Below are positions 1 through 64,000 of a stretch of 64,000 nt of DNA, piece by piece (within the stretch, counting starts at the first letter, position 1; every line of letters begins with the position of its first letter). The stretch comes from an uncultured Candidatus Saccharibacteria bacterium (GTDB lineage Bacteria > Patescibacteriota > Minisyncoccia > Phycocordibacterales > UBA2100): contig CAYYEX010000002.1 in the NCBI GenBank assembly GCA_964471165.1, positions 124,965-188,964 on the forward strand, written 5' to 3'. The notes beneath the pieces were generated by a model. The model was given only the letters and a program-made list of their open reading frames with translations, did not search any database and was not told the origin of the DNA. A program made the position numbers and the translations under genes.

Positions 1-188
1 AGCGATGCTGCCACGGCGATTTCCAAAAGTGCATACCCGCGTGCCACCATGTCGAGCTTTGAAATATTCGCCCACGAGCTGTAGGCAAACATTACCGAGA
101 GTGCGATTCGAATAAAGGTTGCAGCGAAAATGCTTAAGAAAAGAATTTCGTGAATCAGTGCGAAGAGTCGCGGGATATGCTCGAACAT
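1..188 (-). CDS. partial membrane protein (N-terminal part; runs off window edge)
   Basis: reverse strand from ATG (rc of cat at 186-188) reads MFEHIPRLFALIHEILFLSIFAATFIRIALSVMFAYSSWANI..., hydrophobic, no stop before window edge. Confidence 0.3.
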   Translation of the reverse strand, partial: MFEHIPRLFALIHEILFLSIFAATFIRIALSVMFAYSSWANISKLDMVARGYALLEIAVAAS

Positions 189-195
189 TCTGTTT

Positions 196-330
196 AGTAT
201 ACCCCGTGAGATAAAATCGAACAGATTTTAGCGACCCAACTAAGCGACTATCTCATGGGGTATACCCCGTGAGATAAAACCTAAAAGATATTCAGAGGTG
301 GGTTTGAGTCTCTATCTCATGGGGTATACA
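196..330. promoter_or_regulatory. array of four 17-19 bp half-sites in symmetric arrangement (TATACCCCGTGAGATAAAA / CTATCTCATGGGGTATA) in a divergent intergenic region
   Basis: copies at 198-216 (+), 248-264 (-), 261-279 (+, forms a perfect-armed palindrome with the previous copy around a TATA core), 311-329 (-); whole array mirror-symmetric about ~262. Confidence 0.5.
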
Positions 331-346
331 GTGCCCGTAATCACCT

Positions 347-817
347 ATGCAAAAACGCGCCATATTGCTGCACAACATCCGCAGCTCCCATAATGTTGGG
401 TCCATTTTTCGTACTGCTGACGGTGCGGGGGTAACCCAAATTATTCTCTCTGGCTACACACCCACGCCGATCGATAAGTTCGGTCGGCCACAAAAAGATA
501 TTGCAAAAACTGCGCTCGGTGCTGAGCGCACGATTACGTGGTCCTACGTTAAAACACCAATCACTACAATTCGCCGTATGAAAAAAGAGGGGGTACATAT
601 TGTGGGCGTTGAGCAGGATTCGCGTTCAATCGACTACCGCATGTTTACCGAAAGTGGCCCCACATTGTATTTGCTCGGAAACGAAGTCCGAGGGCTTTCA
701 AAGTCGCTGCGCGATACATGCGACACGCTTGTAGAAATTCCTATGTACGGAAAAAAAGAATCACTCAACGTATCCGTTGCCGCGGGAATCGTGTTGTTCT
801 CCACCATCAGTAACTAA
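347..817 (+). CDS. SpoU/TrmH-family RNA 2'-O-methyltransferase (TrmL-sized, 156 aa)
   Basis: motifs LLHNIRSSHNVGSIFRTADGAG, LLGNEVRGLS, IPMYGKKESLNVSVAAGIVLF typical of SPOUT methyltransferases. Confidence 0.8.
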   Translation: MQKRAILLHNIRSSHNVGSIFRTADGAGVTQIILSGYTPTPIDKFGRPQKDIAKTALGAERTITWSYVKTPITTIRRMKKEGVHIVGVEQDSRSIDYRMFTESGPTLYLLGNEVRGLSKSLRDTCDTLVEIPMYGKKESLNVSVAAGIVLFSTISN

Positions 818-1763
818 GTGTTGCAACGGCGCGTCCCTCCTCATCGGTAAGCACTATCGTGTCGCCGGTATTCTCCCATAGCTCGCTGCTTGATGATTCA
901 TATGCGCGCCACGTGCTGAGCATGTTTGTTGTTCCGTATGCACGCACACATCCGCTATATGTAAACGAGTTTGATAGAAATGTGCGGCACGTAGGCGATA
1001 CATCGTTCGGTATGCTTGTTGGGTAGCTGCACTGTGGCAGGTGTTCAACAAAATTCAGACACGACGAACCGTATCGCGCCTCATTCTCACTTGTGCGAGG
1101 CAAGAGGTTTGTTGGTCGCAAGCATGCGTTCGATAGTGGCGGCGAAAACCGTTGTGTTTGTGCCAAATATCCGGTGCATCCCGATTCGCGGAATGAAACG
1201 CCGACAGGAGACACCCCGGAGGAGACAACCACACTCTCACCGGCATTCAATACAATCGGTCGAACTCTGTTCACGGAACCCTGAATAAACGGAGACGCTG
1301 CAAGTGGTACCACGGCACGCGTTCCCGTGCGTGCACTCTGCAGCTTCCATCCCGAAACAGTAATCGGTGTTCCCACAGAAACCGTGGCGCGTATCACTAT
1401 GTATTCGTCGCTCGGACTCGAGCTTTGTGCCGCACCGATTTGCAGCTCCACATACCCCACATACGGAGATGGCCCATCTGAGCGATTTCCGTAATTTACG
1501 TCGTAGAGAGCGTCGGTGGGGTTTTCGTAGTCGGCAGCGCCGTATTCCATTTCGTCTGCGCCAGAAGTTGTGTCTTCTACCTGGAAAAATTCCGGCTGCC
1601 CCGGGAGTTGGTAGAGGTTATCTGAAGTTGATGTTGCATTCAAAGGGTTTGGAATAATTTCGGCGAACTTGGCGATTTTCCAGTACCCACCTTGCCAGAG
1701 CCAGAGTGCAATGAGCGACAAAACCATCGCGACCGCTATCCACTTCAAGATGGTCAGAATCAT
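807..1763 (-). CDS. membrane-anchored lamin-tail-domain (LTD) protein
   Basis: internal ATG at 1761-1763 gives MILTILKWIAVAMVLSLIALWLW TM anchor; LTD signature YVGYVELQIGAA...EYIVIRAT...TVSGWKLQS and C-terminal DTIVLTDEEGRAVATLSY; the longer ORF start would overlap the upstream gene. Confidence 0.65.
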   Translation of the reverse strand: MILTILKWIAVAMVLSLIALWLWQGGYWKIAKFAEIIPNPLNATSTSDNLYQLPGQPEFFQVEDTTSGADEMEYGAADYENPTDALYDVNYGNRSDGPSPYVGYVELQIGAAQSSSPSDEYIVIRATVSVGTPITVSGWKLQSARTGTRAVVPLAASPFIQGSVNRVRPIVLNAGESVVVSSGVSPVGVSFRESGCTGYLAQTQRFSPPLSNACLRPTNLLPRTSENEARYGSSCLNFVEHLPQCSYPTSIPNDVSPTCRTFLSNSFTYSGCVRAYGTTNMLSTWRAYESSSSELWENTGDTIVLTDEEGRAVATLSY

Positions 1764-1770
1764 GCACTCA

Positions 1771-3042
1771 TTATACCGATGCCTGGAGACACTTTGCGAT
1801 TTCTTCGCGTGCGACAGCGGCGTCACTCCACGGCTGGTATGTTCCACCTGGGCCCGCAATGTTCGGGTCAGTTCCTTTTCCTGTTATGAGCACCGCATCT
1901 CCGGTATGCGCAAGTGAAATAGCTTTTGCAATTGCTAAGCGGCGGTCCATGATTATTTCCGGTTTAATCTTCATGCCATCGGCCAGTGCGTGCACTATAT
2001 CTTCTGGTTTTTCATCGTATGGGTCTTCGTTGGTGAGAATCACGTGGTCACAATATTTCTCTGCAACACCTCCCATAACAGGGCGTTTCCATACGTCGCG
2101 TCCACCACCGGTCGAACCAAGCACACACACTAACTTGCGCTTTACCCCTACCGTAGTCGAGGGGATGGAGTAAGCCTTGTAGAGTGCTTCGAGTGAATCC
2201 GGTGTATGTGCGTAGTCCACAATAACCGTAAAATCCTGTCCGGCTTCTATTCTCTGGGCCCGCCCGGGAATAATTGAAACCTTTCCGAGTGCGAGCGCAA
2301 TGGTTGCAGGGGCAACGCCGAGTGCACGAGTCACGAGCGCGGCGGCAATTCCATTTTGCAGAGAAAAGTCTCCAGGAAGTGGGATGGTGACGCGTGTTTG
2401 TTCGAGTGTGAAGTACCCACTGCGGTCGTTGGATTCGCAAGGGGCAAAGTTTTGCTGCGCAAATCCGATAGGGGATTCAACGGGGAGCGCAAGATACCGA
2501 ATACCCTGGGCATCGTTTGCATTTGCAACCATGATACGTGGTCGTTTCGAGGATTGTACGAGCGAGAGACCGAGGGAAAATTTTGCGTCAGCATACGCCT
2601 CATATGAGCCGTGAGACTCAATGTGTTCTGGAGCGAGATTTGTAAACACGAGCGCGTTGAGTGCAATCGCACGGTGGCGATACTGCCGCGCGCCTTCGGA
2701 TGTCATTTCAAGGACAACGGCCGTGCACCCCTTTTTTAGAGCTTCCGCAAGAAAACGCTGGATATACATTCTTCCCGGCATCGACATGCGCATCGTGTTC
2801 GGCTTTGACTCTGCGCCAACCTTGATTCGAATCGAATTTAAAAGCGCGACAGTGTACCCAGCTTCTTCCAGGATAGCGGTAATCATCTCCGTTGTGCTGG
2901 ATTTGCCTTTTGTGCCGGTAACTCCGATAACAATAAGCTTCTGCGAAGGGAATCCGTATAAGAATGCACCGAAGTATGCGAGAAAGAGGTGATAAGCCGG
3001 AAGCAATCCGAGCGAGACAACAATGTTTCTGAGCGAGTCCAT
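1771..3042 (-). CDS. Mur ligase family protein (MurE-like UDP-N-acetylmuramyl-peptide ligase) with short hydrophobic N-terminus
   Basis: P-loop VIGVTGTKGKSST, DYAHTPDSLEA motif, Mur ligase middle and C domains; the N-terminal domain is shorter than canonical MurE so exact paralogue is uncertain. Confidence 0.6.
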   Translation of the reverse strand: MDSLRNIVVSLGLLPAYHLFLAYFGAFLYGFPSQKLIVIGVTGTKGKSSTTEMITAILEEAGYTVALLNSIRIKVGAESKPNTMRMSMPGRMYIQRFLAEALKKGCTAVVLEMTSEGARQYRHRAIALNALVFTNLAPEHIESHGSYEAYADAKFSLGLSLVQSSKRPRIMVANANDAQGIRYLALPVESPIGFAQQNFAPCESNDRSGYFTLEQTRVTIPLPGDFSLQNGIAAALVTRALGVAPATIALALGKVSIIPGRAQRIEAGQDFTVIVDYAHTPDSLEALYKAYSIPSTTVGVKRKLVCVLGSTGGGRDVWKRPVMGGVAEKYCDHVILTNEDPYDEKPEDIVHALADGMKIKPEIIMDRRLAIAKAISLAHTGDAVLITGKGTDPNIAGPGGTYQPWSDAAVAREEIAKCLQASV

Positions 3043-3057
3043 AGGTGCGCAGTCAGG

Positions 3058-3642
3058 TTACTTACCCATGATTTTGAGCGCTTCGCGCAGGCGCTCTGTG
3101 CCGCCTGTGATATCTGAGGGAACTTTACGCAGCGTGTCACGCGCCTCTGCAGCGGAGTAGCCAAGTGCGCGCAGCGCTTCAAGGGCATCTTCGTCGCCCT
3201 TGAGTGAGGCATCAGTTCCAGCAGCGGATACACCAACTTTGTCGCGCAATTCAATAATTATTTTTTCAGCAGTTTTTTTGCCAATTCCCGAAACGTTCGT
3301 AAGGTAGCCGGAGTTCCCGCTACTAATTGCACTGCGTAGTGTTTCGATAGTCGCAATGTCGAGAACCGCGAGCGCGGACTTAGGTCCGATGCCAGAAACA
3401 GAGAGCAGCATCTCAAAAAAACGCATCTCCTCTTCTGTGTGGAATCCATAGAGGTCGAGCACGTCTTCGCGCACAATAAGATGAGTCCAGAGAGCTGCTT
3501 GGGAACCGATAGAAAGGGAGGCGAGCGCCGAGCGCGTTGCAGCAACTTTGTATCCCACGCCACCCGCCGAGATAATCGCGTAGCCTGTGCGGAGTACTTT
3601 CACATCACCTGAGATTGAGCCAATCATAAACGGATAGTGCAA
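3058..3642 (-). CDS. ruvA: Holliday junction DNA helicase RuvA
   Basis: MIGSISGDV start, HhH motifs GIGPKSALAVL / GIGKKTAEKII, C-terminal RuvB-binding domain, 194 aa. Confidence 0.9.
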   Translation of the reverse strand: MHYPFMIGSISGDVKVLRTGYAIISAGGVGYKVAATRSALASLSIGSQAALWTHLIVREDVLDLYGFHTEEEMRFFEMLLSVSGIGPKSALAVLDIATIETLRSAISSGNSGYLTNVSGIGKKTAEKIIIELRDKVGVSAAGTDASLKGDEDALEALRALGYSAAEARDTLRKVPSDITGGTERLREALKIMGK

Positions 3643-3680
3643 TCATAGCGCGGGAAATGTGCCCTGCCGAGTCGAATGAC

Positions 3681-3709
3681 TTGCATTAGAGCGGTTTTTT
3701 GCGTAGTAT
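3681..3709 (+). promoter_or_regulatory. sigma70-like promoter (TTGCAT-17-TAGTAT) for rpsT, likely leaderless
   Basis: -35 TTGCAT 3681-3686, 17-nt spacer, -10 TAGTAT 3704-3709, ATG of rpsT at 3717. Confidence 0.4.
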
Positions 3710-3716
3710 CCCGGGA

Positions 3717-3983
3717 ATGGCAAATACGTCATCAGCAAAAAAGGCAGAACGAGTTTCCGAGCGACGCTACGTGTTCAACGCGCGCCGCAAGAAGACTATG
3801 AAAGACAGCGTGAAAACGACCTCTAAACTCGTTGCTGCAAAGAAAATCAAAGATGCTGAAAAGTCTCTCCCAGCCCTTTTTAAGGCTATCGACAAGGCTG
3901 CAAAAAACGGCACCATCAAGAAAAACACCGCCTCGAGAATGAAGTCACGTCTCTCCAAACAGGTGAACGCTGCGAAGGCATAA
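3717..3983 (+). CDS. rpsT: 30S ribosomal protein S20
   Basis: MANTSSAKKAERVSERRYVFNARRKK... basic helical protein with S20 N-terminal signature; internal ATG chosen because it follows the promoter. Confidence 0.85.
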   Translation: MANTSSAKKAERVSERRYVFNARRKKTMKDSVKTTSKLVAAKKIKDAEKSLPALFKAIDKAAKNGTIKKNTASRMKSRLSKQVNAAKA

Positions 3984-3998
3984 CCCACTTGTCCCCGT

Positions 3999-6900
3999 GT
4001 GCGAATTGCTGATGCGCCCGAGAGGGCGCATCATTGCGTTATGCGCCGTAAGGACATCGGGGATTTTCTTAATGCTGAACGCAAAATTTCTCCACTCACT
4101 GCGTTTTCACTCCTTGTCGTAGCAGGCTTCGTTGCCGGCTCTTTGCAGCTCGTTGCACCGCGCACCACCGACACGATTGCAATCACCGCGACAGCTGTGC
4201 AGGCGCGCGAGTCGATGACTGCGGCAACAGCTGCTGCCCCGGCGACCACAAATTCTCTCAATACCAGTTTTCCGAAAGATTGTGAGACGGCGATTAAAGG
4301 TGCGCTCGGAAAGAGCCAAAGTAACGGTACGTACTCGGTAGACAAAGGGAGTTCGGGGAAAATGGATTCCTGTTTTGCTGCAGTGCTCGCCGACCCAGTT
4401 CGTTCAGTACCGAGCCAAAACCCCGCCGACTATAAATGTGTCGGCCGAAGTGGAAAAGTCACCATTACACCGATACAAGCTTCTTCGGTCATGGACGCGG
4501 ATAAAAGCGTACCGGCGGGCAGCTGCAAGGTGAAGGTTTGTCAGCCGTTTCAGTACATGGAGGGGCAATACATGAAGGTAAATGAAAACTGCAGCGAAGC
4601 GAAACAAATGAAACCGGGCGAGAGTACGACCGGCACACCGGCTATCCCCGAAGGAAAGTTACCGGCCCCATATTCAGTTCCCTCGACACCTACTCCAACA
4701 GGTTCACAAACACCAACACCGAATGCACCGGGAGCTGGAGGAGCGGGCGAAAGTGGGGGAGGTGGTGCACCAGGCTCAACACCCGCAACTCCAGACCCAA
4801 CAAAGCCAAACACCGACGCAGACGAAATTAAAAAAATCCAAATCGGAACTGATGCAGATGGCAAGCCCATTTACGCTGCGGAAGAAGTGGCAAAACCCGA
4901 CGCGGTCGTACCGAAAGGCGATGCAGCAAATATTGGAGCCGGTAGCGGTAGTTGCGAACGCGGCGGCACATGTGCGGGCGACGAGCGCTCACAAACTGCA
5001 CCTGGTACTGCCAGCTGCGAGCGCGGTGGCACCTGCATCGGCGACGAACGTTCTCAAACAAGTACATTCAGCAGCTGCGAACGTGGGGGCACGTGTGCGG
5101 GCGACGACCGCTCACAGCCTGCACCTGCAACGGGCAGCTGCGAACGTGGTGGCACATGCCCTGGTGACGAACGCTCGCAACCTGCCGTGTGGGGCCCTAC
5201 AAATTGCGAACGCGGTGGCACGTGTGCAGGTGACGACCGCTCTGAACCAGCTCGGCTTGAGCCTGCTACACGAGGGTTAAATGGCAGATGGACTAGTGCA
5301 GAAGACGAAATGCGCCAACTCGAAAATCCTACGTTGCGCGACCAACCGACCAATGATGACGATATGCGTCGAGCCGAAAATCCAACACTACGCGATCAAC
5401 CCACAAATGATGATGATATGCGTCGAGCCGAGGATCCGAAATTGCGCGAACCCGCAAAAACAGATGCTCCTTACAGCGATGTAACAGATGCTTCCAATTC
5501 ACCAATTGATTGCGACAGTAAAAGCATGTGCCGCTCCTATCCCAAGGAGCAAAAAGATATTGAGACACTACAGAAGGCGGGATTCACCTGCACAAGCGAC
5601 CAGGGGAGTTCGGCATACTGCTACAAAGATAATTCGAAAGGCCCCGCAGTTACTGATCCAAAAACGAAACCAGGTGGTTGTGAACGCGGCGGCACCTGTC
5701 CAGGCGACGACCGCTCCAAGCCGGCTCCGACGCCAGCACCAGCTCCAGCACCGGCGCCTGGGCCGGGTGGTGGTGGAGGCGGAAGCGGTGGTGGTGGAAC
5801 CGGGGGAGGAGGCTCAGGTGGTGGAGCAGGGGGACTTGGCTCGCTCCTGAGTGGTCTCATGAAGGGCATGGGAGGAGGCTCACCAGCACAGCAGCCACAG
5901 CAACCGGCACAGCAATGCCAAACCGACCCACAGGCATATGCTCGGCAGCAAGAGCAGTACAACTATCAGTTGCAACAGTACAACTACCAGCTCCAGCAAT
6001 ACAACTATCAACAGCAGCAAAATTCTCAGTACGGCCAATCGTCGTATGCAAGCGCACCTGTGCCACCACGACCGTGTTCACAGGGTGGAGCAGGGCAGTG
6101 CCCTGCAATGCCCGCCCAGCCAAATGCGTCGGCCTGTCCGAACGGCACGTGGCGACAAATGACCACCACGCTTGGTTCAGGTTCGGTCTGTCCAGTTTGG
6201 CAGTGTGTAGTCGGAACAACGCCAACAGCACAACTCACGTGTCAGCCGGGAGTCGCAGAAGACGGAACGAAGGTCACACTTACATATTCATGCACAAACT
6301 CGCTTATGAGCACGGGCTACGGATTTGTAACAGGTGGGGCAACATCGGGTTCAACAAGCACGATAATTGTTAATCCACCGGCAAATGCAGGGGGAATAAA
6401 TTATGCGCTCAAGTGTGAGAATGGAAGCGCTTCGGCTGGCGCACAGTGTCAGGTACAAATCGCAAAAGTATCGATTTCCCTAAAGGCCTCACCAGAGGTA
6501 ACGCGAATCGGTGACAAGGCGCTCATTGGGTGGGTAACAACAGGCATGGAATCATGTGTAGTTTCGAGCCCCGACCAGCAAGACTTTACGGACCGCAATG
6601 CCAACAACAAGCGCACATCCGGTATTGCAACCACATCCCCAATCACCAGTACGTCTGACTTCTATCTCAACTGCGTTACCCTCACGGGTAGTACGCGCGA
6701 GGAAATGGTAACAGTGGAGGCGTACCAGCCGGGCACGGTTACCACCTCGATTGAAAACCGTACAAATGTGCAACGGGGACAGGTAGCAACTATTCAGTGG
6801 AGCTTCCCAGATGCTCCTGATGTTTCTGCGGTTGCGCTCTGGCTCTTCAGTGTCGAAGACCAAAAAAGTGTTGCACTCATTGTGGGACACAAAGCAAAGA

Positions 6901-7121
6901 CGGGTAGCTACACCTGGAATCTACCGGAAGAGAGCGAGCCATGTAATTCGTCGTCATCACTTGTTTGCGGAACCGATTTGATTCCAGGACGCACATACCA
7001 AGTTCTTGCGTCGCTCTACACGCCGCCGAATGCCGGACTCGGAGAGTTTGGCGATTCAAGCCTCCCTGCGCCACAGTTTCTGGATAGCCCAACAACGAGG
7101 AGTTTCAAGATTCAGCAGTAA
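3999..7121 (+). CDS. large membrane-anchored/secreted repeat protein (8x Cys-containing CERGGTCxGD[DE]RS repeats, Pro/Gly linkers, Q/N/Y-rich low-complexity segment)
   Basis: N-terminal TM (LTAFSLLVVAGFVAGSLQLVAP); alternative start ATG 4041; tandem 14-aa Cys repeats; 2.5x NPTLRDQPTNDDDMRRAE; GGGGSGGGG linker; QQYNYQLQQYNYQ region; no recognisable enzymatic motif. Confidence 0.7.
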   Translation: MRIADAPERAHHCVMRRKDIGDFLNAERKISPLTAFSLLVVAGFVAGSLQLVAPRTTDTIAITATAVQARESMTAATAAAPATTNSLNTSFPKDCETAIKGALGKSQSNGTYSVDKGSSGKMDSCFAAVLADPVRSVPSQNPADYKCVGRSGKVTITPIQASSVMDADKSVPAGSCKVKVCQPFQYMEGQYMKVNENCSEAKQMKPGESTTGTPAIPEGKLPAPYSVPSTPTPTGSQTPTPNAPGAGGAGESGGGGAPGSTPATPDPTKPNTDADEIKKIQIGTDADGKPIYAAEEVAKPDAVVPKGDAANIGAGSGSCERGGTCAGDERSQTAPGTASCERGGTCIGDERSQTSTFSSCERGGTCAGDDRSQPAPATGSCERGGTCPGDERSQPAVWGPTNCERGGTCAGDDRSEPARLEPATRGLNGRWTSAEDEMRQLENPTLRDQPTNDDDMRRAENPTLRDQPTNDDDMRRAEDPKLREPAKTDAPYSDVTDASNSPIDCDSKSMCRSYPKEQKDIETLQKAGFTCTSDQGSSAYCYKDNSKGPAVTDPKTKPGGCERGGTCPGDDRSKPAPTPAPAPAPAPGPGGGGGGSGGGGTGGGGSGGGAGGLGSLLSGLMKGMGGGSPAQQPQQPAQQCQTDPQAYARQQEQYNYQLQQYNYQLQQYNYQQQQNSQYGQSSYASAPVPPRPCSQGGAGQCPAMPAQPNASACPNGTWRQMTTTLGSGSVCPVWQCVVGTTPTAQLTCQPGVAEDGTKVTLTYSCTNSLMSTGYGFVTGGATSGSTSTIIVNPPANAGGINYALKCENGSASAGAQCQVQIAKVSISLKASPEVTRIGDKALIGWVTTGMESCVVSSPDQQDFTDRNANNKRTSGIATTSPITSTSDFYLNCVTLTGSTREEMVTVEAYQPGTVTTSIENRTNVQRGQVATIQWSFPDAPDVSAVALWLFSVEDQKSVALIVGHKAKTGSYTWNLPEESEPCNSSSSLVCGTDLIPGRTYQVLASLYTPPNAGLGEFGDSSLPAPQFLDSPTTRSFKIQQ
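4945..5460 (+). repeat. intragenic tandem repeats (eight ~57-60 nt units encoding SCERGGTCxGDxRSQ, then 2.5 units of a 54-nt NPTLRDQPTNDDDMRRAE repeat)
   Basis: repeated tgcgaacg(c/t)gg(c/t)ggcac(a/c/g)tg... units visible directly in the DNA. Confidence 0.75.
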
Positions 7122-7168
7122 ACGGCGGCTGGATTTCGATGCGACTCTACGTTAGACTCCATCGCAAC

Positions 7169-7240
7169 GCTCCCGTCGTTCAACGGATAGGATGCATCCT
7201 TGCGGAGGATGTGATGTAGGTTCGATTCCTGCCGGGAGCA
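7169..7240 (+). tRNA. tRNA-Arg (anticodon read as GCG)
   Basis: acceptor GCTCCCG/CGGGAGC, anticodon stem CATCC/GGATG with loop TTGCGGA, T-arm GTAGG-TTCGATT-CCTGC, discriminator A; D-stem weak (two G-U pairs); followed by terminator hairpin CCTGCC-GGAA-GGCAGG TTTT. Confidence 0.55.
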
Positions 7241-7539
7241 CAACGCACGAAACCTGCCGGAAGGCAGGTTTTGTGGTTGTAACTCCCGGAGAGTGAGCGC
7301 GGTGCGCTCACTCGTCAGGAATCGAAAGGCTGCGCGAGGCGTCCGTTTAGCAAAACGGACCGCGCTGCCAGGGTCGAGAAATTTTTTGGCTCGGCGGAGA
7401 CAAAAAATGTTCTTGACAGGTTCCTGCCTCCCTTTTTTGCGACGGCAAAAGTTTAGTCGAGGGAGATTCCTGCCCGAAAAACTGTTCGTATCCCCGTGTG
7501 TGCATTGCGCCGAAGGAGCATCAACGCGATGATACATGT

Positions 7540-8706
7540 ATGAGAGTTCGCCAGTCTGGCACATCGGTACTCGCCGCGCTTGTATTCGTTGCTATTTTTG
7601 TACTGTTTATTTCTGGCTACAAAATTGCGTCGCAGAGCGCAGGTGAACAAGCGGCTGCCGCAGCGTCTGCTTTGAAGCACGCTGTCACCTGTGCGCCTGG
7701 AAGTGTTTACACCGTCGACATGCAGGTCGGCTCCGGCAGCATTACCTCGGCTTCTTGTTTCAAACCAGATTCGCGTGAACCGTCGGGGATGGCTGCCAGC
7801 GTCGACTACGGCACAGCTGCGTGCAACCAGGCCAATATGTCCAAGTGTGTCGTAAATTACTGCCCCCCCTCCTCATATGTGACACAATCGGGAACATGTT
7901 TCGATGTCGCCGTGTGCGACAACGACAGCTGTCTGAAAGCCGCAATCCAAAACGGTTCACAGCCGATGCAAGCGGCGAATATTATTGCCGCTCGAGTACT
8001 CAACGATCGCGGAGCAAAGACTATTCGTTCACCCGGCTCAAGCGAGCCACTCGCACTTGCCGATATGCTCAGCGAGAGCGGCCGTACGTTCGTGGGAAAT
8101 GTTATCGAGCAAACAGCGCAAGCCGCTGCCGCGAATAACTTCGATGAGGATGCAATCAGTGAAATTGCTGACGGGATTCGGGATGCCACTCCAGTAGGTC
8201 CTGCCAGTGGGCCCGCCGCCCAGATTTCATGTCAGCCGAAGATTGCGGAATCCGGAATGAAAGTGGGCATTGCGTTTGGATGTGCAAACTCAGTTTCTAG
8301 TATCGGCGGTGGATTTTCCACCGGGGAAAGATTGTGGGGAGCGACCGAAGAACGAATTGAACCGAATCTTCCAAATGGCACCATGACGTACGAGCTCTCA
8401 TGTTCAGACGGGATACGCTCTGCGAGCGCGTCGTGCTCGGTGGCAGTGATGAAGCCATTTATGTTGCTCACGTCACAATCCGACGAAACAGCAACGTCGT
8501 TTGCATGGGTGACCCGCGGCATGGATGTGTGCGAGCTCTCCGCAGCAGATGATACAGAGCTCTCAGTACAATTTCAAAATCCGATACCGCAGGGCGGCGC
8601 TCTCTCTGTGCCGACTATTACGAAAGATACAAACGTGACACTTATGTGCACCACCGTAGGGGGCACCGTAAAAGAGGTAACGACGACGATACACGCAGTG
8701 CGCTAA
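7540..8706 (+). CDS. secreted Cys-rich hypothetical protein
   Basis: internal start MRVRQSGTSVLAALVFVAIFVLFISG signal anchor, many Cys, no known motif. Confidence 0.6.
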   Translation: MRVRQSGTSVLAALVFVAIFVLFISGYKIASQSAGEQAAAAASALKHAVTCAPGSVYTVDMQVGSGSITSASCFKPDSREPSGMAASVDYGTAACNQANMSKCVVNYCPPSSYVTQSGTCFDVAVCDNDSCLKAAIQNGSQPMQAANIIAARVLNDRGAKTIRSPGSSEPLALADMLSESGRTFVGNVIEQTAQAAAANNFDEDAISEIADGIRDATPVGPASGPAAQISCQPKIAESGMKVGIAFGCANSVSSIGGGFSTGERLWGATEERIEPNLPNGTMTYELSCSDGIRSASASCSVAVMKPFMLLTSQSDETATSFAWVTRGMDVCELSAADDTELSVQFQNPIPQGGALSVPTITKDTNVTLMCTTVGGTVKEVTTTIHAVR

Positions 8707-9203
8707 ATACCGAAGAACTCGAGTACCTTGTGTGCGATAGGTTCTTTCATGTGAACTTCTTCGGCATGCTCTTTCATGTATGCGCGAACGAGTCCAGGTT
8801 CAATATCGTGGATTGGAATAATCAGGTTTGGCGACATAAATTTAATTGTGTCGATGAGGAGGAGTGGATGACCGTCGTGTTCGTCTTCTACCCAGAACGA
8901 AATGATTTCGTGATAGTGGTGCAGTGTTTTGTCCACGCGGACACCTTTGGCAGAGATTTCAAATGTTGATACTTCTGGTGCGTGCCGTGCAAGTAACGCA
9001 ATCGTGAATGCTGCCACTATAATGAGCACTCCAAAAAGTACATCGCTCAGGATTATCGCAGTGAGGGCAGCGCACGCTGCTGCAATTCCAAGTGCCCAAA
9101 ACCACTCAGAGCCACGCTCAATGTGTTCGTGCTCGTAGGCATTCCACCGGAGAACTACAGTGTGGTCCTGCATAGATGAAATTATTGTAGCATCGCGCAA
9201 CAT
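8703..9203 (-). CDS. hypothetical membrane protein
   Basis: two TM helices (WFWALGIAAACAALTAIILSDVLFGVLIIVAAFTIALL); start could also be internal ATG at 9173. Confidence 0.45.
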   Translation of the reverse strand: MLRDATIISSMQDHTVVLRWNAYEHEHIERGSEWFWALGIAAACAALTAIILSDVLFGVLIIVAAFTIALLARHAPEVSTFEISAKGVRVDKTLHHYHEIISFWVEDEHDGHPLLLIDTIKFMSPNLIIPIHDIEPGLVRAYMKEHAEEVHMKEPIAHKVLEFFGI

Positions 9204-9239
9204 GCACGAACGTCATTGTCGTGCTACAACATGCTCTAC

Positions 9240-9324
9240 GGAGGGATGGCAGAGTGGTCTATCGCACCTGTCTTGAAAACAGGAGTGCCGCAAGGTACCG
9301 AGAGTTCGAATCTCTCTCCCTCCG
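9240..9324 (+). tRNA. tRNA-Ser (anticodon TGA)
   Basis: acceptor GGAGGGA/TCCCTCC, anticodon stem CCTGT/ACAGG with loop CTTGAAA, long variable arm, T-arm GAGAG-TTCGAAT-CTCTC, discriminator G. Confidence 0.85.
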
Positions 9325-9378
9325 CAACGAATTCATAGTTCGGACCACACCGAACACGCGCTCACTGCATCAGTTAAG

Positions 9379-9927
9379 ATGTGGTGTATGAGTGTATCCG
9401 CCCAAATGCGCACTGCAGCTATATGGGGAATCTGTGCGATTGCCGCGCAAATCGTGTTTTTAACCATACAGGGTGTTTTACAGGGTTCTTTTAGCCCGAT
9501 GTTTAAATTCTTCTGGTTCGAGCTCGCCGTCTTTCTTACGGCGCTGTCCTTCACAATACATATGTGGGGGTACAGTCATCTCGGACAGAAAGTTCAAAAC
9601 GTGTGGCTAGTCTTCAGTGCGCAGGGGCTCGCATTCTTTTTTGCAGTCATCGGTGGTTTTGTGATGGTCGCAGGAGTTATGAATGGTTTTTTCGCGGGTT
9701 CGGGTATACACCTGCTCAACGGTATACAGGGCATCGTTTTTATCCTCTTCTGCATCCCGGCGCTTACGTTCGTTATTTCGCTTATCTCGACTTATAAAAG
9801 AGTCGGCATTCTATCTGTTCTTTCTGTCGGGGTGGTGGTATTTCCTGTCGCAATGGCAATTCCGTGGCTGCTTATCCTTTTCCTCATTCCGTCCGTGATT
9901 CTTCTGTTTCGCGAGTCAAAGTACTAA
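9379..9927 (+). CDS. hypothetical polytopic membrane protein
   Basis: 5-6 predicted TM helices, no motif recognised. Confidence 0.5.
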   Translation: MWCMSVSAQMRTAAIWGICAIAAQIVFLTIQGVLQGSFSPMFKFFWFELAVFLTALSFTIHMWGYSHLGQKVQNVWLVFSAQGLAFFFAVIGGFVMVAGVMNGFFAGSGIHLLNGIQGIVFILFCIPALTFVISLISTYKRVGILSVLSVGVVVFPVAMAIPWLLILFLIPSVILLFRESKY

Positions 9928-9965
9928 GCAACCGCAAAGACCTCGGAAGTGATAGAGTATTCCAA

Positions 9966-10973
9966 ATGGCAATTTCAAAGACCCGGGGCTTTATGCCGGT
10001 CCTTGCGGCTCTCATTGGGAACGCGCTCGTAACGGTCTTTAAGACGATTGTGGCACTCAGCTCAGGCTCGAGCTCAATGTTTTCCGAAGCAATTCACAGC
10101 TTTGCAGACACTGCGAATCAGGCACTGCTCCTAATCGGCGTTACGCGCTCCCGAAGAAAACCGACAACCGAGTTTGGTTATGGTTTTGGTAACGAGCGCT
10201 TTTTCTGGGCACTCATTTCTGCGTGCGGAATATTTTTCGTTGGGGCAGGAGTTACGATGTATCACGGCATCGAGGCAATCAGGCATCCAGAACCAATTTC
10301 TATTGGCGTTTCAACGTTTGCGGTGCTTATCGCCGCCTTCGTGATTGAGGCGCTCACGCTGTGGGTCGCGTTACGCTCACTCGCAAATCACTACCCCAAG
10401 AAGTCTTGGGCACAGCGTATCGAACTTGCAGACCCGTCGACTCTCGCGGTTTGTTTAGAGGATAGTGTTGCAGTGATTGGCGTTGTGATTGCAGCGATAT
10501 CCATATCCGTTTCGTACATGACGGGCAATCCGGTCTGGGACGCAATTGGCTCAATCATTATTGCGACACTTCTTGGACTCGTTGCGGTCACACTCATTGC
10601 AAAAAATCGCTCCTATCTTATCGGTCGCTCCATTCCGGACGACGACAAAGAAGCAATCATGGATGTGCTTCGTGCGGAGCCTGCAATAGAACGCGTTATC
10701 GACTTCAAGTCGACCGTGCTCGATATTGGCGTGTATCGCGTGAAGTTCGAGGTCGAGTTTAATGGGGCGGCACTCATGAATGAGGCGTACCAGCAGGAAT
10801 CGCTCTTGTCCGAGTTCGACAATATCTCAAACGACTACGAAGCGTTCAAACGCTTCTGTGTTTGGTATGCCGATCGCATCCCGCGCATGATGGGGAAGAA
10901 AATCGATGAAATCGAGTCACGTGTCAGAGATGCATGCCCCGAAGCCCGCTATATCGACATTGAAATCAACTAA
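9966..10973 (+). CDS. cation diffusion facilitator (CDF) family metal efflux transporter
   Basis: FSEAIHSFADTANQALLLIG, six TM helices followed by cytoplasmic C-terminal domain; start at MAISKTRG. Confidence 0.8.
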   Translation: MAISKTRGFMPVLAALIGNALVTVFKTIVALSSGSSSMFSEAIHSFADTANQALLLIGVTRSRRKPTTEFGYGFGNERFFWALISACGIFFVGAGVTMYHGIEAIRHPEPISIGVSTFAVLIAAFVIEALTLWVALRSLANHYPKKSWAQRIELADPSTLAVCLEDSVAVIGVVIAAISISVSYMTGNPVWDAIGSIIIATLLGLVAVTLIAKNRSYLIGRSIPDDDKEAIMDVLRAEPAIERVIDFKSTVLDIGVYRVKFEVEFNGAALMNEAYQQESLLSEFDNISNDYEAFKRFCVWYADRIPRMMGKKIDEIESRVRDACPEARYIDIEIN

Positions 10974-11033
10974 TCGAGTGTCATACAACACGGGCGAGTG
11001 GATGTTTCCCGGACACCCGCGTACACTGTGCCG

Positions 11034-11378
11034 ATGAAGTCTTTTTCTGGCACGGTCATTCGCGGCTCACAACGAGCAGCGTCTCTCGGATATCCCACCA
11101 TCAATCTTGCCGTCGACAACATGAATACCGATGGCATTTTTGCTGCGATGGTTGTTATCGACGGCCGCGAGCGCATGGCGGCAGCCTTTGCCGACCCACT
11201 GCGCGGCCTCCTCGAGGCGTACATTCTTGATGTAACTGAGGATTTTTACGGGAGGGAGGCGAAAATCGTGCTCCACAAGAAAATACGTAGAAACCAACAC
11301 TTCGCTACCGACGAACTCCTCAAAGCGGCAATCGCTTCCGATGTGGAAAATGTTCGGGCATACTTCACACAATTATGA
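11034..11378 (+). CDS. monofunctional riboflavin kinase (flavokinase, bacterial/eukaryotic RFK type)
   Basis: GTVIRGSQRAASLGYPTINL matches the G.V..G...G..LG(F/Y)PTxN flavokinase motif; ~115 aa. Confidence 0.75.
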   Translation: MKSFSGTVIRGSQRAASLGYPTINLAVDNMNTDGIFAAMVVIDGRERMAAAFADPLRGLLEAYILDVTEDFYGREAKIVLHKKIRRNQHFATDELLKAAIASDVENVRAYFTQL

Positions 11379-12337
11379 CGCCGGTAGCTCGCTCGCTCGC
11401 GTTTTTCGGCCCACTCCTTGTGTTTGCTGCCGCAATGCTCTGGGCTACCGACGCCCCGTTCCGTACTCATCTCACAACTGATTTATCATCAAGCTTTATT
11501 GTGCTTGCCGAACACGCCGTGAATCTGTTGTTCGTGATTCCGATTCTTTTCTTCAACTGGCGAGAGCTCGGAAAGTTTACTAAACGTGAGTGGGGAGCAG
11601 TGCTTGTAATTGCAGTCGGCGGCTCCGCCCTTGCTTCCATTGCGTTTACTGAGTCGTTCAAATATGTAAACCCATCGGTTGCGATACTTTTGCAAAAAGT
11701 ACAACCACTTATCGCGATTTCACTTGCAGCACTTCTCCTGAAAGAGACAATGCATAAATATTTCTGGATATGGGCTGCGATTGCTATGGGGGGCGCGTAT
11801 CTCATCAGCTTTCCGTCTATTCGTCCGCAGCTCTACGACGGCGAAGTGTTTAACCCGAACACACTTGGCGTACTCTTCGCGCTCCTGGCCGCAGTACTTT
11901 GGGGTGCTTCGACAGTGCTGGGGAAGTATGCGCTGCGCGTAAGTTCGTTCCAGATGCTCACCGCGCTTCGCTTCGGTATTGCATTTGTATTCTTGTTTTT
12001 TCTCGCCTCCACGCAAGACCAACTGCCACCATTTGCCGCGGTCACGTCTACCGATTGGCTTTTCATCGCTATCGTAGCGGCAGTATCCGGTGTGTTCTCC
12101 CTCTCCCTCTATTACTACGGTCTCCAATACACCAAGGCATCGATTGCCACACTTGCAGAGCTCGGGTTTCCGCTCGCTGCAGTTTTTGTAAACGCATATT
12201 TTATTGCGGGCAACGTACAGCCGGGGACATACTTCGGACTATTCTTAGGTCAATGGCTCGGAACAGCACTGCTTCTTTTCTCGCTCTACATGCTTAGCCG
12301 TGAGAACAGCGCGGAAGCTGCAGTTGCTGTCGCATGA
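11375..12337 (+). CDS. EamA/DMT-superfamily 10-TM transporter
   Basis: two EamA-like halves, 10 TM helices; embedded in flavin gene cluster (RibN-type riboflavin importers belong to this superfamily). Confidence 0.7.
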   Translation: MTPVARSLAFFGPLLVFAAAMLWATDAPFRTHLTTDLSSSFIVLAEHAVNLLFVIPILFFNWRELGKFTKREWGAVLVIAVGGSALASIAFTESFKYVNPSVAILLQKVQPLIAISLAALLLKETMHKYFWIWAAIAMGGAYLISFPSIRPQLYDGEVFNPNTLGVLFALLAAVLWGASTVLGKYALRVSSFQMLTALRFGIAFVFLFFLASTQDQLPPFAAVTSTDWLFIAIVAAVSGVFSLSLYYYGLQYTKASIATLAELGFPLAAVFVNAYFIAGNVQPGTYFGLFLGQWLGTALLLFSLYMLSRENSAEAAVAVA

Positions 12338-13074
12338 AGTTGATTAGTCTGAATCTGTGGTGCGGTGCGGTGAATGGACCGTTGTTGGATTTTCTAAAAA
12401 TACACCAGGACGTGGATTTTTTTCTGTTTCAAGAAATGCTCGACAATGCGACTGCTAAAACAAATTGGGACAACCGCGGAAACCCACACTTGTTTGCCGA
12501 TGTACGCGAGTTACTTGTAAACCATCGTGCATATTTTGCTCCCGCAGAAAGTGGTGAATACGGACTCGCTGGTTTTATTGCAAAAAAACACACGCTCACC
12601 GCAACGGGGGATGTATTCATTCATCGGTATAAGGATGCGATGGAAAATGACGATGCTCGTCTGCTCGGTAGGAACCTTCAGTATTTCGATGTGGTGGTGG
12701 ACGGCCGCCCGGTTTCACTCTTAAACTTTCACGGGCTTTGGACCGGCGTAGACAAACAAGATACCCTCGAGCGAGTTGCACAATCAAAAAAGATTTCTGA
12801 ATTTGTGTCCAAGCAGACAGGGGACTTTATTCTCACGGGAGATTTCAACTTGATGCCCGAGACGGAAAGTGTGCGGGTACTCGAGAGCATGAATGTTCGC
12901 AATTTGATACGGGACTACCACGTGCTGACAACACGTACTTCTTTTTATACAAAACCTGAAAAGTTTGCCGACTACATGTTCGTCTCGCCAGGAGTCACTG
13001 TAAAGGATTTCCGAATACTTCCAGACGAGGTTTCCGATCACGCGGCAATGTATCTAGAATTCGATTTGCAATAG
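12334..13074 (+). CDS. endonuclease/exonuclease/phosphatase (EEP) family protein
   Basis: LTGDFNLMPETE and C-terminal SDHAAMYLEFD motifs. Confidence 0.7.
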   Translation: MKLISLNLWCGAVNGPLLDFLKIHQDVDFFLFQEMLDNATAKTNWDNRGNPHLFADVRELLVNHRAYFAPAESGEYGLAGFIAKKHTLTATGDVFIHRYKDAMENDDARLLGRNLQYFDVVVDGRPVSLLNFHGLWTGVDKQDTLERVAQSKKISEFVSKQTGDFILTGDFNLMPETESVRVLESMNVRNLIRDYHVLTTRTSFYTKPEKFADYMFVSPGVTVKDFRILPDEVSDHAAMYLEFDLQ

Positions 13075-13078
13075 ACCT

Positions 13079-13720
13079 ATGTTCACGGGAATTATTGAAA
13101 AGCTGGCACGTGTGAAAGTGACCAAAAGACAGAACAAGGGGATTCGTGTTCAAATCGAGAAGCCTCGCGGATGGAAGCTCGTCATCGGCCAAAGCATTTC
13201 GGTTGATGGTGTTTGTTCAACTGTTGTTGCGCTGTCCGCAGGAGGCTTCGATGTCGTCTATATGCCCGAGACACTTCTGAAAACAACAGCCCGTTCGATT
13301 GCAAAAGACTCGCGAGTGAATCTTGAACGTTCGTTGGTATATGGAGCGCGTATTGAGGGGCATATTGTGCAAGGACACGTTGACGCGCAGAGTAAAATCA
13401 CGAGCATCGTTCAACAAGGGTCGTCGCGACTCCTCACGTTTCCGATTCCTGTCGCGTATAGGCGGTTTGTAACCCTCCATGGGTCAATCACTGTGCATGG
13501 TGTTTCGTTAACCGTTGCCCGTCTCAAGACGGGATTGTGCACGGTGGCGCTTATTCCGCACACACTCTCGCATACAAATCTCGGTCATCTGGCGAAAGGG
13601 GACGCTGTAAATATCGAGGTCGATTACCTAGCTCGATATGGCATTGCTGCGCCTTGGCAGAGTGGTACAGTACTCCGCAATGCAACGAAAGGAATACAAA
13701 AAAGAGCGCGCAGTCGGTAA
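13079..13720 (+). CDS. ribE: riboflavin synthase (alpha subunit)
   Basis: MFTGIIEKLARV start, two lumazine-binding repeats (GQSISVDGVCSTVV / GSITVHGVSLTV), ~210 aa. Confidence 0.85.
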   Translation: MFTGIIEKLARVKVTKRQNKGIRVQIEKPRGWKLVIGQSISVDGVCSTVVALSAGGFDVVYMPETLLKTTARSIAKDSRVNLERSLVYGARIEGHIVQGHVDAQSKITSIVQQGSSRLLTFPIPVAYRRFVTLHGSITVHGVSLTVARLKTGLCTVALIPHTLSHTNLGHLAKGDAVNIEVDYLARYGIAAPWQSGTVLRNATKGIQKRARSR

Positions 13721-14141
13721 CGGCTCCAAACTCAAAGTCGCACTCGTTGTGTCGCGTTTCAATAGCGACATCACCGACTCCATGCTTGAGGCAGCACGCG
13801 AGACGCTTCGCGCATGGGGAGTGACTGCGCGAAACACCACCACTGTGTTTGTTCCCGGAAGCTTCGAGATTCCCGTCGCCTGCCAAAAAGTAATCGCAAA
13901 AACAAAACCACACGCAATCATTGCACTCGGTTGTATCATTCAGGGTGATACAAAACACGACCACTACATTGCCTCGGCAGTTTCCCATGGACTCATGAGA
14001 CTTTCTCTCGACCACAAAATTCCAATTTCCTTTGGAATATTAACTACCAACAACTTAGCGCAAGCGAAAGCCCGTTCTCGGGGAAAGGAAAATAAAGGCC
14101 ACGAAGCTGCGCTTGCCGTATTGGAAACGGCTCTTTTGTAA
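13680..14141 (+). CDS. ribH: 6,7-dimethyl-8-ribityllumazine synthase
   Basis: KVALVVSRFNSDITDSMLEAA...VFVPGSFEIPVA...AIIALGCIIQGDTKHDHYIA; start assigned to internal ATG 13680 to limit overlap with ribE. Confidence 0.85.
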   Translation: MQRKEYKKERAVGNGSKLKVALVVSRFNSDITDSMLEAARETLRAWGVTARNTTTVFVPGSFEIPVACQKVIAKTKPHAIIALGCIIQGDTKHDHYIASAVSHGLMRLSLDHKIPISFGILTTNNLAQAKARSRGKENKGHEAALAVLETALL

Positions 14142-14146
14142 TAACG

Positions 14147-14560
14147 ATGAAGCGCATAATGGTGTTCGGTACGTTCGATATTCTTCACGAGGGACACCTC
14201 AACTTTTTTAAACAGGCCCGTTCGCTTGCCGCAGACCCGCAACTCATAGTTTCTATTGCGCGCGACGCGTCGGCGGAGCGTATCAAGGGAGACAGTCCGA
14301 AAAATAACGAATTGTTTCGGATGAAAGAAGTGGAAGCATCCCCACTTGTTGACGAGGTCGTGATGGGGGACAGGGACGGGTTTATAAAACACATCATCTT
14401 GGCTCGACCGGATATCATTGCTCTTGGGTACGACCAAAAGAGTGAGTATGTGACAGAGTTGCAGGCGGAGCTTGATAAAGCAGGGCTCCCGACGCGCATT
14501 GTTCGACTCAGGCCGTACAAGCCCCATATCTACAAAACATCGATACTTAAGAACCAATAG
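14147..14560 (+). CDS. archaeal RibL-type FMN adenylyltransferase (FAD synthetase), cytidylyltransferase fold
   Basis: GTFDILHEGH nucleotidyltransferase motif plus IVSIARDASAERIKGDSPKNNELFRMKEVEASPLVDEVVMG and ARPDIIALGYDQ, RIVRLRPYK closely paralleling M. jannaschii RibL; genomic context flavin genes. Confidence 0.7.
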   Translation: MKRIMVFGTFDILHEGHLNFFKQARSLAADPQLIVSIARDASAERIKGDSPKNNELFRMKEVEASPLVDEVVMGDRDGFIKHIILARPDIIALGYDQKSEYVTELQAELDKAGLPTRIVRLRPYKPHIYKTSILKNQ

Positions 14561-14574
14561 GGCATACTGCCAAT

Positions 14575-15216
14575 ATGAAGATTACCAAGTACGGCCATTG
14601 CTGCCTGCTCGTCGAAGAAAAGGGCGTGCGGCTTCTCACCGACCCGGGAGCATTCACGGCCGATACTCACACAAACCTTACGGCCCTTGATGTTATTTTG
14701 TATACACACGAGCACGCCGACCACTTCCATCTCGACTCCCTGAGGCTCCTGCGGCAGAACAATCCTGGCGCAATTGTTATTTGCAACGAAGGTGTGAGCT
14801 CATTTTTGGAAGCAGAGGGAATACCACATACAAAAATCATAAACGATACTCACGAATACAACGGGGTAACCATTACAGGCATTTCGGGCGAGCATGAGGA
14901 AATCTATCCAACAATTCCGCGCATTCAAAACACGGGGTATCTTATTGCACAGAAACTGTGGTACCCGGGAGACTCGTTCGTCAATCCGGGCATGCCCGTA
15001 GATGTGCTTGCGCTCCCTGTTGCTGGTCCGTGGCTAAAACTTTCCGAAGCATTAGATTATGCGGTTATGCTCAAGCCGCAAAAAGTTTTATACGTTCATG
15101 ACTGGATTTTGAGTCCGTCGGGACAGAGTGTGACGGAGCGCGTGGCAAAAAGCATCCTTTCTGCGTATCCTATTTCTTTGTTTAGTCTGACTCTCGGTGA
15201 GACATACGATTTTTAA
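14575..15216 (+). CDS. MBL-fold metallo-hydrolase
   Basis: YTHEHADHFH metal-binding motif. Confidence 0.7.
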   Translation: MKITKYGHCCLLVEEKGVRLLTDPGAFTADTHTNLTALDVILYTHEHADHFHLDSLRLLRQNNPGAIVICNEGVSSFLEAEGIPHTKIINDTHEYNGVTITGISGEHEEIYPTIPRIQNTGYLIAQKLWYPGDSFVNPGMPVDVLALPVAGPWLKLSEALDYAVMLKPQKVLYVHDWILSPSGQSVTERVAKSILSAYPISLFSLTLGETYDF

Positions 15217-15217
15217 A

Positions 15218-15610
15218 ATGAAATTTCTTGGAATAGATTACGGGGCAAAGAATATCGGCATCGCGGTGTCTGACGCCAATGGAACAATTGCATTTCCACG
15301 CGAAACCATTGCGAACATGCGTGGAGTAATTGGTTCTATACAAAAGATAATTGAGGAAGAAAAGATTGGATTCGTAGTTGTGGGGGATACGCGGAGTTAT
15401 GGTGGTATCCCGAACCCAATCACATTAAAGGTAAAAGATTTTGTCGAGGATCTAAAGAAGGTGCTCGATGTGCCAATAGCCTCGTCGTGGGAAGCGGGGA
15501 GCACGATGGAGGCAAATCGATACGACCCTGAGGGCGCTCACAATGATGCTGCCGCGGCGGCCATTATCCTGCAACGCTATTTGGATATCAAAACGGGAAG
15601 TGTAGACTAG
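15218..15610 (+). CDS. ruvX: Holliday junction resolvase-like YqgF/RuvX
   Basis: MKFLGIDYGAKNIGIAVSD RNase H-like N-terminus typical of YqgF. Confidence 0.8.
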   Translation: MKFLGIDYGAKNIGIAVSDANGTIAFPRETIANMRGVIGSIQKIIEEEKIGFVVVGDTRSYGGIPNPITLKVKDFVEDLKKVLDVPIASSWEAGSTMEANRYDPEGAHNDAAAAAIILQRYLDIKTGSVD

Positions 15611-15617
15611 ACGAACT

Positions 15618-15998
15618 ATGAATGAACCAATCGAACCAAAGCCGCTCCCTGAGGTCGCCGTTGAAAACAAAGGGGAAATATCGTACGACGACTTTGCGAA
15701 GCTTGATATCCGTGTTGGCACAGTAATTTCAGTTGAAAAAATCGAAAACGCGGACAAGTTGCTCAAATGCACGATTGATTTTGGTGATTTTGGGCAGCGA
15801 ACAATCGTTTCCGGTATTGCTGAATGGAAAACCCCCGATGATCTGGTTGGTAAACAACTCCCGTACATCGTGAATTTGGCACCACGTATGCTGCGCGGTG
15901 TTGAAAGCCAGGGGATGCTCATAGCGGCGTCAGACGAAAACGGCGTTGCGCTCCTTCATCCTGAGCGTGAAGTCCCGAAAGGCACAAAATTGAAGTAA
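15618..15998 (+). CDS. stand-alone tRNA-binding protein (Trbp111/CsaA-like OB-fold, equivalent to MetRS C-terminal domain)
   Basis: KLDIRVGTVISVEKIENADKLLKCTIDFGDFGQRTIVSGIAEW. Confidence 0.75.
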   Translation: MNEPIEPKPLPEVAVENKGEISYDDFAKLDIRVGTVISVEKIENADKLLKCTIDFGDFGQRTIVSGIAEWKTPDDLVGKQLPYIVNLAPRMLRGVESQGMLIAASDENGVALLHPEREVPKGTKLK

Positions 15999-16104
15999 CG
16001 AGAGGTTTGCTCCTGATATAATCCACAATATGTGGTCGTCGGATTCACCGGCTCTTTCGGGCGTAAAAGAATCGTTCTCGCGCAGACTCGCGCGCTGGTT
16101 TCCA

Positions 16105-17160
16105 ATGCCGAGACTTCTGATGCCGCGCGCGGCAGGTGTGGATATTTCTGACTCATCTATTAAGTGGCTTTCACTCGCTCCCGCTGAACATGGTTTGCGT
16201 GTCGAAACGCATGGGGATTTGCCACTTAAGTCCGGCATCGTTATGAACGGCGTGATTCACGATATCGCGGCGCTTGCCGACGTGTTGCGTTCAGTACGAA
16301 AGGAGCTCGGAGGTGTTACATGTGCGCATGCGGCTCTTCCAGAAGAAGCCGCCTACGTGTTCAGTATGCAGGTTCCTGGCGGGACTCCACGGGCTCAGAT
16401 TCTCGGCATGATTGAGTTTGAATTTGAGGGTCGTGTGCCGATTCCACCGAGCGCCGCCGTGTACGACTACAGCACCATTTCAACCGATGAGACGGGGAGC
16501 GAGGAGATCAGTGTTGTTGTGTTTCCGCGCGACGTTGCACAAGCGTATGTGGACGCATTTGCGACAGCGGGTATTACGCTGCTGTCACTTGAAGTTGAAG
16601 CACGTTCGATTGCCCGCGCCGTTTCATCATCGGATCCGGACGAGCCGATTGTGCTACTCGTGGATTTTGGTCGTGCGCGCACCGGTTTTGCAGTCGTGAA
16701 GCGAGGTGTACCAATTTTTACATCGACCGTTGAAGTAGGAGGGGACCTCATCGATAGAATACTGGTCGAGAAACTTTCTATGTCGCATGAAGCAGCAGAG
16801 CAATTCAAAAATGACGAAGGGCTACTTGCGGCGCGCGGCGGCAAATCACCACAGCTCGACGCAGTGAGTGGCGCAGCAGCAGCGCTCGCCGACGAAGTCG
16901 CGCGCCACTATCACTACTGGGACACTCGTCGCAATGAACACGGAGAACGGATGACGCCGGTAGGACGCGTGATTCTCGTAGGCGGAAACGCAAATCTTCG
17001 CGGGCTCTCGGATTACATCTCTGGCCGCGTGCAGGCAAAGGCGCTCCGCGGAAATGTGTGGAGACATGTGACTAACTTCGACGACTACGTTCCGCCTATT
17101 GATAAACACAACTCCTTGCAATATGCCACTGCAATTGGACTCGCTCTGCGGGGTATCTAA
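16105..17160 (+). CDS. pilM: type IV pilus assembly ATPase-like protein PilM
   Basis: actin-like fold motifs, VDISDSSIKWLSLA N-terminus, LVDFGRARTGFAV, VILVGGNANLRGL. Confidence 0.75.
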   Translation: MPRLLMPRAAGVDISDSSIKWLSLAPAEHGLRVETHGDLPLKSGIVMNGVIHDIAALADVLRSVRKELGGVTCAHAALPEEAAYVFSMQVPGGTPRAQILGMIEFEFEGRVPIPPSAAVYDYSTISTDETGSEEISVVVFPRDVAQAYVDAFATAGITLLSLEVEARSIARAVSSSDPDEPIVLLVDFGRARTGFAVVKRGVPIFTSTVEVGGDLIDRILVEKLSMSHEAAEQFKNDEGLLAARGGKSPQLDAVSGAAAALADEVARHYHYWDTRRNEHGERMTPVGRVILVGGNANLRGLSDYISGRVQAKALRGNVWRHVTNFDDYVPPIDKHNSLQYATAIGLALRGI

Positions 17161-17165
17161 CTCAT

Positions 17166-17675
17166 ATGACAAACGTTTTACCACTCCCGACACAAAAATC
17201 ACTCTGGGCCATGCACCGAGCGCGCTTCGTCAGTATGCTTTCGCTCATGCTCATTGGCCTGGCACTCTTGGCATTCCTCGCGCTGATTCCGAGCTTTGGT
17301 GCGCTCGAGGCAAATACGCTCTCAGATGATGAAATGACCCAGCAGAGTAGCACCGCGGCAGAGAGCCTCAAAAGTATGAAAAAATCTAAAGCACTCATGA
17401 CTGCGGTTCTTCCAATTATCGCAGCGACATCGTCACCGATGGCGGCGATTGAGAAAGCGGTATCGTTGCACCCAAAGGGGGCAACCGTGATACGTGTGCG
17501 ATACGTTGCCTCTGCTCACAATATCCAACTCGGAGGCACTGCAAATCGAGAAGCACTCACTGCGTATCGAACCGCTCTCGAAAACGATGGGGCTTTCACA
17601 TCGGTGTCGGTCCCGGTGGCGGCGCTCGTGGGTTCGAGCGGACAATATTCCATAACACTTGGGGGCGCATTCTGA
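17166..17675 (+). CDS. PilN-like pilus assembly membrane protein
   Basis: single N-terminal TM then periplasmic domain, position after pilM. Confidence 0.45.
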   Translation: MTNVLPLPTQKSLWAMHRARFVSMLSLMLIGLALLAFLALIPSFGALEANTLSDDEMTQQSSTAAESLKSMKKSKALMTAVLPIIAATSSPMAAIEKAVSLHPKGATVIRVRYVASAHNIQLGGTANREALTAYRTALENDGAFTSVSVPVAALVGSSGQYSITLGGAF

Positions 17676-18228
17676 TATGTCGAACAGCATAAAAATCACC
17701 TCGTGGATTCTACTCGTGCTCGCGATTGTTTTGTGGGTAGGAGTTGGGTATGCGGCGCATATGATTACAAGCACGGCCTCACAACGTTCAACAGACACGA
17801 TGCTTGCGCAAACGAAAGTAAATCAAGCGGCGCTCAACCGACGCGTCGAAGCGCTCGCAGAGAATACAAAGGAAAACCGTGAACAGCTGAAAGCGCTTGC
17901 GGGGGCAGACGTAGTTTCAATAATCGATATCATCGATGCTGCAGGAAAGAGTGCGGGAATAGAAGCACGAGTGAGTGACGCCGCGGTTGCCGGGACGCAA
18001 GAACTCGAGAAAAATGGAGACACGCTCAGGGCGGTCGTGTTTAACGTGCAGGGGGCCGGGACGTTCGCACAGGTAATGCATGCGGCACAACTGTACGAGA
18101 AGCTCCCGCTCCTTTCAACGATTGATCAGCTCGATATTGAAAAGGTGCAGTCGACCGACCCAAAGGCACCACCGTGGCGGATAAATGCACGCATTCGTGT
18201 ACAGACGTTAATCTCTGTATCCATATGA
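17659..18228 (+). CDS. PilO-like pilus assembly membrane protein
   Basis: N-terminal TM, coiled-coil segment, position in pilMNO order. Confidence 0.45.
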   Translation: MGAHSDMSNSIKITSWILLVLAIVLWVGVGYAAHMITSTASQRSTDTMLAQTKVNQAALNRRVEALAENTKENREQLKALAGADVVSIIDIIDAAGKSAGIEARVSDAAVAGTQELEKNGDTLRAVVFNVQGAGTFAQVMHAAQLYEKLPLLSTIDQLDIEKVQSTDPKAPPWRINARIRVQTLISVSI

Positions 18229-18551
18229 AAAATCAAACGCAGGATTCGCTCAAACAACTGTACGAAGCGCGGCACGAGCCAGAAAATCTCCGACCGCTCG
18301 CAGAATTATATTGGCGTGGTCTATTGCTACTCACACTCGCGGCAGCGGGCGGTGTTATAGCGTTTGGCATTTGGGAGTTTTCAGTGGTTATGAAAACGAT
18401 GTCTGCCACATCGGCAGACGCTGGGGCACAACAAGCCGCTGCAATCGATAAGACGCAGCTTGAAAACACGCTCATGAAGTTTTCTGAGCGTAAAGCAAAC
18501 TTTGAGCTCAGTAAAAGTATGGGCCCAGCACTCGCCGACCCGAGCAAGTAA
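18225..18551 (+). CDS. hypothetical membrane protein (possible PilP-like pilus module component)
   Basis: start ATGA overlap with upstream stop; single TM LLLLTLAAAGGVIAFGIWEF. Confidence 0.4.
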   Translation: MKNQTQDSLKQLYEARHEPENLRPLAELYWRGLLLLTLAAAGGVIAFGIWEFSVVMKTMSATSADAGAQQAAAIDKTQLENTLMKFSERKANFELSKSMGPALADPSK

Positions 18552-18578
18552 TGGGTTAGAACGAGGTGTTATAATCTT

Positions 18579-18896
18579 TTGATGGGATATAAGAATCGTG
18601 AGGATTTATATGCCGCACAAAAACGTCACCGTGTTCGAGTGCGTGCAGAGCTACTCGAGTATCTTTCAAAGAAGAGATGTATAGATTGTGGTGAGAACGA
18701 TCCTGTTGTTCTGGATTTCGATCATATTGATAGAAAAACAAAAAGTAAGGGTATTGCGAGAATGTTGTCGGGGCATTACGCTTGGGCGACCCTCTTACTA
18801 GAAATAGAAAAATGTGAGATAAGATGCGCTAATTGCCATAGACGAAAGACCTATGTGCAGTTCGGGTCTTGGGGGAGAACAAAGACGTCCCTGTAG
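18579..18896 (+). CDS. HNH endonuclease
   Basis: CIDCGENDPVVLDFDHIDRKTK ... CANCHRRKT zinc-finger/HNH motif; 3' end overlaps tRNA-Arg by 10 nt. Confidence 0.8.
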   Translation: MMGYKNREDLYAAQKRHRVRVRAELLEYLSKKRCIDCGENDPVVLDFDHIDRKTKSKGIARMLSGHYAWATLLLEIEKCEIRCANCHRRKTYVQFGSWGRTKTSL

Positions 18897-18958
18897 TTTA
18901 ATGGATAAAACTCCGGACTTCTAAGCCGGCTATGTAGGTTCGATTCCTACCGGGGACA
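18887..18958 (+). tRNA. tRNA-Arg (anticodon TCT)
   Basis: acceptor GTCCCTG/CGGGGAC, D-arm GTTT-AATGGATA-AAAC, anticodon loop CTTCTAA, T-arm GTAGG-TTCGATT-CCTAC. Confidence 0.8.
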
Positions 18959-18974
18959 CACGTACACTACACAT

Positions 18975-19538
18975 ATGGACGCGGTCTTCAATCCGACAAT
19001 GAAGGGGAGGAAAATCGCCTCAGGCGGCGATAGGAATGTTTATGTGTATGGCCCCGACCACGTGGTCAAGATTTCCTCATTGTCATCCTTTCTCGGTAAA
19101 AAGTTGCATGCAAAGTTGGTGCGGGACCACGCGATATGTAAAAAGTATTTTACGGATTTTGTCGTAGAAACAGTCGACGTTACTCCCGTCTCCGGGGTGC
19201 CACATACCGAAATACAACCGTATATTCAGGGAGAGATGTTGCGTCGGGAGCATCTCCGCAACCCTACGATACGTGCGCAATTCGATAAGGTAGTCGGGGC
19301 AATGATGCAGATGAAAGAAGATGGGTGCCCGCAGATTGATTTGATAGGGAACGGCGGGGTGTTTAAACAGCGACTGAGCAACATAATTATCGATACCAAC
19401 AACGCTCTACACATCATCGATACGACATTGTACGAGGCAAAGTCAGTCGGTCCATTTGGTAGAGTCCTGGAAATACTGATTCCGCTTGCCACAATGCGGC
19501 AAAAGTATCTTTTGTGGAAGTTTTCTAAACAGAATTAG
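18975..19538 (+). CDS. minimal atypical protein-kinase-like protein (Bud32/KdoK/RIO-like)
   Basis: Gly-rich loop IASGGDRNVYVY, VVKI lysine, catalytic-loop-like IDLIGNGGV and IIDT..E metal-binding segment; 187 aa. Confidence 0.45.
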   Translation: MDAVFNPTMKGRKIASGGDRNVYVYGPDHVVKISSLSSFLGKKLHAKLVRDHAICKKYFTDFVVETVDVTPVSGVPHTEIQPYIQGEMLRREHLRNPTIRAQFDKVVGAMMQMKEDGCPQIDLIGNGGVFKQRLSNIIIDTNNALHIIDTTLYEAKSVGPFGRVLEILIPLATMRQKYLLWKFSKQN

Positions 19539-19591
19539 GCCGTCAAACACTAAACCCCGAATGCGATGCATTCGGGGCAAGTGTTTTCGAG

Positions 19592-19664
19592 TGGGCGATA
19601 CAGGACTCGAACCTGTGACCTTCGCTGTGTAAAAGCGTTGCTCTACCAACTGAGCTAATCGCCC
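19592..19664 (-). tRNA. tRNA-Val (anticodon TAC)
   Basis: rc reads GGGCGAT-TA-GCTC-AGTTGGTA-GAGC-A-ACGCT-TTTACAC-AGCGA-AGGTC-ACAGG-TTCGAGT-CCTGT-ATCGCCC-A. Confidence 0.85.
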
Positions 19665-19723
19665 GTGACCTTATGACGCTAGCCCGGACTACGATACCTC
19701 AACGCAAACAAAGGCATCGTCCC

Positions 19724-19740
19724 CTGGAGCTAATCGCCCG
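19724..19740. repeat. partial duplicate of the tRNA-Val 5' region (ctgGagctaatcgcccg vs ctgagctaatcgcccg at 19650-19665)
   Basis: 14 identical nt gagctaatcgcccg 60 bp beyond the tRNA 5' end. Confidence 0.6.
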
Positions 19741-19843
19741 AGAGGCCTATACTAGCGCACTTTTGGGAGAGAGCCAGCTTTTCGGGGCTGCGGGGTTGGC
19801 AATTTGCCCCTGGCGATGACTCATGTTACAGTGCCGCGACGTT

Positions 19844-20293
19844 ATGGCGTTCACAATTTCACCGGTAGACGTGCAAGCACGCAAGACTTTGGACCTCCGT
19901 TCAGGAGACACTGTTCGTGTGCACCAGAAAATCGAAGAAAAGGGTAAGACCCGCATCCAGACATTCGAGGGGCTTGTTCTTGCTCGCAAGCACGGCACCG
20001 AGGCAGGGGGCACCTTTACTGTGCGTCGCGTTTCGAGTGGTGTAGGCGTGGAGAAGATTTTTCCCCTCTACTCACCAATGATTGATAAGATTGAAATTGT
20101 GAAGCGCGCAACCATGCGCCGAGCAAAGCTCTACTTCATCCGTGAAAAGGTTGCCCGTGAGGCACGCCGCATGCTTCGCCGCACTGTACTCGTGAGTAAG
20201 TCTGCAGCACCGGTTGTTGCAGGTATCGAGGAAGAGCCGATTGAAGTGGCTACACCGACTCCAGAAGAGGCAAAGGCAGTCGAGCAAGCATAA
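19844..20293 (+). CDS. rplS: 50S ribosomal protein L19 (with C-terminal extension)
   Basis: [31 protein letters not shown]...[31 protein letters not shown]. Confidence 0.85.
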
Positions 20294-20302
20294 AATTAAA
20301 CT

Positions 20303-20339
20303 CAAAACAAAAACACCCCTCTCGGGGTGTTTTTGTTTA
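20303..20339. terminator. bidirectional intrinsic terminator
   Basis: A-tract, hairpin ACACCCC-TCTC-GGGGTGT, TTTTGTTT. Confidence 0.8.
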
Positions 20340-20341
20340 TG

Positions 20342-20839
20342 CTACTCAGTGTGCTCTTTCAATTCCTCGATTTCCTTCTTGAGTTCTGTCATTTTGAGTT
20401 CTCTATTAGTCATTGCATGCATAAGCTTTTCAAGTTCTGTAATTTTTGCCCTCAAATCATTTTCCAGTTCTTTATACTTCGTCACGTCGGTGCTTATACA
20501 GAGGAGTACTCGTTTTTGATTAACTACAGACGGGGACATGCGACACAAGTAGGTAGCAGTTGTTTGATTCGGCCCAGGTCCCGCTATCTCATACGTGACC
20601 ATTTTGTTCGTTGCAAGACACTCCCGTAAGGATGCTTTTACGGTTTCAACCGACTCAGGTGTCACAAAGGAATACACTGACGCACCAATGACGTCTTCCT
20701 CCTTTAAACCGGCGACAATCCGACTGGCGTACAAAAAGGTTCCGTTCTCGTCAATCATTGAAATGAGTTCAGGTGTTGAACTCAAGATTTGCCTGAGAAT
20801 TTCGGGCGACTCTCCAGGTTGCCCAAGAGAATTGTTCAT
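20342..20839 (-). CDS. PAS-domain protein with C-terminal coiled coil
   Basis: ILRQILSSTPELISMIDENGTFLYASR PAS core; ELENDLRAKITELEKLMHAMTNRELKMTELKKEIEELKEH heptads. Confidence 0.6.
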   Translation of the reverse strand: MNNSLGQPGESPEILRQILSSTPELISMIDENGTFLYASRIVAGLKEEDVIGASVYSFVTPESVETVKASLRECLATNKMVTYEIAGPGPNQTTATYLCRMSPSVVNQKRVLLCISTDVTKYKELENDLRAKITELEKLMHAMTNRELKMTELKKEIEELKEHTE

Positions 20840-20867
20840 ACTTTATATTCTATCACGGGGCTCCCGA

Positions 20868-21129
20868 ACGGAGAGGATTAGGCCAAACGCTAAATACAAA
20901 AAGCCGGAGTGTATTCCGGCTTTTTGTATTCTGTGCGCAGGAGAGGACTCGGCCAAGCGCTCGAAAAATTCTCGTCAGAACTTTTCTCCGCTCGGCCCTG
21001 CTCAGGCATCCCCGTCTACTGACGGGTCCCCAGCCTTCACTTTCTCGCCCTCTCGCTGCTGCCGCAAATGAAAAGACCGGGATATATCCCGGTCTTTTCA
21101 TTTGAGTGCGCAGGAGAGGACTCGAACCT
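20868..21129. repeat. tandem duplication of [terminator hairpin + tRNA-Leu 3' end]: 19-nt gtgcgcaggagaggactcg at 20933-20951 and 21106-21124, degenerate third copy at 20868-20886
   Basis: exact 19-nt repeat; hairpins aaaaagccggagtgtattccggcttttt (20896-20927) and aaaagaccgggatatatcccggtctttt (21071-21100). Confidence 0.7.
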
Positions 21130-21191
21130 CCATGCCCTTAACGGGCGCTACCACCTCAAGGTAGTACGTCTACCAATTTCGCCACCTGCGC
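21107..21191 (-). tRNA. tRNA-Leu (anticodon GAG)
   Basis: rc reads GCGCAGG-TG-GCG-AAATTGGTAGACG-T-ACTACC? with anticodon stem-loop CTACC-TTGAGGT-GGTAG, long variable arm, T-arm GGAGG-TTCGAGT-CCTCT, acceptor GCGCAGG/CCTGCGC. Confidence 0.8.
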
Positions 21192-21514
21192 GTCCGGGCC
21201 ATTCTAGCAGAGCGTAAAAAAATGGCGAGCGATGGCGCATTTTGCTTGACCCCCACTATCTCAGCGTGTATACGAAAGACTGGCGAAACAAAATGGGTTG
21301 TGTCGAATGATAGTCATCAGCGTAATGAGTGGAATTGCGTTATACCTGCTCGTCCGGCGCTTTGTCGTCGATTCGTATCGCAAAATCGCTGCGGTATGCA
21401 GCTTCTGCACCGGCGCAGGTATTGAGATGTGGTTCACACAAGACTTCTTTTCGGTTATCGTCATAAAGCTCGTTCACTAGGTCCCGCTCCGCATTCTCTG
21501 CGGACGGGGCCGTC

Positions 21515-22636
21515 GTGTTTGCTATCATTTCACTCATGATTCGGCGATACCTCCCAAAGAGCACGTCAGAGCTCATTCACTGGTACGAACGATATATTTC
21601 GCCGCTGGCGCTCGTATTAGGATTTCTGCTCGATAATTATGTGTTGCTCGACCGTGTCGACGTTATTTTTGGCAATATCCTCCTCCTCACATACCTGTTG
21701 CTCGCAGGCACCGCGATTGTTCTCTTGAATCTGATTGAATCAGGGCGCACTCAGAATCGTATTGCTTTGCGGATTGTGCCATTTTTGCCGGTTGTGATTC
21801 AGCTCTTTTTCGGCGCGCTGTTTAGTGGGTACCTGAGTCTCTACAGCAGAAGTGCCGGTGTAGCTGTTTCGTGGGTATTTGTGCTTGTGCTCGCATTCCT
21901 GCTTGTCGGTAACGAACGGTTTCGGCATCTATACCAGCGGTTACCGTTCCAACTCTCTATCTACTTTGTTTCGCTCTATTCGTTCCTCATCTTTTTCCTT
22001 CCACTCATTTTCAAGACAATCGGGACATTCATGTTTCTGCTCTCGGGGCTGGTGAGTATTGGCATTATTGCGCTCGTAATGCTCCTGTTGCGCCACCTCA
22101 TCTTTGAGCGCTACATGGAAACAAGACAAACGAGCATCCGCTCGCTCGTGGCCCTCGTGATTATGTTTAATGTGCTCTACTTCTCGAACCTAATTCCACC
22201 GCTTCCGCTGGCTCTCAAGGAAGGTGGCGTGTACCACAGTGTCCAGCGTGTCGAGAACTCGTACATGTTACTCGGAGAAAAAAAATCTCTCGCCGTGCGC
22301 TATCTCGGTACACCGGCGGTATTCCATATTGCTCCCGGAGGAAAAGCGTACGTGTTTGCGGCGGTATTTGCACCATCAGGCCTCACGACCGAGCTGCGGC
22401 ACCAGTGGCAGCGTTACAATGATTCTACAAATACATGGGAAACGCAGAGTGATGTGCAGTTTACGATTCATGGCGGGCGTGATGGCGGGTTCCGAGGTTA
22501 CTCCGAGAAACAAAATCCAGCCGAAGGGTCGTGGCGTGTGAATGTGCTTACTGAGCAAGGTCAGATTATAGGGCGCATCCGTCTGACTATTGTGCGAACT
22601 GTTGAGGCGCCGAATTTCGTTGAAGAAACGCGATAA
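21515..22636 (+). CDS. hypothetical polytopic membrane protein with C-terminal extracytoplasmic domain
   Basis: ~8 TM helices in first 230 aa, soluble C-terminal 140 aa; no motif. Confidence 0.55.
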   Translation: MFAIISLMIRRYLPKSTSELIHWYERYISPLALVLGFLLDNYVLLDRVDVIFGNILLLTYLLLAGTAIVLLNLIESGRTQNRIALRIVPFLPVVIQLFFGALFSGYLSLYSRSAGVAVSWVFVLVLAFLLVGNERFRHLYQRLPFQLSIYFVSLYSFLIFFLPLIFKTIGTFMFLLSGLVSIGIIALVMLLLRHLIFERYMETRQTSIRSLVALVIMFNVLYFSNLIPPLPLALKEGGVYHSVQRVENSYMLLGEKKSLAVRYLGTPAVFHIAPGGKAYVFAAVFAPSGLTTELRHQWQRYNDSTNTWETQSDVQFTIHGGRDGGFRGYSEKQNPAEGSWRVNVLTEQGQIIGRIRLTIVRTVEAPNFVEETR

Positions 22637-22694
22637 TTTTCTTCGCGCTCTCGCGTAGCGGGCGCGATTCTGCTATAACTCGTATGTTCAGTGA

Positions 22695-22767
22695 TGGCGA
22701 CTATGGTGTAACGGTTAACACTGGAGCTTGTGGAGCTCTCGATTCGGGTTCGATTCCCGATAGCCGC
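22695..22767 (+). tRNA. tRNA-His (anticodon GTG) with genomically encoded G-1
   Basis: G-1 then GCGACTA acceptor (one A:C mismatch with TAGCCGC), D-arm GTGT-AACGGTTA-ACAC, anticodon stem GGAGC/GCTCT loop TTGTGGA, T-arm TCGGG-TTCGATT-CCCGA, discriminator C. Confidence 0.65.
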
Positions 22768-22809
22768 CCAATGAGGTTTTATCAAAGAGCCGAACCCGCG
22801 CCGCCCAAC

Positions 22810-23244
22810 ATGAAAAAGGGGATTGATTTTATAGGCGTCACCGTGTCGTACCTGTGTTTTGATCGCGACGGACGAATCCTGCTCGGGAAGCGCAGCAAAA
22901 ATGCTCGCGACGAACACGGTCGGTGGGACAACGGCGGTGGGGGACAGGAATTTGGCGATTCCATAGAAACAACCTTATTTAAGGAGCTCAAGGAAGAATA
23001 TTGCGTCGATCCGCTCGGGTACGAGTTTCTCGGTGTGCACGACGTTTTCCGTGAACACAACGGCATCCCGACGCATTGGGTCTGTGTCATTTATAAAGTC
23101 CTCGTCGACCCAGCGCAGGTACAGAACGGGGAACCGCACAAAATGGACGAGATAGCCTGGTTCACGCTCGATAACTTGCCCGAGCCGTTGCATTCTGACC
23201 TGCCGAATACCCTCGAGCGCTATAAGGCACATCTGCCCGGCTGA
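22810..23244 (+). CDS. NUDIX hydrolase
   Basis: Nudix box GGGGQEFGDSIETTLFKELKEEYC (GX5EX7REUXEEXGU). Confidence 0.85.
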   Translation: MKKGIDFIGVTVSYLCFDRDGRILLGKRSKNARDEHGRWDNGGGGQEFGDSIETTLFKELKEEYCVDPLGYEFLGVHDVFREHNGIPTHWVCVIYKVLVDPAQVQNGEPHKMDEIAWFTLDNLPEPLHSDLPNTLERYKAHLPG

Positions 23245-23256
23245 TATACTCGTCGT

Positions 23257-23457
23257 ATGGACCCTGAACTCAAGAGTCGCCTCGATGCACTCGAAAAAAA
23301 GCTTGAACTCACCTACATTTCTGCCGAAAAAACTCGGAAATACTTCCTCGTAATCATGATTATCTCGGTAGTTTTGTTCGTATTACCCCTTGTCGGACTT
23401 CTGTTCGCTGTTCCCACGTTCATGTCCACCTACGGTGACATGATGATGACGCTGTAA
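23257..23457 (+). CDS. small hypothetical membrane protein (66 aa)
   Basis: single TM YFLVIMIISVVLFVLPLVGLLFAV; short ORF, weak support. Confidence 0.3.
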   Translation: MDPELKSRLDALEKKLELTYISAEKTRKYFLVIMIISVVLFVLPLVGLLFAVPTFMSTYGDMMMTL

Positions 23458-23521
23458 GTACAGCGTAGGTGCTGCGTCAGATGTTATTATGTGCACACAT
23501 TAATCATCATTTCACTTTTTC

Positions 23522-24340
23522 ATGACTCCAACAGAGCAGGATATCGTTCGAACAAATTACTGGATGAAAATTGCAGGAGCGCTTGCGCTCGGTCTTTTGG
23601 CCGTATTCCTGTTTGTTGCTTCTGTGTATGGGCTCAAGAGTCTTCGCTACATCGGTAGTGGAGTTTCCGCGAGCAATACCATCAGCGTTTCAGGTGAGGG
23701 TGAAGTTTTTGCCGTGCCAGATACCGCTACCTTTAGCGTGACGATTCAGGAGAAGGGTAAGGACGTTGCAGCAGCACAGACTGTTGCCACCAAGAAAAAC
23801 AACGATATCGTGGCCTACCTCAAAGAGGCAGGTGTTGATGAGAAAGATATTCAAACCGCCGACTACAACGTAAATCCGCAATACGAATACAGTAATGGTA
23901 TGTGCACGAGCGGATACTGCCAACCAGGCAAACAAACACTCGTTGGATTCGAAGTCACGCAGACGCTGACCGTAAAGGTAAAAGACACCGACAAAGCGGG
24001 TGACTTGCTCTCGGGTGTTGGCTCACGTGGAGCCTCCTCGGTCTCAGGTCTCTCATTCACTATCGACGATCAGGACAAGCTCGAAGCGGATGCTCGCGAC
24101 AAAGCGATTGCGGACGCGAAGGCAAAGGGAGAGAAGCTCGCAGCATCGCTTGGGGTTTCGATTGTGCGCGTTGTTGGATTTAGCGAAAATAGTTACCAGC
24201 CATACGCATACGGTCGCGGTGGCGTGACAATGGATGCTGTGGCTATGAACGAATCAAAAGCAACACCACCTTCACCAGAACTTCCTGTAGGACAGAATAA
24301 GATTACTTCCAACGTGAATATTACGTACGAAATCCGATAA
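23522..24340 (+). CDS. SIMPL/DUF541-family periplasmic protein
   Basis: N-terminal TM anchor then ISVSGEGEVFAVPDTATFSVTIQEKGKDVAAAQ...ADYNVNPQYEY typical of SIMPL. Confidence 0.7.
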   Translation: MTPTEQDIVRTNYWMKIAGALALGLLAVFLFVASVYGLKSLRYIGSGVSASNTISVSGEGEVFAVPDTATFSVTIQEKGKDVAAAQTVATKKNNDIVAYLKEAGVDEKDIQTADYNVNPQYEYSNGMCTSGYCQPGKQTLVGFEVTQTLTVKVKDTDKAGDLLSGVGSRGASSVSGLSFTIDDQDKLEADARDKAIADAKAKGEKLAASLGVSIVRVVGFSENSYQPYAYGRGGVTMDAVAMNESKATPPSPELPVGQNKITSNVNITYEIR

Positions 24341-24344
24341 TTAT

Positions 24345-24635
24345 ATGGGAACCGTTGAACGAAAGCGCGCAGCGCACGCTGCTCGACTATTAAAGCTTGC
24401 AGCAAGCTCCACACGAGCCGCAATTCTCTTCGTGCTCGCAAAACACAAACAACTCGCCGTACAAGACATCGCAAAAGAGCTCGGCATGACACATTCGGCC
24501 GTGAGTCACCAGCTCGCGGTTTTGTCCGGAGCAGACATCGTTACCTCGAAGAAATCCGGACGCATGATGTGCTACGCAGTTTCCAGCAATGCGCAGGCGC
24601 GTGCGCTCGTAAAGTTTCTCACCAGCGTTAAATAA
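24345..24635 (+). CDS. ArsR/SmtB-family transcriptional regulator
   Basis: wHTH ILFVLAKHKQLAVQDIAKELGMTHSAVSHQLAVL. Confidence 0.75.
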   Translation: MGTVERKRAAHAARLLKLAASSTRAAILFVLAKHKQLAVQDIAKELGMTHSAVSHQLAVLSGADIVTSKKSGRMMCYAVSSNAQARALVKFLTSVK

Positions 24636-24717
24636 ACCAGGCATCAACTCCTTACGAGACGAGTTTTCCTCGCTTTCGTAAGGGGTTGACTGGAGGCGCG
24701 CGTCAGGTACTATGTGC

Positions 24718-24748
24718 AACAAGCCCCGGAAGGGGTTTTAAAAATGTC
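24718..24748 (+). terminator. intrinsic terminator after arsR-like gene
   Basis: hairpin GCCCC-GGAA-GGGGT followed by TTTTAAAAA. Confidence 0.6.
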
Positions 24749-24786
24749 TAATTTTTAAGCCATTCTTTAGCCTAATTAATTGCCGT

Positions 24787-25080
24787 ATGTCAGTACTCAG
24801 CTACTTCAAGGAAACCCAGGCAGAACTTCGCCACGTGGCATGGCCAACGCGATTCCAGACCATCGTCTACACGGTGCTCGTTTTCGCTATCTCAATCTTT
24901 ATCTCGATTTATCTTGGCTTGTTCGACTACATCTTCACGACGACCCTTGCGCGACTTGCCGGTGTGCAGCGTGCAGCTCCGATAGAACAGGTTGCCTCCA
25001 CCAATGCCACATCGACCGCAACTACGACCGTAGATTTCACCCTCCCTGGTAGTGGTCAGAGTGAAACTGAGGCTCAGTAA
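24787..25080 (+). CDS. secE: preprotein translocase subunit SecE
   Basis: ETQAELRHVAWPTRFQTIVYTVLVFAISIFISIYLGLFDYIF; located immediately upstream of nusG. Confidence 0.8.
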   Translation: MSVLSYFKETQAELRHVAWPTRFQTIVYTVLVFAISIFISIYLGLFDYIFTTTLARLAGVQRAAPIEQVASTNATSTATTTVDFTLPGSGQSETEAQ

Positions 25081-25104
25081 TATTTATTCGTAATACCTTT
25101 CATC

Positions 25105-25650
25105 ATGGCAAAACAAACATACGGAACGGAGCGCCAGTGGTACGCGGTTCACACCTACTCGGGGTATGAAGATGCGGTCGCACGTAACCTCCGCCAGCGT
25201 GTCGAGTCGTTCGGCATGGCAGACAGAATTTTCAACGTCGTTGTACCGACCGAGAAAAAGATAAAAATTAAGAACGGACGCCGAACCGAGACCAAGGAGA
25301 AAATCTTCCCTGGCTACGTGCTCGTAGACATGGTTGCGACCGACGACGCATGGAGTGTTGTGCGCAACACACCACAAGTAACCGGATTCGTGGGAACCGC
25401 CAACCAGGCAGTTCCGCTCGAACCAGCCGAAGTCGAAAAAATCCTGAAACGAACAGATGGAGATATGGTCCGCCACGCGATTGACCTTGGTGAGGGCGAC
25501 GCGGTAGTTATCATTGACGGTCCGTTCAAGGATTTAGAAGGGAAGGTGGGTGAGATTGACGAAGAGCGCGGAAAGGTTAAGGTATTAGTTCCTATGTTCG
25601 GTCGAGAGACTCCGGTGGAGCTCGAAGCGGACCAGGTTCAGCGAGTCTAA
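25105..25650 (+). CDS. nusG: transcription termination/antitermination factor NusG
   Basis: QWYAVHTYSGYEDAVARNL NGN domain, KOW GDAVVIIDGPFKDLEGKVGEID. Confidence 0.9.
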   Translation: MAKQTYGTERQWYAVHTYSGYEDAVARNLRQRVESFGMADRIFNVVVPTEKKIKIKNGRRTETKEKIFPGYVLVDMVATDDAWSVVRNTPQVTGFVGTANQAVPLEPAEVEKILKRTDGDMVRHAIDLGEGDAVVIIDGPFKDLEGKVGEIDEERGKVKVLVPMFGRETPVELEADQVQRV

Positions 25651-25659
25651 ATAACAAAT

Positions 25660-26088
25660 ATGGCAAAAGAAATAACAAAAATCATTAAATTGCAGATTGC
25701 AGCAGGTGCTGCGACTCCTGCTCCACCAGTTGGTACCGCGCTTGGTCCTGCCGGCGTAAACATTGGTGAGTTCGTAAACCAGTTCAACAACCAGACTCGT
25801 GCCCTCGCTGGGTCAATCCTCCCGGTTGTCATGAACGTATACAAGGACCGAACGTTTACATTCATCATCAAGAAGCCGCCGGCCTCGCGCCTCGTACTCA
25901 AGGCAATCGGTAAGGAAAAGGGAAGCGACAAGCCCCACTCAACCAAAATCGCGAAGCTCTCTCAGAAGCAGCTCGAGGAAATTGCCACCGAAAAGATGGA
26001 AGACCTCAATGCGCTCGACATGGCACACGCAAAGAAGATTATCGCCGGGACCGCACGCTCTATGGGCGTCGACGTCGACACAAAATAA
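25660..26088 (+). CDS. rplK: 50S ribosomal protein L11
   Basis: [38 protein letters not shown]. Confidence 0.9.
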
Positions 26089-26099
26089 TTCGAACCTCT

Positions 26100-26140
26100 C
26101 CAACAACAACCCCTCACACGAGGGGTCGTTGTTTTTTACA
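26100..26140 (+). terminator. intrinsic terminator after rplK
   Basis: hairpin AACAACAACCCCTC-ACAC-GAGGGGTCGTTGTT + TTTTTT. Confidence 0.75.
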
Positions 26141-26282
26141 CGGGTAGCCGAATCCAAGAGTCGTCCTTGGAAACTGATGGCTCATTATTGTGAGCTCTTG
26201 TTTACTCCTGTAATCTATCCAATTGGATGATTTACAGGAGTTCTGTGCAGAGTAATAACCAATTGCAATTTCATTCATAAAT

Positions 26283-26936
26283 GTGAATACTGGCCCCATG
26301 CGAACCAATACCCTTATCGTGTTCGAGGGCATCGACGGCTCCGGCAAGGCTACGCAGGCAAAAAAGCTGGTAGACCGATTGAAAAAGCAGGGCCACCAGG
26401 TAACTGCCACGCATTCGCCCCGCTACGAAAAACCGATTGGGAAGTTGGTGCTCGACGCCCTTCATGGAAAGCATGGCGACTTTCGCAATCTCTCACCCTA
26501 CTTTTCTGGTCTTCCATACTTGCTGGATTTTGCGACCATGAAAGATTCACTCCTCTCTGCACTTAAAATCGGCATGGTGGTAGCCGATCGATATGTGCCC
26601 TCCACGCTCGCATTCCACGGCGCCAAGCTCGAGGGTCCGGCGCGCAATGCATATATAAAGTTCGTACAGGAGCTTATGTACGAAGAGGCGGGGCTTCCAA
26701 AACCGCACCTCATTATTTATTTGAAAATGACAGAGAAGTTGGCAAAGGAGCATCTCGATGATTCCGGTAAACCGCTCGACCAGCACGAGCGCGACACCGA
26801 CTACCAGAGAAAAGTCGCCGAGGTATACGGAAAATTGGCACGCGATAAAAAGGTATGGCGCACGGTGGAGTGCAAAGAGGGGGAGTCGCCAAACGAAATC
26901 CATGAGCGTGTCTGGAACACTATTTCAGCAAGCTAG
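26283..26936 (+). CDS. tmk: thymidylate (dTMP) kinase
   Basis: P-loop LIVFEGIDGSGKATQAKKL, DRY-like DRYVPSTLAF, lid region. Confidence 0.85.
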   Translation: MNTGPMRTNTLIVFEGIDGSGKATQAKKLVDRLKKQGHQVTATHSPRYEKPIGKLVLDALHGKHGDFRNLSPYFSGLPYLLDFATMKDSLLSALKIGMVVADRYVPSTLAFHGAKLEGPARNAYIKFVQELMYEEAGLPKPHLIIYLKMTEKLAKEHLDDSGKPLDQHERDTDYQRKVAEVYGKLARDKKVWRTVECKEGESPNEIHERVWNTISAS

Positions 26937-26950
26937 GTTACAATCCGTCC

Positions 26951-28627
26951 ATGCCGGTTCGAAAACTAATTGAAGAGCGGCTTGTTGCGACGCTCCATGC
27001 CGATGGCAGAGTGCCGCTGAGCCCTACCACTGAATGGAACCGTGGCGATTACGCTACGGGAATCGCCCTCGCACTCGCCAAGAGTGCTGGCATGCCACCG
27101 GTGGAGTACGCTAAACAAATTGTCGAAAAATTGGGCACAATCCCCGGTGTAGCAAAGATTGAAGTCGCACCCCCCGGATTTATCAACTTTACGCTCGCAG
27201 ACGACGTCCTCGCTCAAACAATACGCGACGCTGTATCAGAGTCGTGGGGAAGGGGCGACTCAATGAATCAGCGAATGTTGTTTGAATACACAGACCCAAA
27301 CCCATTCAAAGAGTTCCATATCGGCCACTTGATGAGTAACTCAATTGGAGAGGCGATTGTGCGTTTGTCGCAGTTTGCCGGGGCAGATGTGAAGCGTGCA
27401 AACTACCAGGGCGATGTTGGACTGCATGTAGCTAAGTCTATTTGGGGCAAAATGCAGCAGCCGGAGCTCGAGTGGGGGCAAGCGTATGCGTTTGGTTCAA
27501 AGAACTACGAAGAGAACAAAGCGGCAATCGACGACATTAATAAAAAGGTCTACACCCGAGAAGATGCTGCGATAAACAACTTCTATAAAGACGGACTGAT
27601 TTCTTCGCAGGCGCAATTTGAAAAAATATACGAACGCCTCGGAATGCAGAAAATTGGTACCCACACAGGGAGTGAAGATTTTTTCGATTTCTATTTCTAC
27701 GAGAGTATGTGTTGGTGGATTGGGAAGGTGCTCGTGGAGGAGAATATGGGCACCGTGTTCACGCAGAGCGATGGCGCAATTGTGTTCAAGGGAGAAGAGG
27801 TGGATCCGAAGCTCCATACACGCGTTTTCATCACGTCGCAGGGACTGCCCACGTACGAGGCAAAGGACCTCGGGCTCTTTAAATCAAAAAGCGACATTTT
27901 TGGATGGAGTCCGGATGTATCGGTTACCATCACAGCCAGTGAACAAAAGGATTACTTCCGCGTTGTTCGTGCAGCAGCACTGCGCATAAAGGAAGTTTCA
28001 GAAATTGCCGAAAAAACAAAACATATTACCCACGGGATGATGCGTCTGCCGACCGGAAAGATGTCGTCGCGAACGGGCGATGTTATTACAGGGGAGGGAC
28101 TCTTAAACGAACTCACCGAGGCAGCAAAATCGCGTGCCTCTGAAAGCCGGGCCGACGACAAAGAACAACTTGCACGCGACGTTGCGGTTGCGGCAATAAA
28201 ATTCCAGATTCTCAAGCAGGCAAGTGGGAAGGATATTATTTTTGACCGAGAACGCGCGCTTTCGCTCGAAGGTGACTCTGGGCCATACCTGCAATACGCG
28301 CACGCACGCGCGCATCAAATTGTTGCGCGCGCACGGTCAGAGGGGATACAGCCACAGGTAAACGAATCCGTTGCATCTTCTGTTGTCGTGCGCCTCGTGC
28401 ACCGCTTCCCAGAAGTTGTGGAACAGGCGGCGTCACTCCTCGAGCCGCATATTGTTACGACATATCTCACTGAGCTCGCGAGCACCTACAACAGCTGGTA
28501 CGCACAGGAGCAGATTCTCGATGGCACACCTGCTGCTGCGCACAAGGTGGCGGTTGTCGATGCTGTGCGAAATACACTCAAAAACGGACTCTGGATACTC
28601 GGGATTCCTGCCCCCGAAAAGATGTAG
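26951..28627 (+). CDS. argS: arginyl-tRNA synthetase
   Basis: class I HIGH motif EFHIGHLMSNSIGEA, DALR anticodon-binding C-terminal domain, 558 aa. Confidence 0.9.
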   Translation: MPVRKLIEERLVATLHADGRVPLSPTTEWNRGDYATGIALALAKSAGMPPVEYAKQIVEKLGTIPGVAKIEVAPPGFINFTLADDVLAQTIRDAVSESWGRGDSMNQRMLFEYTDPNPFKEFHIGHLMSNSIGEAIVRLSQFAGADVKRANYQGDVGLHVAKSIWGKMQQPELEWGQAYAFGSKNYEENKAAIDDINKKVYTREDAAINNFYKDGLISSQAQFEKIYERLGMQKIGTHTGSEDFFDFYFYESMCWWIGKVLVEENMGTVFTQSDGAIVFKGEEVDPKLHTRVFITSQGLPTYEAKDLGLFKSKSDIFGWSPDVSVTITASEQKDYFRVVRAAALRIKEVSEIAEKTKHITHGMMRLPTGKMSSRTGDVITGEGLLNELTEAAKSRASESRADDKEQLARDVAVAAIKFQILKQASGKDIIFDRERALSLEGDSGPYLQYAHARAHQIVARARSEGIQPQVNESVASSVVVRLVHRFPEVVEQAASLLEPHIVTTYLTELASTYNSWYAQEQILDGTPAAAHKVAVVDAVRNTLKNGLWILGIPAPEKM

Positions 28628-28629
28628 TG

Positions 28630-29559
28630 CTATTCAACGCGGGCAATTTCTGACTGGAACTTCAGCAGGATTTCTTTGAATACATCTTTTGTACTTTCGT
28701 TCCAGGAGGTAGTAGGGAGTTTTTCGAGCGATTTTTCAATACACATAAGCAGGTGTTCCCGCAGTTCTACCGCGACACCTTTTTCCTTGAGCGCGGTCTG
28801 AGATATCAGAACCGAGAGCGCATCTGACCATTTTTTGTCCAAGTGTTCGGCGGAAATATCCACAATCCAATCAGCCGGGCCGAAACCCTCCCCCGGGCTT
28901 CGCCACAATCCTGCATCGTCTACCTGCATATATGCTTGTAACCGATTTGTCTTCTGAAATTGTGCATACGCTGAAAGCAGTGACGTGTCGATATCGCTCG
29001 CGCAATGCGAAAGAGCTGCGATAATCTCATCGATGTTCTCAATAACACTTTGAGTGGAAGGCGAAGGATGTTCCGGGTCAGATTCTTTGATTTGTCGTTC
29101 AACGGATTTAACCAGCTCGACGAATGCCGCCTTTGTCTCAGTACTTTCGATAGTGCCCTTGAGTGATTGCAGATAGCGAATGAAGGGGCGTGCGTCGGTA
29201 ACACGCAAGGCAAGAGGGCCCGACGGGAGCCCGTAGCGTAAGCTCTCGCTTGCTGAATGATTCAGTGTGAGGCCGAATCGCGCCAGAACCGCCTCGTACT
29301 TTGTCGTGAGTTCTCCGAGGTTCGTACGCGCAGCCTGCGCCGACTCAAGAGCCGTATCAGCCTGACTTTTCCCGATATTAAAACTATCCTCGCCATTTTC
29401 GATAAGGGAACCGAATGCCCGCGCGAGTGATTTACCCATCTGAGCGCCCGGTCCGTGGTCGTGATTGTGGTTAGCGAGCTCCGCTATGAGCTGGGTCAGC
29501 TGCTCAGATGAGTTTTTTCTGAAATCAGAGAGACTTGTTACCTTCTCGCGACTGTTCAT
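28630..29559 (-). CDS. hypothetical cytoplasmic alpha-helical protein
   Basis: convergent with argS, internal ATG at 29557-29559 chosen (longer ORF would overlap ileS leader); no motif recognised. Confidence 0.5.
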   Translation of the reverse strand: MNSREKVTSLSDFRKNSSEQLTQLIAELANHNHDHGPGAQMGKSLARAFGSLIENGEDSFNIGKSQADTALESAQAARTNLGELTTKYEAVLARFGLTLNHSASESLRYGLPSGPLALRVTDARPFIRYLQSLKGTIESTETKAAFVELVKSVERQIKESDPEHPSPSTQSVIENIDEIIAALSHCASDIDTSLLSAYAQFQKTNRLQAYMQVDDAGLWRSPGEGFGPADWIVDISAEHLDKKWSDALSVLISQTALKEKGVAVELREHLLMCIEKSLEKLPTTSWNESTKDVFKEILLKFQSEIARVE

Positions 29560-29624
29560 GCGAAAAGCATAGCACCCGGTCATCACTCGTCCACTCCATG
29601 TTCGTTTGGTACGATGAGCCGAAT

Positions 29625-32510
29625 ATGGCCGAAAACGGGGCAAAAACCGATGTTGCAAAGCGCGAGGAGGAAATCCTGGCTTTTTGGAATGAAAACAAGA
29701 TTTTCGAAAAATCGCTCGCGCAGGATTCGCCCAAGGGTGAGTATGTGTTTTACGATGGTCCTCCGTTTGCCACCGGATTGCCGCACTACGGGCACATCGT
29801 CGCCTCGGTTATCAAAGACGTCGTTCCACGCTACTGGACGATGCGTGGCTACCATGTGCCGCGCAAATGGGGATGGGACTGTCACGGACTCCCGATTGAA
29901 AACATCATTGAAAAAGAACTTGGTTTCAAACACAAGAAAGAAATCAAAGAATACGGCATTGCGAAGTTCAATGAGCGATGTCGAGAGATGGTTCTTACCT
30001 ATGCGGGGGAATGGGAAAAAATAATTCCGCGCATCGGTAGATGGGCAGATATGGAACATTCGTATCGCACGATGGACAAGGACTTTATGGAGAGCGTGTG
30101 GTGGGTATTCAAAACCATCTACGATAAAGGGTTGGTATACGAAGACTACCGCTCAATGCACATCTGTCCGCGCTGCGAAACCACGCTTTCACAAACAGAG
30201 GTTTCCGAAGGCTACAAGGATGTTAAAGACATTTCGGTGACAGTTGAGTTTAAACGTGCTGACGATCCGTCGACATCGTTTCTTGCCTGGACGACTACTC
30301 CCTGGACGCTCCCGGGCAACGTAGCTCTTGCTGTTGGCGCGGATGTCGACTACGTAACTGTCGAAAAGAAAGACGAAGGGACGGGAGAGCCCGTGCGCTT
30401 TATTCTGGCTAAGGCGCAGCTCGAGAAAATATTTGGTGGGCAGGAATACAAGATTGTTGCAAAACAAAAGGGGGGTGAGCTCGTTGGTATTTCGTACATA
30501 CCGCCGTTCGACTACTACATCAAGGACGAAACGCTGAAAAACCGCGAGAACGGATGGAAAGTTTACGCTGCAGATTTTGTTAATGCCGAAAGCGGAACAG
30601 GTATTGCACACGAGGCTCCGGCGTTTGGTGCTGATGACTGGGAGCTCTTGAAGCAGGTGAATCTGCCGTTTGTGCAGCACGTGAACTACGACGGGACCAT
30701 GAAGCCCGAGGTCACTGCGTTTGCTGGGATGGAAGTAAAACCAAACTCCGACGACGACAAGGTTCGGCTCGGCACCGACATCGCAGTACTGAAGTATTTG
30801 CAAGACAACGGCACCTTCTTCTCAAAGGAAAACATTGTGCACCCATATCCGCATTGCTGGCGTTGCGACACGCCGCTGCTTAACTACGCGACATCGTCGT
30901 GGTTTGTAAGTGTTACCGGCATCAAGCCGAACCTTCTCGCTAACGCACAGAATGTTTCGTGGTCTCCGGAGCACATCAAGGAAGGCCGTTTTGGCATGTG
31001 GCTCGAGGGAGCACGTGACTGGTCTATCAGTCGTCAGCGATTTTGGGCGAGCGTGATGCCAATTTGGGTATGTACGGACTGCAAAGAGAAACGAGTGTTC
31101 GGCAGCGCGGGCGAACTGGAGGAGGCGAGCGGTAAAAAGGTAGACGACTTGCATAAGCACATCGTCGACGAGATTACGGTCCCGTGCGTGTGCGGCAGCG
31201 ATATGAAGCGCGTCCCGGATGTACTCGACACATGGTTTGATTCAGGCTCCATGCCGTACGGCGAGCGTCACTATCCGTTCGAGAATAAGGAGCGCTTCGA
31301 TGCCGCGTTTCCTGCACAGTTTATCGCCGAGGGTCTCGACCAGACGCGTGCGTGGTTCTACTACCTGCACGTGCTCGGCGGGGCTCTCTTCGAGAAGAAC
31401 GCGTTTCAGAATGTGATAGTAAACGGCATTGTGCTCGCTGAAGACGGCAAGAAGATGTCGAAAAAACTCAAAAACTATCCTGACCCGATGGAGGTGGTGC
31501 ACACATACGGCGCCGATGCACTTCGTTTGTACCTCCTTACATCCCCGGTGATGCAGGCGGAAAACTTACTCTTTTCTGAAAAAGGAGTTGATGAGATTGT
31601 AAAAAAGAATATCGGCCGCCTCAACAACGTGCTCGAGTTCTACAAACTCTATGCCGATGGAACCGTGCGTGATTTCAAGAGTGCGCACGTGCTCGACCGT
31701 TGGGTTGTGGCGCGCGTGAACGCCCTCGTTGGGGAAACTACCTCGGGCTACGACACGTACGAGCTTGATACCGCAACCCGACCGCTAGCGCAGTTTATCG
31801 ACGATCTTTCCGTGTGGTATCTGCGTCGCTCTCGTGAACGTTTTAAGAACGAGGATGACGATAAAAAGAACGCCCTTGCTACGTTGCGCTACGTGCTTCA
31901 CACACTTTCCCGCGTCATGGCTCCGGCGATGCCGTTCTACGCCGAATACCTCTTTCAGGCTGTGCGCGAAACAGAAGACGAAGAGAGTGTGCACCTGACG
32001 CTCTGGCCTGAAGTACTTCCGCACGATACGAATTCTGCGCAGGAGCTCACCCGCATGTTTGCGACGCGCCTCATCGTTTCAAATGCCTTGAAAGAGAGAG
32101 AGGAGAAGAAACTCAACGTTCGTCAGCCGCTTGCGAAGCTATTCATCGGACACACCGACTTATACCGCGCAGATACCCCAGGCATCAGCGAGCACCTCGA
32201 ACTGATTAAAGACGAAGTAAATGTGAAAGATGTTGTTTTTATGGATGAGCTCGGTGTTCGGCTCGACACAGTTGTTACCGAAGAATTAATGGAGGAAGGT
32301 CTCGTGCGCGAAGTCCGCCGCCTGCTTCAGGGCGCCCGCAAGGACTCTGAGCTTGCTCCAAGTGATGTTGTTGCTGAGGCATTGATAGAGGCACGACCCG
32401 AAGAGATTGTGATTTTAAAGAAATACGCCGACGAGTTGCAGGGAACAACCCGTATAACCACACTTCGATTTATCGAGGCCGAAAAGAAGCGTGTTACTTT
32501 GGAAGTCTGA
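29625..32510 (+). CDS. ileS: isoleucyl-tRNA synthetase
   Basis: HIGH motif PFATGLPHYGHIV, KMSKS motif KMSKKLKN, CP1 editing domain, Zn-binding CxxC pairs. Confidence 0.95.
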   Translation: MAENGAKTDVAKREEEILAFWNENKIFEKSLAQDSPKGEYVFYDGPPFATGLPHYGHIVASVIKDVVPRYWTMRGYHVPRKWGWDCHGLPIENIIEKELGFKHKKEIKEYGIAKFNERCREMVLTYAGEWEKIIPRIGRWADMEHSYRTMDKDFMESVWWVFKTIYDKGLVYEDYRSMHICPRCETTLSQTEVSEGYKDVKDISVTVEFKRADDPSTSFLAWTTTPWTLPGNVALAVGADVDYVTVEKKDEGTGEPVRFILAKAQLEKIFGGQEYKIVAKQKGGELVGISYIPPFDYYIKDETLKNRENGWKVYAADFVNAESGTGIAHEAPAFGADDWELLKQVNLPFVQHVNYDGTMKPEVTAFAGMEVKPNSDDDKVRLGTDIAVLKYLQDNGTFFSKENIVHPYPHCWRCDTPLLNYATSSWFVSVTGIKPNLLANAQNVSWSPEHIKEGRFGMWLEGARDWSISRQRFWASVMPIWVCTDCKEKRVFGSAGELEEASGKKVDDLHKHIVDEITVPCVCGSDMKRVPDVLDTWFDSGSMPYGERHYPFENKERFDAAFPAQFIAEGLDQTRAWFYYLHVLGGALFEKNAFQNVIVNGIVLAEDGKKMSKKLKNYPDPMEVVHTYGADALRLYLLTSPVMQAENLLFSEKGVDEIVKKNIGRLNNVLEFYKLYADGTVRDFKSAHVLDRWVVARVNALVGETTSGYDTYELDTATRPLAQFIDDLSVWYLRRSRERFKNEDDDKKNALATLRYVLHTLSRVMAPAMPFYAEYLFQAVRETEDEESVHLTLWPEVLPHDTNSAQELTRMFATRLIVSNALKEREEKKLNVRQPLAKLFIGHTDLYRADTPGISEHLELIKDEVNVKDVVFMDELGVRLDTVVTEELMEEGLVREVRRLLQGARKDSELAPSDVVAEALIEARPEEIVILKKYADELQGTTRITTLRFIEAEKKRVTLEV

Positions 32511-32623
32511 CATTCAGACTGCGATGTATCCCATTAGAGAAACACGTCAGAGAACATTTGTATCCCTAGAGTATGTGCATCGAATAGAAAGCGCTGAAAA
32601 TATTATTCTTATTCTCTAACGGG

Positions 32624-33196
32624 ATGTACCAGAAATATCACACAGAAGCGATTGTGCTCGGCAGCACCGAACGCGGCGAGGCTGACCGCACGATTGCGCT
32701 CATGACGCATGATTTCGGATTGGTGCGCGCCCGCGCAAGTGCGGTGCGTTCCGAGCACTCAAAAATGCGCTACGCATCACAGAACTACAGCCGTTCTGTG
32801 GTTTCGCTCGTAAAAGGTAAGCGTGGTTGGCGACTCGCTGGCGCGAGCGCCCGAACGCTTCCCACAGGTTCCGTTGCGGGGGTTTCAGCGTTTGTGCGTA
32901 TCGCGGAGCTCACGCTCCGGCTTGTTGCCGGTGAAGAGAAAAATGAATACCTATTCGATGTCCTCGCCGAATCACACCGCGTGCTCATGGATACGCGCGT
33001 CGAAGCAGTTCCCACAATAGAGATTGTTTCGGTTGCACGCGTACTCTACGCGCTGGGCTACATCTCAGCCGAGGCGCTCCAAACAACGTTATTTACGCAT
33101 ACGCAGTACGGTAGCGAAGACATGCAAGAGGCAGAGGTGCTCAAAGAAACGATGCTCAAGTCGATTAACCGTGCGATTGCAGAGACACATCTGTAG
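32624..33196 (+). CDS. recO: DNA repair protein RecO
   Basis: N-terminal OB fold YHTEAIVLGSTERGEADRTIALMTHDFGLVRARA. Confidence 0.7.
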   Translation: MYQKYHTEAIVLGSTERGEADRTIALMTHDFGLVRARASAVRSEHSKMRYASQNYSRSVVSLVKGKRGWRLAGASARTLPTGSVAGVSAFVRIAELTLRLVAGEEKNEYLFDVLAESHRVLMDTRVEAVPTIEIVSVARVLYALGYISAEALQTTLFTHTQYGSEDMQEAEVLKETMLKSINRAIAETHL

Positions 33197-33211
33197 CGGT
33201 AGTCTCTCACC

Positions 33212-33817
33212 ATGGTGCCACTTCCCGCGATATATGAACGAGCCAAAATTGGCTCGATACAGTCGAAAAACGGTGAATCGTTCGATATTGTGATAGGGCT
33301 CGATACAGCACTTGTTGATCAGCTTATTGCATACTCAGTCGATGCAAGCGACGTTGATTTACAAAACAACACGTCAGACCGAAAGCGCTTTGGTGAGGGC
33401 TCATACGAAGAATGGTTCAACAAAGAGCGCACGCCATATGCATTGGTCAGTAATGACGGAACACTCGCCGCGCTCGCATGGTTCGGGCCAAAGCCAATCG
33501 GTCGCAAGTCATTGCGCTATCTGAGCGAGGCGGAGCTAAGAGAAGAGTATTCGCAGGCCAAAGGGGATGCCCATACAATTGTGTATCGGTCGTATAATCC
33601 ATTTCGAGGCCAGGGACTTATGTCGGGGTTCATGCGCTTCGCAATAGACGACTATCGAGCACGACATCCTGGCGCGAAGCTCTGGGCGGGAGTGAGCACG
33701 CACAATCAAGCGAGTGTCGCGCTGGCTACCAAGCTGGGATTTGTATATTCAGAGGAATACTCCGATCCGGAACAAGACTGGGCACTTATGTTTGAAAATG
33801 ATGTATGGCGCGCGTAA
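33212..33817 (+). CDS. GNAT-family N-acetyltransferase (tentative)
   Basis: C-terminal acetyl-CoA-binding-like RGQGLMSGFMRFAIDD...LWAGVSTHNQASVALATKLGF. Confidence 0.4.
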   Translation: MVPLPAIYERAKIGSIQSKNGESFDIVIGLDTALVDQLIAYSVDASDVDLQNNTSDRKRFGEGSYEEWFNKERTPYALVSNDGTLAALAWFGPKPIGRKSLRYLSEAELREEYSQAKGDAHTIVYRSYNPFRGQGLMSGFMRFAIDDYRARHPGAKLWAGVSTHNQASVALATKLGFVYSEEYSDPEQDWALMFENDVWRA

Positions 33818-34956
33818 AACTTAGCGAATATTCAGCAAAGAAGATTCTACTCGGGGACACCTACACTGGTGTGAGCCTGCGCTCCGGCGCTCTTTCGATT
33901 CCGGCAGGACGATGGGTTGCAAAAGTGGACCAGGGCGTGAAAAAGCGTTTCAAGCAAGGCTTGGTCGTCGTGGATAAAAGTGAAAGTGAAATCAAGCAAG
34001 CGATTGAACAGTGGGAGCAGAAAGGTTTCTCCCAATTTATTCTTGATCCGCTCGTCGCACATGATTCAAAAGATGCCCGGTATATTTCATTTGAACGCGT
34101 GCGTGAGGGGATTCGTGTTTTGTTTTCGAGAGATGGAGGTATTGATATAGAAGAGCACCCCGAAGCGGTCACGCAGTATTTGATGAAAGTTGAGAGCGAT
34201 ATAGCCCACGTGGCTTCCGAAACTGGTGTTCCTGAATCGTTTCTCTCGCGTGTGTACCGCGCGTTTCAAAAAGAATTTTTTGCCTTTCTCGAAATCAATC
34301 CGCTCCTCGTTATAAACGGTACTGCAGAGTTATTGGACGCTGCCGCATTGGTTGACAGCGCAGGAGAGTTCTTCGTGCGAGATTCCTGGACGGGGGATGA
34401 TGTCATCAAACAGAGAGCGAAACATCCCGCCGAAACGAGAGTTGAAAAACTTGCTGCAACTACCCCCGCATCTCTCAAGCTTTCGGTTATCAATCCAGAT
34501 GGAGCGCTTTTTTTTCTGCTCTCCGGCGGTGGAGGCTCCATCGTGATTGCTGACGAAGTTCAGCTCCGAGGTGCGGGGGCGCTTTTGGCAAACTATGGCG
34601 AATATAGCGGGGGGCCGACACGCGAGGAAACCTATTTGTACGCAAAAGAAATTCTTGGACTCCTCATTGATTCCTCGGCAAAGAAAAAAGCACTGGTAAT
34701 CGCGGGTGGGGTGGCGAACTTTACCGATGTTAAAAAAACATTTCTCGGCATCATTGACGCGCTTGCCGAGGTGGCACCCAAGCTGCGCGCAGCTGGTGTG
34801 CGCGTGTTCGTGCGACGCGGTGGTCCCAACGAAGCCGCTGGCCTCAAACTCATGCAGGACTTTCTCGAAAAAGAAGCCCTCCAGGGTGCTGTGTATGGTT
34901 CGGACACCGTTATTACGCGCGCAGTGGAAGACGCGATTACATTTATACAGGTATGA
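33805..34956 (+). CDS. aclB: ATP-citrate lyase beta subunit (ATP-grasp, SucC-like)
   Basis: near-collinear matches to human ACLY N-terminal half: FAFLEINPLLV, ASLKLSVINPDGALFFLLSGGGGSIVIADE, ANYGEYSGGPTREETYLYAKEILGLL, LVIAGGVANFTDVKKTF, VFVRRGGPNEAAGLKLM. Confidence 0.9.
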   Translation: MARVKLSEYSAKKILLGDTYTGVSLRSGALSIPAGRWVAKVDQGVKKRFKQGLVVVDKSESEIKQAIEQWEQKGFSQFILDPLVAHDSKDARYISFERVREGIRVLFSRDGGIDIEEHPEAVTQYLMKVESDIAHVASETGVPESFLSRVYRAFQKEFFAFLEINPLLVINGTAELLDAAALVDSAGEFFVRDSWTGDDVIKQRAKHPAETRVEKLAATTPASLKLSVINPDGALFFLLSGGGGSIVIADEVQLRGAGALLANYGEYSGGPTREETYLYAKEILGLLIDSSAKKKALVIAGGVANFTDVKKTFLGIIDALAEVAPKLRAAGVRVFVRRGGPNEAAGLKLMQDFLEKEALQGAVYGSDTVITRAVEDAITFIQV

Positions 34957-36743
34957 CGATTCTTGAACGCATTCGAAACGGAGAGGACGGCATCCTCGTC
35001 ATAGGGAATCACCCAGGTATTGTGCAATCAATTCTCGATTTTGATGCCCTCTCTGGGAAGGGGCGCGCATCTGTCGTTGGCATTATTGCAGGCACGCGAA
35101 AAGCCCAAAAGTTTTTCTTTGGGGGCACAGAAGTGTTGATTCCGTGTTTTTCTAACGTCGCAAAGATTCCGAAAGACGTTGGCGGGAGAGTTAAGTGGAT
35201 GCTCAACGCGCAGTCGGGGCGTCGCTCATTCTCCTCGACGGTGGGATTTTTTGAAGCATTTCCCGATGCGCTTGGCGGGCACCTGTTTGCAGAAAACATA
35301 CCCGAAAGTCATGCAACGGAACTCATTGCACGTTTCGGTAACCGCTACCTGATTGCAGGGCCATCTGGGGTGGGATTGCTTGTGTCTCATTGTCTAAAAC
35401 TTGGCGCTATTGGCGGAACCGATGTTGCACAGATTATGGCGGGAAAGCTCGCTACGGAGGGTTCTGTGGCAGTTGTGTCCACCTCAGGTGGTATGACCAA
35501 CGAGCTCATCCGCGCCGTGTCACTTGCAGGCAAGCGGGTCTCATTTTCACTCTCAATAGGCGGAGACCGATTTCCTATCACGTCGCTCTCGCAGGTGCTC
35601 TCGCTTGCCGAAGAAGACGCAGCCACGAAAGCAATCGTGTATTTCGGCGAGCTCGGCGGGTCAGATGAGTACGAGATTGTTGAGCTTCTCAAAGCGGGAA
35701 AACTGACCAAGCCGATTATTTGTTACGTCGCAGGGGTAATCGACGAGGCGTTCGACGAACGAATGCAGTTCGGTCATGCCAAGGCGCTGGTTGCCCATAA
35801 AGATGAAAGTGCGCGCGCCAAACGTGAAGCGCTCAACGCCGCTGGTGCAATTGCGCCGGAATCATTCCCGCTTTTTCTCAATGCGCTAGCTGACCTGCCG
35901 CTGCCAGAGATTCGTGATACCGTCATTGATACAAAAGCATTTATGGACAGAAAGCCAAGTATTCTCTCATCACGAAAAATTGTCGACCTCGATACGGTTC
36001 CCGTATTTGTGAAGGACGGGGTACTTGTTACTCAGCCACAAAATGCATTTGCAGCTGCAGCGCTCAAGGCATTGCTGGGGCGCGAAGTTTCCGCCGAGAC
36101 TGCTGCGTTTGTCGAAAACATTTTTGAACTCCTCATCGACCACGGTGGTCACGTCTCCGGTGCCGTAAACACCATGGTCACCGCACGCGCGGGCAAAGAC
36201 ATGGTCTCATCCCTCGCCGCAGGGCTCCTCACGGTAGGTCCCCGTTTCGGGGGAGCGGTGAACGAAGCTGCGCGAACTTGGCATGATGGCGTAGTCTCAG
36301 GTGTTGAAGCATCGGTCTATGTGGAGGCGCAGAACAAAGCAGGGAAGCTCCTCGCGGGCATCGGGCATCGCAAGTATCGTGTTGGCATTCCTGACCCGCG
36401 CGTGTCCGCGCTTTCTGAGTTTGCGGCGCTGCTTACAAAACACCCACATTACGACTTTGCGCGAAGCATTGAACTGGTCACAACAGCAAAGAATGGAAAT
36501 CTCATTTTAAATGTGGATGGCATTATGGCCGCGCTCTTGCTCGATTTCCTCGCTGAAAAGGATGGCCTCAGTAGTCAGGAGATTACAGAGCTCCTGGATG
36601 CGGAGTTTTTCAATGCGTTGTTTATCATCCCGCGCTCAGTTGGATTCATTGCACACTTCATCGAACAAAAAAGAAACGACGAAGGACTGTTCCGTTTACC
36701 AGACGATTTACTGTTTGAACGTGATAACGAAGCAGGGGAATAA
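34953..36743 (+). CDS. aclA: ATP-citrate lyase alpha subunit (CoA-binding, phosphohistidine and citrate-synthase-like domains)
   Basis: STSGGMTNELIRAV, catalytic His motif FGHAKAL, ELLIDHGGHVSGAVNTMVTARAGKDMVSSLAAGLLTVGPRFGGA, GIGHRKYRVGIPDPRVSAL, LILNVDGIMAALLLDFL, GFIAHFIEQKR matching ACLY/AclA. Confidence 0.9.
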   Translation: MTILERIRNGEDGILVIGNHPGIVQSILDFDALSGKGRASVVGIIAGTRKAQKFFFGGTEVLIPCFSNVAKIPKDVGGRVKWMLNAQSGRRSFSSTVGFFEAFPDALGGHLFAENIPESHATELIARFGNRYLIAGPSGVGLLVSHCLKLGAIGGTDVAQIMAGKLATEGSVAVVSTSGGMTNELIRAVSLAGKRVSFSLSIGGDRFPITSLSQVLSLAEEDAATKAIVYFGELGGSDEYEIVELLKAGKLTKPIICYVAGVIDEAFDERMQFGHAKALVAHKDESARAKREALNAAGAIAPESFPLFLNALADLPLPEIRDTVIDTKAFMDRKPSILSSRKIVDLDTVPVFVKDGVLVTQPQNAFAAAALKALLGREVSAETAAFVENIFELLIDHGGHVSGAVNTMVTARAGKDMVSSLAAGLLTVGPRFGGAVNEAARTWHDGVVSGVEASVYVEAQNKAGKLLAGIGHRKYRVGIPDPRVSALSEFAALLTKHPHYDFARSIELVTTAKNGNLILNVDGIMAALLLDFLAEKDGLSSQEITELLDAEFFNALFIIPRSVGFIAHFIEQKRNDEGLFRLPDDLLFERDNEAGE

Positions 36744-36793
36744 ATGAAGGAGGCTACCCGCGAACGCGCGGGTAGCCTGCCATGTTCTCTGGT

Positions 36794-37039
36794 TCATGCC
36801 GCAGCGGCATGCCACTGAGATTTCAAAGCATCGAAATCGGCGTCGTCGATGTAGACGGTGAACACCGGATTGCCCGGGTCACTCTCGTCGACATCTTCAA
36901 CAATCGCCAAGATGGTTGTCGTCAATTCGATTTGCGAATCGAGTCCGGTTCCATCGGGCACTTCGATGATGCGCTCGAGTGGGTCACCATCGACGGGGTC
37001 AGTCACGCGTTTGATTACCACACGTACTTTCATGGGCAT
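36794..37039 (-). CDS. small acidic hypothetical protein (81 aa)
   Basis: ORF MPMKVRVVIKRVTDPVDGDPLERIIEVPDGTGLDSQIE... on the opposite strand of the non-coding-looking 5' extension of the next large ORF; weak support. Confidence 0.3.
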   Translation of the reverse strand: MPMKVRVVIKRVTDPVDGDPLERIIEVPDGTGLDSQIELTTTILAIVEDVDESDPGNPVFTVYIDDADFDALKSQWHAAAA

Positions 37040-37117
37040 CCCTCCATTTTCAGCCGTTCGAATTCGCTCCAGTCATCATCAAAACGCCGGATTGAGTGCG
37101 AGTCAAGTGAATGCCGG

Positions 37118-39151
37118 ATGATAGAATGGTCGATAATGGACCCTTCGGAGCACGAGCAGGAACGAATAGAACAACTGCGACGCGCGATGTACTCGCGCAA
37201 ACTTTCGGGACAAATTCATGAACGCCCTCGTCGCGAGCTCGAACACGACCGCGAAATAGTGGGCGAAGATTGGAAAATGGCCGAGCCGGAGCTAAATAAA
37301 ATGCGCGTTGCGCCGAGATTCATTGGTACGACTCGTGCAATATTGAAATGGTTCTTGGTCATGTCGGTTGTTTTCTTTGTTGCGGCAGCAGGATTTTTTG
37401 GCTTCTACTTCCTGTTCGGTGGGGGTAGTCACCCGGCGAGTCCCGGCAATATCGACATTTCGGTTTCTGGTCCTCCGCAGGTTGCGGGTGGCGAGCCCGT
37501 CGAATTGCAGATTACCGTCGTGAACCGAAACCGCGTTCCGCTAGAACTCGCAGACCTGCTTGTCACATTCCCGTCCGGTACGCGCTCAGTCGCTGACTTT
37601 GCGACCGACCTCCCGAGCCTTCGACAATCGCTCGGTACAATCGAGCCAGGTGGTCGACGACAGGGCACCATTTCCGCGGTATTTTCTGGGGCAGGTGGGC
37701 AGACAGGCAATGTAAAGGTAGAGCTTGAATACCGAGTACAAGGGTCGAGTGCAATTTTTGTCGCGAATCATAATTACGCCCTTACCTTTACGTCCTCTCC
37801 ACTTTCAATTTCTGTAGACGGTAATACCCAAACAACATCGGGGCAGAATGTGCAGTTCACTGTCAGCGTTGCATCAAATGCGAGTGCTCCATTGCGTGAC
37901 GTTGTGCTCGACATGACATATCCATTCGGATTTAAGTTTACGAGCGCATCTCCTGCTCCCGTGAAGGGCAGCTCATGGGCACTCGGGGACTTTTCGCCGG
38001 GTCAGCGTAAATCAATCCTTGTGCAAGGAACACTTGCTGGAGAGCAGGGAGATAAACGAGTGTTCCGGATTTCAGCGGGAACCCGAAATGCGACATCAAC
38101 GGGGGTTACAACAAAACTTGCCGACAACACGTATGAGATGAAAATCGCAGCAGCGTTTCTTGGGCTCACCATTAATACCAACACAAGTCAGGCGGCTGAA
38201 AAACCGAATGACTTTGAATCACAGCCGAAAATTGGATTACCGATTGCAGCCCCGGGCTCCACTGTTACGGTCACCATCGACTATCAGAACAACCTCTCGG
38301 TCGACATCAGCGATGCGGTTATCGTTGCGCGTCTTTCAGGACTTGCAGTGAACGGAGAGAGTGTGCGTGTAAACGATGGATTCTATCGCTCGTCCGACGA
38401 CACTGTCATTTGGGATAAAAGTACGACGAGGGGAGACCTTGCGAGTCTTTCTCCGGGGAAGCGCGGCACGGTCTCGTTCTCATTCATTATGCCTGCGCCG
38501 AAAACCGCTACGGGGGACCCAAAAATCGACATCAGTGTGAACGCGGCAGGTAAGCGACTGTCTGAAACCGGAGTTCCGCAGAGCCTGCAATCTACCGCTA
38601 AGGCACAGGTGCGTCTCGCAAGCGATTTACAACTCGCCGCTCAAGCGCTCTATACGCAGAACCCGTTTGGAGTTGCCGGTCCGATGCCGCCCAAAGCTGG
38701 CACCGAAACAGAGTATGCCCTCGTGTTCACAATCACGAATACAACCAGCAACCTTACCGGGGCAAAGGTTACGGCAAAACTTCCGTCGTACGTGCGATGG
38801 ATTGGGTCGCATGCGCCGCGCACCGAAAACCTTACCTTCAACCAATTCGACGGCACGTTTACCTGGGAGATTGGCAATATTGCACCGGGCACGGGAGTAA
38901 ATGGCACCCAGCCGCGCCAGATTGCTATTTCAATCGGTCTCACGCCGTCGACAAGCCAGATAGGCGAGCAGCCGGTGCTTGTGCAGAACGTAACGCTCAC
39001 CGGTACCGATGAGTCGACGGGTACAGCAGTGACTCGCAAGGCAGAGCCGGATGTAACGACCAACCTCGGACAAATCGGTAAAACGTCGACCGGCTTTACG
39101 GTGAACCCAGATTCCGGCTTCCTCCCCGCCAATGCGACAGTTGTGAAATAG
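37118..39151 (+). CDS. large membrane-anchored extracellular protein (beta-rich, DUF11-like repeats)
   Basis: start at MIEWSIMDPSEHEQ; cytoplasmic ~80 aa, TM ILKWFLVMSVVFFVAAAGFFGFYFLF, ~580-aa Thr/Ser/Val-rich ectodomain. Confidence 0.65.
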   Translation: MIEWSIMDPSEHEQERIEQLRRAMYSRKLSGQIHERPRRELEHDREIVGEDWKMAEPELNKMRVAPRFIGTTRAILKWFLVMSVVFFVAAAGFFGFYFLFGGGSHPASPGNIDISVSGPPQVAGGEPVELQITVVNRNRVPLELADLLVTFPSGTRSVADFATDLPSLRQSLGTIEPGGRRQGTISAVFSGAGGQTGNVKVELEYRVQGSSAIFVANHNYALTFTSSPLSISVDGNTQTTSGQNVQFTVSVASNASAPLRDVVLDMTYPFGFKFTSASPAPVKGSSWALGDFSPGQRKSILVQGTLAGEQGDKRVFRISAGTRNATSTGVTTKLADNTYEMKIAAAFLGLTINTNTSQAAEKPNDFESQPKIGLPIAAPGSTVTVTIDYQNNLSVDISDAVIVARLSGLAVNGESVRVNDGFYRSSDDTVIWDKSTTRGDLASLSPGKRGTVSFSFIMPAPKTATGDPKIDISVNAAGKRLSETGVPQSLQSTAKAQVRLASDLQLAAQALYTQNPFGVAGPMPPKAGTETEYALVFTITNTTSNLTGAKVTAKLPSYVRWIGSHAPRTENLTFNQFDGTFTWEIGNIAPGTGVNGTQPRQIAISIGLTPSTSQIGEQPVLVQNVTLTGTDESTGTAVTRKAEPDVTTNLGQIGKTSTGFTVNPDSGFLPANATVVK

Positions 39152-39176
39152 CGTTGAATCGGTACACTCCTCTGAT

Positions 39177-40550
39177 ATGTCTGATGTTTCGATGGAGAAA
39201 ATCATTTCGCTCTGCAAACGCAAGGGATTCATATATCAGGGCTCCGAAATCTACGGTGGCTTGGCCGGCACGTGGGACTATGGCCCGCTCGGTGTTGCAC
39301 TCAAGAGAAATATAGAAAACCTCTGGTGGCGAAAATTTGTTCTCGACCGTGAAGACATGTACGGACTCGATGCAGCCATTCTCATGAACCAGGAAGTGTG
39401 GAAGGCATCCGGCCACGTGGGTGGGTTTAATGACCCACTCGTCGAGGACGTTAAAACAAAGCGTCGCTTCCGGGCGGACCACCTTCTCGAAGATGCAGGT
39501 GTTGACCCAAAGGGTATGAATCTCTCGCAGATGGATGCGGCAATCAAAGAAAAAGGACTCAAGAGTCCCGACGGTAACTCACTCGGTGAGGTCCGACAGT
39601 TCAACATGATGTTCAAAACGCATGTTGGCGCAACAGAAGACGAGGGTTCGGTATCATACTTGCGTCCCGAGACCGCGCAGGGAATATTCGTAAACTTCAA
39701 AAACGTGGTTGATTCGTTCCATCCGAAACTCCCATTCGGTATCGCACAGATTGGTAAAGCGTTTCGCAACGAAATCGCACCGCGCGACTTTATTTTCCGC
39801 GTGCGTGAGCTTGAGCAGATGGAAATCGAGTATTTCGTTCGACCCGAAGATTGGGAAGCGCACTTCAAAGCATTCGAGGAGGAACAAATTAAGTTTTTGA
39901 CAGAAGACCTCGGTCTTTCTCGCGAGAAGATTCACCCGGTAGACGTCCCAGCAGAAGACCGTGCGCATTATTCAAAACACAGCGTCGACACCGAATTTGA
40001 TTTTCCGTTCGGTCAGAAGGAACTCCTCGGTCTGGCATACCGCACGGACTACGATCTTGGTGCACATTCCGCCGCTTCTGGTGTTGAGCTCGCATATTTA
40101 GACGAAGAATCAAAGAGCCGATTTATTCCGCACGTTATCGAGCCAACCTTTGGTGTGGGGCGTCTTGTACTTGCAGTGCTCTCGGACGCGTATGCCGAAG
40201 ACGAGCAGAACGGAGAAACGCGTGTATTTCTCAAGTTCAACAAAGCGGTTGCTCCGGTGAAGGCTGCGGTCTTTCCGCTCCTCAAGAACAAGCCGGAACT
40301 CGTGGCGAAGGCCCGCGAAGTGTTCACAATGCTCAAAAAGGATATTCCGCAGATTATGTGGGACGACAATGGCAATATTGGCAAACGTTACCGACGCCAG
40401 GATGAAATTGGCACCCCGCACTGCATAACCATCGATTTCGACACACTAGGCGAGAATCCCGAATTGCTCGATACCGTAACCGTGCGCGACCGCGATACGG
40501 GGGCGCAAGAGCGCGTTTCCATCGCTGATTTGAAGGCAAAAATCTCCTAA
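39177..40550 (+). CDS. glyQS: glycyl-tRNA synthetase (alpha2 dimeric type)
   Basis: KRKGFIYQGSEIYGGLAGTWDYGPLG class II motif 1 region, motifs 2/3 and C-terminal anticodon-binding domain, 457 aa. Confidence 0.9.
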   Translation: MSDVSMEKIISLCKRKGFIYQGSEIYGGLAGTWDYGPLGVALKRNIENLWWRKFVLDREDMYGLDAAILMNQEVWKASGHVGGFNDPLVEDVKTKRRFRADHLLEDAGVDPKGMNLSQMDAAIKEKGLKSPDGNSLGEVRQFNMMFKTHVGATEDEGSVSYLRPETAQGIFVNFKNVVDSFHPKLPFGIAQIGKAFRNEIAPRDFIFRVRELEQMEIEYFVRPEDWEAHFKAFEEEQIKFLTEDLGLSREKIHPVDVPAEDRAHYSKHSVDTEFDFPFGQKELLGLAYRTDYDLGAHSAASGVELAYLDEESKSRFIPHVIEPTFGVGRLVLAVLSDAYAEDEQNGETRVFLKFNKAVAPVKAAVFPLLKNKPELVAKAREVFTMLKKDIPQIMWDDNGNIGKRYRRQDEIGTPHCITIDFDTLGENPELLDTVTVRDRDTGAQERVSIADLKAKIS

Positions 40551-40580
40551 GCACAGGCCCTCCCGTGATAGGATGCGGGC

Positions 40581-41645
40581 ATGGAAGGCCGCAATCTCCA
40601 TGTTTCCATTACGACCGGTACGCTGGTAAAAACGATTGTCGTCCTCATGCTCTCGTGGCTGTTGTTTATGCTGCGAGACGTTGTGCTTATTGTGCTTACT
40701 GCGGTGGTTATTTCCTCGGCAGTCGAGCCCGGGGTGCGCTTCATGACAAAACGTCGTTTGCCCCGCGTGGTAGCCGTACTCGTACTCTATTTGGTGATGT
40801 TTAGCCTGTTTTTTCTCCTGTTCTACTTCTTCTTTCCGTCATTGTTGAAAGACTTCGGCACATTCGCAGCGTCACTGCCGCAGTATCTCGACACATTCAC
40901 ACAGTCGAGCGCGTATACCGCGTATTCCAGCATTCTGGGGTTGCCGTCGTCGGCAGAACTTTCTGGTAGCGACGTTCTTGCAAGTTTCCGAGGCGCATTC
41001 GACCTGGGGGACGCAAGTAATACACTCAACGCCGCATCAAAGATATTCGGAGGGTTGTTTTCCTTTGTCTTGATTATTGTCTTTTCGTTCTACTTTGCGG
41101 TGGTGGAAACTGGTGTCGACGACTTTATTCGCATCGTGACGCCTCGTTCGCATCGTGCGTACTTGCAGGACCTCTGGAAGCGCTCCCAGCATAAAATCGG
41201 TCTCTGGATGCAAGGACAGCTCATCCTCGGCATCTTGATTGGTGTGCTCGTTTATCTATCGCTTCTTATTTTCCAGGTGCCGCACGCGCTCATTCTTGCC
41301 GTGATTACGGCATTCTTTGAGCTCATTCCGGTGTTCGGTCCGATATTGGCGGCAATGCCAGCAGTGATGATTGGGTTTGTTTCCGGAGGACCGGTTCTTG
41401 GTATCACGGTGGTGATTATTTACGTGGTGATTCAGCAATTTGAAAACCATCTAATCTATCCACAGGTTGTAACCCGCGTTGTGGGGGTGCCTCCCTTACT
41501 CGTTATTCTCGCACTTATCATTGGCGCGGAACTTGCCGGGTTCCTCGGTGTTATCCTTTCGGTTCCGGTTGCCGCTACACTCCAAGAGTTTGTAAAAGAC
41601 ATCGAAACGGGCCGTCTTGCGGAGCACGTGAAGAATGCGGCATAG
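40581..41645 (+). CDS. AI-2E family transporter (PerM/UPF0118)
   Basis: 8 TM helices and conserved VIQQFENHLIYPQVV...VPPLLVILALIIGAELAGFLGVILSVP. Confidence 0.8.
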   Translation: MEGRNLHVSITTGTLVKTIVVLMLSWLLFMLRDVVLIVLTAVVISSAVEPGVRFMTKRRLPRVVAVLVLYLVMFSLFFLLFYFFFPSLLKDFGTFAASLPQYLDTFTQSSAYTAYSSILGLPSSAELSGSDVLASFRGAFDLGDASNTLNAASKIFGGLFSFVLIIVFSFYFAVVETGVDDFIRIVTPRSHRAYLQDLWKRSQHKIGLWMQGQLILGILIGVLVYLSLLIFQVPHALILAVITAFFELIPVFGPILAAMPAVMIGFVSGGPVLGITVVIIYVVIQQFENHLIYPQVVTRVVGVPPLLVILALIIGAELAGFLGVILSVPVAATLQEFVKDIETGRLAEHVKNAA

Positions 41646-43088
41646 TTGGCTGGTATGGGAAAGAATTTTTATCTAACGACTACGCTACCGTATGTGAATG
41701 CAGACCCGCATATTGGCTTTGCGCTTGAGTGCGTGCAGGCAGATGCGATTGTTCGCTACCGACGCCTTGTAGGAGACACGGTCTTTTTCTCCACAGGGAC
41801 CGACGAGCACGGACAAAAGATTTTCCAGAAAGCCAAAGAAGAAGGCCGTGATGTACAAGAATACGTTGATTACTTTGCCGGGCAATTTCGCAAATTGCAG
41901 CGTTCACTCAATCTCTCGTACGATGCATTCATTCGTACAACCGATGAGCGGCATGTGCATGCGGCACAAGAGCTGTGGAAACGATGTGCCGAAGCGGGCG
42001 ACATTTATAAAAAGAAATACAAAGGACTCTACTGTGTGGGCGACGAGGCCTATGTGAAAGATGCTGATTTGGTCGACGGCAAATGCCCAAATCATCCAAA
42101 CATGGAGCTTGTAGAAATAGAGGAGGAGAACTATTTCTTTCGGTTGAGTGCATATCAAGAGAAAATACTCGCGTACTTGAATCAAGCGGGGGTCATTGTG
42201 CCTGAATGGCGCCGCGCAGAAGCCATCAAGTTTGTGGAGGGCGGACTGGAGGATTTCAGTATTTCTCGCGAAACGTCCCGCATGAGCTGGGGAATACCGG
42301 TACCAGGCGACGACGCACAGGTTATGTATGTATGGTTCGATGCGCTTACCAACTACATCTCTACGCTTGGCTGGCCAGATGACACCGAAGGATTCTATAA
42401 AACATTCTGGGAAAACGGCGAAACGCTTCAGGTTGCAGGCAAGGACCAGGTACGGTTCCAGTCGATTATGTGGCAGGCGATGCTTATGTCGGGAGGACTC
42501 ACGACAACCGGGCGCGTGCTCTACCACGGGTTCATTACGAGCGGGGGACAGAAGATGTCGAAAAGCCTCGGCAATGTCATTGAACCGTACGCGCTTATCG
42601 ATGAGTACGGCACCGATGCGGTGCGCTACTTTCTGCTGCGCCACATCCACCCATTCGATGACAGCGACTTCACGCTGGAGCGTTTCAAAGAAGCCTACAA
42701 TGCCGACCTCGCCAATGGTATTGGCAATGTGACCGCGCGCATCATGACGCTTGCCGAAAAGAATTTGGACGCAGCAGTTGCCCGACCCGAGGCAGTAGGG
42801 TTTGCCCCTGAATACACTACAGCGCTTGAGGCGTACGATTTCAATCGAGTATGCAGCTACATTATGGAGCGTGTCCAGACTCTAGACCGGAAGATTTCTG
42901 AAACTGAGCCGTTTAAACTCGTGAAGACCGACCCTGAAGCGGGGAAAGCACTCATTTCAGAGCTCGCGACCGAGTTGTATGGTATCGCTCGACTATTGAA
43001 TCCAATTATGCCGACCACGTGCGACGCGATAAAAGCTGCGATTCTCGCAAACAAAAAGCCCGAGAACCTATTTGCACGCAAGGAATAA
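41646..43088 (+). CDS. metG: methionyl-tRNA synthetase (short form lacking C-terminal tRNA-binding domain)
   Basis: HIGH motif PYVNADPHIGFAL, KMSKS motif KMSKSLGNV, Zn knuckle CVGDEAY...CPNH. Confidence 0.9.
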   Translation: MAGMGKNFYLTTTLPYVNADPHIGFALECVQADAIVRYRRLVGDTVFFSTGTDEHGQKIFQKAKEEGRDVQEYVDYFAGQFRKLQRSLNLSYDAFIRTTDERHVHAAQELWKRCAEAGDIYKKKYKGLYCVGDEAYVKDADLVDGKCPNHPNMELVEIEEENYFFRLSAYQEKILAYLNQAGVIVPEWRRAEAIKFVEGGLEDFSISRETSRMSWGIPVPGDDAQVMYVWFDALTNYISTLGWPDDTEGFYKTFWENGETLQVAGKDQVRFQSIMWQAMLMSGGLTTTGRVLYHGFITSGGQKMSKSLGNVIEPYALIDEYGTDAVRYFLLRHIHPFDDSDFTLERFKEAYNADLANGIGNVTARIMTLAEKNLDAAVARPEAVGFAPEYTTALEAYDFNRVCSYIMERVQTLDRKISETEPFKLVKTDPEAGKALISELATELYGIARLLNPIMPTTCDAIKAAILANKKPENLFARKE

Positions 43089-43114
43089 GGGGTCACAGGT
43101 GCTAACATTTTCCT

Positions 43115-45910
43115 ATGTCCTCTGGACCGGAAGGGAAGTTCAAGAAGCAGAGTCGCAACAGGCTCACCCTAAAATCTGCCATCGCAGCACTTGCGATTAT
43201 TGGTGCGCAACCCGCAGAGGCGCAGTATACGAAGGAGCAAGACACACAATCCCAAACTTTGCGCGACGTTCCGAAGGCGAATATCGACCAATCGGGGGCT
43301 CGTATTCGAGAATCATTTGCGCAGCACAAGAGGGGTATCGAGAGACTTCGTAAGTATTTTGGCGCCGATGATCCTATCGTGAAGGAAGAGATGCATACGC
43401 TGGAGCTCACGGAGCCGCTATTGCAAGACGGGCGATATATACAGGGCGTGATAGAGATTGAACGCAAAGGTGGAAAACTGCATCAAATCGTCGGCTCTAC
43501 ACACCCGGACGTAGTGATGGACGCGCCAAGGCTCGCGAAGATTCTTGAGCGTATACCGGATGAGATAGTCGGACATTACAGAATGAACGGCTCTGATTTG
43601 AGTGAAGATGCGAGATACTCCTACCATCGGACGGGAGTCGTCGAGCTCGCACAGAGCCTTTCTGAACGCGGGATTATTCTCTCTGGCGAAGAATTGAATC
43701 GAGTGCTGGACATCAGGGTTGATGTACCTGACATTTCCGAGACGTTGACGCGCCTGCAATCAGAGGGGGGTCAGTTTCTGAGCATCACCGAAGTACTGAA
43801 AAAGATACGGGATAAATATTTCGATCCAAGTGCTCTGAGTGACCCTGAATTTGTTCAGGGCCTCATTGACCTCGGCAAATCAGATATCTCTTTAGGTGAG
43901 CTCAGCAGCGCACCTGATGAGAAGTTTAAGTCTCGGATCGTCGAAGCGGTACGTGATCCGGTGTTCGTAAAAACCTTGATTGAGTTGAGGAAAATGAAAA
44001 TGCCGATGTGGAGCTCAGACATGCTCTCAGTTGCGCCAGAAGTCTATCGCAGCCCTTCGTATCTCGGCAATATGCGCATCGCATTGGAAAAGAAAGTTAG
44101 TTTTCTCAGTGCTCGCATGAATGAGCCAGCCATGGCACAGGAGGGTCTTGCGACCCTTCTTTTGTCAGCGGATAAGGACCATGCGAGCGATGTTTTCGAT
44201 GCTGCGAGAAAGTACGGCAGTGATCCGGTTGTGTGGCAGCGTGCCATAGAGTCAGCTTCGAAGCACAAAGACGACGCGCGCTACATGACACTGTTCTACC
44301 AACTGGATTCGGATCGCATAAGGAACGATGAGTACATGGCGCGTGTGGATGCTCACATGCGCGACCCGGAAAACCGCAAGACGTTTGATAAGTACTTGGC
44401 GCGGTTCGAGATAGACACCATATACGCCCGAGAAATCGGAGGTATCAATCCGAAGGATGCGCACATCAACGAATATCGCAGGGCGCTGGAGCGACATCAA
44501 AGTGACCCCGTGATGATGCAGATACTGTCGCTGTACCATTTTCGAATACTTCGCGGACCGATTTTGCGAATGAACGAATTGCACGACGGTCGACCTGAAC
44601 TGCGTCTCGAGCAGCTGAAAGATATCGATACTAAAACGCTACTCGACGTCATGGTGGTGGGGGGAGCAGATGCCTATCTATCAACGTTTCGATTGATCTA
44701 TAACGGCAACGGGCATACGGGAAGTGCGCTGAAGCATACTTTCCTTTCTAAGGTTCGCACCGAGTACGGCTCGTTGCATTCATTTTTTCGTGAAACGAAG
44801 CCCAGTGAAAAGACTTTCGGATCGCTGCTGGAGCTCCTGTCGCAAAATAATCTAATAGACACTTTTTTGTCCGACATCGGTACCCTTGAGCAACAGCAAC
44901 AAGTGCTGAGGGAATTCCTTTTTGATTCCTCAAAAGGAATGTCGGAGACCCAAGCGCTCGCGCTCGACGACTTGTTGCACTCGACTAAGAACGAGTCAGT
45001 GAGGAATTTCGTATTTAATTCTGTCCGTGATTTGCGCGACAAAAGCATGAATAATCGCCCAAAGTATATTGCGGACTTGTTAATTGCAGAATACTTCAGA
45101 GATATACGCAGCGTGCCTTTGTGGGCGAAGGAGAGTATCGAACGATACGGTGCTCTATTCCCAGATGTTAGACAGATTGAGGAAGGGTCCGTATTTCGAG
45201 TCGAGAATGGAGTATCTACAAATACACAACTTCATTTCTTCTATGACGACAGAGGTCCGAGTAAACCCGAACATACGTGGGACGGACACATGTCATTTAG
45301 GAATTTTATCCAAAGTTTGGGAGGTTCGGTCACGTGGGACGCTGCGGGAGTGATTCAAAGTATTGTCTCTGGAAAAGGAATTAAGATAACTGACGAAGGG
45401 GATTACGTAAAAATACAGAAGACTGATACGAAATCGAAAAAGGAAGTCGTTATGTTTGCAAATAAGCCGGATCGCAAGGATGAGAATGTGGCAAAGATTC
45501 AGTCAGACCTCATGACGCAATTTAAGCCGCAGACAGTCGTTCACAGGGGGCACAGTTACCATGCCCCGAAAACCATTATGTTGCTCAATGGTGATATCGC
45601 ACTGGTGAACCTTGGTTCGTGCGGTGGCGCTAAGAATATTTCTGACGTGCTCGAAAAAGCGCCGTCGGCACAAGTCATGGCGACTAAGGGTGTGGGGACA
45701 ATGCTTGTTAACGACACGCTTATAACCGCCATCGATAAGACGCTCATGTCGCAAGGTCGGGTCAATTGGGATACGCTGCGTGGGCAGCTTGATTCAGAGT
45801 TCAAAAGGCGCGGTGGTGATGCGAATGAGCGATGGGGGCACTACCAACTCCCGCATCAGAATAGGACCGCGCATTTGATTGCTGCATTAAAGAAACTACC
45901 TAAGGACTAG
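43115..45910 (+). CDS. large secreted alpha-helical hypothetical protein (931 aa)
   Basis: signal peptide LTLKSAIAALAIIGAQPAEAQ; no recognisable catalytic motif. Confidence 0.65.
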   Translation: MSSGPEGKFKKQSRNRLTLKSAIAALAIIGAQPAEAQYTKEQDTQSQTLRDVPKANIDQSGARIRESFAQHKRGIERLRKYFGADDPIVKEEMHTLELTEPLLQDGRYIQGVIEIERKGGKLHQIVGSTHPDVVMDAPRLAKILERIPDEIVGHYRMNGSDLSEDARYSYHRTGVVELAQSLSERGIILSGEELNRVLDIRVDVPDISETLTRLQSEGGQFLSITEVLKKIRDKYFDPSALSDPEFVQGLIDLGKSDISLGELSSAPDEKFKSRIVEAVRDPVFVKTLIELRKMKMPMWSSDMLSVAPEVYRSPSYLGNMRIALEKKVSFLSARMNEPAMAQEGLATLLLSADKDHASDVFDAARKYGSDPVVWQRAIESASKHKDDARYMTLFYQLDSDRIRNDEYMARVDAHMRDPENRKTFDKYLARFEIDTIYAREIGGINPKDAHINEYRRALERHQSDPVMMQILSLYHFRILRGPILRMNELHDGRPELRLEQLKDIDTKTLLDVMVVGGADAYLSTFRLIYNGNGHTGSALKHTFLSKVRTEYGSLHSFFRETKPSEKTFGSLLELLSQNNLIDTFLSDIGTLEQQQQVLREFLFDSSKGMSETQALALDDLLHSTKNESVRNFVFNSVRDLRDKSMNNRPKYIADLLIAEYFRDIRSVPLWAKESIERYGALFPDVRQIEEGSVFRVENGVSTNTQLHFFYDDRGPSKPEHTWDGHMSFRNFIQSLGGSVTWDAAGVIQSIVSGKGIKITDEGDYVKIQKTDTKSKKEVVMFANKPDRKDENVAKIQSDLMTQFKPQTVVHRGHSYHAPKTIMLLNGDIALVNLGSCGGAKNISDVLEKAPSAQVMATKGVGTMLVNDTLITAIDKTLMSQGRVNWDTLRGQLDSEFKRRGGDANERWGHYQLPHQNRTAHLIAALKKLPKD

Positions 45911-45911
45911 T

Positions 45912-46727
45912 ATGAAATATTTTGATGCACACACGCACGTGAACTTTGTTGCGTACAAAGACGACCGCGACGAAGTCATTCAGCGCGCTCTGGAGCAGGG
46001 GGTTGGCATGAATGTGGTTGGGACCCAGATTGATACGTCACGCGAAGCCGTGGCGCTTGCAGAGGCCCACAGTCACATCTGGGCAACCATCGGGCTCCAC
46101 CCGGTGCACACCGCAAAGTCGTACCATGACGAAAAGGAACTGGGTGAGGGCGGTAAGGAGTTCACGTCACGCGGCGAACAGTTTGATGCTGTTGCGTACG
46201 AAGCGCTTGGCAAATCAGAGCGTGTTATTGCAATCGGGGAGTGCGGGCTCGATTACTACCGCGTCGAGGAGAACACGAAAGACACTCAAATTAAAGCGTT
46301 TATCGAGCACATTGAACTTGCGAACAAATTGCAAAAGCCCCTCATGCTACATATTCGAAATGCCTACGAAGATGCGCTCGAAGTTTTGAAAGCGCACACC
46401 AAAGTGCAGGGTGACGTGCATTTCTTTGCTGGCGACTGGGAAACGGCAAAAAAGTTTCTCGACATCGGATTTACGCTTTCGTTTACGGGCGTTGTTACGT
46501 TTACTCATGACTACGACGAAGTAGTAAAAAACACCCCACTCGACATGATGCTCTCGGAAACCGATGCACCATACATTACGCCGGTACCGTTTCGCGGTAA
46601 GAGAAACGAGTCGTCATACGTTCCGTATATTGTGAAAGCAATCGCTGGCATCCGTGGAGAAGACGAGGAGTTAGTGCGTGCACAACTCCTTGCAAATGCC
46701 GCGCGGGTCTTTAGTATTCAGCTATGA
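45912..46727 (+). CDS. tatD: TatD-family metal-dependent DNase/hydrolase
   Basis: MKYFDAHTHVNF start, GECGLDYYR, HIRNAYED, LSETDAPY TIM-barrel motifs. Confidence 0.85.
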   Translation: MKYFDAHTHVNFVAYKDDRDEVIQRALEQGVGMNVVGTQIDTSREAVALAEAHSHIWATIGLHPVHTAKSYHDEKELGEGGKEFTSRGEQFDAVAYEALGKSERVIAIGECGLDYYRVEENTKDTQIKAFIEHIELANKLQKPLMLHIRNAYEDALEVLKAHTKVQGDVHFFAGDWETAKKFLDIGFTLSFTGVVTFTHDYDEVVKNTPLDMMLSETDAPYITPVPFRGKRNESSYVPYIVKAIAGIRGEDEELVRAQLLANAARVFSIQL

Positions 46728-47215
46728 ACAAAAATCTTGGTATTGCGCTCGTATTCATTATTCTCGCTGGAGGCGTGTATTACTGGTACGGCCACAAGGC
46801 AACACCTGCGCTCCAGGAAACCCAGCAGGCAAATGAAACTACCGGCACGCAATCGACCGGAGAAACGCCGACCGCGCCGGAGGGAATTGGTAAACATTCG
46901 GTCAAATGGGAATTTAAGCAGGTGAGTGAAGACAAAACGACAGGGGCAGTAAAGACCAAGGTCACAGTCACCTGGGATGGAACAAGTCACGATGCGGGAA
47001 CCTACGAGGGAACCTGTGCAGAAGTCGACGGCAGCAACGGCACTTTGAAAGAAGGAGAGGTTTCCGGAGTGCTCTGTTGGTATGCGGGTGCTGGGGACGA
47101 AATCGGTGTTTTCAGCGAAAATGGAAAGTTTGTGCTTAAGCACGGCGAGCAGCAGGAGCCAAGTGGAGAGGGGGCGGGGTTCAGGGGCAACTTTAAGACG
47201 ATTATTGCCCTCTAG
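46724..47215 (+). CDS. small secreted hypothetical protein
   Basis: signal anchor MNKNLGIALVFIILAGGVYYW; ATGA start overlap with tatD stop. Confidence 0.5.
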   Translation: MNKNLGIALVFIILAGGVYYWYGHKATPALQETQQANETTGTQSTGETPTAPEGIGKHSVKWEFKQVSEDKTTGAVKTKVTVTWDGTSHDAGTYEGTCAEVDGSNGTLKEGEVSGVLCWYAGAGDEIGVFSENGKFVLKHGEQQEPSGEGAGFRGNFKTIIAL

Positions 47216-47283
47216 GGCATAAACGAGGGCCGTATTCTTGCCTCGCAAGGGGGGCTGTGTTAGAGTGCCCCCACAAACGCGAT

Positions 47284-47799
47284 ATGGCAGAGCAAACATC
47301 ACAGGTACTCGATACAACCGCAGAAGATGCGGTAACGACTCGTATTTACGAGGTTGGTTACCATATCCTCCCATCAGTTGCAGAAGAGAACGTGGACAAG
47401 GTAGTCGGTGAAATTCGTTCTGTTATCGAGGCTGCAGGAGGCTCTTTCATCGCAGAAGGTGCACCTGTCCTCACCAAGCTTTCCTACGACATGAACTCTC
47501 GCGAGGGAGACAAGTGGGCCTCTCAGGACCGCGGTTACTTCGGCTGGATTAAATTCGAAGCCGTTGTGGGCGCAGCAGCAACTCTCGAAGACGCACTCAA
47601 GGCAAACAAGAATATTCTCCGCCACATCGTATTTCGCACCGTGCGAGAAGAAACTCGTGCTCGCTTGAAGACCCCAACCTTGCGAGAAGTGAAGCGCACC
47701 GATGTCATCAAAACAACAGCAAAGCGCCCCGACGAGGAGAGCGCCCCTGTTTCCGAAGAGGATCTTGATAAGGCACTCTCGGACATCACCACCGACTAA
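47284..47799 (+). CDS. rpsF: 30S ribosomal protein S6 (with acidic C-terminal extension)
   Basis: RIYEVGYHILPSVAEENVDKVVGEIRSVIEAAGG...; first gene of rpsF-ssb-rpsR cluster. Confidence 0.8.
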   Translation: MAEQTSQVLDTTAEDAVTTRIYEVGYHILPSVAEENVDKVVGEIRSVIEAAGGSFIAEGAPVLTKLSYDMNSREGDKWASQDRGYFGWIKFEAVVGAAATLEDALKANKNILRHIVFRTVREETRARLKTPTLREVKRTDVIKTTAKRPDEESAPVSEEDLDKALSDITTD

Positions 47800-47801
47800 C
47801 T

Positions 47802-48254
47802 ATGTACCTCAATAAGGCAATGTTGTTCGGCAATTTGACGCGCGATCCTGAATTGCGCGCGCTTCCGAGCGGCATGAACGTCTGCAATTTCTCTGTTGCA
47901 ACGAATCGCACCTACAAAGACCGCGATGGAAAAAAGCAGGAGCAGACGGATTTTCACAATGTCGTTGTTTTCGGCCGCACGGCCGACACGGTCAACCAGT
48001 ACCTTAAGAAGGGGAGCTCGGTGTACGTCGAAGGCCGCATGCAGACACGAAGCTGGGAACAGAATGGCGAAAAGAAATACCGAACTGAAGTTATTGCAGA
48101 TACGGTACAATTTGGTCCGCGTTCATCCGGTGGTGGTGCAGGGGCAGCGAGTTCACGCCAGCAGCCAGATGATATGCAGGACGCCCCGCCGCCCGCAGGA
48201 CCCGGCATTGATTACCCGAAAGACGATATTAACCCGGACGATATTCCGTTCTAA
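47802..48254 (+). CDS. ssb: single-stranded DNA-binding protein
   Basis: MYLNKAMLFGNLTRDPELR OB fold, Gly-rich tail ending DDIPF. Confidence 0.9.
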   Translation: MYLNKAMLFGNLTRDPELRALPSGMNVCNFSVATNRTYKDRDGKKQEQTDFHNVVVFGRTADTVNQYLKKGSSVYVEGRMQTRSWEQNGEKKYRTEVIADTVQFGPRSSGGGAGAASSRQQPDDMQDAPPPAGPGIDYPKDDINPDDIPF

Positions 48255-48264
48255 ATAAAAAAGT

Positions 48265-48468
48265 ATGAGCCAGACAAACATTTTGACGCAGAATGACATC
48301 CAGCACGTGGACTATAAGGACATCGACCTGCTCAAGCAGTTCGTAAATCCGCACGGTCGCGTAATGGGACGCAAGCGAACCGGCCTCACCGCAAAGCAGC
48401 AGCGTGCTGTAGAAGCGGCGGTCAAACGCGCACGATTCATGGGGCTTCTGCCTTACATCCAAAAGTAA
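48265..48468 (+). CDS. rpsR: 30S ribosomal protein S18
   Basis: DYKDIDLLKQFVNPHGRVMGRKRTGLTAKQQRAVEAAVKRARFMGLLPY. Confidence 0.9.
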   Translation: MSQTNILTQNDIQHVDYKDIDLLKQFVNPHGRVMGRKRTGLTAKQQRAVEAAVKRARFMGLLPYIQK

Positions 48469-48480
48469 AACTTCAAAACA

Positions 48481-48514
48481 AAAAGCCCAGGGGAAACCCG
48501 GGGCTTTTTGTTTA
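48481..48514. terminator. bidirectional intrinsic terminator between rpsR and efp
   Basis: AAAAGCCCAGGGG-AAA-CCCGGGGCTTTTTG. Confidence 0.8.
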
Positions 48515-48520
48515 AGAGAT

Positions 48521-49093
48521 TTACTTACCTACGCGTTCCACGTAATCGCCGGTCTGAGTATTGATGCGGATGATGTCGCCGGTCTCCACGAACATTGGCA
48601 CTGTAATCGCAGCACCTGTTTCAAGCTGCACGAGCTTGTTGCCGCCCTGTGCGGTGTTGCCACGTGTATTTGGGGGAGCATCAGTCACTTTAAGGTCTAC
48701 TTTAATCGGCATAGTCACTTGGATTGGCTTTTCGTCGAACCATTTCACTTCGACTTCAGTATTCGGCTTGAGCCATTTGCTCTCGTCGCCGATACGCTCC
48801 GCTGTAAGAGTAAAGCGTTTCGACTTATCTTTGGTTTCGTGGAAGAACCACTCGCCATTTCGTTCGTAGATGAACATCGCGGTGCGATTCTCGATATCCG
48901 CTTCTTCTACTTTGTCGGAGACATGGAATGTGTGTTCCGCCATTCCGCCGGACTTAAGATTGCGAAGCTTTACCTGGTTCACCGGCTTGCGCTGCTGCTT
49001 GCGGAATACCCATGCAGAGAGCACTTCGTACGGTTCGTCGTCGATGAGGATAATCCTCTTTGGGAGGACTTCGTTGTATGCGAGCATTGCCAT
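48521..49093 (-). CDS. efp: elongation factor P
   Basis: three OB/KOW-like domains, 190 aa, N-terminal loop KQQRKP region. Confidence 0.85.
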   Translation of the reverse strand: MAMLAYNEVLPKRIILIDDEPYEVLSAWVFRKQQRKPVNQVKLRNLKSGGMAEHTFHVSDKVEEADIENRTAMFIYERNGEWFFHETKDKSKRFTLTAERIGDESKWLKPNTEVEVKWFDEKPIQVTMPIKVDLKVTDAPPNTRGNTAQGGNKLVQLETGAAITVPMFVETGDIIRINTQTGDYVERVGK

Positions 49094-49168
49094 AGTTCGA
49101 GCATTGTAGCCAAAAAATAAACCTTGTCCATCAGATTATGACCCGCTGAATTAAAGTTTGTCGGGCTG

Positions 49169-50239
49169 TTATTCGTCTGCAGAGCCACCCGAACTCTTTG
49201 AGCTCATGCCGGTTTCTGCCAATTGTTTCTTGATGTCTTTGAGCAGCTGATTGATGACTGGCTTGTTCTCTCGCAGGAACGTGCGTGCCGCATCGTACCC
49301 TCGGCCAAGTTTCATATCCCCGATAGTGTAGGAACCGCCGGAAGATTTTTGCACGAGTCCGAGCTTCTCACCGAGTGCGAGCGCCTCACCTTCGCGAGAG
49401 ATTCCTTCGCCGTACATCATGTCGAACTCAACTGCGCGGAATGGTGCAGCAACTTTATTCTTTACGATTTTCACTCGGTGGCGGCCACCCATTGTTTCGT
49501 CTCCCTTTTTAATTTGTGCAATTCGTCGAATATCGATACGAACCGACGTGTAGAACTTAAGCGCCTTACCGCCAGTCGTAGTTTCAGGGTTTCCAAACAT
49601 GACGCCGATTTGCATGCGAATCTGGTTAATGAAAATGACCACGGTTTTCGTTTTACTCACGATTGCAGTCAATTTGCGAAGCGCCTGCGACATAAGGCGC
49701 GCCTGCTTGCCTACATGCGACTGGCCCATGTCTCCCTCGATTTCGTCTTTTGGTGTGAGTGCTGCCACGGAGTCGATTACGATAATGTCGATTTTGCCGG
49801 AACGCACGAGACTCTCCACGATTTCGAGGGCCTGTTCACCAGTGTCTGGTTGCGAGACGAGGAGTGTTGCAATATCGACACCGATTTTTTTGGCATATTC
49901 AGGGTCGAGCGCATGCTCGGCGTCGATGAACGCGCAGATACCACCTTTCTTTTGTGCTTCTGCAATGGCATGGAGTGAGAGTGTTGTTTTGCCCGACGAC
50001 TCAGGCCCGAAGATTTCGATGATGCGTCCGCGGGGGATACCACCAATACCAAGTGCCCAATCCACGCCGATTGACCCGGTAGGAATCGCATTCACGTCCA
50101 CCTTCGGGGTGGCACCCAACATCATTATTGAATCGTCACCAAACTTCGTCTTAATGTCAGACAATGCCCGCTCGATGTCTTTGTCAGTGCCGGTGCCTGT
50201 TTCCTTGAGTACTTTCGTCTTTTTCGCTCCGAATGCCAT
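49169..50239 (-). CDS. recA: recombinase RecA
   Basis: Walker [11 protein letters not shown]1/L2 loop region and C-terminal domain; 356 aa. Confidence 0.95.
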
Positions 50240-50278
50240 ATCGTTGTCGTTCTATCAGGATAATGAGGAAAGTATACC

Positions 50279-50701
50279 TTACGGGGTTTGAGAGCTTGTG
50301 GATGAGGTATCTGGGCTCGAAGTGGCGGTAGGAGCCACGCGTTTGGGAGCATTGGGGTCCGGCGTGTAAACGATTTCAACGATTTGCTGCGTTTTTCTAC
50401 CGTAGCGGTCGGTTGCGTCGAGCATGATGCGGTTGAGTCCGGGGGAGAGGAGGTAGGGTTCGTTATATGCTCCGTCCTCAGTAACCGAAATCGGTCTGCC
50501 ATTCATTGATAGCTCGGCGATTCGCTCGGCCTTTCCCTGTATGGCTATGTATGGGTCGGTAACAACAGTCTGACCCGAGACTACCTGTATGTTTGGGCCG
50601 TAGAGCACGCCGCGGGCTTCGAAATAGGCGTAGCCAACAATCAGCAGAAAGAAAAGTATGATGGCTACACGGGTGATTCTGCTATCTCGGTAGGGCAACA
50701 T
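50279..50701 (-). CDS. membrane-anchored hypothetical protein (140 aa)
   Basis: internal ATG 4 nt after ftsK stop; TM VAIILFFLLIVGYAYF. Confidence 0.5.
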   Translation of the reverse strand: MLPYRDSRITRVAIILFFLLIVGYAYFEARGVLYGPNIQVVSGQTVVTDPYIAIQGKAERIAELSMNGRPISVTEDGAYNEPYLLSPGLNRIMLDATDRYGRKTQQIVEIVYTPDPNAPKRVAPTATSSPDTSSTSSQTP

Positions 50702-50705
50702 AACC

Positions 50706-52955
50706 CTAGTTCTCGCGCGGGTCGTCCACAAACACTTCCTCGCCTTCAATCGGTTCCTTCGCGAGTTCGTCTGCGTTGCCTGCTCCAATGATTTCTCGCG
50801 GCTTCGCACCATCTGCCGGACCGATAACACCGCGCTCCTCAAGGATGTCCATAAGTTTAGCGGCGCGCGCGTAGCCTACACCAAGTTTTCGCTGCAGATA
50901 CGATGTTGATGCCTTGCCCGCCTCAATAACAGTGCGTTTGGCGTCTTGGTAGAGCTCGTCATCATCCTCTTCGCTATCGTGCCCAATCATCGACGAGAAT
51001 ATAGCATCTGTGCCACCTGCAACTTTGTCCGCCATATCAATTGTGGTGGCGAGCGTTGGTTCATTGTGCTTGGCGATGTAGGCAACAATGTTCTTTACCT
51101 CTGCTTCAGAAATATACGGCGCCTGCACACGGTTTGGTTTCGACATTTCTCCGGAGAGGAACAGCATATCGCCGGCTCCAAGGAGGGACTCGGCACCGCC
51201 CATATCCAAAATGGTGCGTGAATCGATTTGCGACGACACTTGCAGTGCGATGCGAGCCGGGATATTTGCCTTAATCAAGCCCGTAATCACTTTCACCGAT
51301 GGCCGCTGAGTAGAAAGTATCAGGTGAATACCCACAGCACGGCTCATTTGTGCAAGGCGCACAATGCCGCCTTCGAGCTCGCGCGGGTATGCGGTCATAA
51401 TATCGGCGAGTTCGTCGATAATAAGCACAATATAGGGCATTGCTTCCGGCATGGGCAATCCATCCTGTGGCCCTTTTTCAAGTGCCGGTTTCAAAATGGT
51501 GTCGTGATACGAACCGATGTCGCGCACGCGTTCCGCTTCGAGAATGTTGTAGCGCCGTTCCATTTCCTTTGCGAGCCACTTGAGTGCAAGAATCGCTTTT
51601 TTTGCATCTGTGATAACCGGTGTGAGGAGGTGGGGGATAGGGTTATAGAGGGTGAGTTCCACCCGCTTCGGATCCACCATGATAAAGCGGAGTCGCTCCG
51701 GTCCGCAGCGATACAAAAGCGAAACCACGATGTCGTGAATGGTAACCGACTTACCGGCTCCGGTGGTGCCCGCAACAAGCATGTGTGGCATGCGTGCCAA
51801 ATCGGCGTACTGGGGCGCGCCCGTAATGGTGCGCCCGAGTGCTATCAAAAGTGATTTGTCGGAGCTCGTGAAGCCTTCGTCGGAAACAAGCGGGCCCATG
51901 CCGAGCGTTGTGCGAGAAATATTTGGCACTTCGATGCCAACGAGCGACTTGCCTGGAATTGGTGCCTCAATGCGAACAGGGGATGCGGCGAGTGCGAGCT
52001 CGAGGTTGCTCTGTAGGGCAACAATCTTCGCGAGTCGCACACCTTCTGCCGGTTTCATTGAGTAGCGTGTAACGGTAGGGCCAATATTTGCCTCATCCAT
52101 TTCCACTTGAATACCAAAGTTCAAGAGCGTGCGCTTGATGATGTTCATGTTGGCTTTCACATCGCCAACTTCTGGCTTGCCTTTGTTTTTTGCAAGCAGG
52201 GATGCTGGCGGCGGTGTATAGGTGCTGCCAGTTGCCGCAATAATAGGGAAGCCACCTTCGTCGTTCACTTTGTCGGAGAACTTTTTGATTTCGGGCTCCT
52301 TCTCTTTTTTCACTGCCGCCTCCGGCATTGTTGCTGGCTCATCGTGATCTGGTTCCACAGTCATGCCGGTAACAGGCACGTCATCGAGTGCTACGGGCAC
52401 GAGCGCACCGTCGTATTCAGGGACTGTAAGCAATCCTTTGAACCAGCGTACAACTTCGCCCAAGTGAATATCAAATGCAATGACGAGCGCCATAATCACA
52501 AACGCGAGAAGGAATATAACCGTCGCAATCGTATCCACCGCAGCTACAATCGGGGCCGAAACCGCGTCTCCCAAAATGCCGCCCGCCATCGGGTAGGCCA
52601 ACGCAATGAGTCCCAAACCTGAAAGAAGAAATATCGCCATCGAAACCACATGCACCCACGAAACACTTCGTTCTAGTGAGCGAAAAATCAACACAGCGAG
52701 CATGACCATTGAAAGTGGAAGTAATAGATACCCCACGCCGAATAGCCACGAGAGCCCGTTGTAAAGCGCTGCTCCTGCCGTGCCTCCTACCCCGATGAGA
52801 GCAAGTAGCAGGAACCCGGAAATCGCAAACAAGAAAATGGCAATCACCCCACGGAGTGCCTCGCTACTAATGACACGCATTGGGGCCTCGGAATCGTCAC
52901 CCTTTTTCTTTCCATTCTTTCGGGGCTTATCTTTGCCGCGATCTTTCATGGGCAC
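50706..52955 (-). CDS. ftsK: DNA translocase FtsK/SpoIIIE
   Basis: 4 N-terminal TM helices, Walker A VAGTTGAGKSV, Walker B IVLIIDELAD, C-terminal winged-helix gamma domain. Confidence 0.9.
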   Translation of the reverse strand: MPMKDRGKDKPRKNGKKKGDDSEAPMRVISSEALRGVIAIFLFAISGFLLLALIGVGGTAGAALYNGLSWLFGVGYLLLPLSMVMLAVLIFRSLERSVSWVHVVSMAIFLLSGLGLIALAYPMAGGILGDAVSAPIVAAVDTIATVIFLLAFVIMALVIAFDIHLGEVVRWFKGLLTVPEYDGALVPVALDDVPVTGMTVEPDHDEPATMPEAAVKKEKEPEIKKFSDKVNDEGGFPIIAATGSTYTPPPASLLAKNKGKPEVGDVKANMNIIKRTLLNFGIQVEMDEANIGPTVTRYSMKPAEGVRLAKIVALQSNLELALAASPVRIEAPIPGKSLVGIEVPNISRTTLGMGPLVSDEGFTSSDKSLLIALGRTITGAPQYADLARMPHMLVAGTTGAGKSVTIHDIVVSLLYRCGPERLRFIMVDPKRVELTLYNPIPHLLTPVITDAKKAILALKWLAKEMERRYNILEAERVRDIGSYHDTILKPALEKGPQDGLPMPEAMPYIVLIIDELADIMTAYPRELEGGIVRLAQMSRAVGIHLILSTQRPSVKVITGLIKANIPARIALQVSSQIDSRTILDMGGAESLLGAGDMLFLSGEMSKPNRVQAPYISEAEVKNIVAYIAKHNEPTLATTIDMADKVAGGTDAIFSSMIGHDSEEDDDELYQDAKRTVIEAGKASTSYLQRKLGVGYARAAKLMDILEERGVIGPADGAKPREIIGAGNADELAKEPIEGEEVFVDDPREN

Positions 52956-53135
52956 ATCATATCACGCGCTGCTGTACGTAAGACAGAAAAAAGCGAGCGA
53001 TTGAGCCATGCAAACGGCATCGGACAAACCCCGTGCAGGAGTGAGTGCGTCAAAGTTTGCGTTTTCACCCGTCCTTTATATAATCGCCATGCGTTTCAGA
53101 TGTCCAATATCTATATAGGACATTAGAATCCCAAA

Positions 53136-53915
53136 ATGGACGACCAAAAAGACATACAAAAGACAGAAAACCTTGGAAAGTTTTTCGACTCACAAAATGT
53201 CCGTGTGAGTCCTTTTGGTGACAACCGCGCGGCCGATAGAGCATACCGTCGTGCAGAACGAATCGCCGCTGCGGTCCACTTGCTCACGAATCATATCGAT
53301 GAAAACGAACCCGTCCGTCATGCGGCGCGAAAGGAATCGATGAGCCTCCTTGCGGCAATGCTCGGTGTTCGCGATGATATGCGCGCATCAAACTCCAGCG
53401 GCGTTGTTTCCGTTATATCCTCGATTCGTCACAACATATCCCTTGTCCGAATGCTTGCGATTTCTGGATTTGCGTCAACACAAAATGTGAACGCTATTGT
53501 GGAAGCTCTTGATGAGCTTGGTAACTTTATGCAGGCATCGCAACGCACAAATTTCTCGGAAAGTGTTGTTATTACCCGTGACGAGCTGCTCGACGTGGGG
53601 GCATCAACGGTTCGGGGAGCGACCGTTATAGTAAAAGACGTAAAAGACAATCGGCCTGTGCAACAGGAGTCACGCGCAAGCGGTGTCGTTTCTGAGGCTA
53701 TGAGACCGCAGAACACAAATGGACAAACGAGTGTTCGCACACAGAGCATATTGGAAATACTCAAATCGACCGGTTCCATGGGAATTAAGGACATTTGTTC
53801 AAACTTGCCCGAATATAGCGAGAAAATGATACAGCGTGAGCTTCTGACCCTGGTTTCAGATGGCAGGGTAGTGAAAACCGGCCTCAAGCGCTGGTCACGC
53901 TACAGCGTGGCCTAA
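53136..53915 (+). CDS. hypothetical protein with C-terminal winged-helix DNA-binding domain
   Basis: ILEILKSTGSMGIKDICSNLPEYSEKMIQRELLTLVSDGRVVKTG. Confidence 0.5.
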   Translation: MDDQKDIQKTENLGKFFDSQNVRVSPFGDNRAADRAYRRAERIAAAVHLLTNHIDENEPVRHAARKESMSLLAAMLGVRDDMRASNSSGVVSVISSIRHNISLVRMLAISGFASTQNVNAIVEALDELGNFMQASQRTNFSESVVITRDELLDVGASTVRGATVIVKDVKDNRPVQQESRASGVVSEAMRPQNTNGQTSVRTQSILEILKSTGSMGIKDICSNLPEYSEKMIQRELLTLVSDGRVVKTGLKRWSRYSVA

Positions 53916-54520
53916 TAGTGGTCCATATTCCAACATGAAATGAATGGGGTGGACAAACGTCATCTCAATTGACTCCCAGGGGTCAGTGAAGTATTCTGCC
54001 CCGGTAACTTGGGCTATGGATTTCGGCTTGAAATGAGGCCGCAATTCAGACAAAAGTAGTCACAAGTTATCCACAAAACGGAGTTTTGCTCAGACAGGCG
54101 TATTCAGGCTTCCAGTATATAATTGTGCGGACGCATATTCCATGCGTCGCACAGGGAAGCGAAAGCGCTCGCTGTGTCGCTCTTTGACATTTAAATATTG
54201 AATACAAATTCTGGTGATCGCATCACCACCTTTCGTGACGCCTGAATATATGTACGGGTGCTCATGAATTTCGAATTTCGTCGTTACTGATTCTCCCGAC
54301 AGGATTGAAACGCTGTACGACACTTCCTTCTCGCTGCTACTCTCTTGGCTCCGCGTCGACTAATTAGCAAGGGGCTTAGAGTTAGCAAATACATTATTAG
54401 TGGACACTCTATTAATAGAGGGTTCGCAAAAAAACGTACGGGTATTCACGTCGAATGAATACGTGTACGGTTCCGTCCATTCTTTTTGGATGCGCGGAAT
54501 ACAAAGGTCAAACAATAACT

Positions 54521-57500
54521 ATGAGTAAAGCATTAGCAACAAAGAATGTTGCGGCAGTGCTCTTGGGCATCGGTATGATCCTTTCGGTTTTCGCTTTCGC
54601 TACACCAGCTAAGGCAGACACCGCATCGGACCTCCAGGCTCAGATCAACGCATTGCTCGCACAAATCTCTGCACTTCAGGGCGGCGCTTCAAGCGCAGCT
54701 TGCTTCACGTTCACTCAGAACCTCAAATTGGGTTCTAAGGGAGCAGAAGTAATGAACTTGCAGAAATTCCTTAACAGCATGTCCGACACCAAGGTATCCG
54801 TAAGCGGAGCTGGCTCACCGGGCAACGAGACATCGACATTCGGTCCGGCTACGAAAGCAGCTGTGATCAAGTTCCAGAACAAGTATGCAGCTGACATCCT
54901 CACTCCGAACGGACTCACTGCAGGTAATGGTAACTTCTTCGCATCGTCACGCGCTAAGGCAAACAGCCTCTGCGTAACGACACCGACAACGCCGACGACT
55001 CCGGGTACAACCCCAGGCACCCTCGCGGTGACTGCAGGTTCACAGCCGGCTAACTCGCTCGCACCAGCAGGTTCTGCTCGTGTCCCATTCACTAACTTCA
55101 CACTCACGAACACTTCGGGGTCTGCAGTTACAGTGACTGGTGTCACAGTAACCCGCACGGGTCTCGCAGCTGATGGCGCATTCGCAGGTGTAGTTCTTCT
55201 CGATCAGAACGGTCTCCAGATTGGAACACCGCGCACGTTCGACACGAACCACATGGCGACAATTGGCGAAACGATGACACTTCAGGCTGGTCAGTCAATG
55301 ACCTTCACTGTTGCTGGAAACATGGCTACTCCTCTCACCAGCTACGCTGGTCAGGTAGCTGCTCTCCAGGTCACCGCAATCCAGACGTCGAGCACAATCT
55401 CCGGTTCTCTCCCAATCTCGGGTGCTAACCAGACGATCAACTCTTCGCTCGCTATCGGTACGGCAACAGTTATGACATCGTCGTTCGACCCTGATTCCAA
55501 TCAGACGAAGAACATCGGTGACACAGCTGTGAAGTTCTCAGGTGTCCGCATCACTGCGGGTTCAGCTGAAGACGTCCGCCTCTTCTCAGTTCGATGGCGC
55601 CTGAACGGCTCCGCGAGCTCGGGAGACATCTCCAACGTTATGACAGTCATCAACGGCACGAGCTACCCAACGGTTCTCTCTGCTGATGGCCGCTACTACA
55701 CGACTACGGTCTCAGGTGGCGTTCTCATGACGAAGGGCAACTCTGCCGATGTATACGTACAGGGTGACATCACGGGTACGAACTCGAACTCTCGAGTAAT
55801 CGAATTCGACATTGATCGTCAGTCAGACATCTACATCGTCGGTCAGACATACGGCTACGGCATCACGCCAACCGCGTCTGAAACACTTACGGCAGCAGCT
55901 ACGGGCAACCACGGCTCTACGTTCGTAGGTTCTGGCAGCGTTTCTTCGCAGCCGTTCTTCCAGGGCTCAACCGTTAACGTAATCGGTTCGTCGGTAACGA
56001 CAATCGCTCGCGCAACGGAAGTTCCTGCAGCGAACATTGCAATCAACGTCCCAGGCCAGGTACTCGGCGGCTTCGTAGCAGACATCAAGGGTGAAGCACT
56101 CACGATTCAAACTCTGAGCGTTTACGCTGTCGGTGTTGCTACAGGAACAACCAACCAGCTCACAAACGTCACCCTCGTCAACGACGCAGGTGTCGTAGTA
56201 GCAGGTCCGGTTGACGCATCTGCAGGCTTGATCACGTTCAACAACTCGATCACGCTCTCGTCAGGTCGTCATGTCTACACCATCAAGGGAACTGTCCCAA
56301 CAGGTACGTCTAACGGCGGTACCTTCACCCTCAACACGACTCCGTCGGGTTGGACAGGTGTAACGGGTCAAACAACAGGAAACACAGTAACGATTTCGCA
56401 GGGGAACTTCACCATGAACACGATGACTGTTCGCGGTGCACGACTCAACATCACAGCAGCAGCTCAGCCTGCAGCTCAGACAATCGTTGCCGGTGGTTCT
56501 GCAGTCCTTCTTGCGAACATCCAGCTCGACGCATCGCAGTCGGGTGAAGACATCCGCATGAACCAGCTTCCGGTCAACTTCACGAACGTCACAGGCGCAA
56601 GCTCGTGCCAGCTCTGGAATGGATCGACAGCAATCAACACCGGTTCCAACACCGTTAACCCGGCTGGTACTGGTATCACGAACTTCACGTTCGATAACTC
56701 ACTCACAATTCCTAAGGGAACTGTTGTGACGTTGTCACTGAAGTGCAACCTCTCGTCGTCAGCAACCGGTACATACATCACCGGTGTTATCACGAGCGGC
56801 ACACAGACGTACACCGCAACCGGCGTACAGTCTGGCAACTCGTTGACTAACAACACCACTCTCACTGCAACTACCTCGAATAGCGGTACGCAGACGATTG
56901 GTACGAGCTCGCTCGCAGTTACCACATCTCCGTCATCTCCTTCATACGCATATGCGTCTGGTGGTACTACGAATGTGACAATCGGCGCGCTCCAGCTCCG
57001 AGCATCTGGTGAAGACCAGACACTCACTGAGCTTGGTCTCGTTGGCTCTGCTTCAATCGACTCAGACGTCCTCCAGGCTACAATCTGGAACGGCGCAACT
57101 CAGGTTGGAACAGTTACCTTCGTTTCTGGCACCACAGCCGCAACGTCGACACTCTCGACACCGGTAGCGCTTGCTAAGGACACGGATGTTACCCTCACAA
57201 TCAAGGTCAACGTTGCTAACGTTGGTGTTGGTCAGTCAGGAACTCCGGGTGACCTCGTTCAGGTTAACTTCCAGGGCGCTAAGTCCACGGGTGTAAACTC
57301 TGGCAACACGATCTACGCAACCGGCAGCTCGTCTGTCGCCGGCGTACGCATCGAACGCTCTTACCCAACGCTCGCTCTCGTAAGCCTCGGCTCAACGGGT
57401 GCAGCAGACGGTAAGCTCATCCGCTTCTCTGTCACTGCAAACGCAGCTGGCACGATCGGCGTTGAGCAGTTCGCCTTCTCGATCGCAAGCTCGACAGGCG

Positions 57501-57913
57501 TAACGGTCAACAACATCATTCTCTACGCTTACACAGATTCTGGCTTCTCAAGCCCAGTATCAAGCGCAGCTTCTGGTCAGTTGAACGCAACAGGTATGTT
57601 TGCTAGCGGCTCGGTTAAGATCACCACGGACAACGTCACGGGTGGTGTTCTCCAGGTTCCAGCTGGTCAGACCTACTACTTCGAACTCCGCGCTACTGTA
57701 GCGGGTATCCAGACAGGCTCGTCAATCACGACGACTCTCCTCGGCGACTCTGCTTACCAGCGCGCAGCGACAAGCACCCTCAACTCTGCACGTAACTTCG
57801 TATGGTCGCCAAACTCGACGACCACTACATCGTTCGCTGGCTCTGACTTCTCGTCAGGCTTCGGAGTCCCAGGCCTCCCAGCTTCGGGTCTCACGCAGAC
57901 GCGAAACCAGTAA
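54521..57913 (+). CDS. giant Thr/Ser/Gly-rich cell-surface protein with N-terminal peptidoglycan-binding domain (S-layer/adhesin-like)
   Basis: signal anchor MSKALATKNVAAVLLGIGMILSVFAFATPAKA; PG_binding_1-like GSKGAEVMNLQKFL...FGPATKAAVIKFQ...GLTAGNG; >1000 aa beta-rich low-complexity ectodomain. Confidence 0.7.
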   Translation: MSKALATKNVAAVLLGIGMILSVFAFATPAKADTASDLQAQINALLAQISALQGGASSAACFTFTQNLKLGSKGAEVMNLQKFLNSMSDTKVSVSGAGSPGNETSTFGPATKAAVIKFQNKYAADILTPNGLTAGNGNFFASSRAKANSLCVTTPTTPTTPGTTPGTLAVTAGSQPANSLAPAGSARVPFTNFTLTNTSGSAVTVTGVTVTRTGLAADGAFAGVVLLDQNGLQIGTPRTFDTNHMATIGETMTLQAGQSMTFTVAGNMATPLTSYAGQVAALQVTAIQTSSTISGSLPISGANQTINSSLAIGTATVMTSSFDPDSNQTKNIGDTAVKFSGVRITAGSAEDVRLFSVRWRLNGSASSGDISNVMTVINGTSYPTVLSADGRYYTTTVSGGVLMTKGNSADVYVQGDITGTNSNSRVIEFDIDRQSDIYIVGQTYGYGITPTASETLTAAATGNHGSTFVGSGSVSSQPFFQGSTVNVIGSSVTTIARATEVPAANIAINVPGQVLGGFVADIKGEALTIQTLSVYAVGVATGTTNQLTNVTLVNDAGVVVAGPVDASAGLITFNNSITLSSGRHVYTIKGTVPTGTSNGGTFTLNTTPSGWTGVTGQTTGNTVTISQGNFTMNTMTVRGARLNITAAAQPAAQTIVAGGSAVLLANIQLDASQSGEDIRMNQLPVNFTNVTGASSCQLWNGSTAINTGSNTVNPAGTGITNFTFDNSLTIPKGTVVTLSLKCNLSSSATGTYITGVITSGTQTYTATGVQSGNSLTNNTTLTATTSNSGTQTIGTSSLAVTTSPSSPSYAYASGGTTNVTIGALQLRASGEDQTLTELGLVGSASIDSDVLQATIWNGATQVGTVTFVSGTTAATSTLSTPVALAKDTDVTLTIKVNVANVGVGQSGTPGDLVQVNFQGAKSTGVNSGNTIYATGSSSVAGVRIERSYPTLALVSLGSTGAADGKLIRFSVTANAAGTIGVEQFAFSIASSTGVTVNNIILYAYTDSGFSSPVSSAASGQLNATGMFASGSVKITTDNVTGGVLQVPAGQTYYFELRATVAGIQTGSSITTTLLGDSAYQRAATSTLNSARNFVWSPNSTTTTSFAGSDFSSGFGVPGLPASGLTQTRNQ

Positions 57914-57967
57914 TTCCTCTAGGAATTACCTGATATGACTTCACCGAGCTTCGGCTCGCGGTCATAG

Positions 57968-58006
57968 ACAAAGCCCCCTCTCCGCAAGGAGAGGGGGCTT
58001 TTGTTA
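57968..58006 (+). terminator. strong intrinsic terminator after surface-protein gene
   Basis: AAAGCCCCCTCTCC-GCAA-GGAGAGGGGGCTTTTGTT. Confidence 0.9.
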
Positions 58007-58055
58007 TGGCGATTTGTCAGCACAGTAAGGGCTGCAAAACCATTCCGTCTCATGT

Positions 58056-58895
58056 ATGATGGCCCGCATGAACCGAACCACACTTTCAGCAACTGCATTT
58101 CTGGTGCTCGCCGTTGCAATTATCGCTGCAGGCTACCTGTATCAAAATCGCTCCGACTTACTTGCTCGAATATCGGCCCCAGTGGAAGCCGTTGCCACAT
58201 CCTCACAAAATGCAGCATTCGCAATCACGGGGCAGAATGCCGCAGATGAACGCGGCTCCACCAGCATCATTCCGCTCGCGAGCACCGACGCTTCGATACA
58301 GATGCCGGACTACAAGCGCCCGCTCACGTTTCCAAAAAGCACCACACTCAACGCCGAGGCACAGGCAGCGCTTTTGAAAAGTTATGCAAAAACGCAGGCG
58401 GTCGTTATCAAAGACCCAATGCAGTTCAACGAATGGATTTTCCTCGGCAACGACCATCTCATTGCAGGGAACTTCACAATCGCACAGGAGTACTGGGAAT
58501 ACGCATCACTCCGCTGGCCAACGAACCAGGCATCGTTCAACAACTTGGGCGACCTCTATATGAATTACCTCAAGGACTACCCAAAGGCCGAAAAGAATTG
58601 GTTGCAGGGAATGAAAAACAAATCGAATGACCCCGGTGTATACGCCAACCTCTTCTCGCTCTACTCCAACACTTCGTACAAACCATCAAACACCGCAGCT
58701 GAAGACATTCTCAAAAAGGGAATAGTAGCCAACCCGCGCGCAGTCGACTTGCAGTACTTGCTCGCGCAGTACTACAAAAAGCTCGGCCGCACCGCGGACG
58801 CGCAGGCTATGTTCACAGCAGCCGCGGACAACGCAACGCGCCAAGGTCAGACCGCCCTCGCCGTCCAAATCAAACTCGACGCCGCCAAGAAGTAG
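58056..58895 (+). CDS. membrane-anchored TPR-repeat protein
   Basis: N-terminal TM ATAFLVLAVAIIAAGYLY; TPR-like helical repeats (AQEYWEYASLRWPTNQASFNNLGDLYMNYLKDY...). Confidence 0.6.
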   Translation: MMARMNRTTLSATAFLVLAVAIIAAGYLYQNRSDLLARISAPVEAVATSSQNAAFAITGQNAADERGSTSIIPLASTDASIQMPDYKRPLTFPKSTTLNAEAQAALLKSYAKTQAVVIKDPMQFNEWIFLGNDHLIAGNFTIAQEYWEYASLRWPTNQASFNNLGDLYMNYLKDYPKAEKNWLQGMKNKSNDPGVYANLFSLYSNTSYKPSNTAAEDILKKGIVANPRAVDLQYLLAQYYKKLGRTADAQAMFTAAADNATRQGQTALAVQIKLDAAKK

Positions 58896-58925
58896 GGAAG
58901 TATTAGGGAAGGGCCTGTCCCAACC

Positions 58926-58960
58926 AAAGCAAAAGTCGCCCTTTGGGCGACTTTTGCTTT
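58926..58960. terminator. terminator-like hairpin after TPR gene
   Basis: AGCAAAAGTCGCCC-TTTG-GGCGACTTTTGCTTT. Confidence 0.6.
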
Positions 58961-59023
58961 ACAAGCGTTTACACGTCCACTTCGTACATTCACAGATGCC
59001 TTTACGCACTCTGTGTTCACTCA

Positions 59024-59058
59024 CATATTAAGATAACGGTAGTTATATTAATATGTAT
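59024..59058. repeat. 35-bp site R1: CATATTAAGATAAC-N10-TTAATATGTAT (8-bp inverted arms CATATTAA/TTAATATG)
   Basis: direct-repeat partner of 59623-59657; ends 2 nt before the stop codon of the 59061-59624 gene. Confidence 0.7.
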
Positions 59059-59060
59059 TC

Positions 59061-59624
59061 CTACTTGAGACTGAATTTCGTTCGAAGGTGAGAATCTCTC
59101 TCGATCGTATCAGCAATTATGTACAGAACCTCTTTCCCCAAGCCGTAGTCGACTTTTAACAAGGTAATCAATTCTTCACAGTCATATGGAAAAACCCAAA
59201 CCGAATCCTGCAATCTTTCGAAACCAATTTCCACGAGAGTTTTTCTGAGAAGGTGTCGGTGGCCCTTTCTCGCTTCAGCGATGTCGAAAATCACCATTCG
59301 CCACCTTCCATCCCATTTGGCCGGCTTACGTACCACAAAGCTTTTCCGGACTAGGAAAGCACTCCCTTTCGGTGTAATTCGTAAACGCCTTCCGCTGGCA
59401 CCCTCTTCGTAAGAAATCAGGCCCTTCTTCAATAATCGCTGCGAGGCAGTCTCGATAGATTCTTTAGACCTATTTGAATACCGTTTACCGAGGAGTTGAA
59501 GCACGTTTGGCGCTAAGATGGCCAGAGTGAGGACTCCTCCAAGCTCAAGAGAGGAGAGAATCGCATTCTGAAGTTTGGTACGCCTTTCACGCCTCTTCAG
59601 ATTACCCTCCATTGTGGTTCCCAT
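59061..59624 (-). CDS. winged-helix DNA-binding domain fused to a Cas2/VapD-like C-terminal domain (possible PaaX-like regulator)
   Basis: N-terminal wHTH (LLKKGLISYEEGASGRRLRITPKGSAFL); C-terminal WRMVIFDIAEARKGHRHLLRKTLVEIGFERLQDSVWVFPYD parallels the Cas2 signature LVLVTYDIS...RRLAKLLLEYGYRIQQSVFEC. Confidence 0.6.
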   Translation of the reverse strand: MGTTMEGNLKRRERRTKLQNAILSSLELGGVLTLAILAPNVLQLLGKRYSNRSKESIETASQRLLKKGLISYEEGASGRRLRITPKGSAFLVRKSFVVRKPAKWDGRWRMVIFDIAEARKGHRHLLRKTLVEIGFERLQDSVWVFPYDCEELITLLKVDYGLGKEVLYIIADTIERDSHLRTKFSLK

Positions 59625-59657
59625 ATTAAGATAACTATAGCACTGTTAATATGTATC
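59623..59657. repeat. 35-bp site R2: CATATTAAGATAAC-N10-TTAATATGTAT
   Basis: identical 14-nt and 11-nt flanks to R1 with a different 10-nt centre; begins at the start codon of the wHTH gene and lies ~50 bp upstream of the divergent LCAT-like gene. Confidence 0.7.
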
Positions 59658-59708
59658 GGGAGGGGATAGCTTGATGAAGGGCTCATGTGTTGGCATACTG
59701 TCCGGGAT

Positions 59709-62700
59709 ATGACTTCTGCACGCTTTGTGCTCGTCTCTCTCCTCGGCGCACTCCTGGTTCCGTATGCTGCATCTGCTGCGACATATGGTGATATTGGTCA
59801 CGACATCTCGTTCCCGGGAAGTGGCTCTATGGCAGCGATGCAGAACCTGGGCAATGGCAACTTTACCCACGGGGCCGCAGTAACCGGCATGGATGTGCGC
59901 ATTTCCACCGCCGCAGGACAAATGATTAAGGCGTTTATTGTTGAATACGCAATTGATGGTGGACAAACCGCACAATACGGGCCTGTTGATTACGTCACGA
60001 CAGTTGACGGGGAACAGGTATATCACTTTGAACTGCCAGCTCCGTTTACGCCTCGCGCCGACCGATGTTACAACCTCCTGTTCTACCAGTTCCTCGATCC
60101 CTCGGGGACAACGTTCTATGGGTGGTCGAATGAAAAATATGTGGCTTCACACGCAGGGTGCGCATTTGGGCGAAACTCAGATGATGTTGCTTACCTAAAC
60201 CAAAACCCTTCACTCAATTATCCCGGGCTTGTCGATTATTCGTTTGTAATTCATGACGACGGTTTTATTCCGCCCCCACAAGAGCCGGTTGTTCCTCTGG
60301 GCAAAACATACGGAAGTCTCGATGCGGATTTTACTTTTGGGGCACAGGGAACGATGGCCGCGGTGCAGAATCTCGGAAACGGAACGTTTTCTGAGGGAAA
60401 TACAGTAACGGGTGTTGATGTGCGTGTGGCGGCAGTGCCGGGTAATATCATCAAAGCTTCGGTTCGTGAGTTTGACTCTGTGGGCAATCAACTAAACGAG
60501 TACTTCCCGCCCGATTATCTGCCAACGGTAGAGGGTGACCACGTGTACAATTTTGATTTTTCAACTACGTTTACTCCCGACCCATCTCATTGCTACCAGC
60601 TGTATTCCTATCAGGCTAACCTTTCGCCATACAGCAGTACGTACTACGGACATTCGAATGATGTGTATGTGGCTTCAAGTACCGGCTGTGTATTTGGACA
60701 GAATAATGATGACCGGGCACATCTCACCCAAAACCCCAGCTTGAACGCTGACGGATATATTGACTACGCATTCCGCATCCACACAAACGGAGCAACCTCT
60801 ACGCCCCCTGCAACCACGACTCCTGCGTGCACGGAGAATTGCTATTCCAACGTGCTGTTCCTGCCCGGTATCAAAGCGAGTCGTCTGTACCATCCACGCG
60901 GACCGAGCTGTGCGGTCGGCGACTGCGAGGATCAGGTGTGGATACCGAACGCGAACAGTGACGTTGAAGACATGTTCCTAAATCCAGATGGCACAAGCGT
61001 GCGACGAGACATTTATACAAAAGATATTCTCGACAAATATCCGGGAGGAGATGTTTACGACTCTTTCTCAAAGTTTATGAATCAAATGGTTGCTTCGAGC
61101 ACCATAAATAAATGGGATTCTGTGCCATACGACTGGCGACTCGATCTTGAGCATGTGGTGAATAATGGCACCTCCATCGACGGACATATTTCATACGTAG
61201 ACAATGCAACATCTTCGTACGTGATTAACAAACTCGTACAGCTCGCGGAAAGTTCAAAAACAGAGAAGGTGACAATTGTTGCCCATTCAAATGGAGGATT
61301 ATTCGCTAAGGTATTGATGAAGAAACTCGACGAGATGGGAAAGGGCGACCTTGTAGATAAAGTCGTATTTGTTGGGGTGCCGCAGTTGGGGACGCCAAAA
61401 GCGATTGCGACATTCCTGCACGGATACGATGAATCCATCCTGCGCGGGGCGGTGCTCAATGAAGCGACCGCGCGAACGTTCGCTGAAAACGCTGCGGGTG
61501 CGTACACGCTTCTGCCATCTAATGCGTACGTCGCAAAAGTCTCGACGCCGACGGTTGAGTTTTCCTCAACTTCAACAGCAGCCCAGACGCTCTTCAGTCA
61601 ATATGGTGCGTCTATTCAGTCGTACCAGACACTGCGGGCATTTCTGCTTGGTTTTGATGGCCGACAGAAGCCCGCGACGAGCGACGTAGATTCACCAAAC
61701 ATTCTGAACTTTGAACTTCTTAACCGAGCGGAGCAACTTCACAGTGAACTTGATTCATGGACACCACCTGCGGGAGTGAAGTTGTATGAGGTGGCGGGGG
61801 TAGGACTGGAAACGCCTTCAGGGATTAAGTACATTGATAGCTGCAAGTTCCATTGCATGTTTGGGGGGCCCAGTCTTTCATATGAGCCAAGCGTTGTATT
61901 TGAGGGCGACGGAACGGTCGTTGAAGCAAGTGCCCACTCGGGAGATGGTGATCAATACTATTTCAATATTAATCGGTACAACGATACAAATGGTGACCTG
62001 CCGTCGGTCGAGCACGGCACAATCATGAGCCCCCACGCAGTCCTCGATTTTGTCGACTGGGTAATTCGTAATGAGCCGATTCGTCCACTCTCAAATACTA
62101 TTTCTCCGACCGCGCCCAGCTTCGCTGGCCAGAAGCGTATTGCACTTCGCATTCACTCACCGGTCTCTCTCGATTTGTACGATGGCCAGGGGCGGCACAC
62201 GGGGGTGGTCCATGCTGCGCTGCCAGACGGCACCCCGATACGATATGTTGAAAACAATATTCCTGGTGCTCACTACGATGAGTTTGGAGAAGTAAAGTAC
62301 GCATTTACGGACGGTTCGATTCCCGTGCATGTTGTGCTTGATGGGCAGGCATCCGGTTTCGTTACCTACGACATTGACGAAATGGTTGGCAACGATGTGA
62401 TAACGACAACATCATTCGTGAATATCCCAGTCGCAACAAGTTCTGTTATTACGATGGACATTACTGATAATATTTCCACAGCGTCTGACCTCCATATCGA
62501 CGAGGATGGTGACGGCCACGCGGAAGCAATTCTAGAACCGGGCGGGATAGTGTTGTTCGATGTAACCGCGCCCACAACCATAGCTTCTACGACAGGACCA
62601 CTCGGTGCTCATAACTGGTATCTTGGTACAACAACCGTTCAGTTGAGTGCGACTGATAATGACGGAGGCTCGGGAGTAAGTGGTACAGTCTTTTCTCTCG

Positions 62701-63293
62701 ACGGTTCACCACTTCAAACGTATTCAAGCCCAATCGTAGTAACTACCGAAGGACTGCATACTTTGCAGTATTATTCGATTGATAACTCGGACAATCGGGA
62801 GGCAACGAGTACTCTTGCGATTAAGATAGACTCGACGGCGCCAGAGGCAAAGCTCTCGGTGAGCATCTCAACAAAAGACCTGCTGGTAGTGGGAGCGGGC
62901 GGAATGGGAACGACCACTGTGACCAAAGATGTGAACGGAAATTACACAGTCACGGACGATGCAGGGCATTCGACAAAACTCTTCTTTACGAAAACGTACA
63001 GCGGAAAAATACTCACATATGCAAAACTCACCGCCGTGCAATACGACAACGCTGCAAAACTCACACTCCCGTCGTCCTCGTTCCTATATGCGTGGGACTC
63101 CACATCGGCGCTCTTGAGCCAAACCATAGCCGCGGACAAGACCTATGCAATTCAGGCGCTCTTCGACAAAAAGAAGAATAAGACGACGGTGGTACTCCTA
63201 AAGAAAGGTCTTTCCATACAGACCCAGGTATTCACAGGATTGCGTATCGTGAAGCTTACGACGGCAAAAGGGGTGGTAGGGTATGAGATATGA
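59709..63293 (+). CDS. giant secreted LCAT/PGAP1-like alpha/beta-hydrolase (phospholipase/acyltransferase) with duplicated N-terminal domains and C-terminal Ig-like domains
   Basis: signal peptide MTSARFVLVSLLGALLVPYAASAA; two ~190-aa tandem homologous domains (…MAAMQNLGNGNFTHGAAVTGMDVR… / …MAAVQNLGNGTFSEGNTVTGVDVR…); LCAT-family YDWR motif (VPYDWRLDLEH) and nucleophile elbow VTIVAHSNGGL; C-terminal Big/Ig-like segment (LSATDNDGGSGVSGTVFSLDGS…). Confidence 0.7.
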   Translation: MTSARFVLVSLLGALLVPYAASAATYGDIGHDISFPGSGSMAAMQNLGNGNFTHGAAVTGMDVRISTAAGQMIKAFIVEYAIDGGQTAQYGPVDYVTTVDGEQVYHFELPAPFTPRADRCYNLLFYQFLDPSGTTFYGWSNEKYVASHAGCAFGRNSDDVAYLNQNPSLNYPGLVDYSFVIHDDGFIPPPQEPVVPLGKTYGSLDADFTFGAQGTMAAVQNLGNGTFSEGNTVTGVDVRVAAVPGNIIKASVREFDSVGNQLNEYFPPDYLPTVEGDHVYNFDFSTTFTPDPSHCYQLYSYQANLSPYSSTYYGHSNDVYVASSTGCVFGQNNDDRAHLTQNPSLNADGYIDYAFRIHTNGATSTPPATTTPACTENCYSNVLFLPGIKASRLYHPRGPSCAVGDCEDQVWIPNANSDVEDMFLNPDGTSVRRDIYTKDILDKYPGGDVYDSFSKFMNQMVASSTINKWDSVPYDWRLDLEHVVNNGTSIDGHISYVDNATSSYVINKLVQLAESSKTEKVTIVAHSNGGLFAKVLMKKLDEMGKGDLVDKVVFVGVPQLGTPKAIATFLHGYDESILRGAVLNEATARTFAENAAGAYTLLPSNAYVAKVSTPTVEFSSTSTAAQTLFSQYGASIQSYQTLRAFLLGFDGRQKPATSDVDSPNILNFELLNRAEQLHSELDSWTPPAGVKLYEVAGVGLETPSGIKYIDSCKFHCMFGGPSLSYEPSVVFEGDGTVVEASAHSGDGDQYYFNINRYNDTNGDLPSVEHGTIMSPHAVLDFVDWVIRNEPIRPLSNTISPTAPSFAGQKRIALRIHSPVSLDLYDGQGRHTGVVHAALPDGTPIRYVENNIPGAHYDEFGEVKYAFTDGSIPVHVVLDGQASGFVTYDIDEMVGNDVITTTSFVNIPVATSSVITMDITDNISTASDLHIDEDGDGHAEAILEPGGIVLFDVTAPTTIASTTGPLGAHNWYLGTTTVQLSATDNDGGSGVSGTVFSLDGSPLQTYSSPIVVTTEGLHTLQYYSIDNSDNREATSTLAIKIDSTAPEAKLSVSISTKDLLVVGAGGMGTTTVTKDVNGNYTVTDDAGHSTKLFFTKTYSGKILTYAKLTAVQYDNAAKLTLPSSSFLYAWDSTSALLSQTIAADKTYAIQALFDKKKNKTTVVLLKKGLSIQTQVFTGLRIVKLTTAKGVVGYEI

Positions 63294-63742
63294 GAGCCTT
63301 CGTTCAGGCGAACTTCTGGAGAGCGCTGCCAGTAGTGGCCGCTGTTGTGGTGTGGGGAATAGGATATATATACATGCATCCGTTGCTTTTTGGACTTTGC
63401 TCTGCGCCGTACGCCGAGGTTGGGTACACAGGTTGTTTGGATTCCACTTTTAGAACCGTTGGGGAACCTGCGGTGGTTTTTGGCAAATGGCTGCTTGCTG
63501 TCGGTGTAATTATGTTTTTTGTTCGGATTCAGATACTCAAGCGCTGGGCAATATTTGCAGCGTTGTTTCTGATTGTCGCTACCGTCCTAATACATACTAG
63601 CCCCACCACATCGGGGTTACCCGGATTGAACGAAAAGTTACTTATGGCTAACGCGCTCGGCATTTTTCTTCTCGTGATTACTCTTGTTTGGATGATTGTC
63701 CACACAGTCATACTCAAACGGAAGACCCGCGTCTCGAAGTGA
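63290..63742 (+). CDS. hypothetical membrane protein (4 TM)
   Basis: ATGA overlap with upstream stop; hydrophobic helices. Confidence 0.5.
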   Translation: MRAFVQANFWRALPVVAAVVVWGIGYIYMHPLLFGLCSAPYAEVGYTGCLDSTFRTVGEPAVVFGKWLLAVGVIMFFVRIQILKRWAIFAALFLIVATVLIHTSPTTSGLPGLNEKLLMANALGIFLLVITLVWMIVHTVILKRKTRVSK

Positions 63743-63811
63743 CAACGTGTTTATAAGGTGCCCGACACCATTTACAAAAAAGAGTTAATAGGGACAGAAA
63801 CGATTAAAACG

Positions 63812-64000
63812 ATGTCGAACAGCAAAAAGAGGAGTGATTCTACGAGAATCTCAACTGCGCCGCGATGGGCGGCGTACGGTGTTATATCAGCATCAATTCT
63901 GTTTATTGCTAGTTATGTTTGTAGAGAATCACTTACTACCTTTGCTTGCGCAAACGATTTGTACACGAGCGGCTACTCTGCATGTCGTAGTAGTGTCGAG
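63812..64000 (+). CDS. partial hypothetical membrane protein (runs off window)
   Basis: MSNSKKRSDSTRISTAPRWAAYGVISASILFIASYV..., no stop before edge. Confidence 0.35.
   Translation, partial: MSNSKKRSDSTRISTAPRWAAYGVISASILFIASYVCRESLTTFACANDLYTSGYSACRSSVE

Follow-up and report, generated by a model that had tools for sequence, protein, structure and literature searches.

An exported LCAT-like multidomain hydrolase of Patescibacteria and the four-transmembrane protein encoded next to it

The closest known counterparts of the enzyme considered here are the animal lipid enzymes LPLA2 (lysosomal phospholipase A2, group XV PLA2) and LCAT (lecithin:cholesterol acyltransferase), which are both exported and belong, with PDAT, to a family whose characterised members, to our knowledge, take their acyl donors from among the glycerophospholipids. 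Tle4 (TplE, PA1510; PDB entry 4r1d), a phospholipase effector of type VI secretion, has a related α/β-hydrolase fold, with FxPGI and VxHSxGG motifs that are also found in our enzyme, and is paired with the immunity protein Tli4, a soluble periplasmic protein. The lipases BlEst2 of Bacillus licheniformis and EstA3 of Thermoanaerobacter (PDB entry 6wpx) combine, as our enzyme does, a hydrolase with an adjoining C-terminal β-sandwich, but they are proteins of ~450 aa without N-terminal modules; we know of no 4-TM partner for either. In the Lif-type pairs, family I.1/I.2 lipases are accompanied by a single-pass foldase of ~340 aa, which does not fit a partner of 120-150 aa with 3-4 TM segments, and family I lipases match our catalytic domain weakly in Foldseek searches. 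Finally, a phospholipase has been proposed for Vampirococcus lugosii, a CPR bacterium without phospholipid synthesis, whose export would damage host membranes and supply lipids; the passage on it names neither the family of that phospholipase nor a partner gene, and the likeness to our enzyme is one of proposed logic (PMC8080830).

In the window, by which we mean the whole stretch of 64,000 nucleotides that was analysed, the gene at 59709..63293 (forward strand) encodes an enzyme that resembles LPLA2 and LCAT in its Pfam family (PF02450), its best fold matches (TM ~0.6), the collinear order of its motifs, its conserved triad residues and its predicted export. It differs from them in being borne by Patescibacteria, in being three times larger and only 15-17% identical, in carrying two rare N-terminal domains, a fixed β-sandwich, an OmpL47-type domain and a further C-terminal domain, and in having a 4-TM partner gene and neither an apolipoprotein nor a lysosomal context. 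We conclude that this is a real protein of the known LCAT kind, exported to judge from its N-terminus, whose pairing with a 4-TM protein had previously gone unnoticed.

The gene is supported by the ORF listing, by an identical protein called on contigs of three independent assemblies or runs, and by the Pfam LCAT match. It is a single uninterrupted reading frame: the frame is unbroken across 59685..63293 on the forward strand (1202 aa), and the in-frame Met9 at 59709, the start used in the first-pass annotation, gives a protein of 1194 aa. Because neither of these start candidates is preceded by a well-spaced Shine-Dalgarno sequence, we keep both as alternatives; starting at Met9 gives a signal peptide equal in length to that of the orthologue P0002, and all residue numbers are counted from this position. 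Read by eye, the sequence that begins at Met9, MTSARFVLVSLLGALLVPYAASA|ATYG, looks like a Sec signal peptide with an A-x-A cleavage site, which we place at residues 1-23 (59709..59777, forward strand) with predicted cleavage after A-S-A. A hydrophobic, signal-peptide-like N-terminus is present in 32 of 39 family members. From this predicted signal peptide the enzyme is taken to be Sec-exported, in keeping with its earlier description as secreted, and the domain order proposed at that time also holds: signal peptide, N1, N2, catalytic domain and β-rich C-terminal domains.

The catalytic domain, an LCAT/LPLA2-like α/β-hydrolase by Pfam, AF2 and Foldseek, spans residues 376-800 (60834..62108, forward strand). 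The LCAT core that the first-pass annotation had read from two motifs is borne out by PF02450, which matches residues 425-741 over profile positions 38-355 of 392 with a score of 61.3 bits (gathering cutoff 21; E=1.3e-16), and which precomputed annotations assign to nearly all large relatives; the PGAP1, DUF676 and DUF7379 models all score below their own thresholds on the enzyme. A phmmer search of PDB sequences with the whole enzyme gave no match, and the family profile gave weak ones (Tle4 at the top with E=0.0027, LCAT with E~0.3), so a fold search was needed. AF2 predicts an α/β-hydrolase fold, the feature on which the earlier reading had been made to depend, with a pLDDT of 90.7 and a pTM of 0.92 over residues 376-950. 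The ten best PDB matches of this model in Foldseek are LPLA2 or LCAT only, with E values between 2e-14 and 3e-10 and a target-normalised TM of 0.59-0.63; the best are LPLA2 (4x92; E=2e-14, target-normalised TM 0.63) and LCAT (4x96; E=1.7e-11). Tle4 follows (4r1d; E=8e-10), and then BlEst2 (E=9e-9 over an alignment of ~640 columns), whose structural score is below those of LPLA2 and LCAT. Since identity to LPLA2 and LCAT is 15-17% in the Foldseek alignments and the sequence-only searches of the PDB were weak, the substrate class rests on fold and family. By its Pfam score the catalytic core is a member of the LCAT family, and on the predicted structure its closest known folds are those of LPLA2 and LCAT.

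Both motifs named in the first-pass annotation lie in this domain and align to LCAT counterparts. YDWR (residues 474-477; 61128..61139, forward strand) aligns to the PYDWRL of human LCAT, and the nucleophile elbow AHSNGG (residues 525-530; 61281..61298, forward strand; Ser527 codon at 61287-61289) aligns to the GHSLG motif of human LCAT, whose catalytic serine we take to be Ser181. Across 37 sequences the Y, D and R of YDWR are invariant and the W nearly so, and H-S-x-G-G is invariant throughout. The candidate catalytic aspartate, Asp734 (61908-61910), is part of a GDGTV motif (61905..61919, forward strand) that lies within the Pfam LCAT match and whose G-D is invariant in the same set, as is the candidate catalytic histidine, His769 (62013..62015, forward strand). 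Taken together, Ser527, Asp734, His769, Y-D-x-R and an FLPG motif of the oxyanion region are all invariant among these 37 relatives, which are 31-58% identical. In the AF2 model the elbow lies between a strand and a helix with Ser527 after the strand, Asp734 comes directly after a β strand, and His769 is in the loop region that follows the final strand of the core, a predicted placement that is as expected for an α/β-hydrolase triad. In the profile alignment, the order PYDWRL, xHSxG, G-P..G and GxGxxT is that of human LCAT. In the model, ~85 residues are also inserted after the first strand and ahead of YDWR, and a helical insert of ~100 residues follows G-P..G; by their places these inserts are candidates for the cap domain with its lid and the membrane-binding domain of the LCAT family.

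The hydrolase is preceded by two copies of one domain, at residues 24-199 (59778..60305, forward strand) and 200-367 (60306..60809, forward strand). The tandem duplication described in the first-pass annotation is real (residues 26-185 against 201-361, 50% identity, E=7e-50), but its modules were put at ~190 aa, whereas the domain is ~170 aa long and the repeat period is ~175 aa. The structure prediction called for at that time has been run on copy 2, which contains two invariant cysteines, and yields an all-β and probably jelly-roll-like module, with a low pLDDT of 60.9 from an alignment of only 6 sequences. Searches of the PDB and of viral folds gave weak jelly-roll matches throughout (E ~1e-4 to 5e-4, TM at most 0.42), among them IBDV VP2, a tailspike, CocE and phage fibre tips; with these matches and this pLDDT, we assign neither a lectin role nor a family. 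The domain is very rare, being found in ~7 proteins among 1.84 billion representatives in an exhaustive HMMER search. C-terminal to the hydrolase, the model shows an all-β sandwich at residues ~805-950 (62121..62558, forward strand), which is present in 38 of 39 relatives and, from the pTM of 0.92 obtained when the two were modelled jointly, appears to pack against the hydrolase. It is followed by an Ig-like β-sandwich domain of the OmpL47 surface-protein type at residues 971-1040 (62619..62828, forward strand), which matches NCBIfam NF047446 (E=7e-18; 64.9 bits, cutoff 40) and occurs in a subset of relatives only. The Ig-like C-terminal domains that had been suggested are supported, as β-sandwich modules of which one is OmpL47-type. 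The full-length equivalog NF047441 of Leptospira OmpL47 scores 37 against 250, so that a single domain is what that protein and the enzyme have in common. The last 150 aa (62841..63290, forward strand) form a domain whose fold we do not assign, in which neither an LPXTG motif nor a transmembrane segment was found, and which the enzyme shares solely with P0005, P0021, part of P0007 and L005.

A member of the family is carried by 72 of the 80 loci that we kept, at ~24-45% identity, and nearly all of these sequences are titled as Patescibacteria MAGs. The catalytic domain together with the β-sandwich defines a family present in at least ~70 Patescibacteria species, in which the N- and C-terminal modules vary. 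In 17 of the 80 loci, and likewise on the contig that holds the window, the gene rplJ lies at most ~3.5 kb downstream, and base composition is unremarkable; these observations point to a chromosomal gene that is vertically inherited. The genes called within ~10 kb on either side include those for RecA, FtsK, surface proteins and ribosomal protein L10. Adjacent genes code for other giant surface proteins. The divergent neighbour at 59061..59624 (reverse strand), the 'small nuclease-like regulator' to which the first-pass annotation had tied the enzyme, encodes a PaaX_M (Cas2-fold) protein of 187 aa (Pfam PF20803, E=5e-21; 75 bits against a cutoff of 24); the full-length PaaX equivalog TIGR02277 reaches 34 where 264.55 is required, and Cas2 models fall below threshold. 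Such a gene stands beside the enzyme in one syntenic close relative and in 2 of the 80 other loci, and because the association is not conserved we reject it as a functional partner.

The conserved companion, missed in the first-pass annotation, is instead encoded downstream. A gene for a protein of 150 aa with ~4 predicted TM segments occupies 63290..63742 on the forward strand, and its ATG overlaps the stop codon of the enzyme gene (ATGA). It belongs to a family of ~120-150 aa with 3-4 TM segments, a member of which is encoded on the same strand immediately downstream of the enzyme in 40 of 62 loci; about a third of the loci (22 of 62) are without it, so the partner is not obligatory. A search in reverse, from four independently picked members of the partner family, showed that an LCAT gene ends 1 nt upstream of each, and the neighbourhoods are otherwise unrelated. 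In profile searches against Pfam, NCBIfam and the PDB the partner has no consistent family match; we treat as noise the matches of 3 of 35 members to DUF202 (E~1e-3). Conserved downstream ORFs of ~165 aa in loci without the partner, considered as an alternative, are ribosomal protein L10. The partner and the rare N-terminal domain are newly defined families, neither of which has an annotation.

From these observations, we hypothesize that the locus encodes an exported serine hydrolase of LCAT/LPLA2 fold, likely an interfacial phospholipase A or transacylase, paired with a 4-TM protein, and we regard this as the probable explanation. Once exported by the Sec route, the enzyme would act at a lipid-water interface through the triad Ser527-Asp734-His769, attacking an acyl ester of a membrane glycerophospholipid to give an acyl-Ser527 intermediate. 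The acyl chain may then pass either to water, leaving a lysolipid and a fatty acid as a phospholipase A does, or to an acceptor alcohol, in a transacylation like those of LCAT and LPLA2. The β-sandwich beside the hydrolase is a fixed part of the enzyme; the two rare N-terminal β domains and the C-terminal Ig-like domains may be exchangeable modules for surface binding or spacing. The 4-TM protein (63290-63742), made together with the enzyme, would reside in the producer's own membrane and either dock the enzyme there or protect that membrane from it. Since CPR bacteria are reported to be without lipid synthesis, the role that we favour for the enzyme is to process or harvest the lipids of cells nearby or of a host. 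The lipid substrate, the choice between hydrolysis and transacylation, the part played by the partner and the biological purpose are what we infer; an effector aimed at a host or a competitor, as the first-pass annotation had it, is plausible.

The same chemistry could serve a different purpose, namely that of an antibacterial toxin and its immunity protein, in which a Tle4-like phospholipase would lyse competitor or host cells and the 4-TM protein would guard the membrane of the producer. Tle4 is among the best fold matches and is the top PDB match of the family profile, and the two reading frames overlap; a neighbouring gene that would be co-expressed with that of the enzyme is a feature shared with the Tle4-Tli4 pair. 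Moreover, partners occur in extra tandem copies at L007, L018, L022, L044 and the P0002 locus, beside which a second LCAT gene was looked for and not found, and families of immunity genes often show extra copies without a matching toxin gene. However, a recurrent chromosomal site near rplJ and a wide vertical distribution are unlike a variable cassette and unlike Tle4, and the partner is absent from 22 of 62 loci. No T6SS genes were noted within ~10 kb of the enzyme, which carries a Sec signal peptide instead. The partner, an integral 4-TM protein, matches neither Tli4 nor any other PDB sequence in a profile search and resembles no known immunity family, neither it nor the enzyme is matched by the PADLOC defence models, and its extracytoplasmic loops (roughly 15-30 residues, estimated by eye from the alignment) are small for blocking an enzyme of 126 kDa. 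We therefore consider a toxin-immunity pair unlikely.

The chemistry itself might also differ, if the protein were an exported esterase or depolymerase of a non-phospholipid (triacylglycerol or wax esters, polyhydroxyalkanoate, cutin-like polyesters or acylated cell-wall polymers) that scavenges nutrients and binds its polymer through the N- and C-terminal β domains. In Foldseek the catalytic model also matches triacylglycerol lipases, BlEst2, family I.5 lipases and the PHB depolymerase PhaZ7, some family members bear the generic JGI label carboxylesterase, and some relatives have pectate-lyase-like β-helix modules at the N-terminus (PF13229, PF05048), which typically bind polysaccharides. The best and most complete matches, however, are to LPLA2 and LCAT, LCAT-specific motifs such as PYDWRL are collinear, and the Pfam LCAT model is far above its threshold while its competitors are below theirs, so that we judge this reading quite doubtful. 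That the protein is a surface adhesin or has a structural role, with no catalysis and the hydrolase fold as a mere scaffold, as its size, its many β-sandwich surface modules and the adjacent giant surface-protein genes might suggest, is highly improbable, because the invariance of the triad, FLPG and Y-D-x-R amid 31-58% identity argues for selection on catalysis.

Returning to an exported, LCAT-like enzyme that acts on phospholipids, we stress that a literature search combining LCAT or PF02450 with CPR or Patescibacteria returned nothing relevant. The ultra-small CPR/Patescibacteria make up a large share of bacterial diversity. CPR bacteria are reported to have incomplete lipid synthesis and yet ordinary acyl-lipid membranes that are unusually rich in lysolipids, for which phospholipase A has been named as a possible source (PMC7242380), and in the predatory CPR bacterium Vampirococcus a secreted phospholipase is proposed as the supplier of host lipids (PMC8080830). 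Very tentatively, and as an idea that we think has the odds against it, the enzyme and its partner may form a lipid-acquisition device of Parcubacteria-type CPR cells, in which the enzyme, placed on a neighbouring or host cell by its variable binding modules, would strip or transfer the acyl chains of foreign phospholipids to produce lysolipids, and the partner would receive or insert the products or shield the CPR membrane. If this were true, it would account for where CPR membranes come from as well as for the richness in lysolipids reported of them; if the enzyme is an ordinary exported lipase, the finding reduces to a routine improvement of annotation. The catalytic domain with its β-sandwich recurs across no fewer than ~70 species-level genomes of Patescibacteria, and its gene often lies at a conserved chromosomal position and is tightly paired with that of an unannotated membrane protein. 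The enzyme and its partner offer a concrete and testable candidate for the means by which CPR bacteria, reportedly unable to make lipids of their own, act on the membranes of other cells.

The reading frame of the LCAT-like enzyme runs uninterrupted from 59685 to 63293 on the forward strand, and the start proposed for it in the first-pass annotation, 59709, is its in-frame Met9, from which the protein is 1194 residues long and from which we number it. An identical protein is found on contigs of three independent assemblies or runs, one of these contigs being 298 kb long, so the ORF is not an assembly artefact. As judged from the sequence, either of the two in-frame ATG codons, at 59685 or 59709, may be the start codon; counted from Met9, the signal peptide is as long as that of P0002, the orthologue from a syntenic close relative. 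The N-terminus, MTSARFVLVSLLGALLVPYAASA followed by ATYG, resembles a Sec signal peptide (residues 1-23) and includes an A-x-A site. It is followed by two N-domains (residues 24-199 and 200-367), a Thr/Pro-rich linker with two cysteines, the catalytic domain (376-800), a beta-sandwich (about 805-950), an OmpL47-type domain (971-1040; NCBIfam NF047446, E=7e-18) and a C-terminal domain (1045-1194). The sequence contains neither an LPXTG motif nor a C-terminal transmembrane segment, and the mature protein is acidic, with a mass of about 126 kDa.

By both the Pfam criterion and the fold, the enzyme is a member of the LCAT family, which bears out the catalytic core originally proposed for it. Residues 425-741 score 61.3 bits with the Pfam LCAT model (PF02450; gathering score 21, E=1.3e-16), while the PGAP1, DUF7379 and DUF676 models stay under their own thresholds. 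An AF2 model of residues 376-950, built from a 37-sequence family alignment, has a pLDDT of 90.7 and a pTM of 0.92. Searched with Foldseek against the PDB, it ranks lysosomal phospholipase A2 (LPLA2) first (4x92, E=2e-14, TM 0.63 normalised to the target), then LCAT (4x96, E=1.7e-11), the T6SS phospholipase effector Tle4 (4r1d, E=8e-10) and the Bacillus lipase BlEst2 (6wpx, E=9e-9), with ordinary family I lipases below all four. Sequence identity to LPLA2 and LCAT is only 15-17%, and PDB searches by sequence alone give weak matches; in a profile alignment with human LCAT, however, the motifs PYDWRL, xHSxG, G-P..G and GxGxxT are collinear. The YDWR motif lies at residues 474-477 and AHSNGG at 525-530. 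Over 37 relatives with 31-58% identity, the invariant positions include F-x-P-G after the first strand, Y-D-x-R, H-S-x-G-G (Ser527), G-D (Asp734, inside GDGTV) and His769. In the model Ser527 sits between a strand and a helix, Asp734 straight after a strand and His769 in a loop past the last core strand, a predicted placement that is the standard alpha/beta-hydrolase arrangement. The first-pass annotation had named a missing fold or an unassembled triad as grounds for rejection: the fold is present in the model, and the predicted placement of the three residues speaks only indirectly for an assembled triad.

The conserved unit of the family is the catalytic domain together with the next beta-sandwich; 38 of the 39 relatives from the database have it, their lengths all between 670 and 1400 residues. 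Modelled jointly with a pTM of 0.92, the two are taken to pack against each other; BlEst2 and EstA3 have a comparable C-terminal beta-sandwich. N-termini resembling signal peptides occur in 32 of the 39 relatives, and the regions flanking the core on both sides are variable. N-terminal extensions span 150-740 residues, in several members forming a pectate-lyase-type beta-helix (PF13229/PF05048), and the C-termini fall into several classes. By eye, about 10 of the 39 members, the enzyme included (window 63230-63290), end in a strand motif like G-L-x-(I/V)-x-x-L-x-T-x-x-G-x-(V/I)-x-x-x-Y; others end in a TDAQxLIDMLxxLL helix, an amphipathic Trp-rich helix or a PxKF/MBG_2 domain.

A scan of species-representative genomes gave 91 loci with a relative of the enzyme, and we retained the best 80. 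Seventy-two of these belong to the enzyme family (about 24-45% identity), nearly all of them from MAGs titled Patescibacteria, with Parcubacteria/Paceibacterota, Moranii-, Kaiser-, Nomura-, Taylor-, Zambryski-, Yanofsky-, Magasanik- and Falkowbacteria among the groups named. A few bear other taxon labels, possibly through mis-binning. The other eight of the best 80 come from other phyla, for example Paenibacillus and Neobacillus, and match at just 23-30%. Existing annotation of this subfamily is limited to 'hypothetical' or generic carboxylesterase.

The tandem duplication noted at the N-terminus is real (50% identity between residues 26-185 and 201-361, E=7e-50), with a period of about 175 residues rather than the 190 first given. 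P0002 likewise has two copies; the second copies of the two proteins are 68% identical and the remaining pairs 41-51%, so the duplication predates the split of their genomes. The N-domain is the rarest element of the enzyme: when 1.84 billion representative proteins were searched exhaustively with HMMER, six matched at E<=1e-10 and one further at 2.3e-10. A word-indexed protein search with N-domain 2 alone gave no match and missed even the parent protein, which that database contains; an empty result from such a search on a short, rare domain does not mean absence. Two of the seven proteins, P0041 and P0056 (about 746 residues), carry the domain at the head of a different body without Pfam domains, so it behaves as a portable module. 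These two proteins (locus L085, 285-2525) are exported and lack an LCAT domain; by eye, a Cys...His pattern (CGCALTS ... YGHFIVLE) midway along them is reminiscent of a papain/C39-like peptidase, and a beta-rich region follows. Six N-domain sequences share two invariant cysteines and the motifs QNLGNGxF and VTGxDxR. An AF2 model from these six alone is poor (pLDDT 60.9) and all-beta, and its fold matches are weak jelly-rolls (E about 1e-4 to 5e-4, TM <=0.42) from IBDV VP2, a Klebsiella phage tailspike and phage fibre tip domains. A binding role would be reasonable for such a module, the lectin function first proposed being no more than a candidate.

Directly downstream, at 63290-63742 on the forward strand, a gene overlapping the enzyme's stop codon (ATGA) encodes a 150-residue partner with about four hydrophobic segments, the sole match to the partner profile in the whole 64-kb window. 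Among 62 Patescibacteria-type loci whose DNA extends at least 500 nt past the enzyme gene, the profile finds a same-strand ORF directly 3' of the enzyme gene in 40; independently of the profile, 35 of 41 downstream ORFs cluster by pairwise phmmer. Searched with the profile, the protein database gave 54 stand-alone proteins of 92-150 residues, none with a Pfam domain and all unnamed or 'hypothetical' except for one generic JGI label; Pfam, NCBIfam, the PDB and PADLOC gave no fitting family. In the reverse direction, an LCAT-Pfam gene (815-1152 residues) ends 1 nt upstream of the partner in all four cases looked up, with the surrounding genes otherwise unrelated. Both termini are basic in this family; the first loop, predicted to lie on the outside, carries two conserved cysteines, and the Trp that follows TM2 is nearly invariant. 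Several loci have extra tandem copies of the partner without a second enzyme gene. The next ORF (63812-64000, forward strand) leaves the window, continuing from position 14128 of L001, the locus that extends the same contig; it has an N-terminal TM segment, a Cys-rich loop and more TM segments, and a marginal similarity to the partner profile (E~1e-4 in a single-sequence search). It appears to reach into the gene called at L001 14506-14961, a call that may be truncated.

On the upstream side, the divergent gene at 59061-59624 (reverse strand) encodes a 187-residue PaaX_M/Cas2-fold protein that does not satisfy the PaaX or Cas2 equivalog models. The functional tie suggested between the enzyme and this small nuclease-like regulator is not supported: the gene lies beside the enzyme in the syntenic relative, where housekeeping neighbours are kept too, but elsewhere in no more than 2 of 80 loci, a distribution that gives no evidence of a functional partner. 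Further upstream lie a 1152-residue Thr/Ser-rich exported protein with a marginal PG_binding_1 match (54455-57913) and a 279-residue TPR protein (58056-58895), both on the forward strand. In loci L010, L017 and L021 both of them, and in L016 and L069 at least one, again precede the LCAT-like gene; the P0002 locus has genes matching them in size and order at this place. The arrangement may be a larger surface-protein gene cluster or reflect simple synteny.

In many loci that lack the partner, the enzyme gene is immediately upstream of rplJ. Across the 80 loci rplJ lies at most about 3.5 kb downstream in 17, and it is also downstream on the window's contig (L001 17215-17709) and in two further loci. 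The LCAT-like gene repeatedly lies just upstream of rplJ-rplL (L10, L7/L12) in distant Patescibacteria, as in L032, L036, L042, L051, L063, L065, L068 and others. This is a conserved chromosomal position and, with the ordinary base composition, points to a vertically inherited chromosomal gene rather than a mobile cassette.

Elsewhere in the window, six tRNA genes near several aminoacyl-tRNA synthetase genes (7169-22768) are ordinary housekeeping context, no other Rfam family reaching its gathering score. A 596-residue protein (34953-36743, forward strand, with 33805-34956 upstream on the same strand) has CoA-ligase and citrate-synthase C-terminal domains, an apparent ATP-citrate-lyase or citryl-CoA-type architecture and an unexpected central-carbon enzyme for a reduced CPR (Patescibacteria) genome. 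The forward-strand ORFs at 3999-7121 and 43115-45910, each of about 1000 residues, have no Pfam match at E<=1e-5; several giant genes in the window probably encode surface proteins.

With the fold, triad residues, export signal and gene pairing established, the protein is best read as an interfacial serine hydrolase of the LCAT/LPLA2 type that is exported from the cell. For substrate, chemistry and the partner's role, we infer that Ser527 would form an acyl-enzyme by attacking an acyl ester in a glycerophospholipid of a membrane; water (phospholipase A) or an acceptor alcohol (transacylation) would then take up the acyl chain. The task of the variable beta modules would be to put the enzyme onto a surface, and the site of action of the 4-TM partner would be the membrane of the producing cell. 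CPR bacteria reportedly lack complete lipid synthesis, contain abundant lysolipids and probably obtain lipids from other cells, and phospholipase A has been named as a possible source of their lysolipids (PMC7242380); in Vampirococcus, just such a role in acquiring host lipids has been proposed for a secreted phospholipase (PMC8080830). On the strength of these reports we favour lipid processing or harvesting as the enzyme's likely purpose.

The main rival keeps the chemistry unchanged and makes the pair a Tle4-like toxin with its immunity protein, as the tandem partner paralogues and overlapping reading frames would suggest; however, the chromosomal position is conserved, a third of loci are without the partner, and the predicted partner loops are short. 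The Tle4/Tli4 system itself was rejected because it is T6SS-linked, whereas here no T6SS genes were noted among those called within about 10 kb on either side, the enzyme has a Sec-type signal and its partner is another sort of protein; a lipase/Lif pair was likewise rejected. Given the low identity to LPLA2 and LCAT, the enzyme could conceivably be a non-phospholipid esterase or depolymerase. That the protein is an adhesin without catalytic activity is unlikely, because the catalytic residues are invariant.

New here are the enzyme's architecture, the size and phyletic concentration of the Patescibacteria LCAT subfamily and the conserved, unannotated 4-TM partner; in our literature search, no paper connected LCAT-family proteins with CPR bacteria. 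A lipase exported by CPR cells would not surprise a specialist, but the conserved two-gene module makes the question of how these bacteria acquire lipids directly testable.
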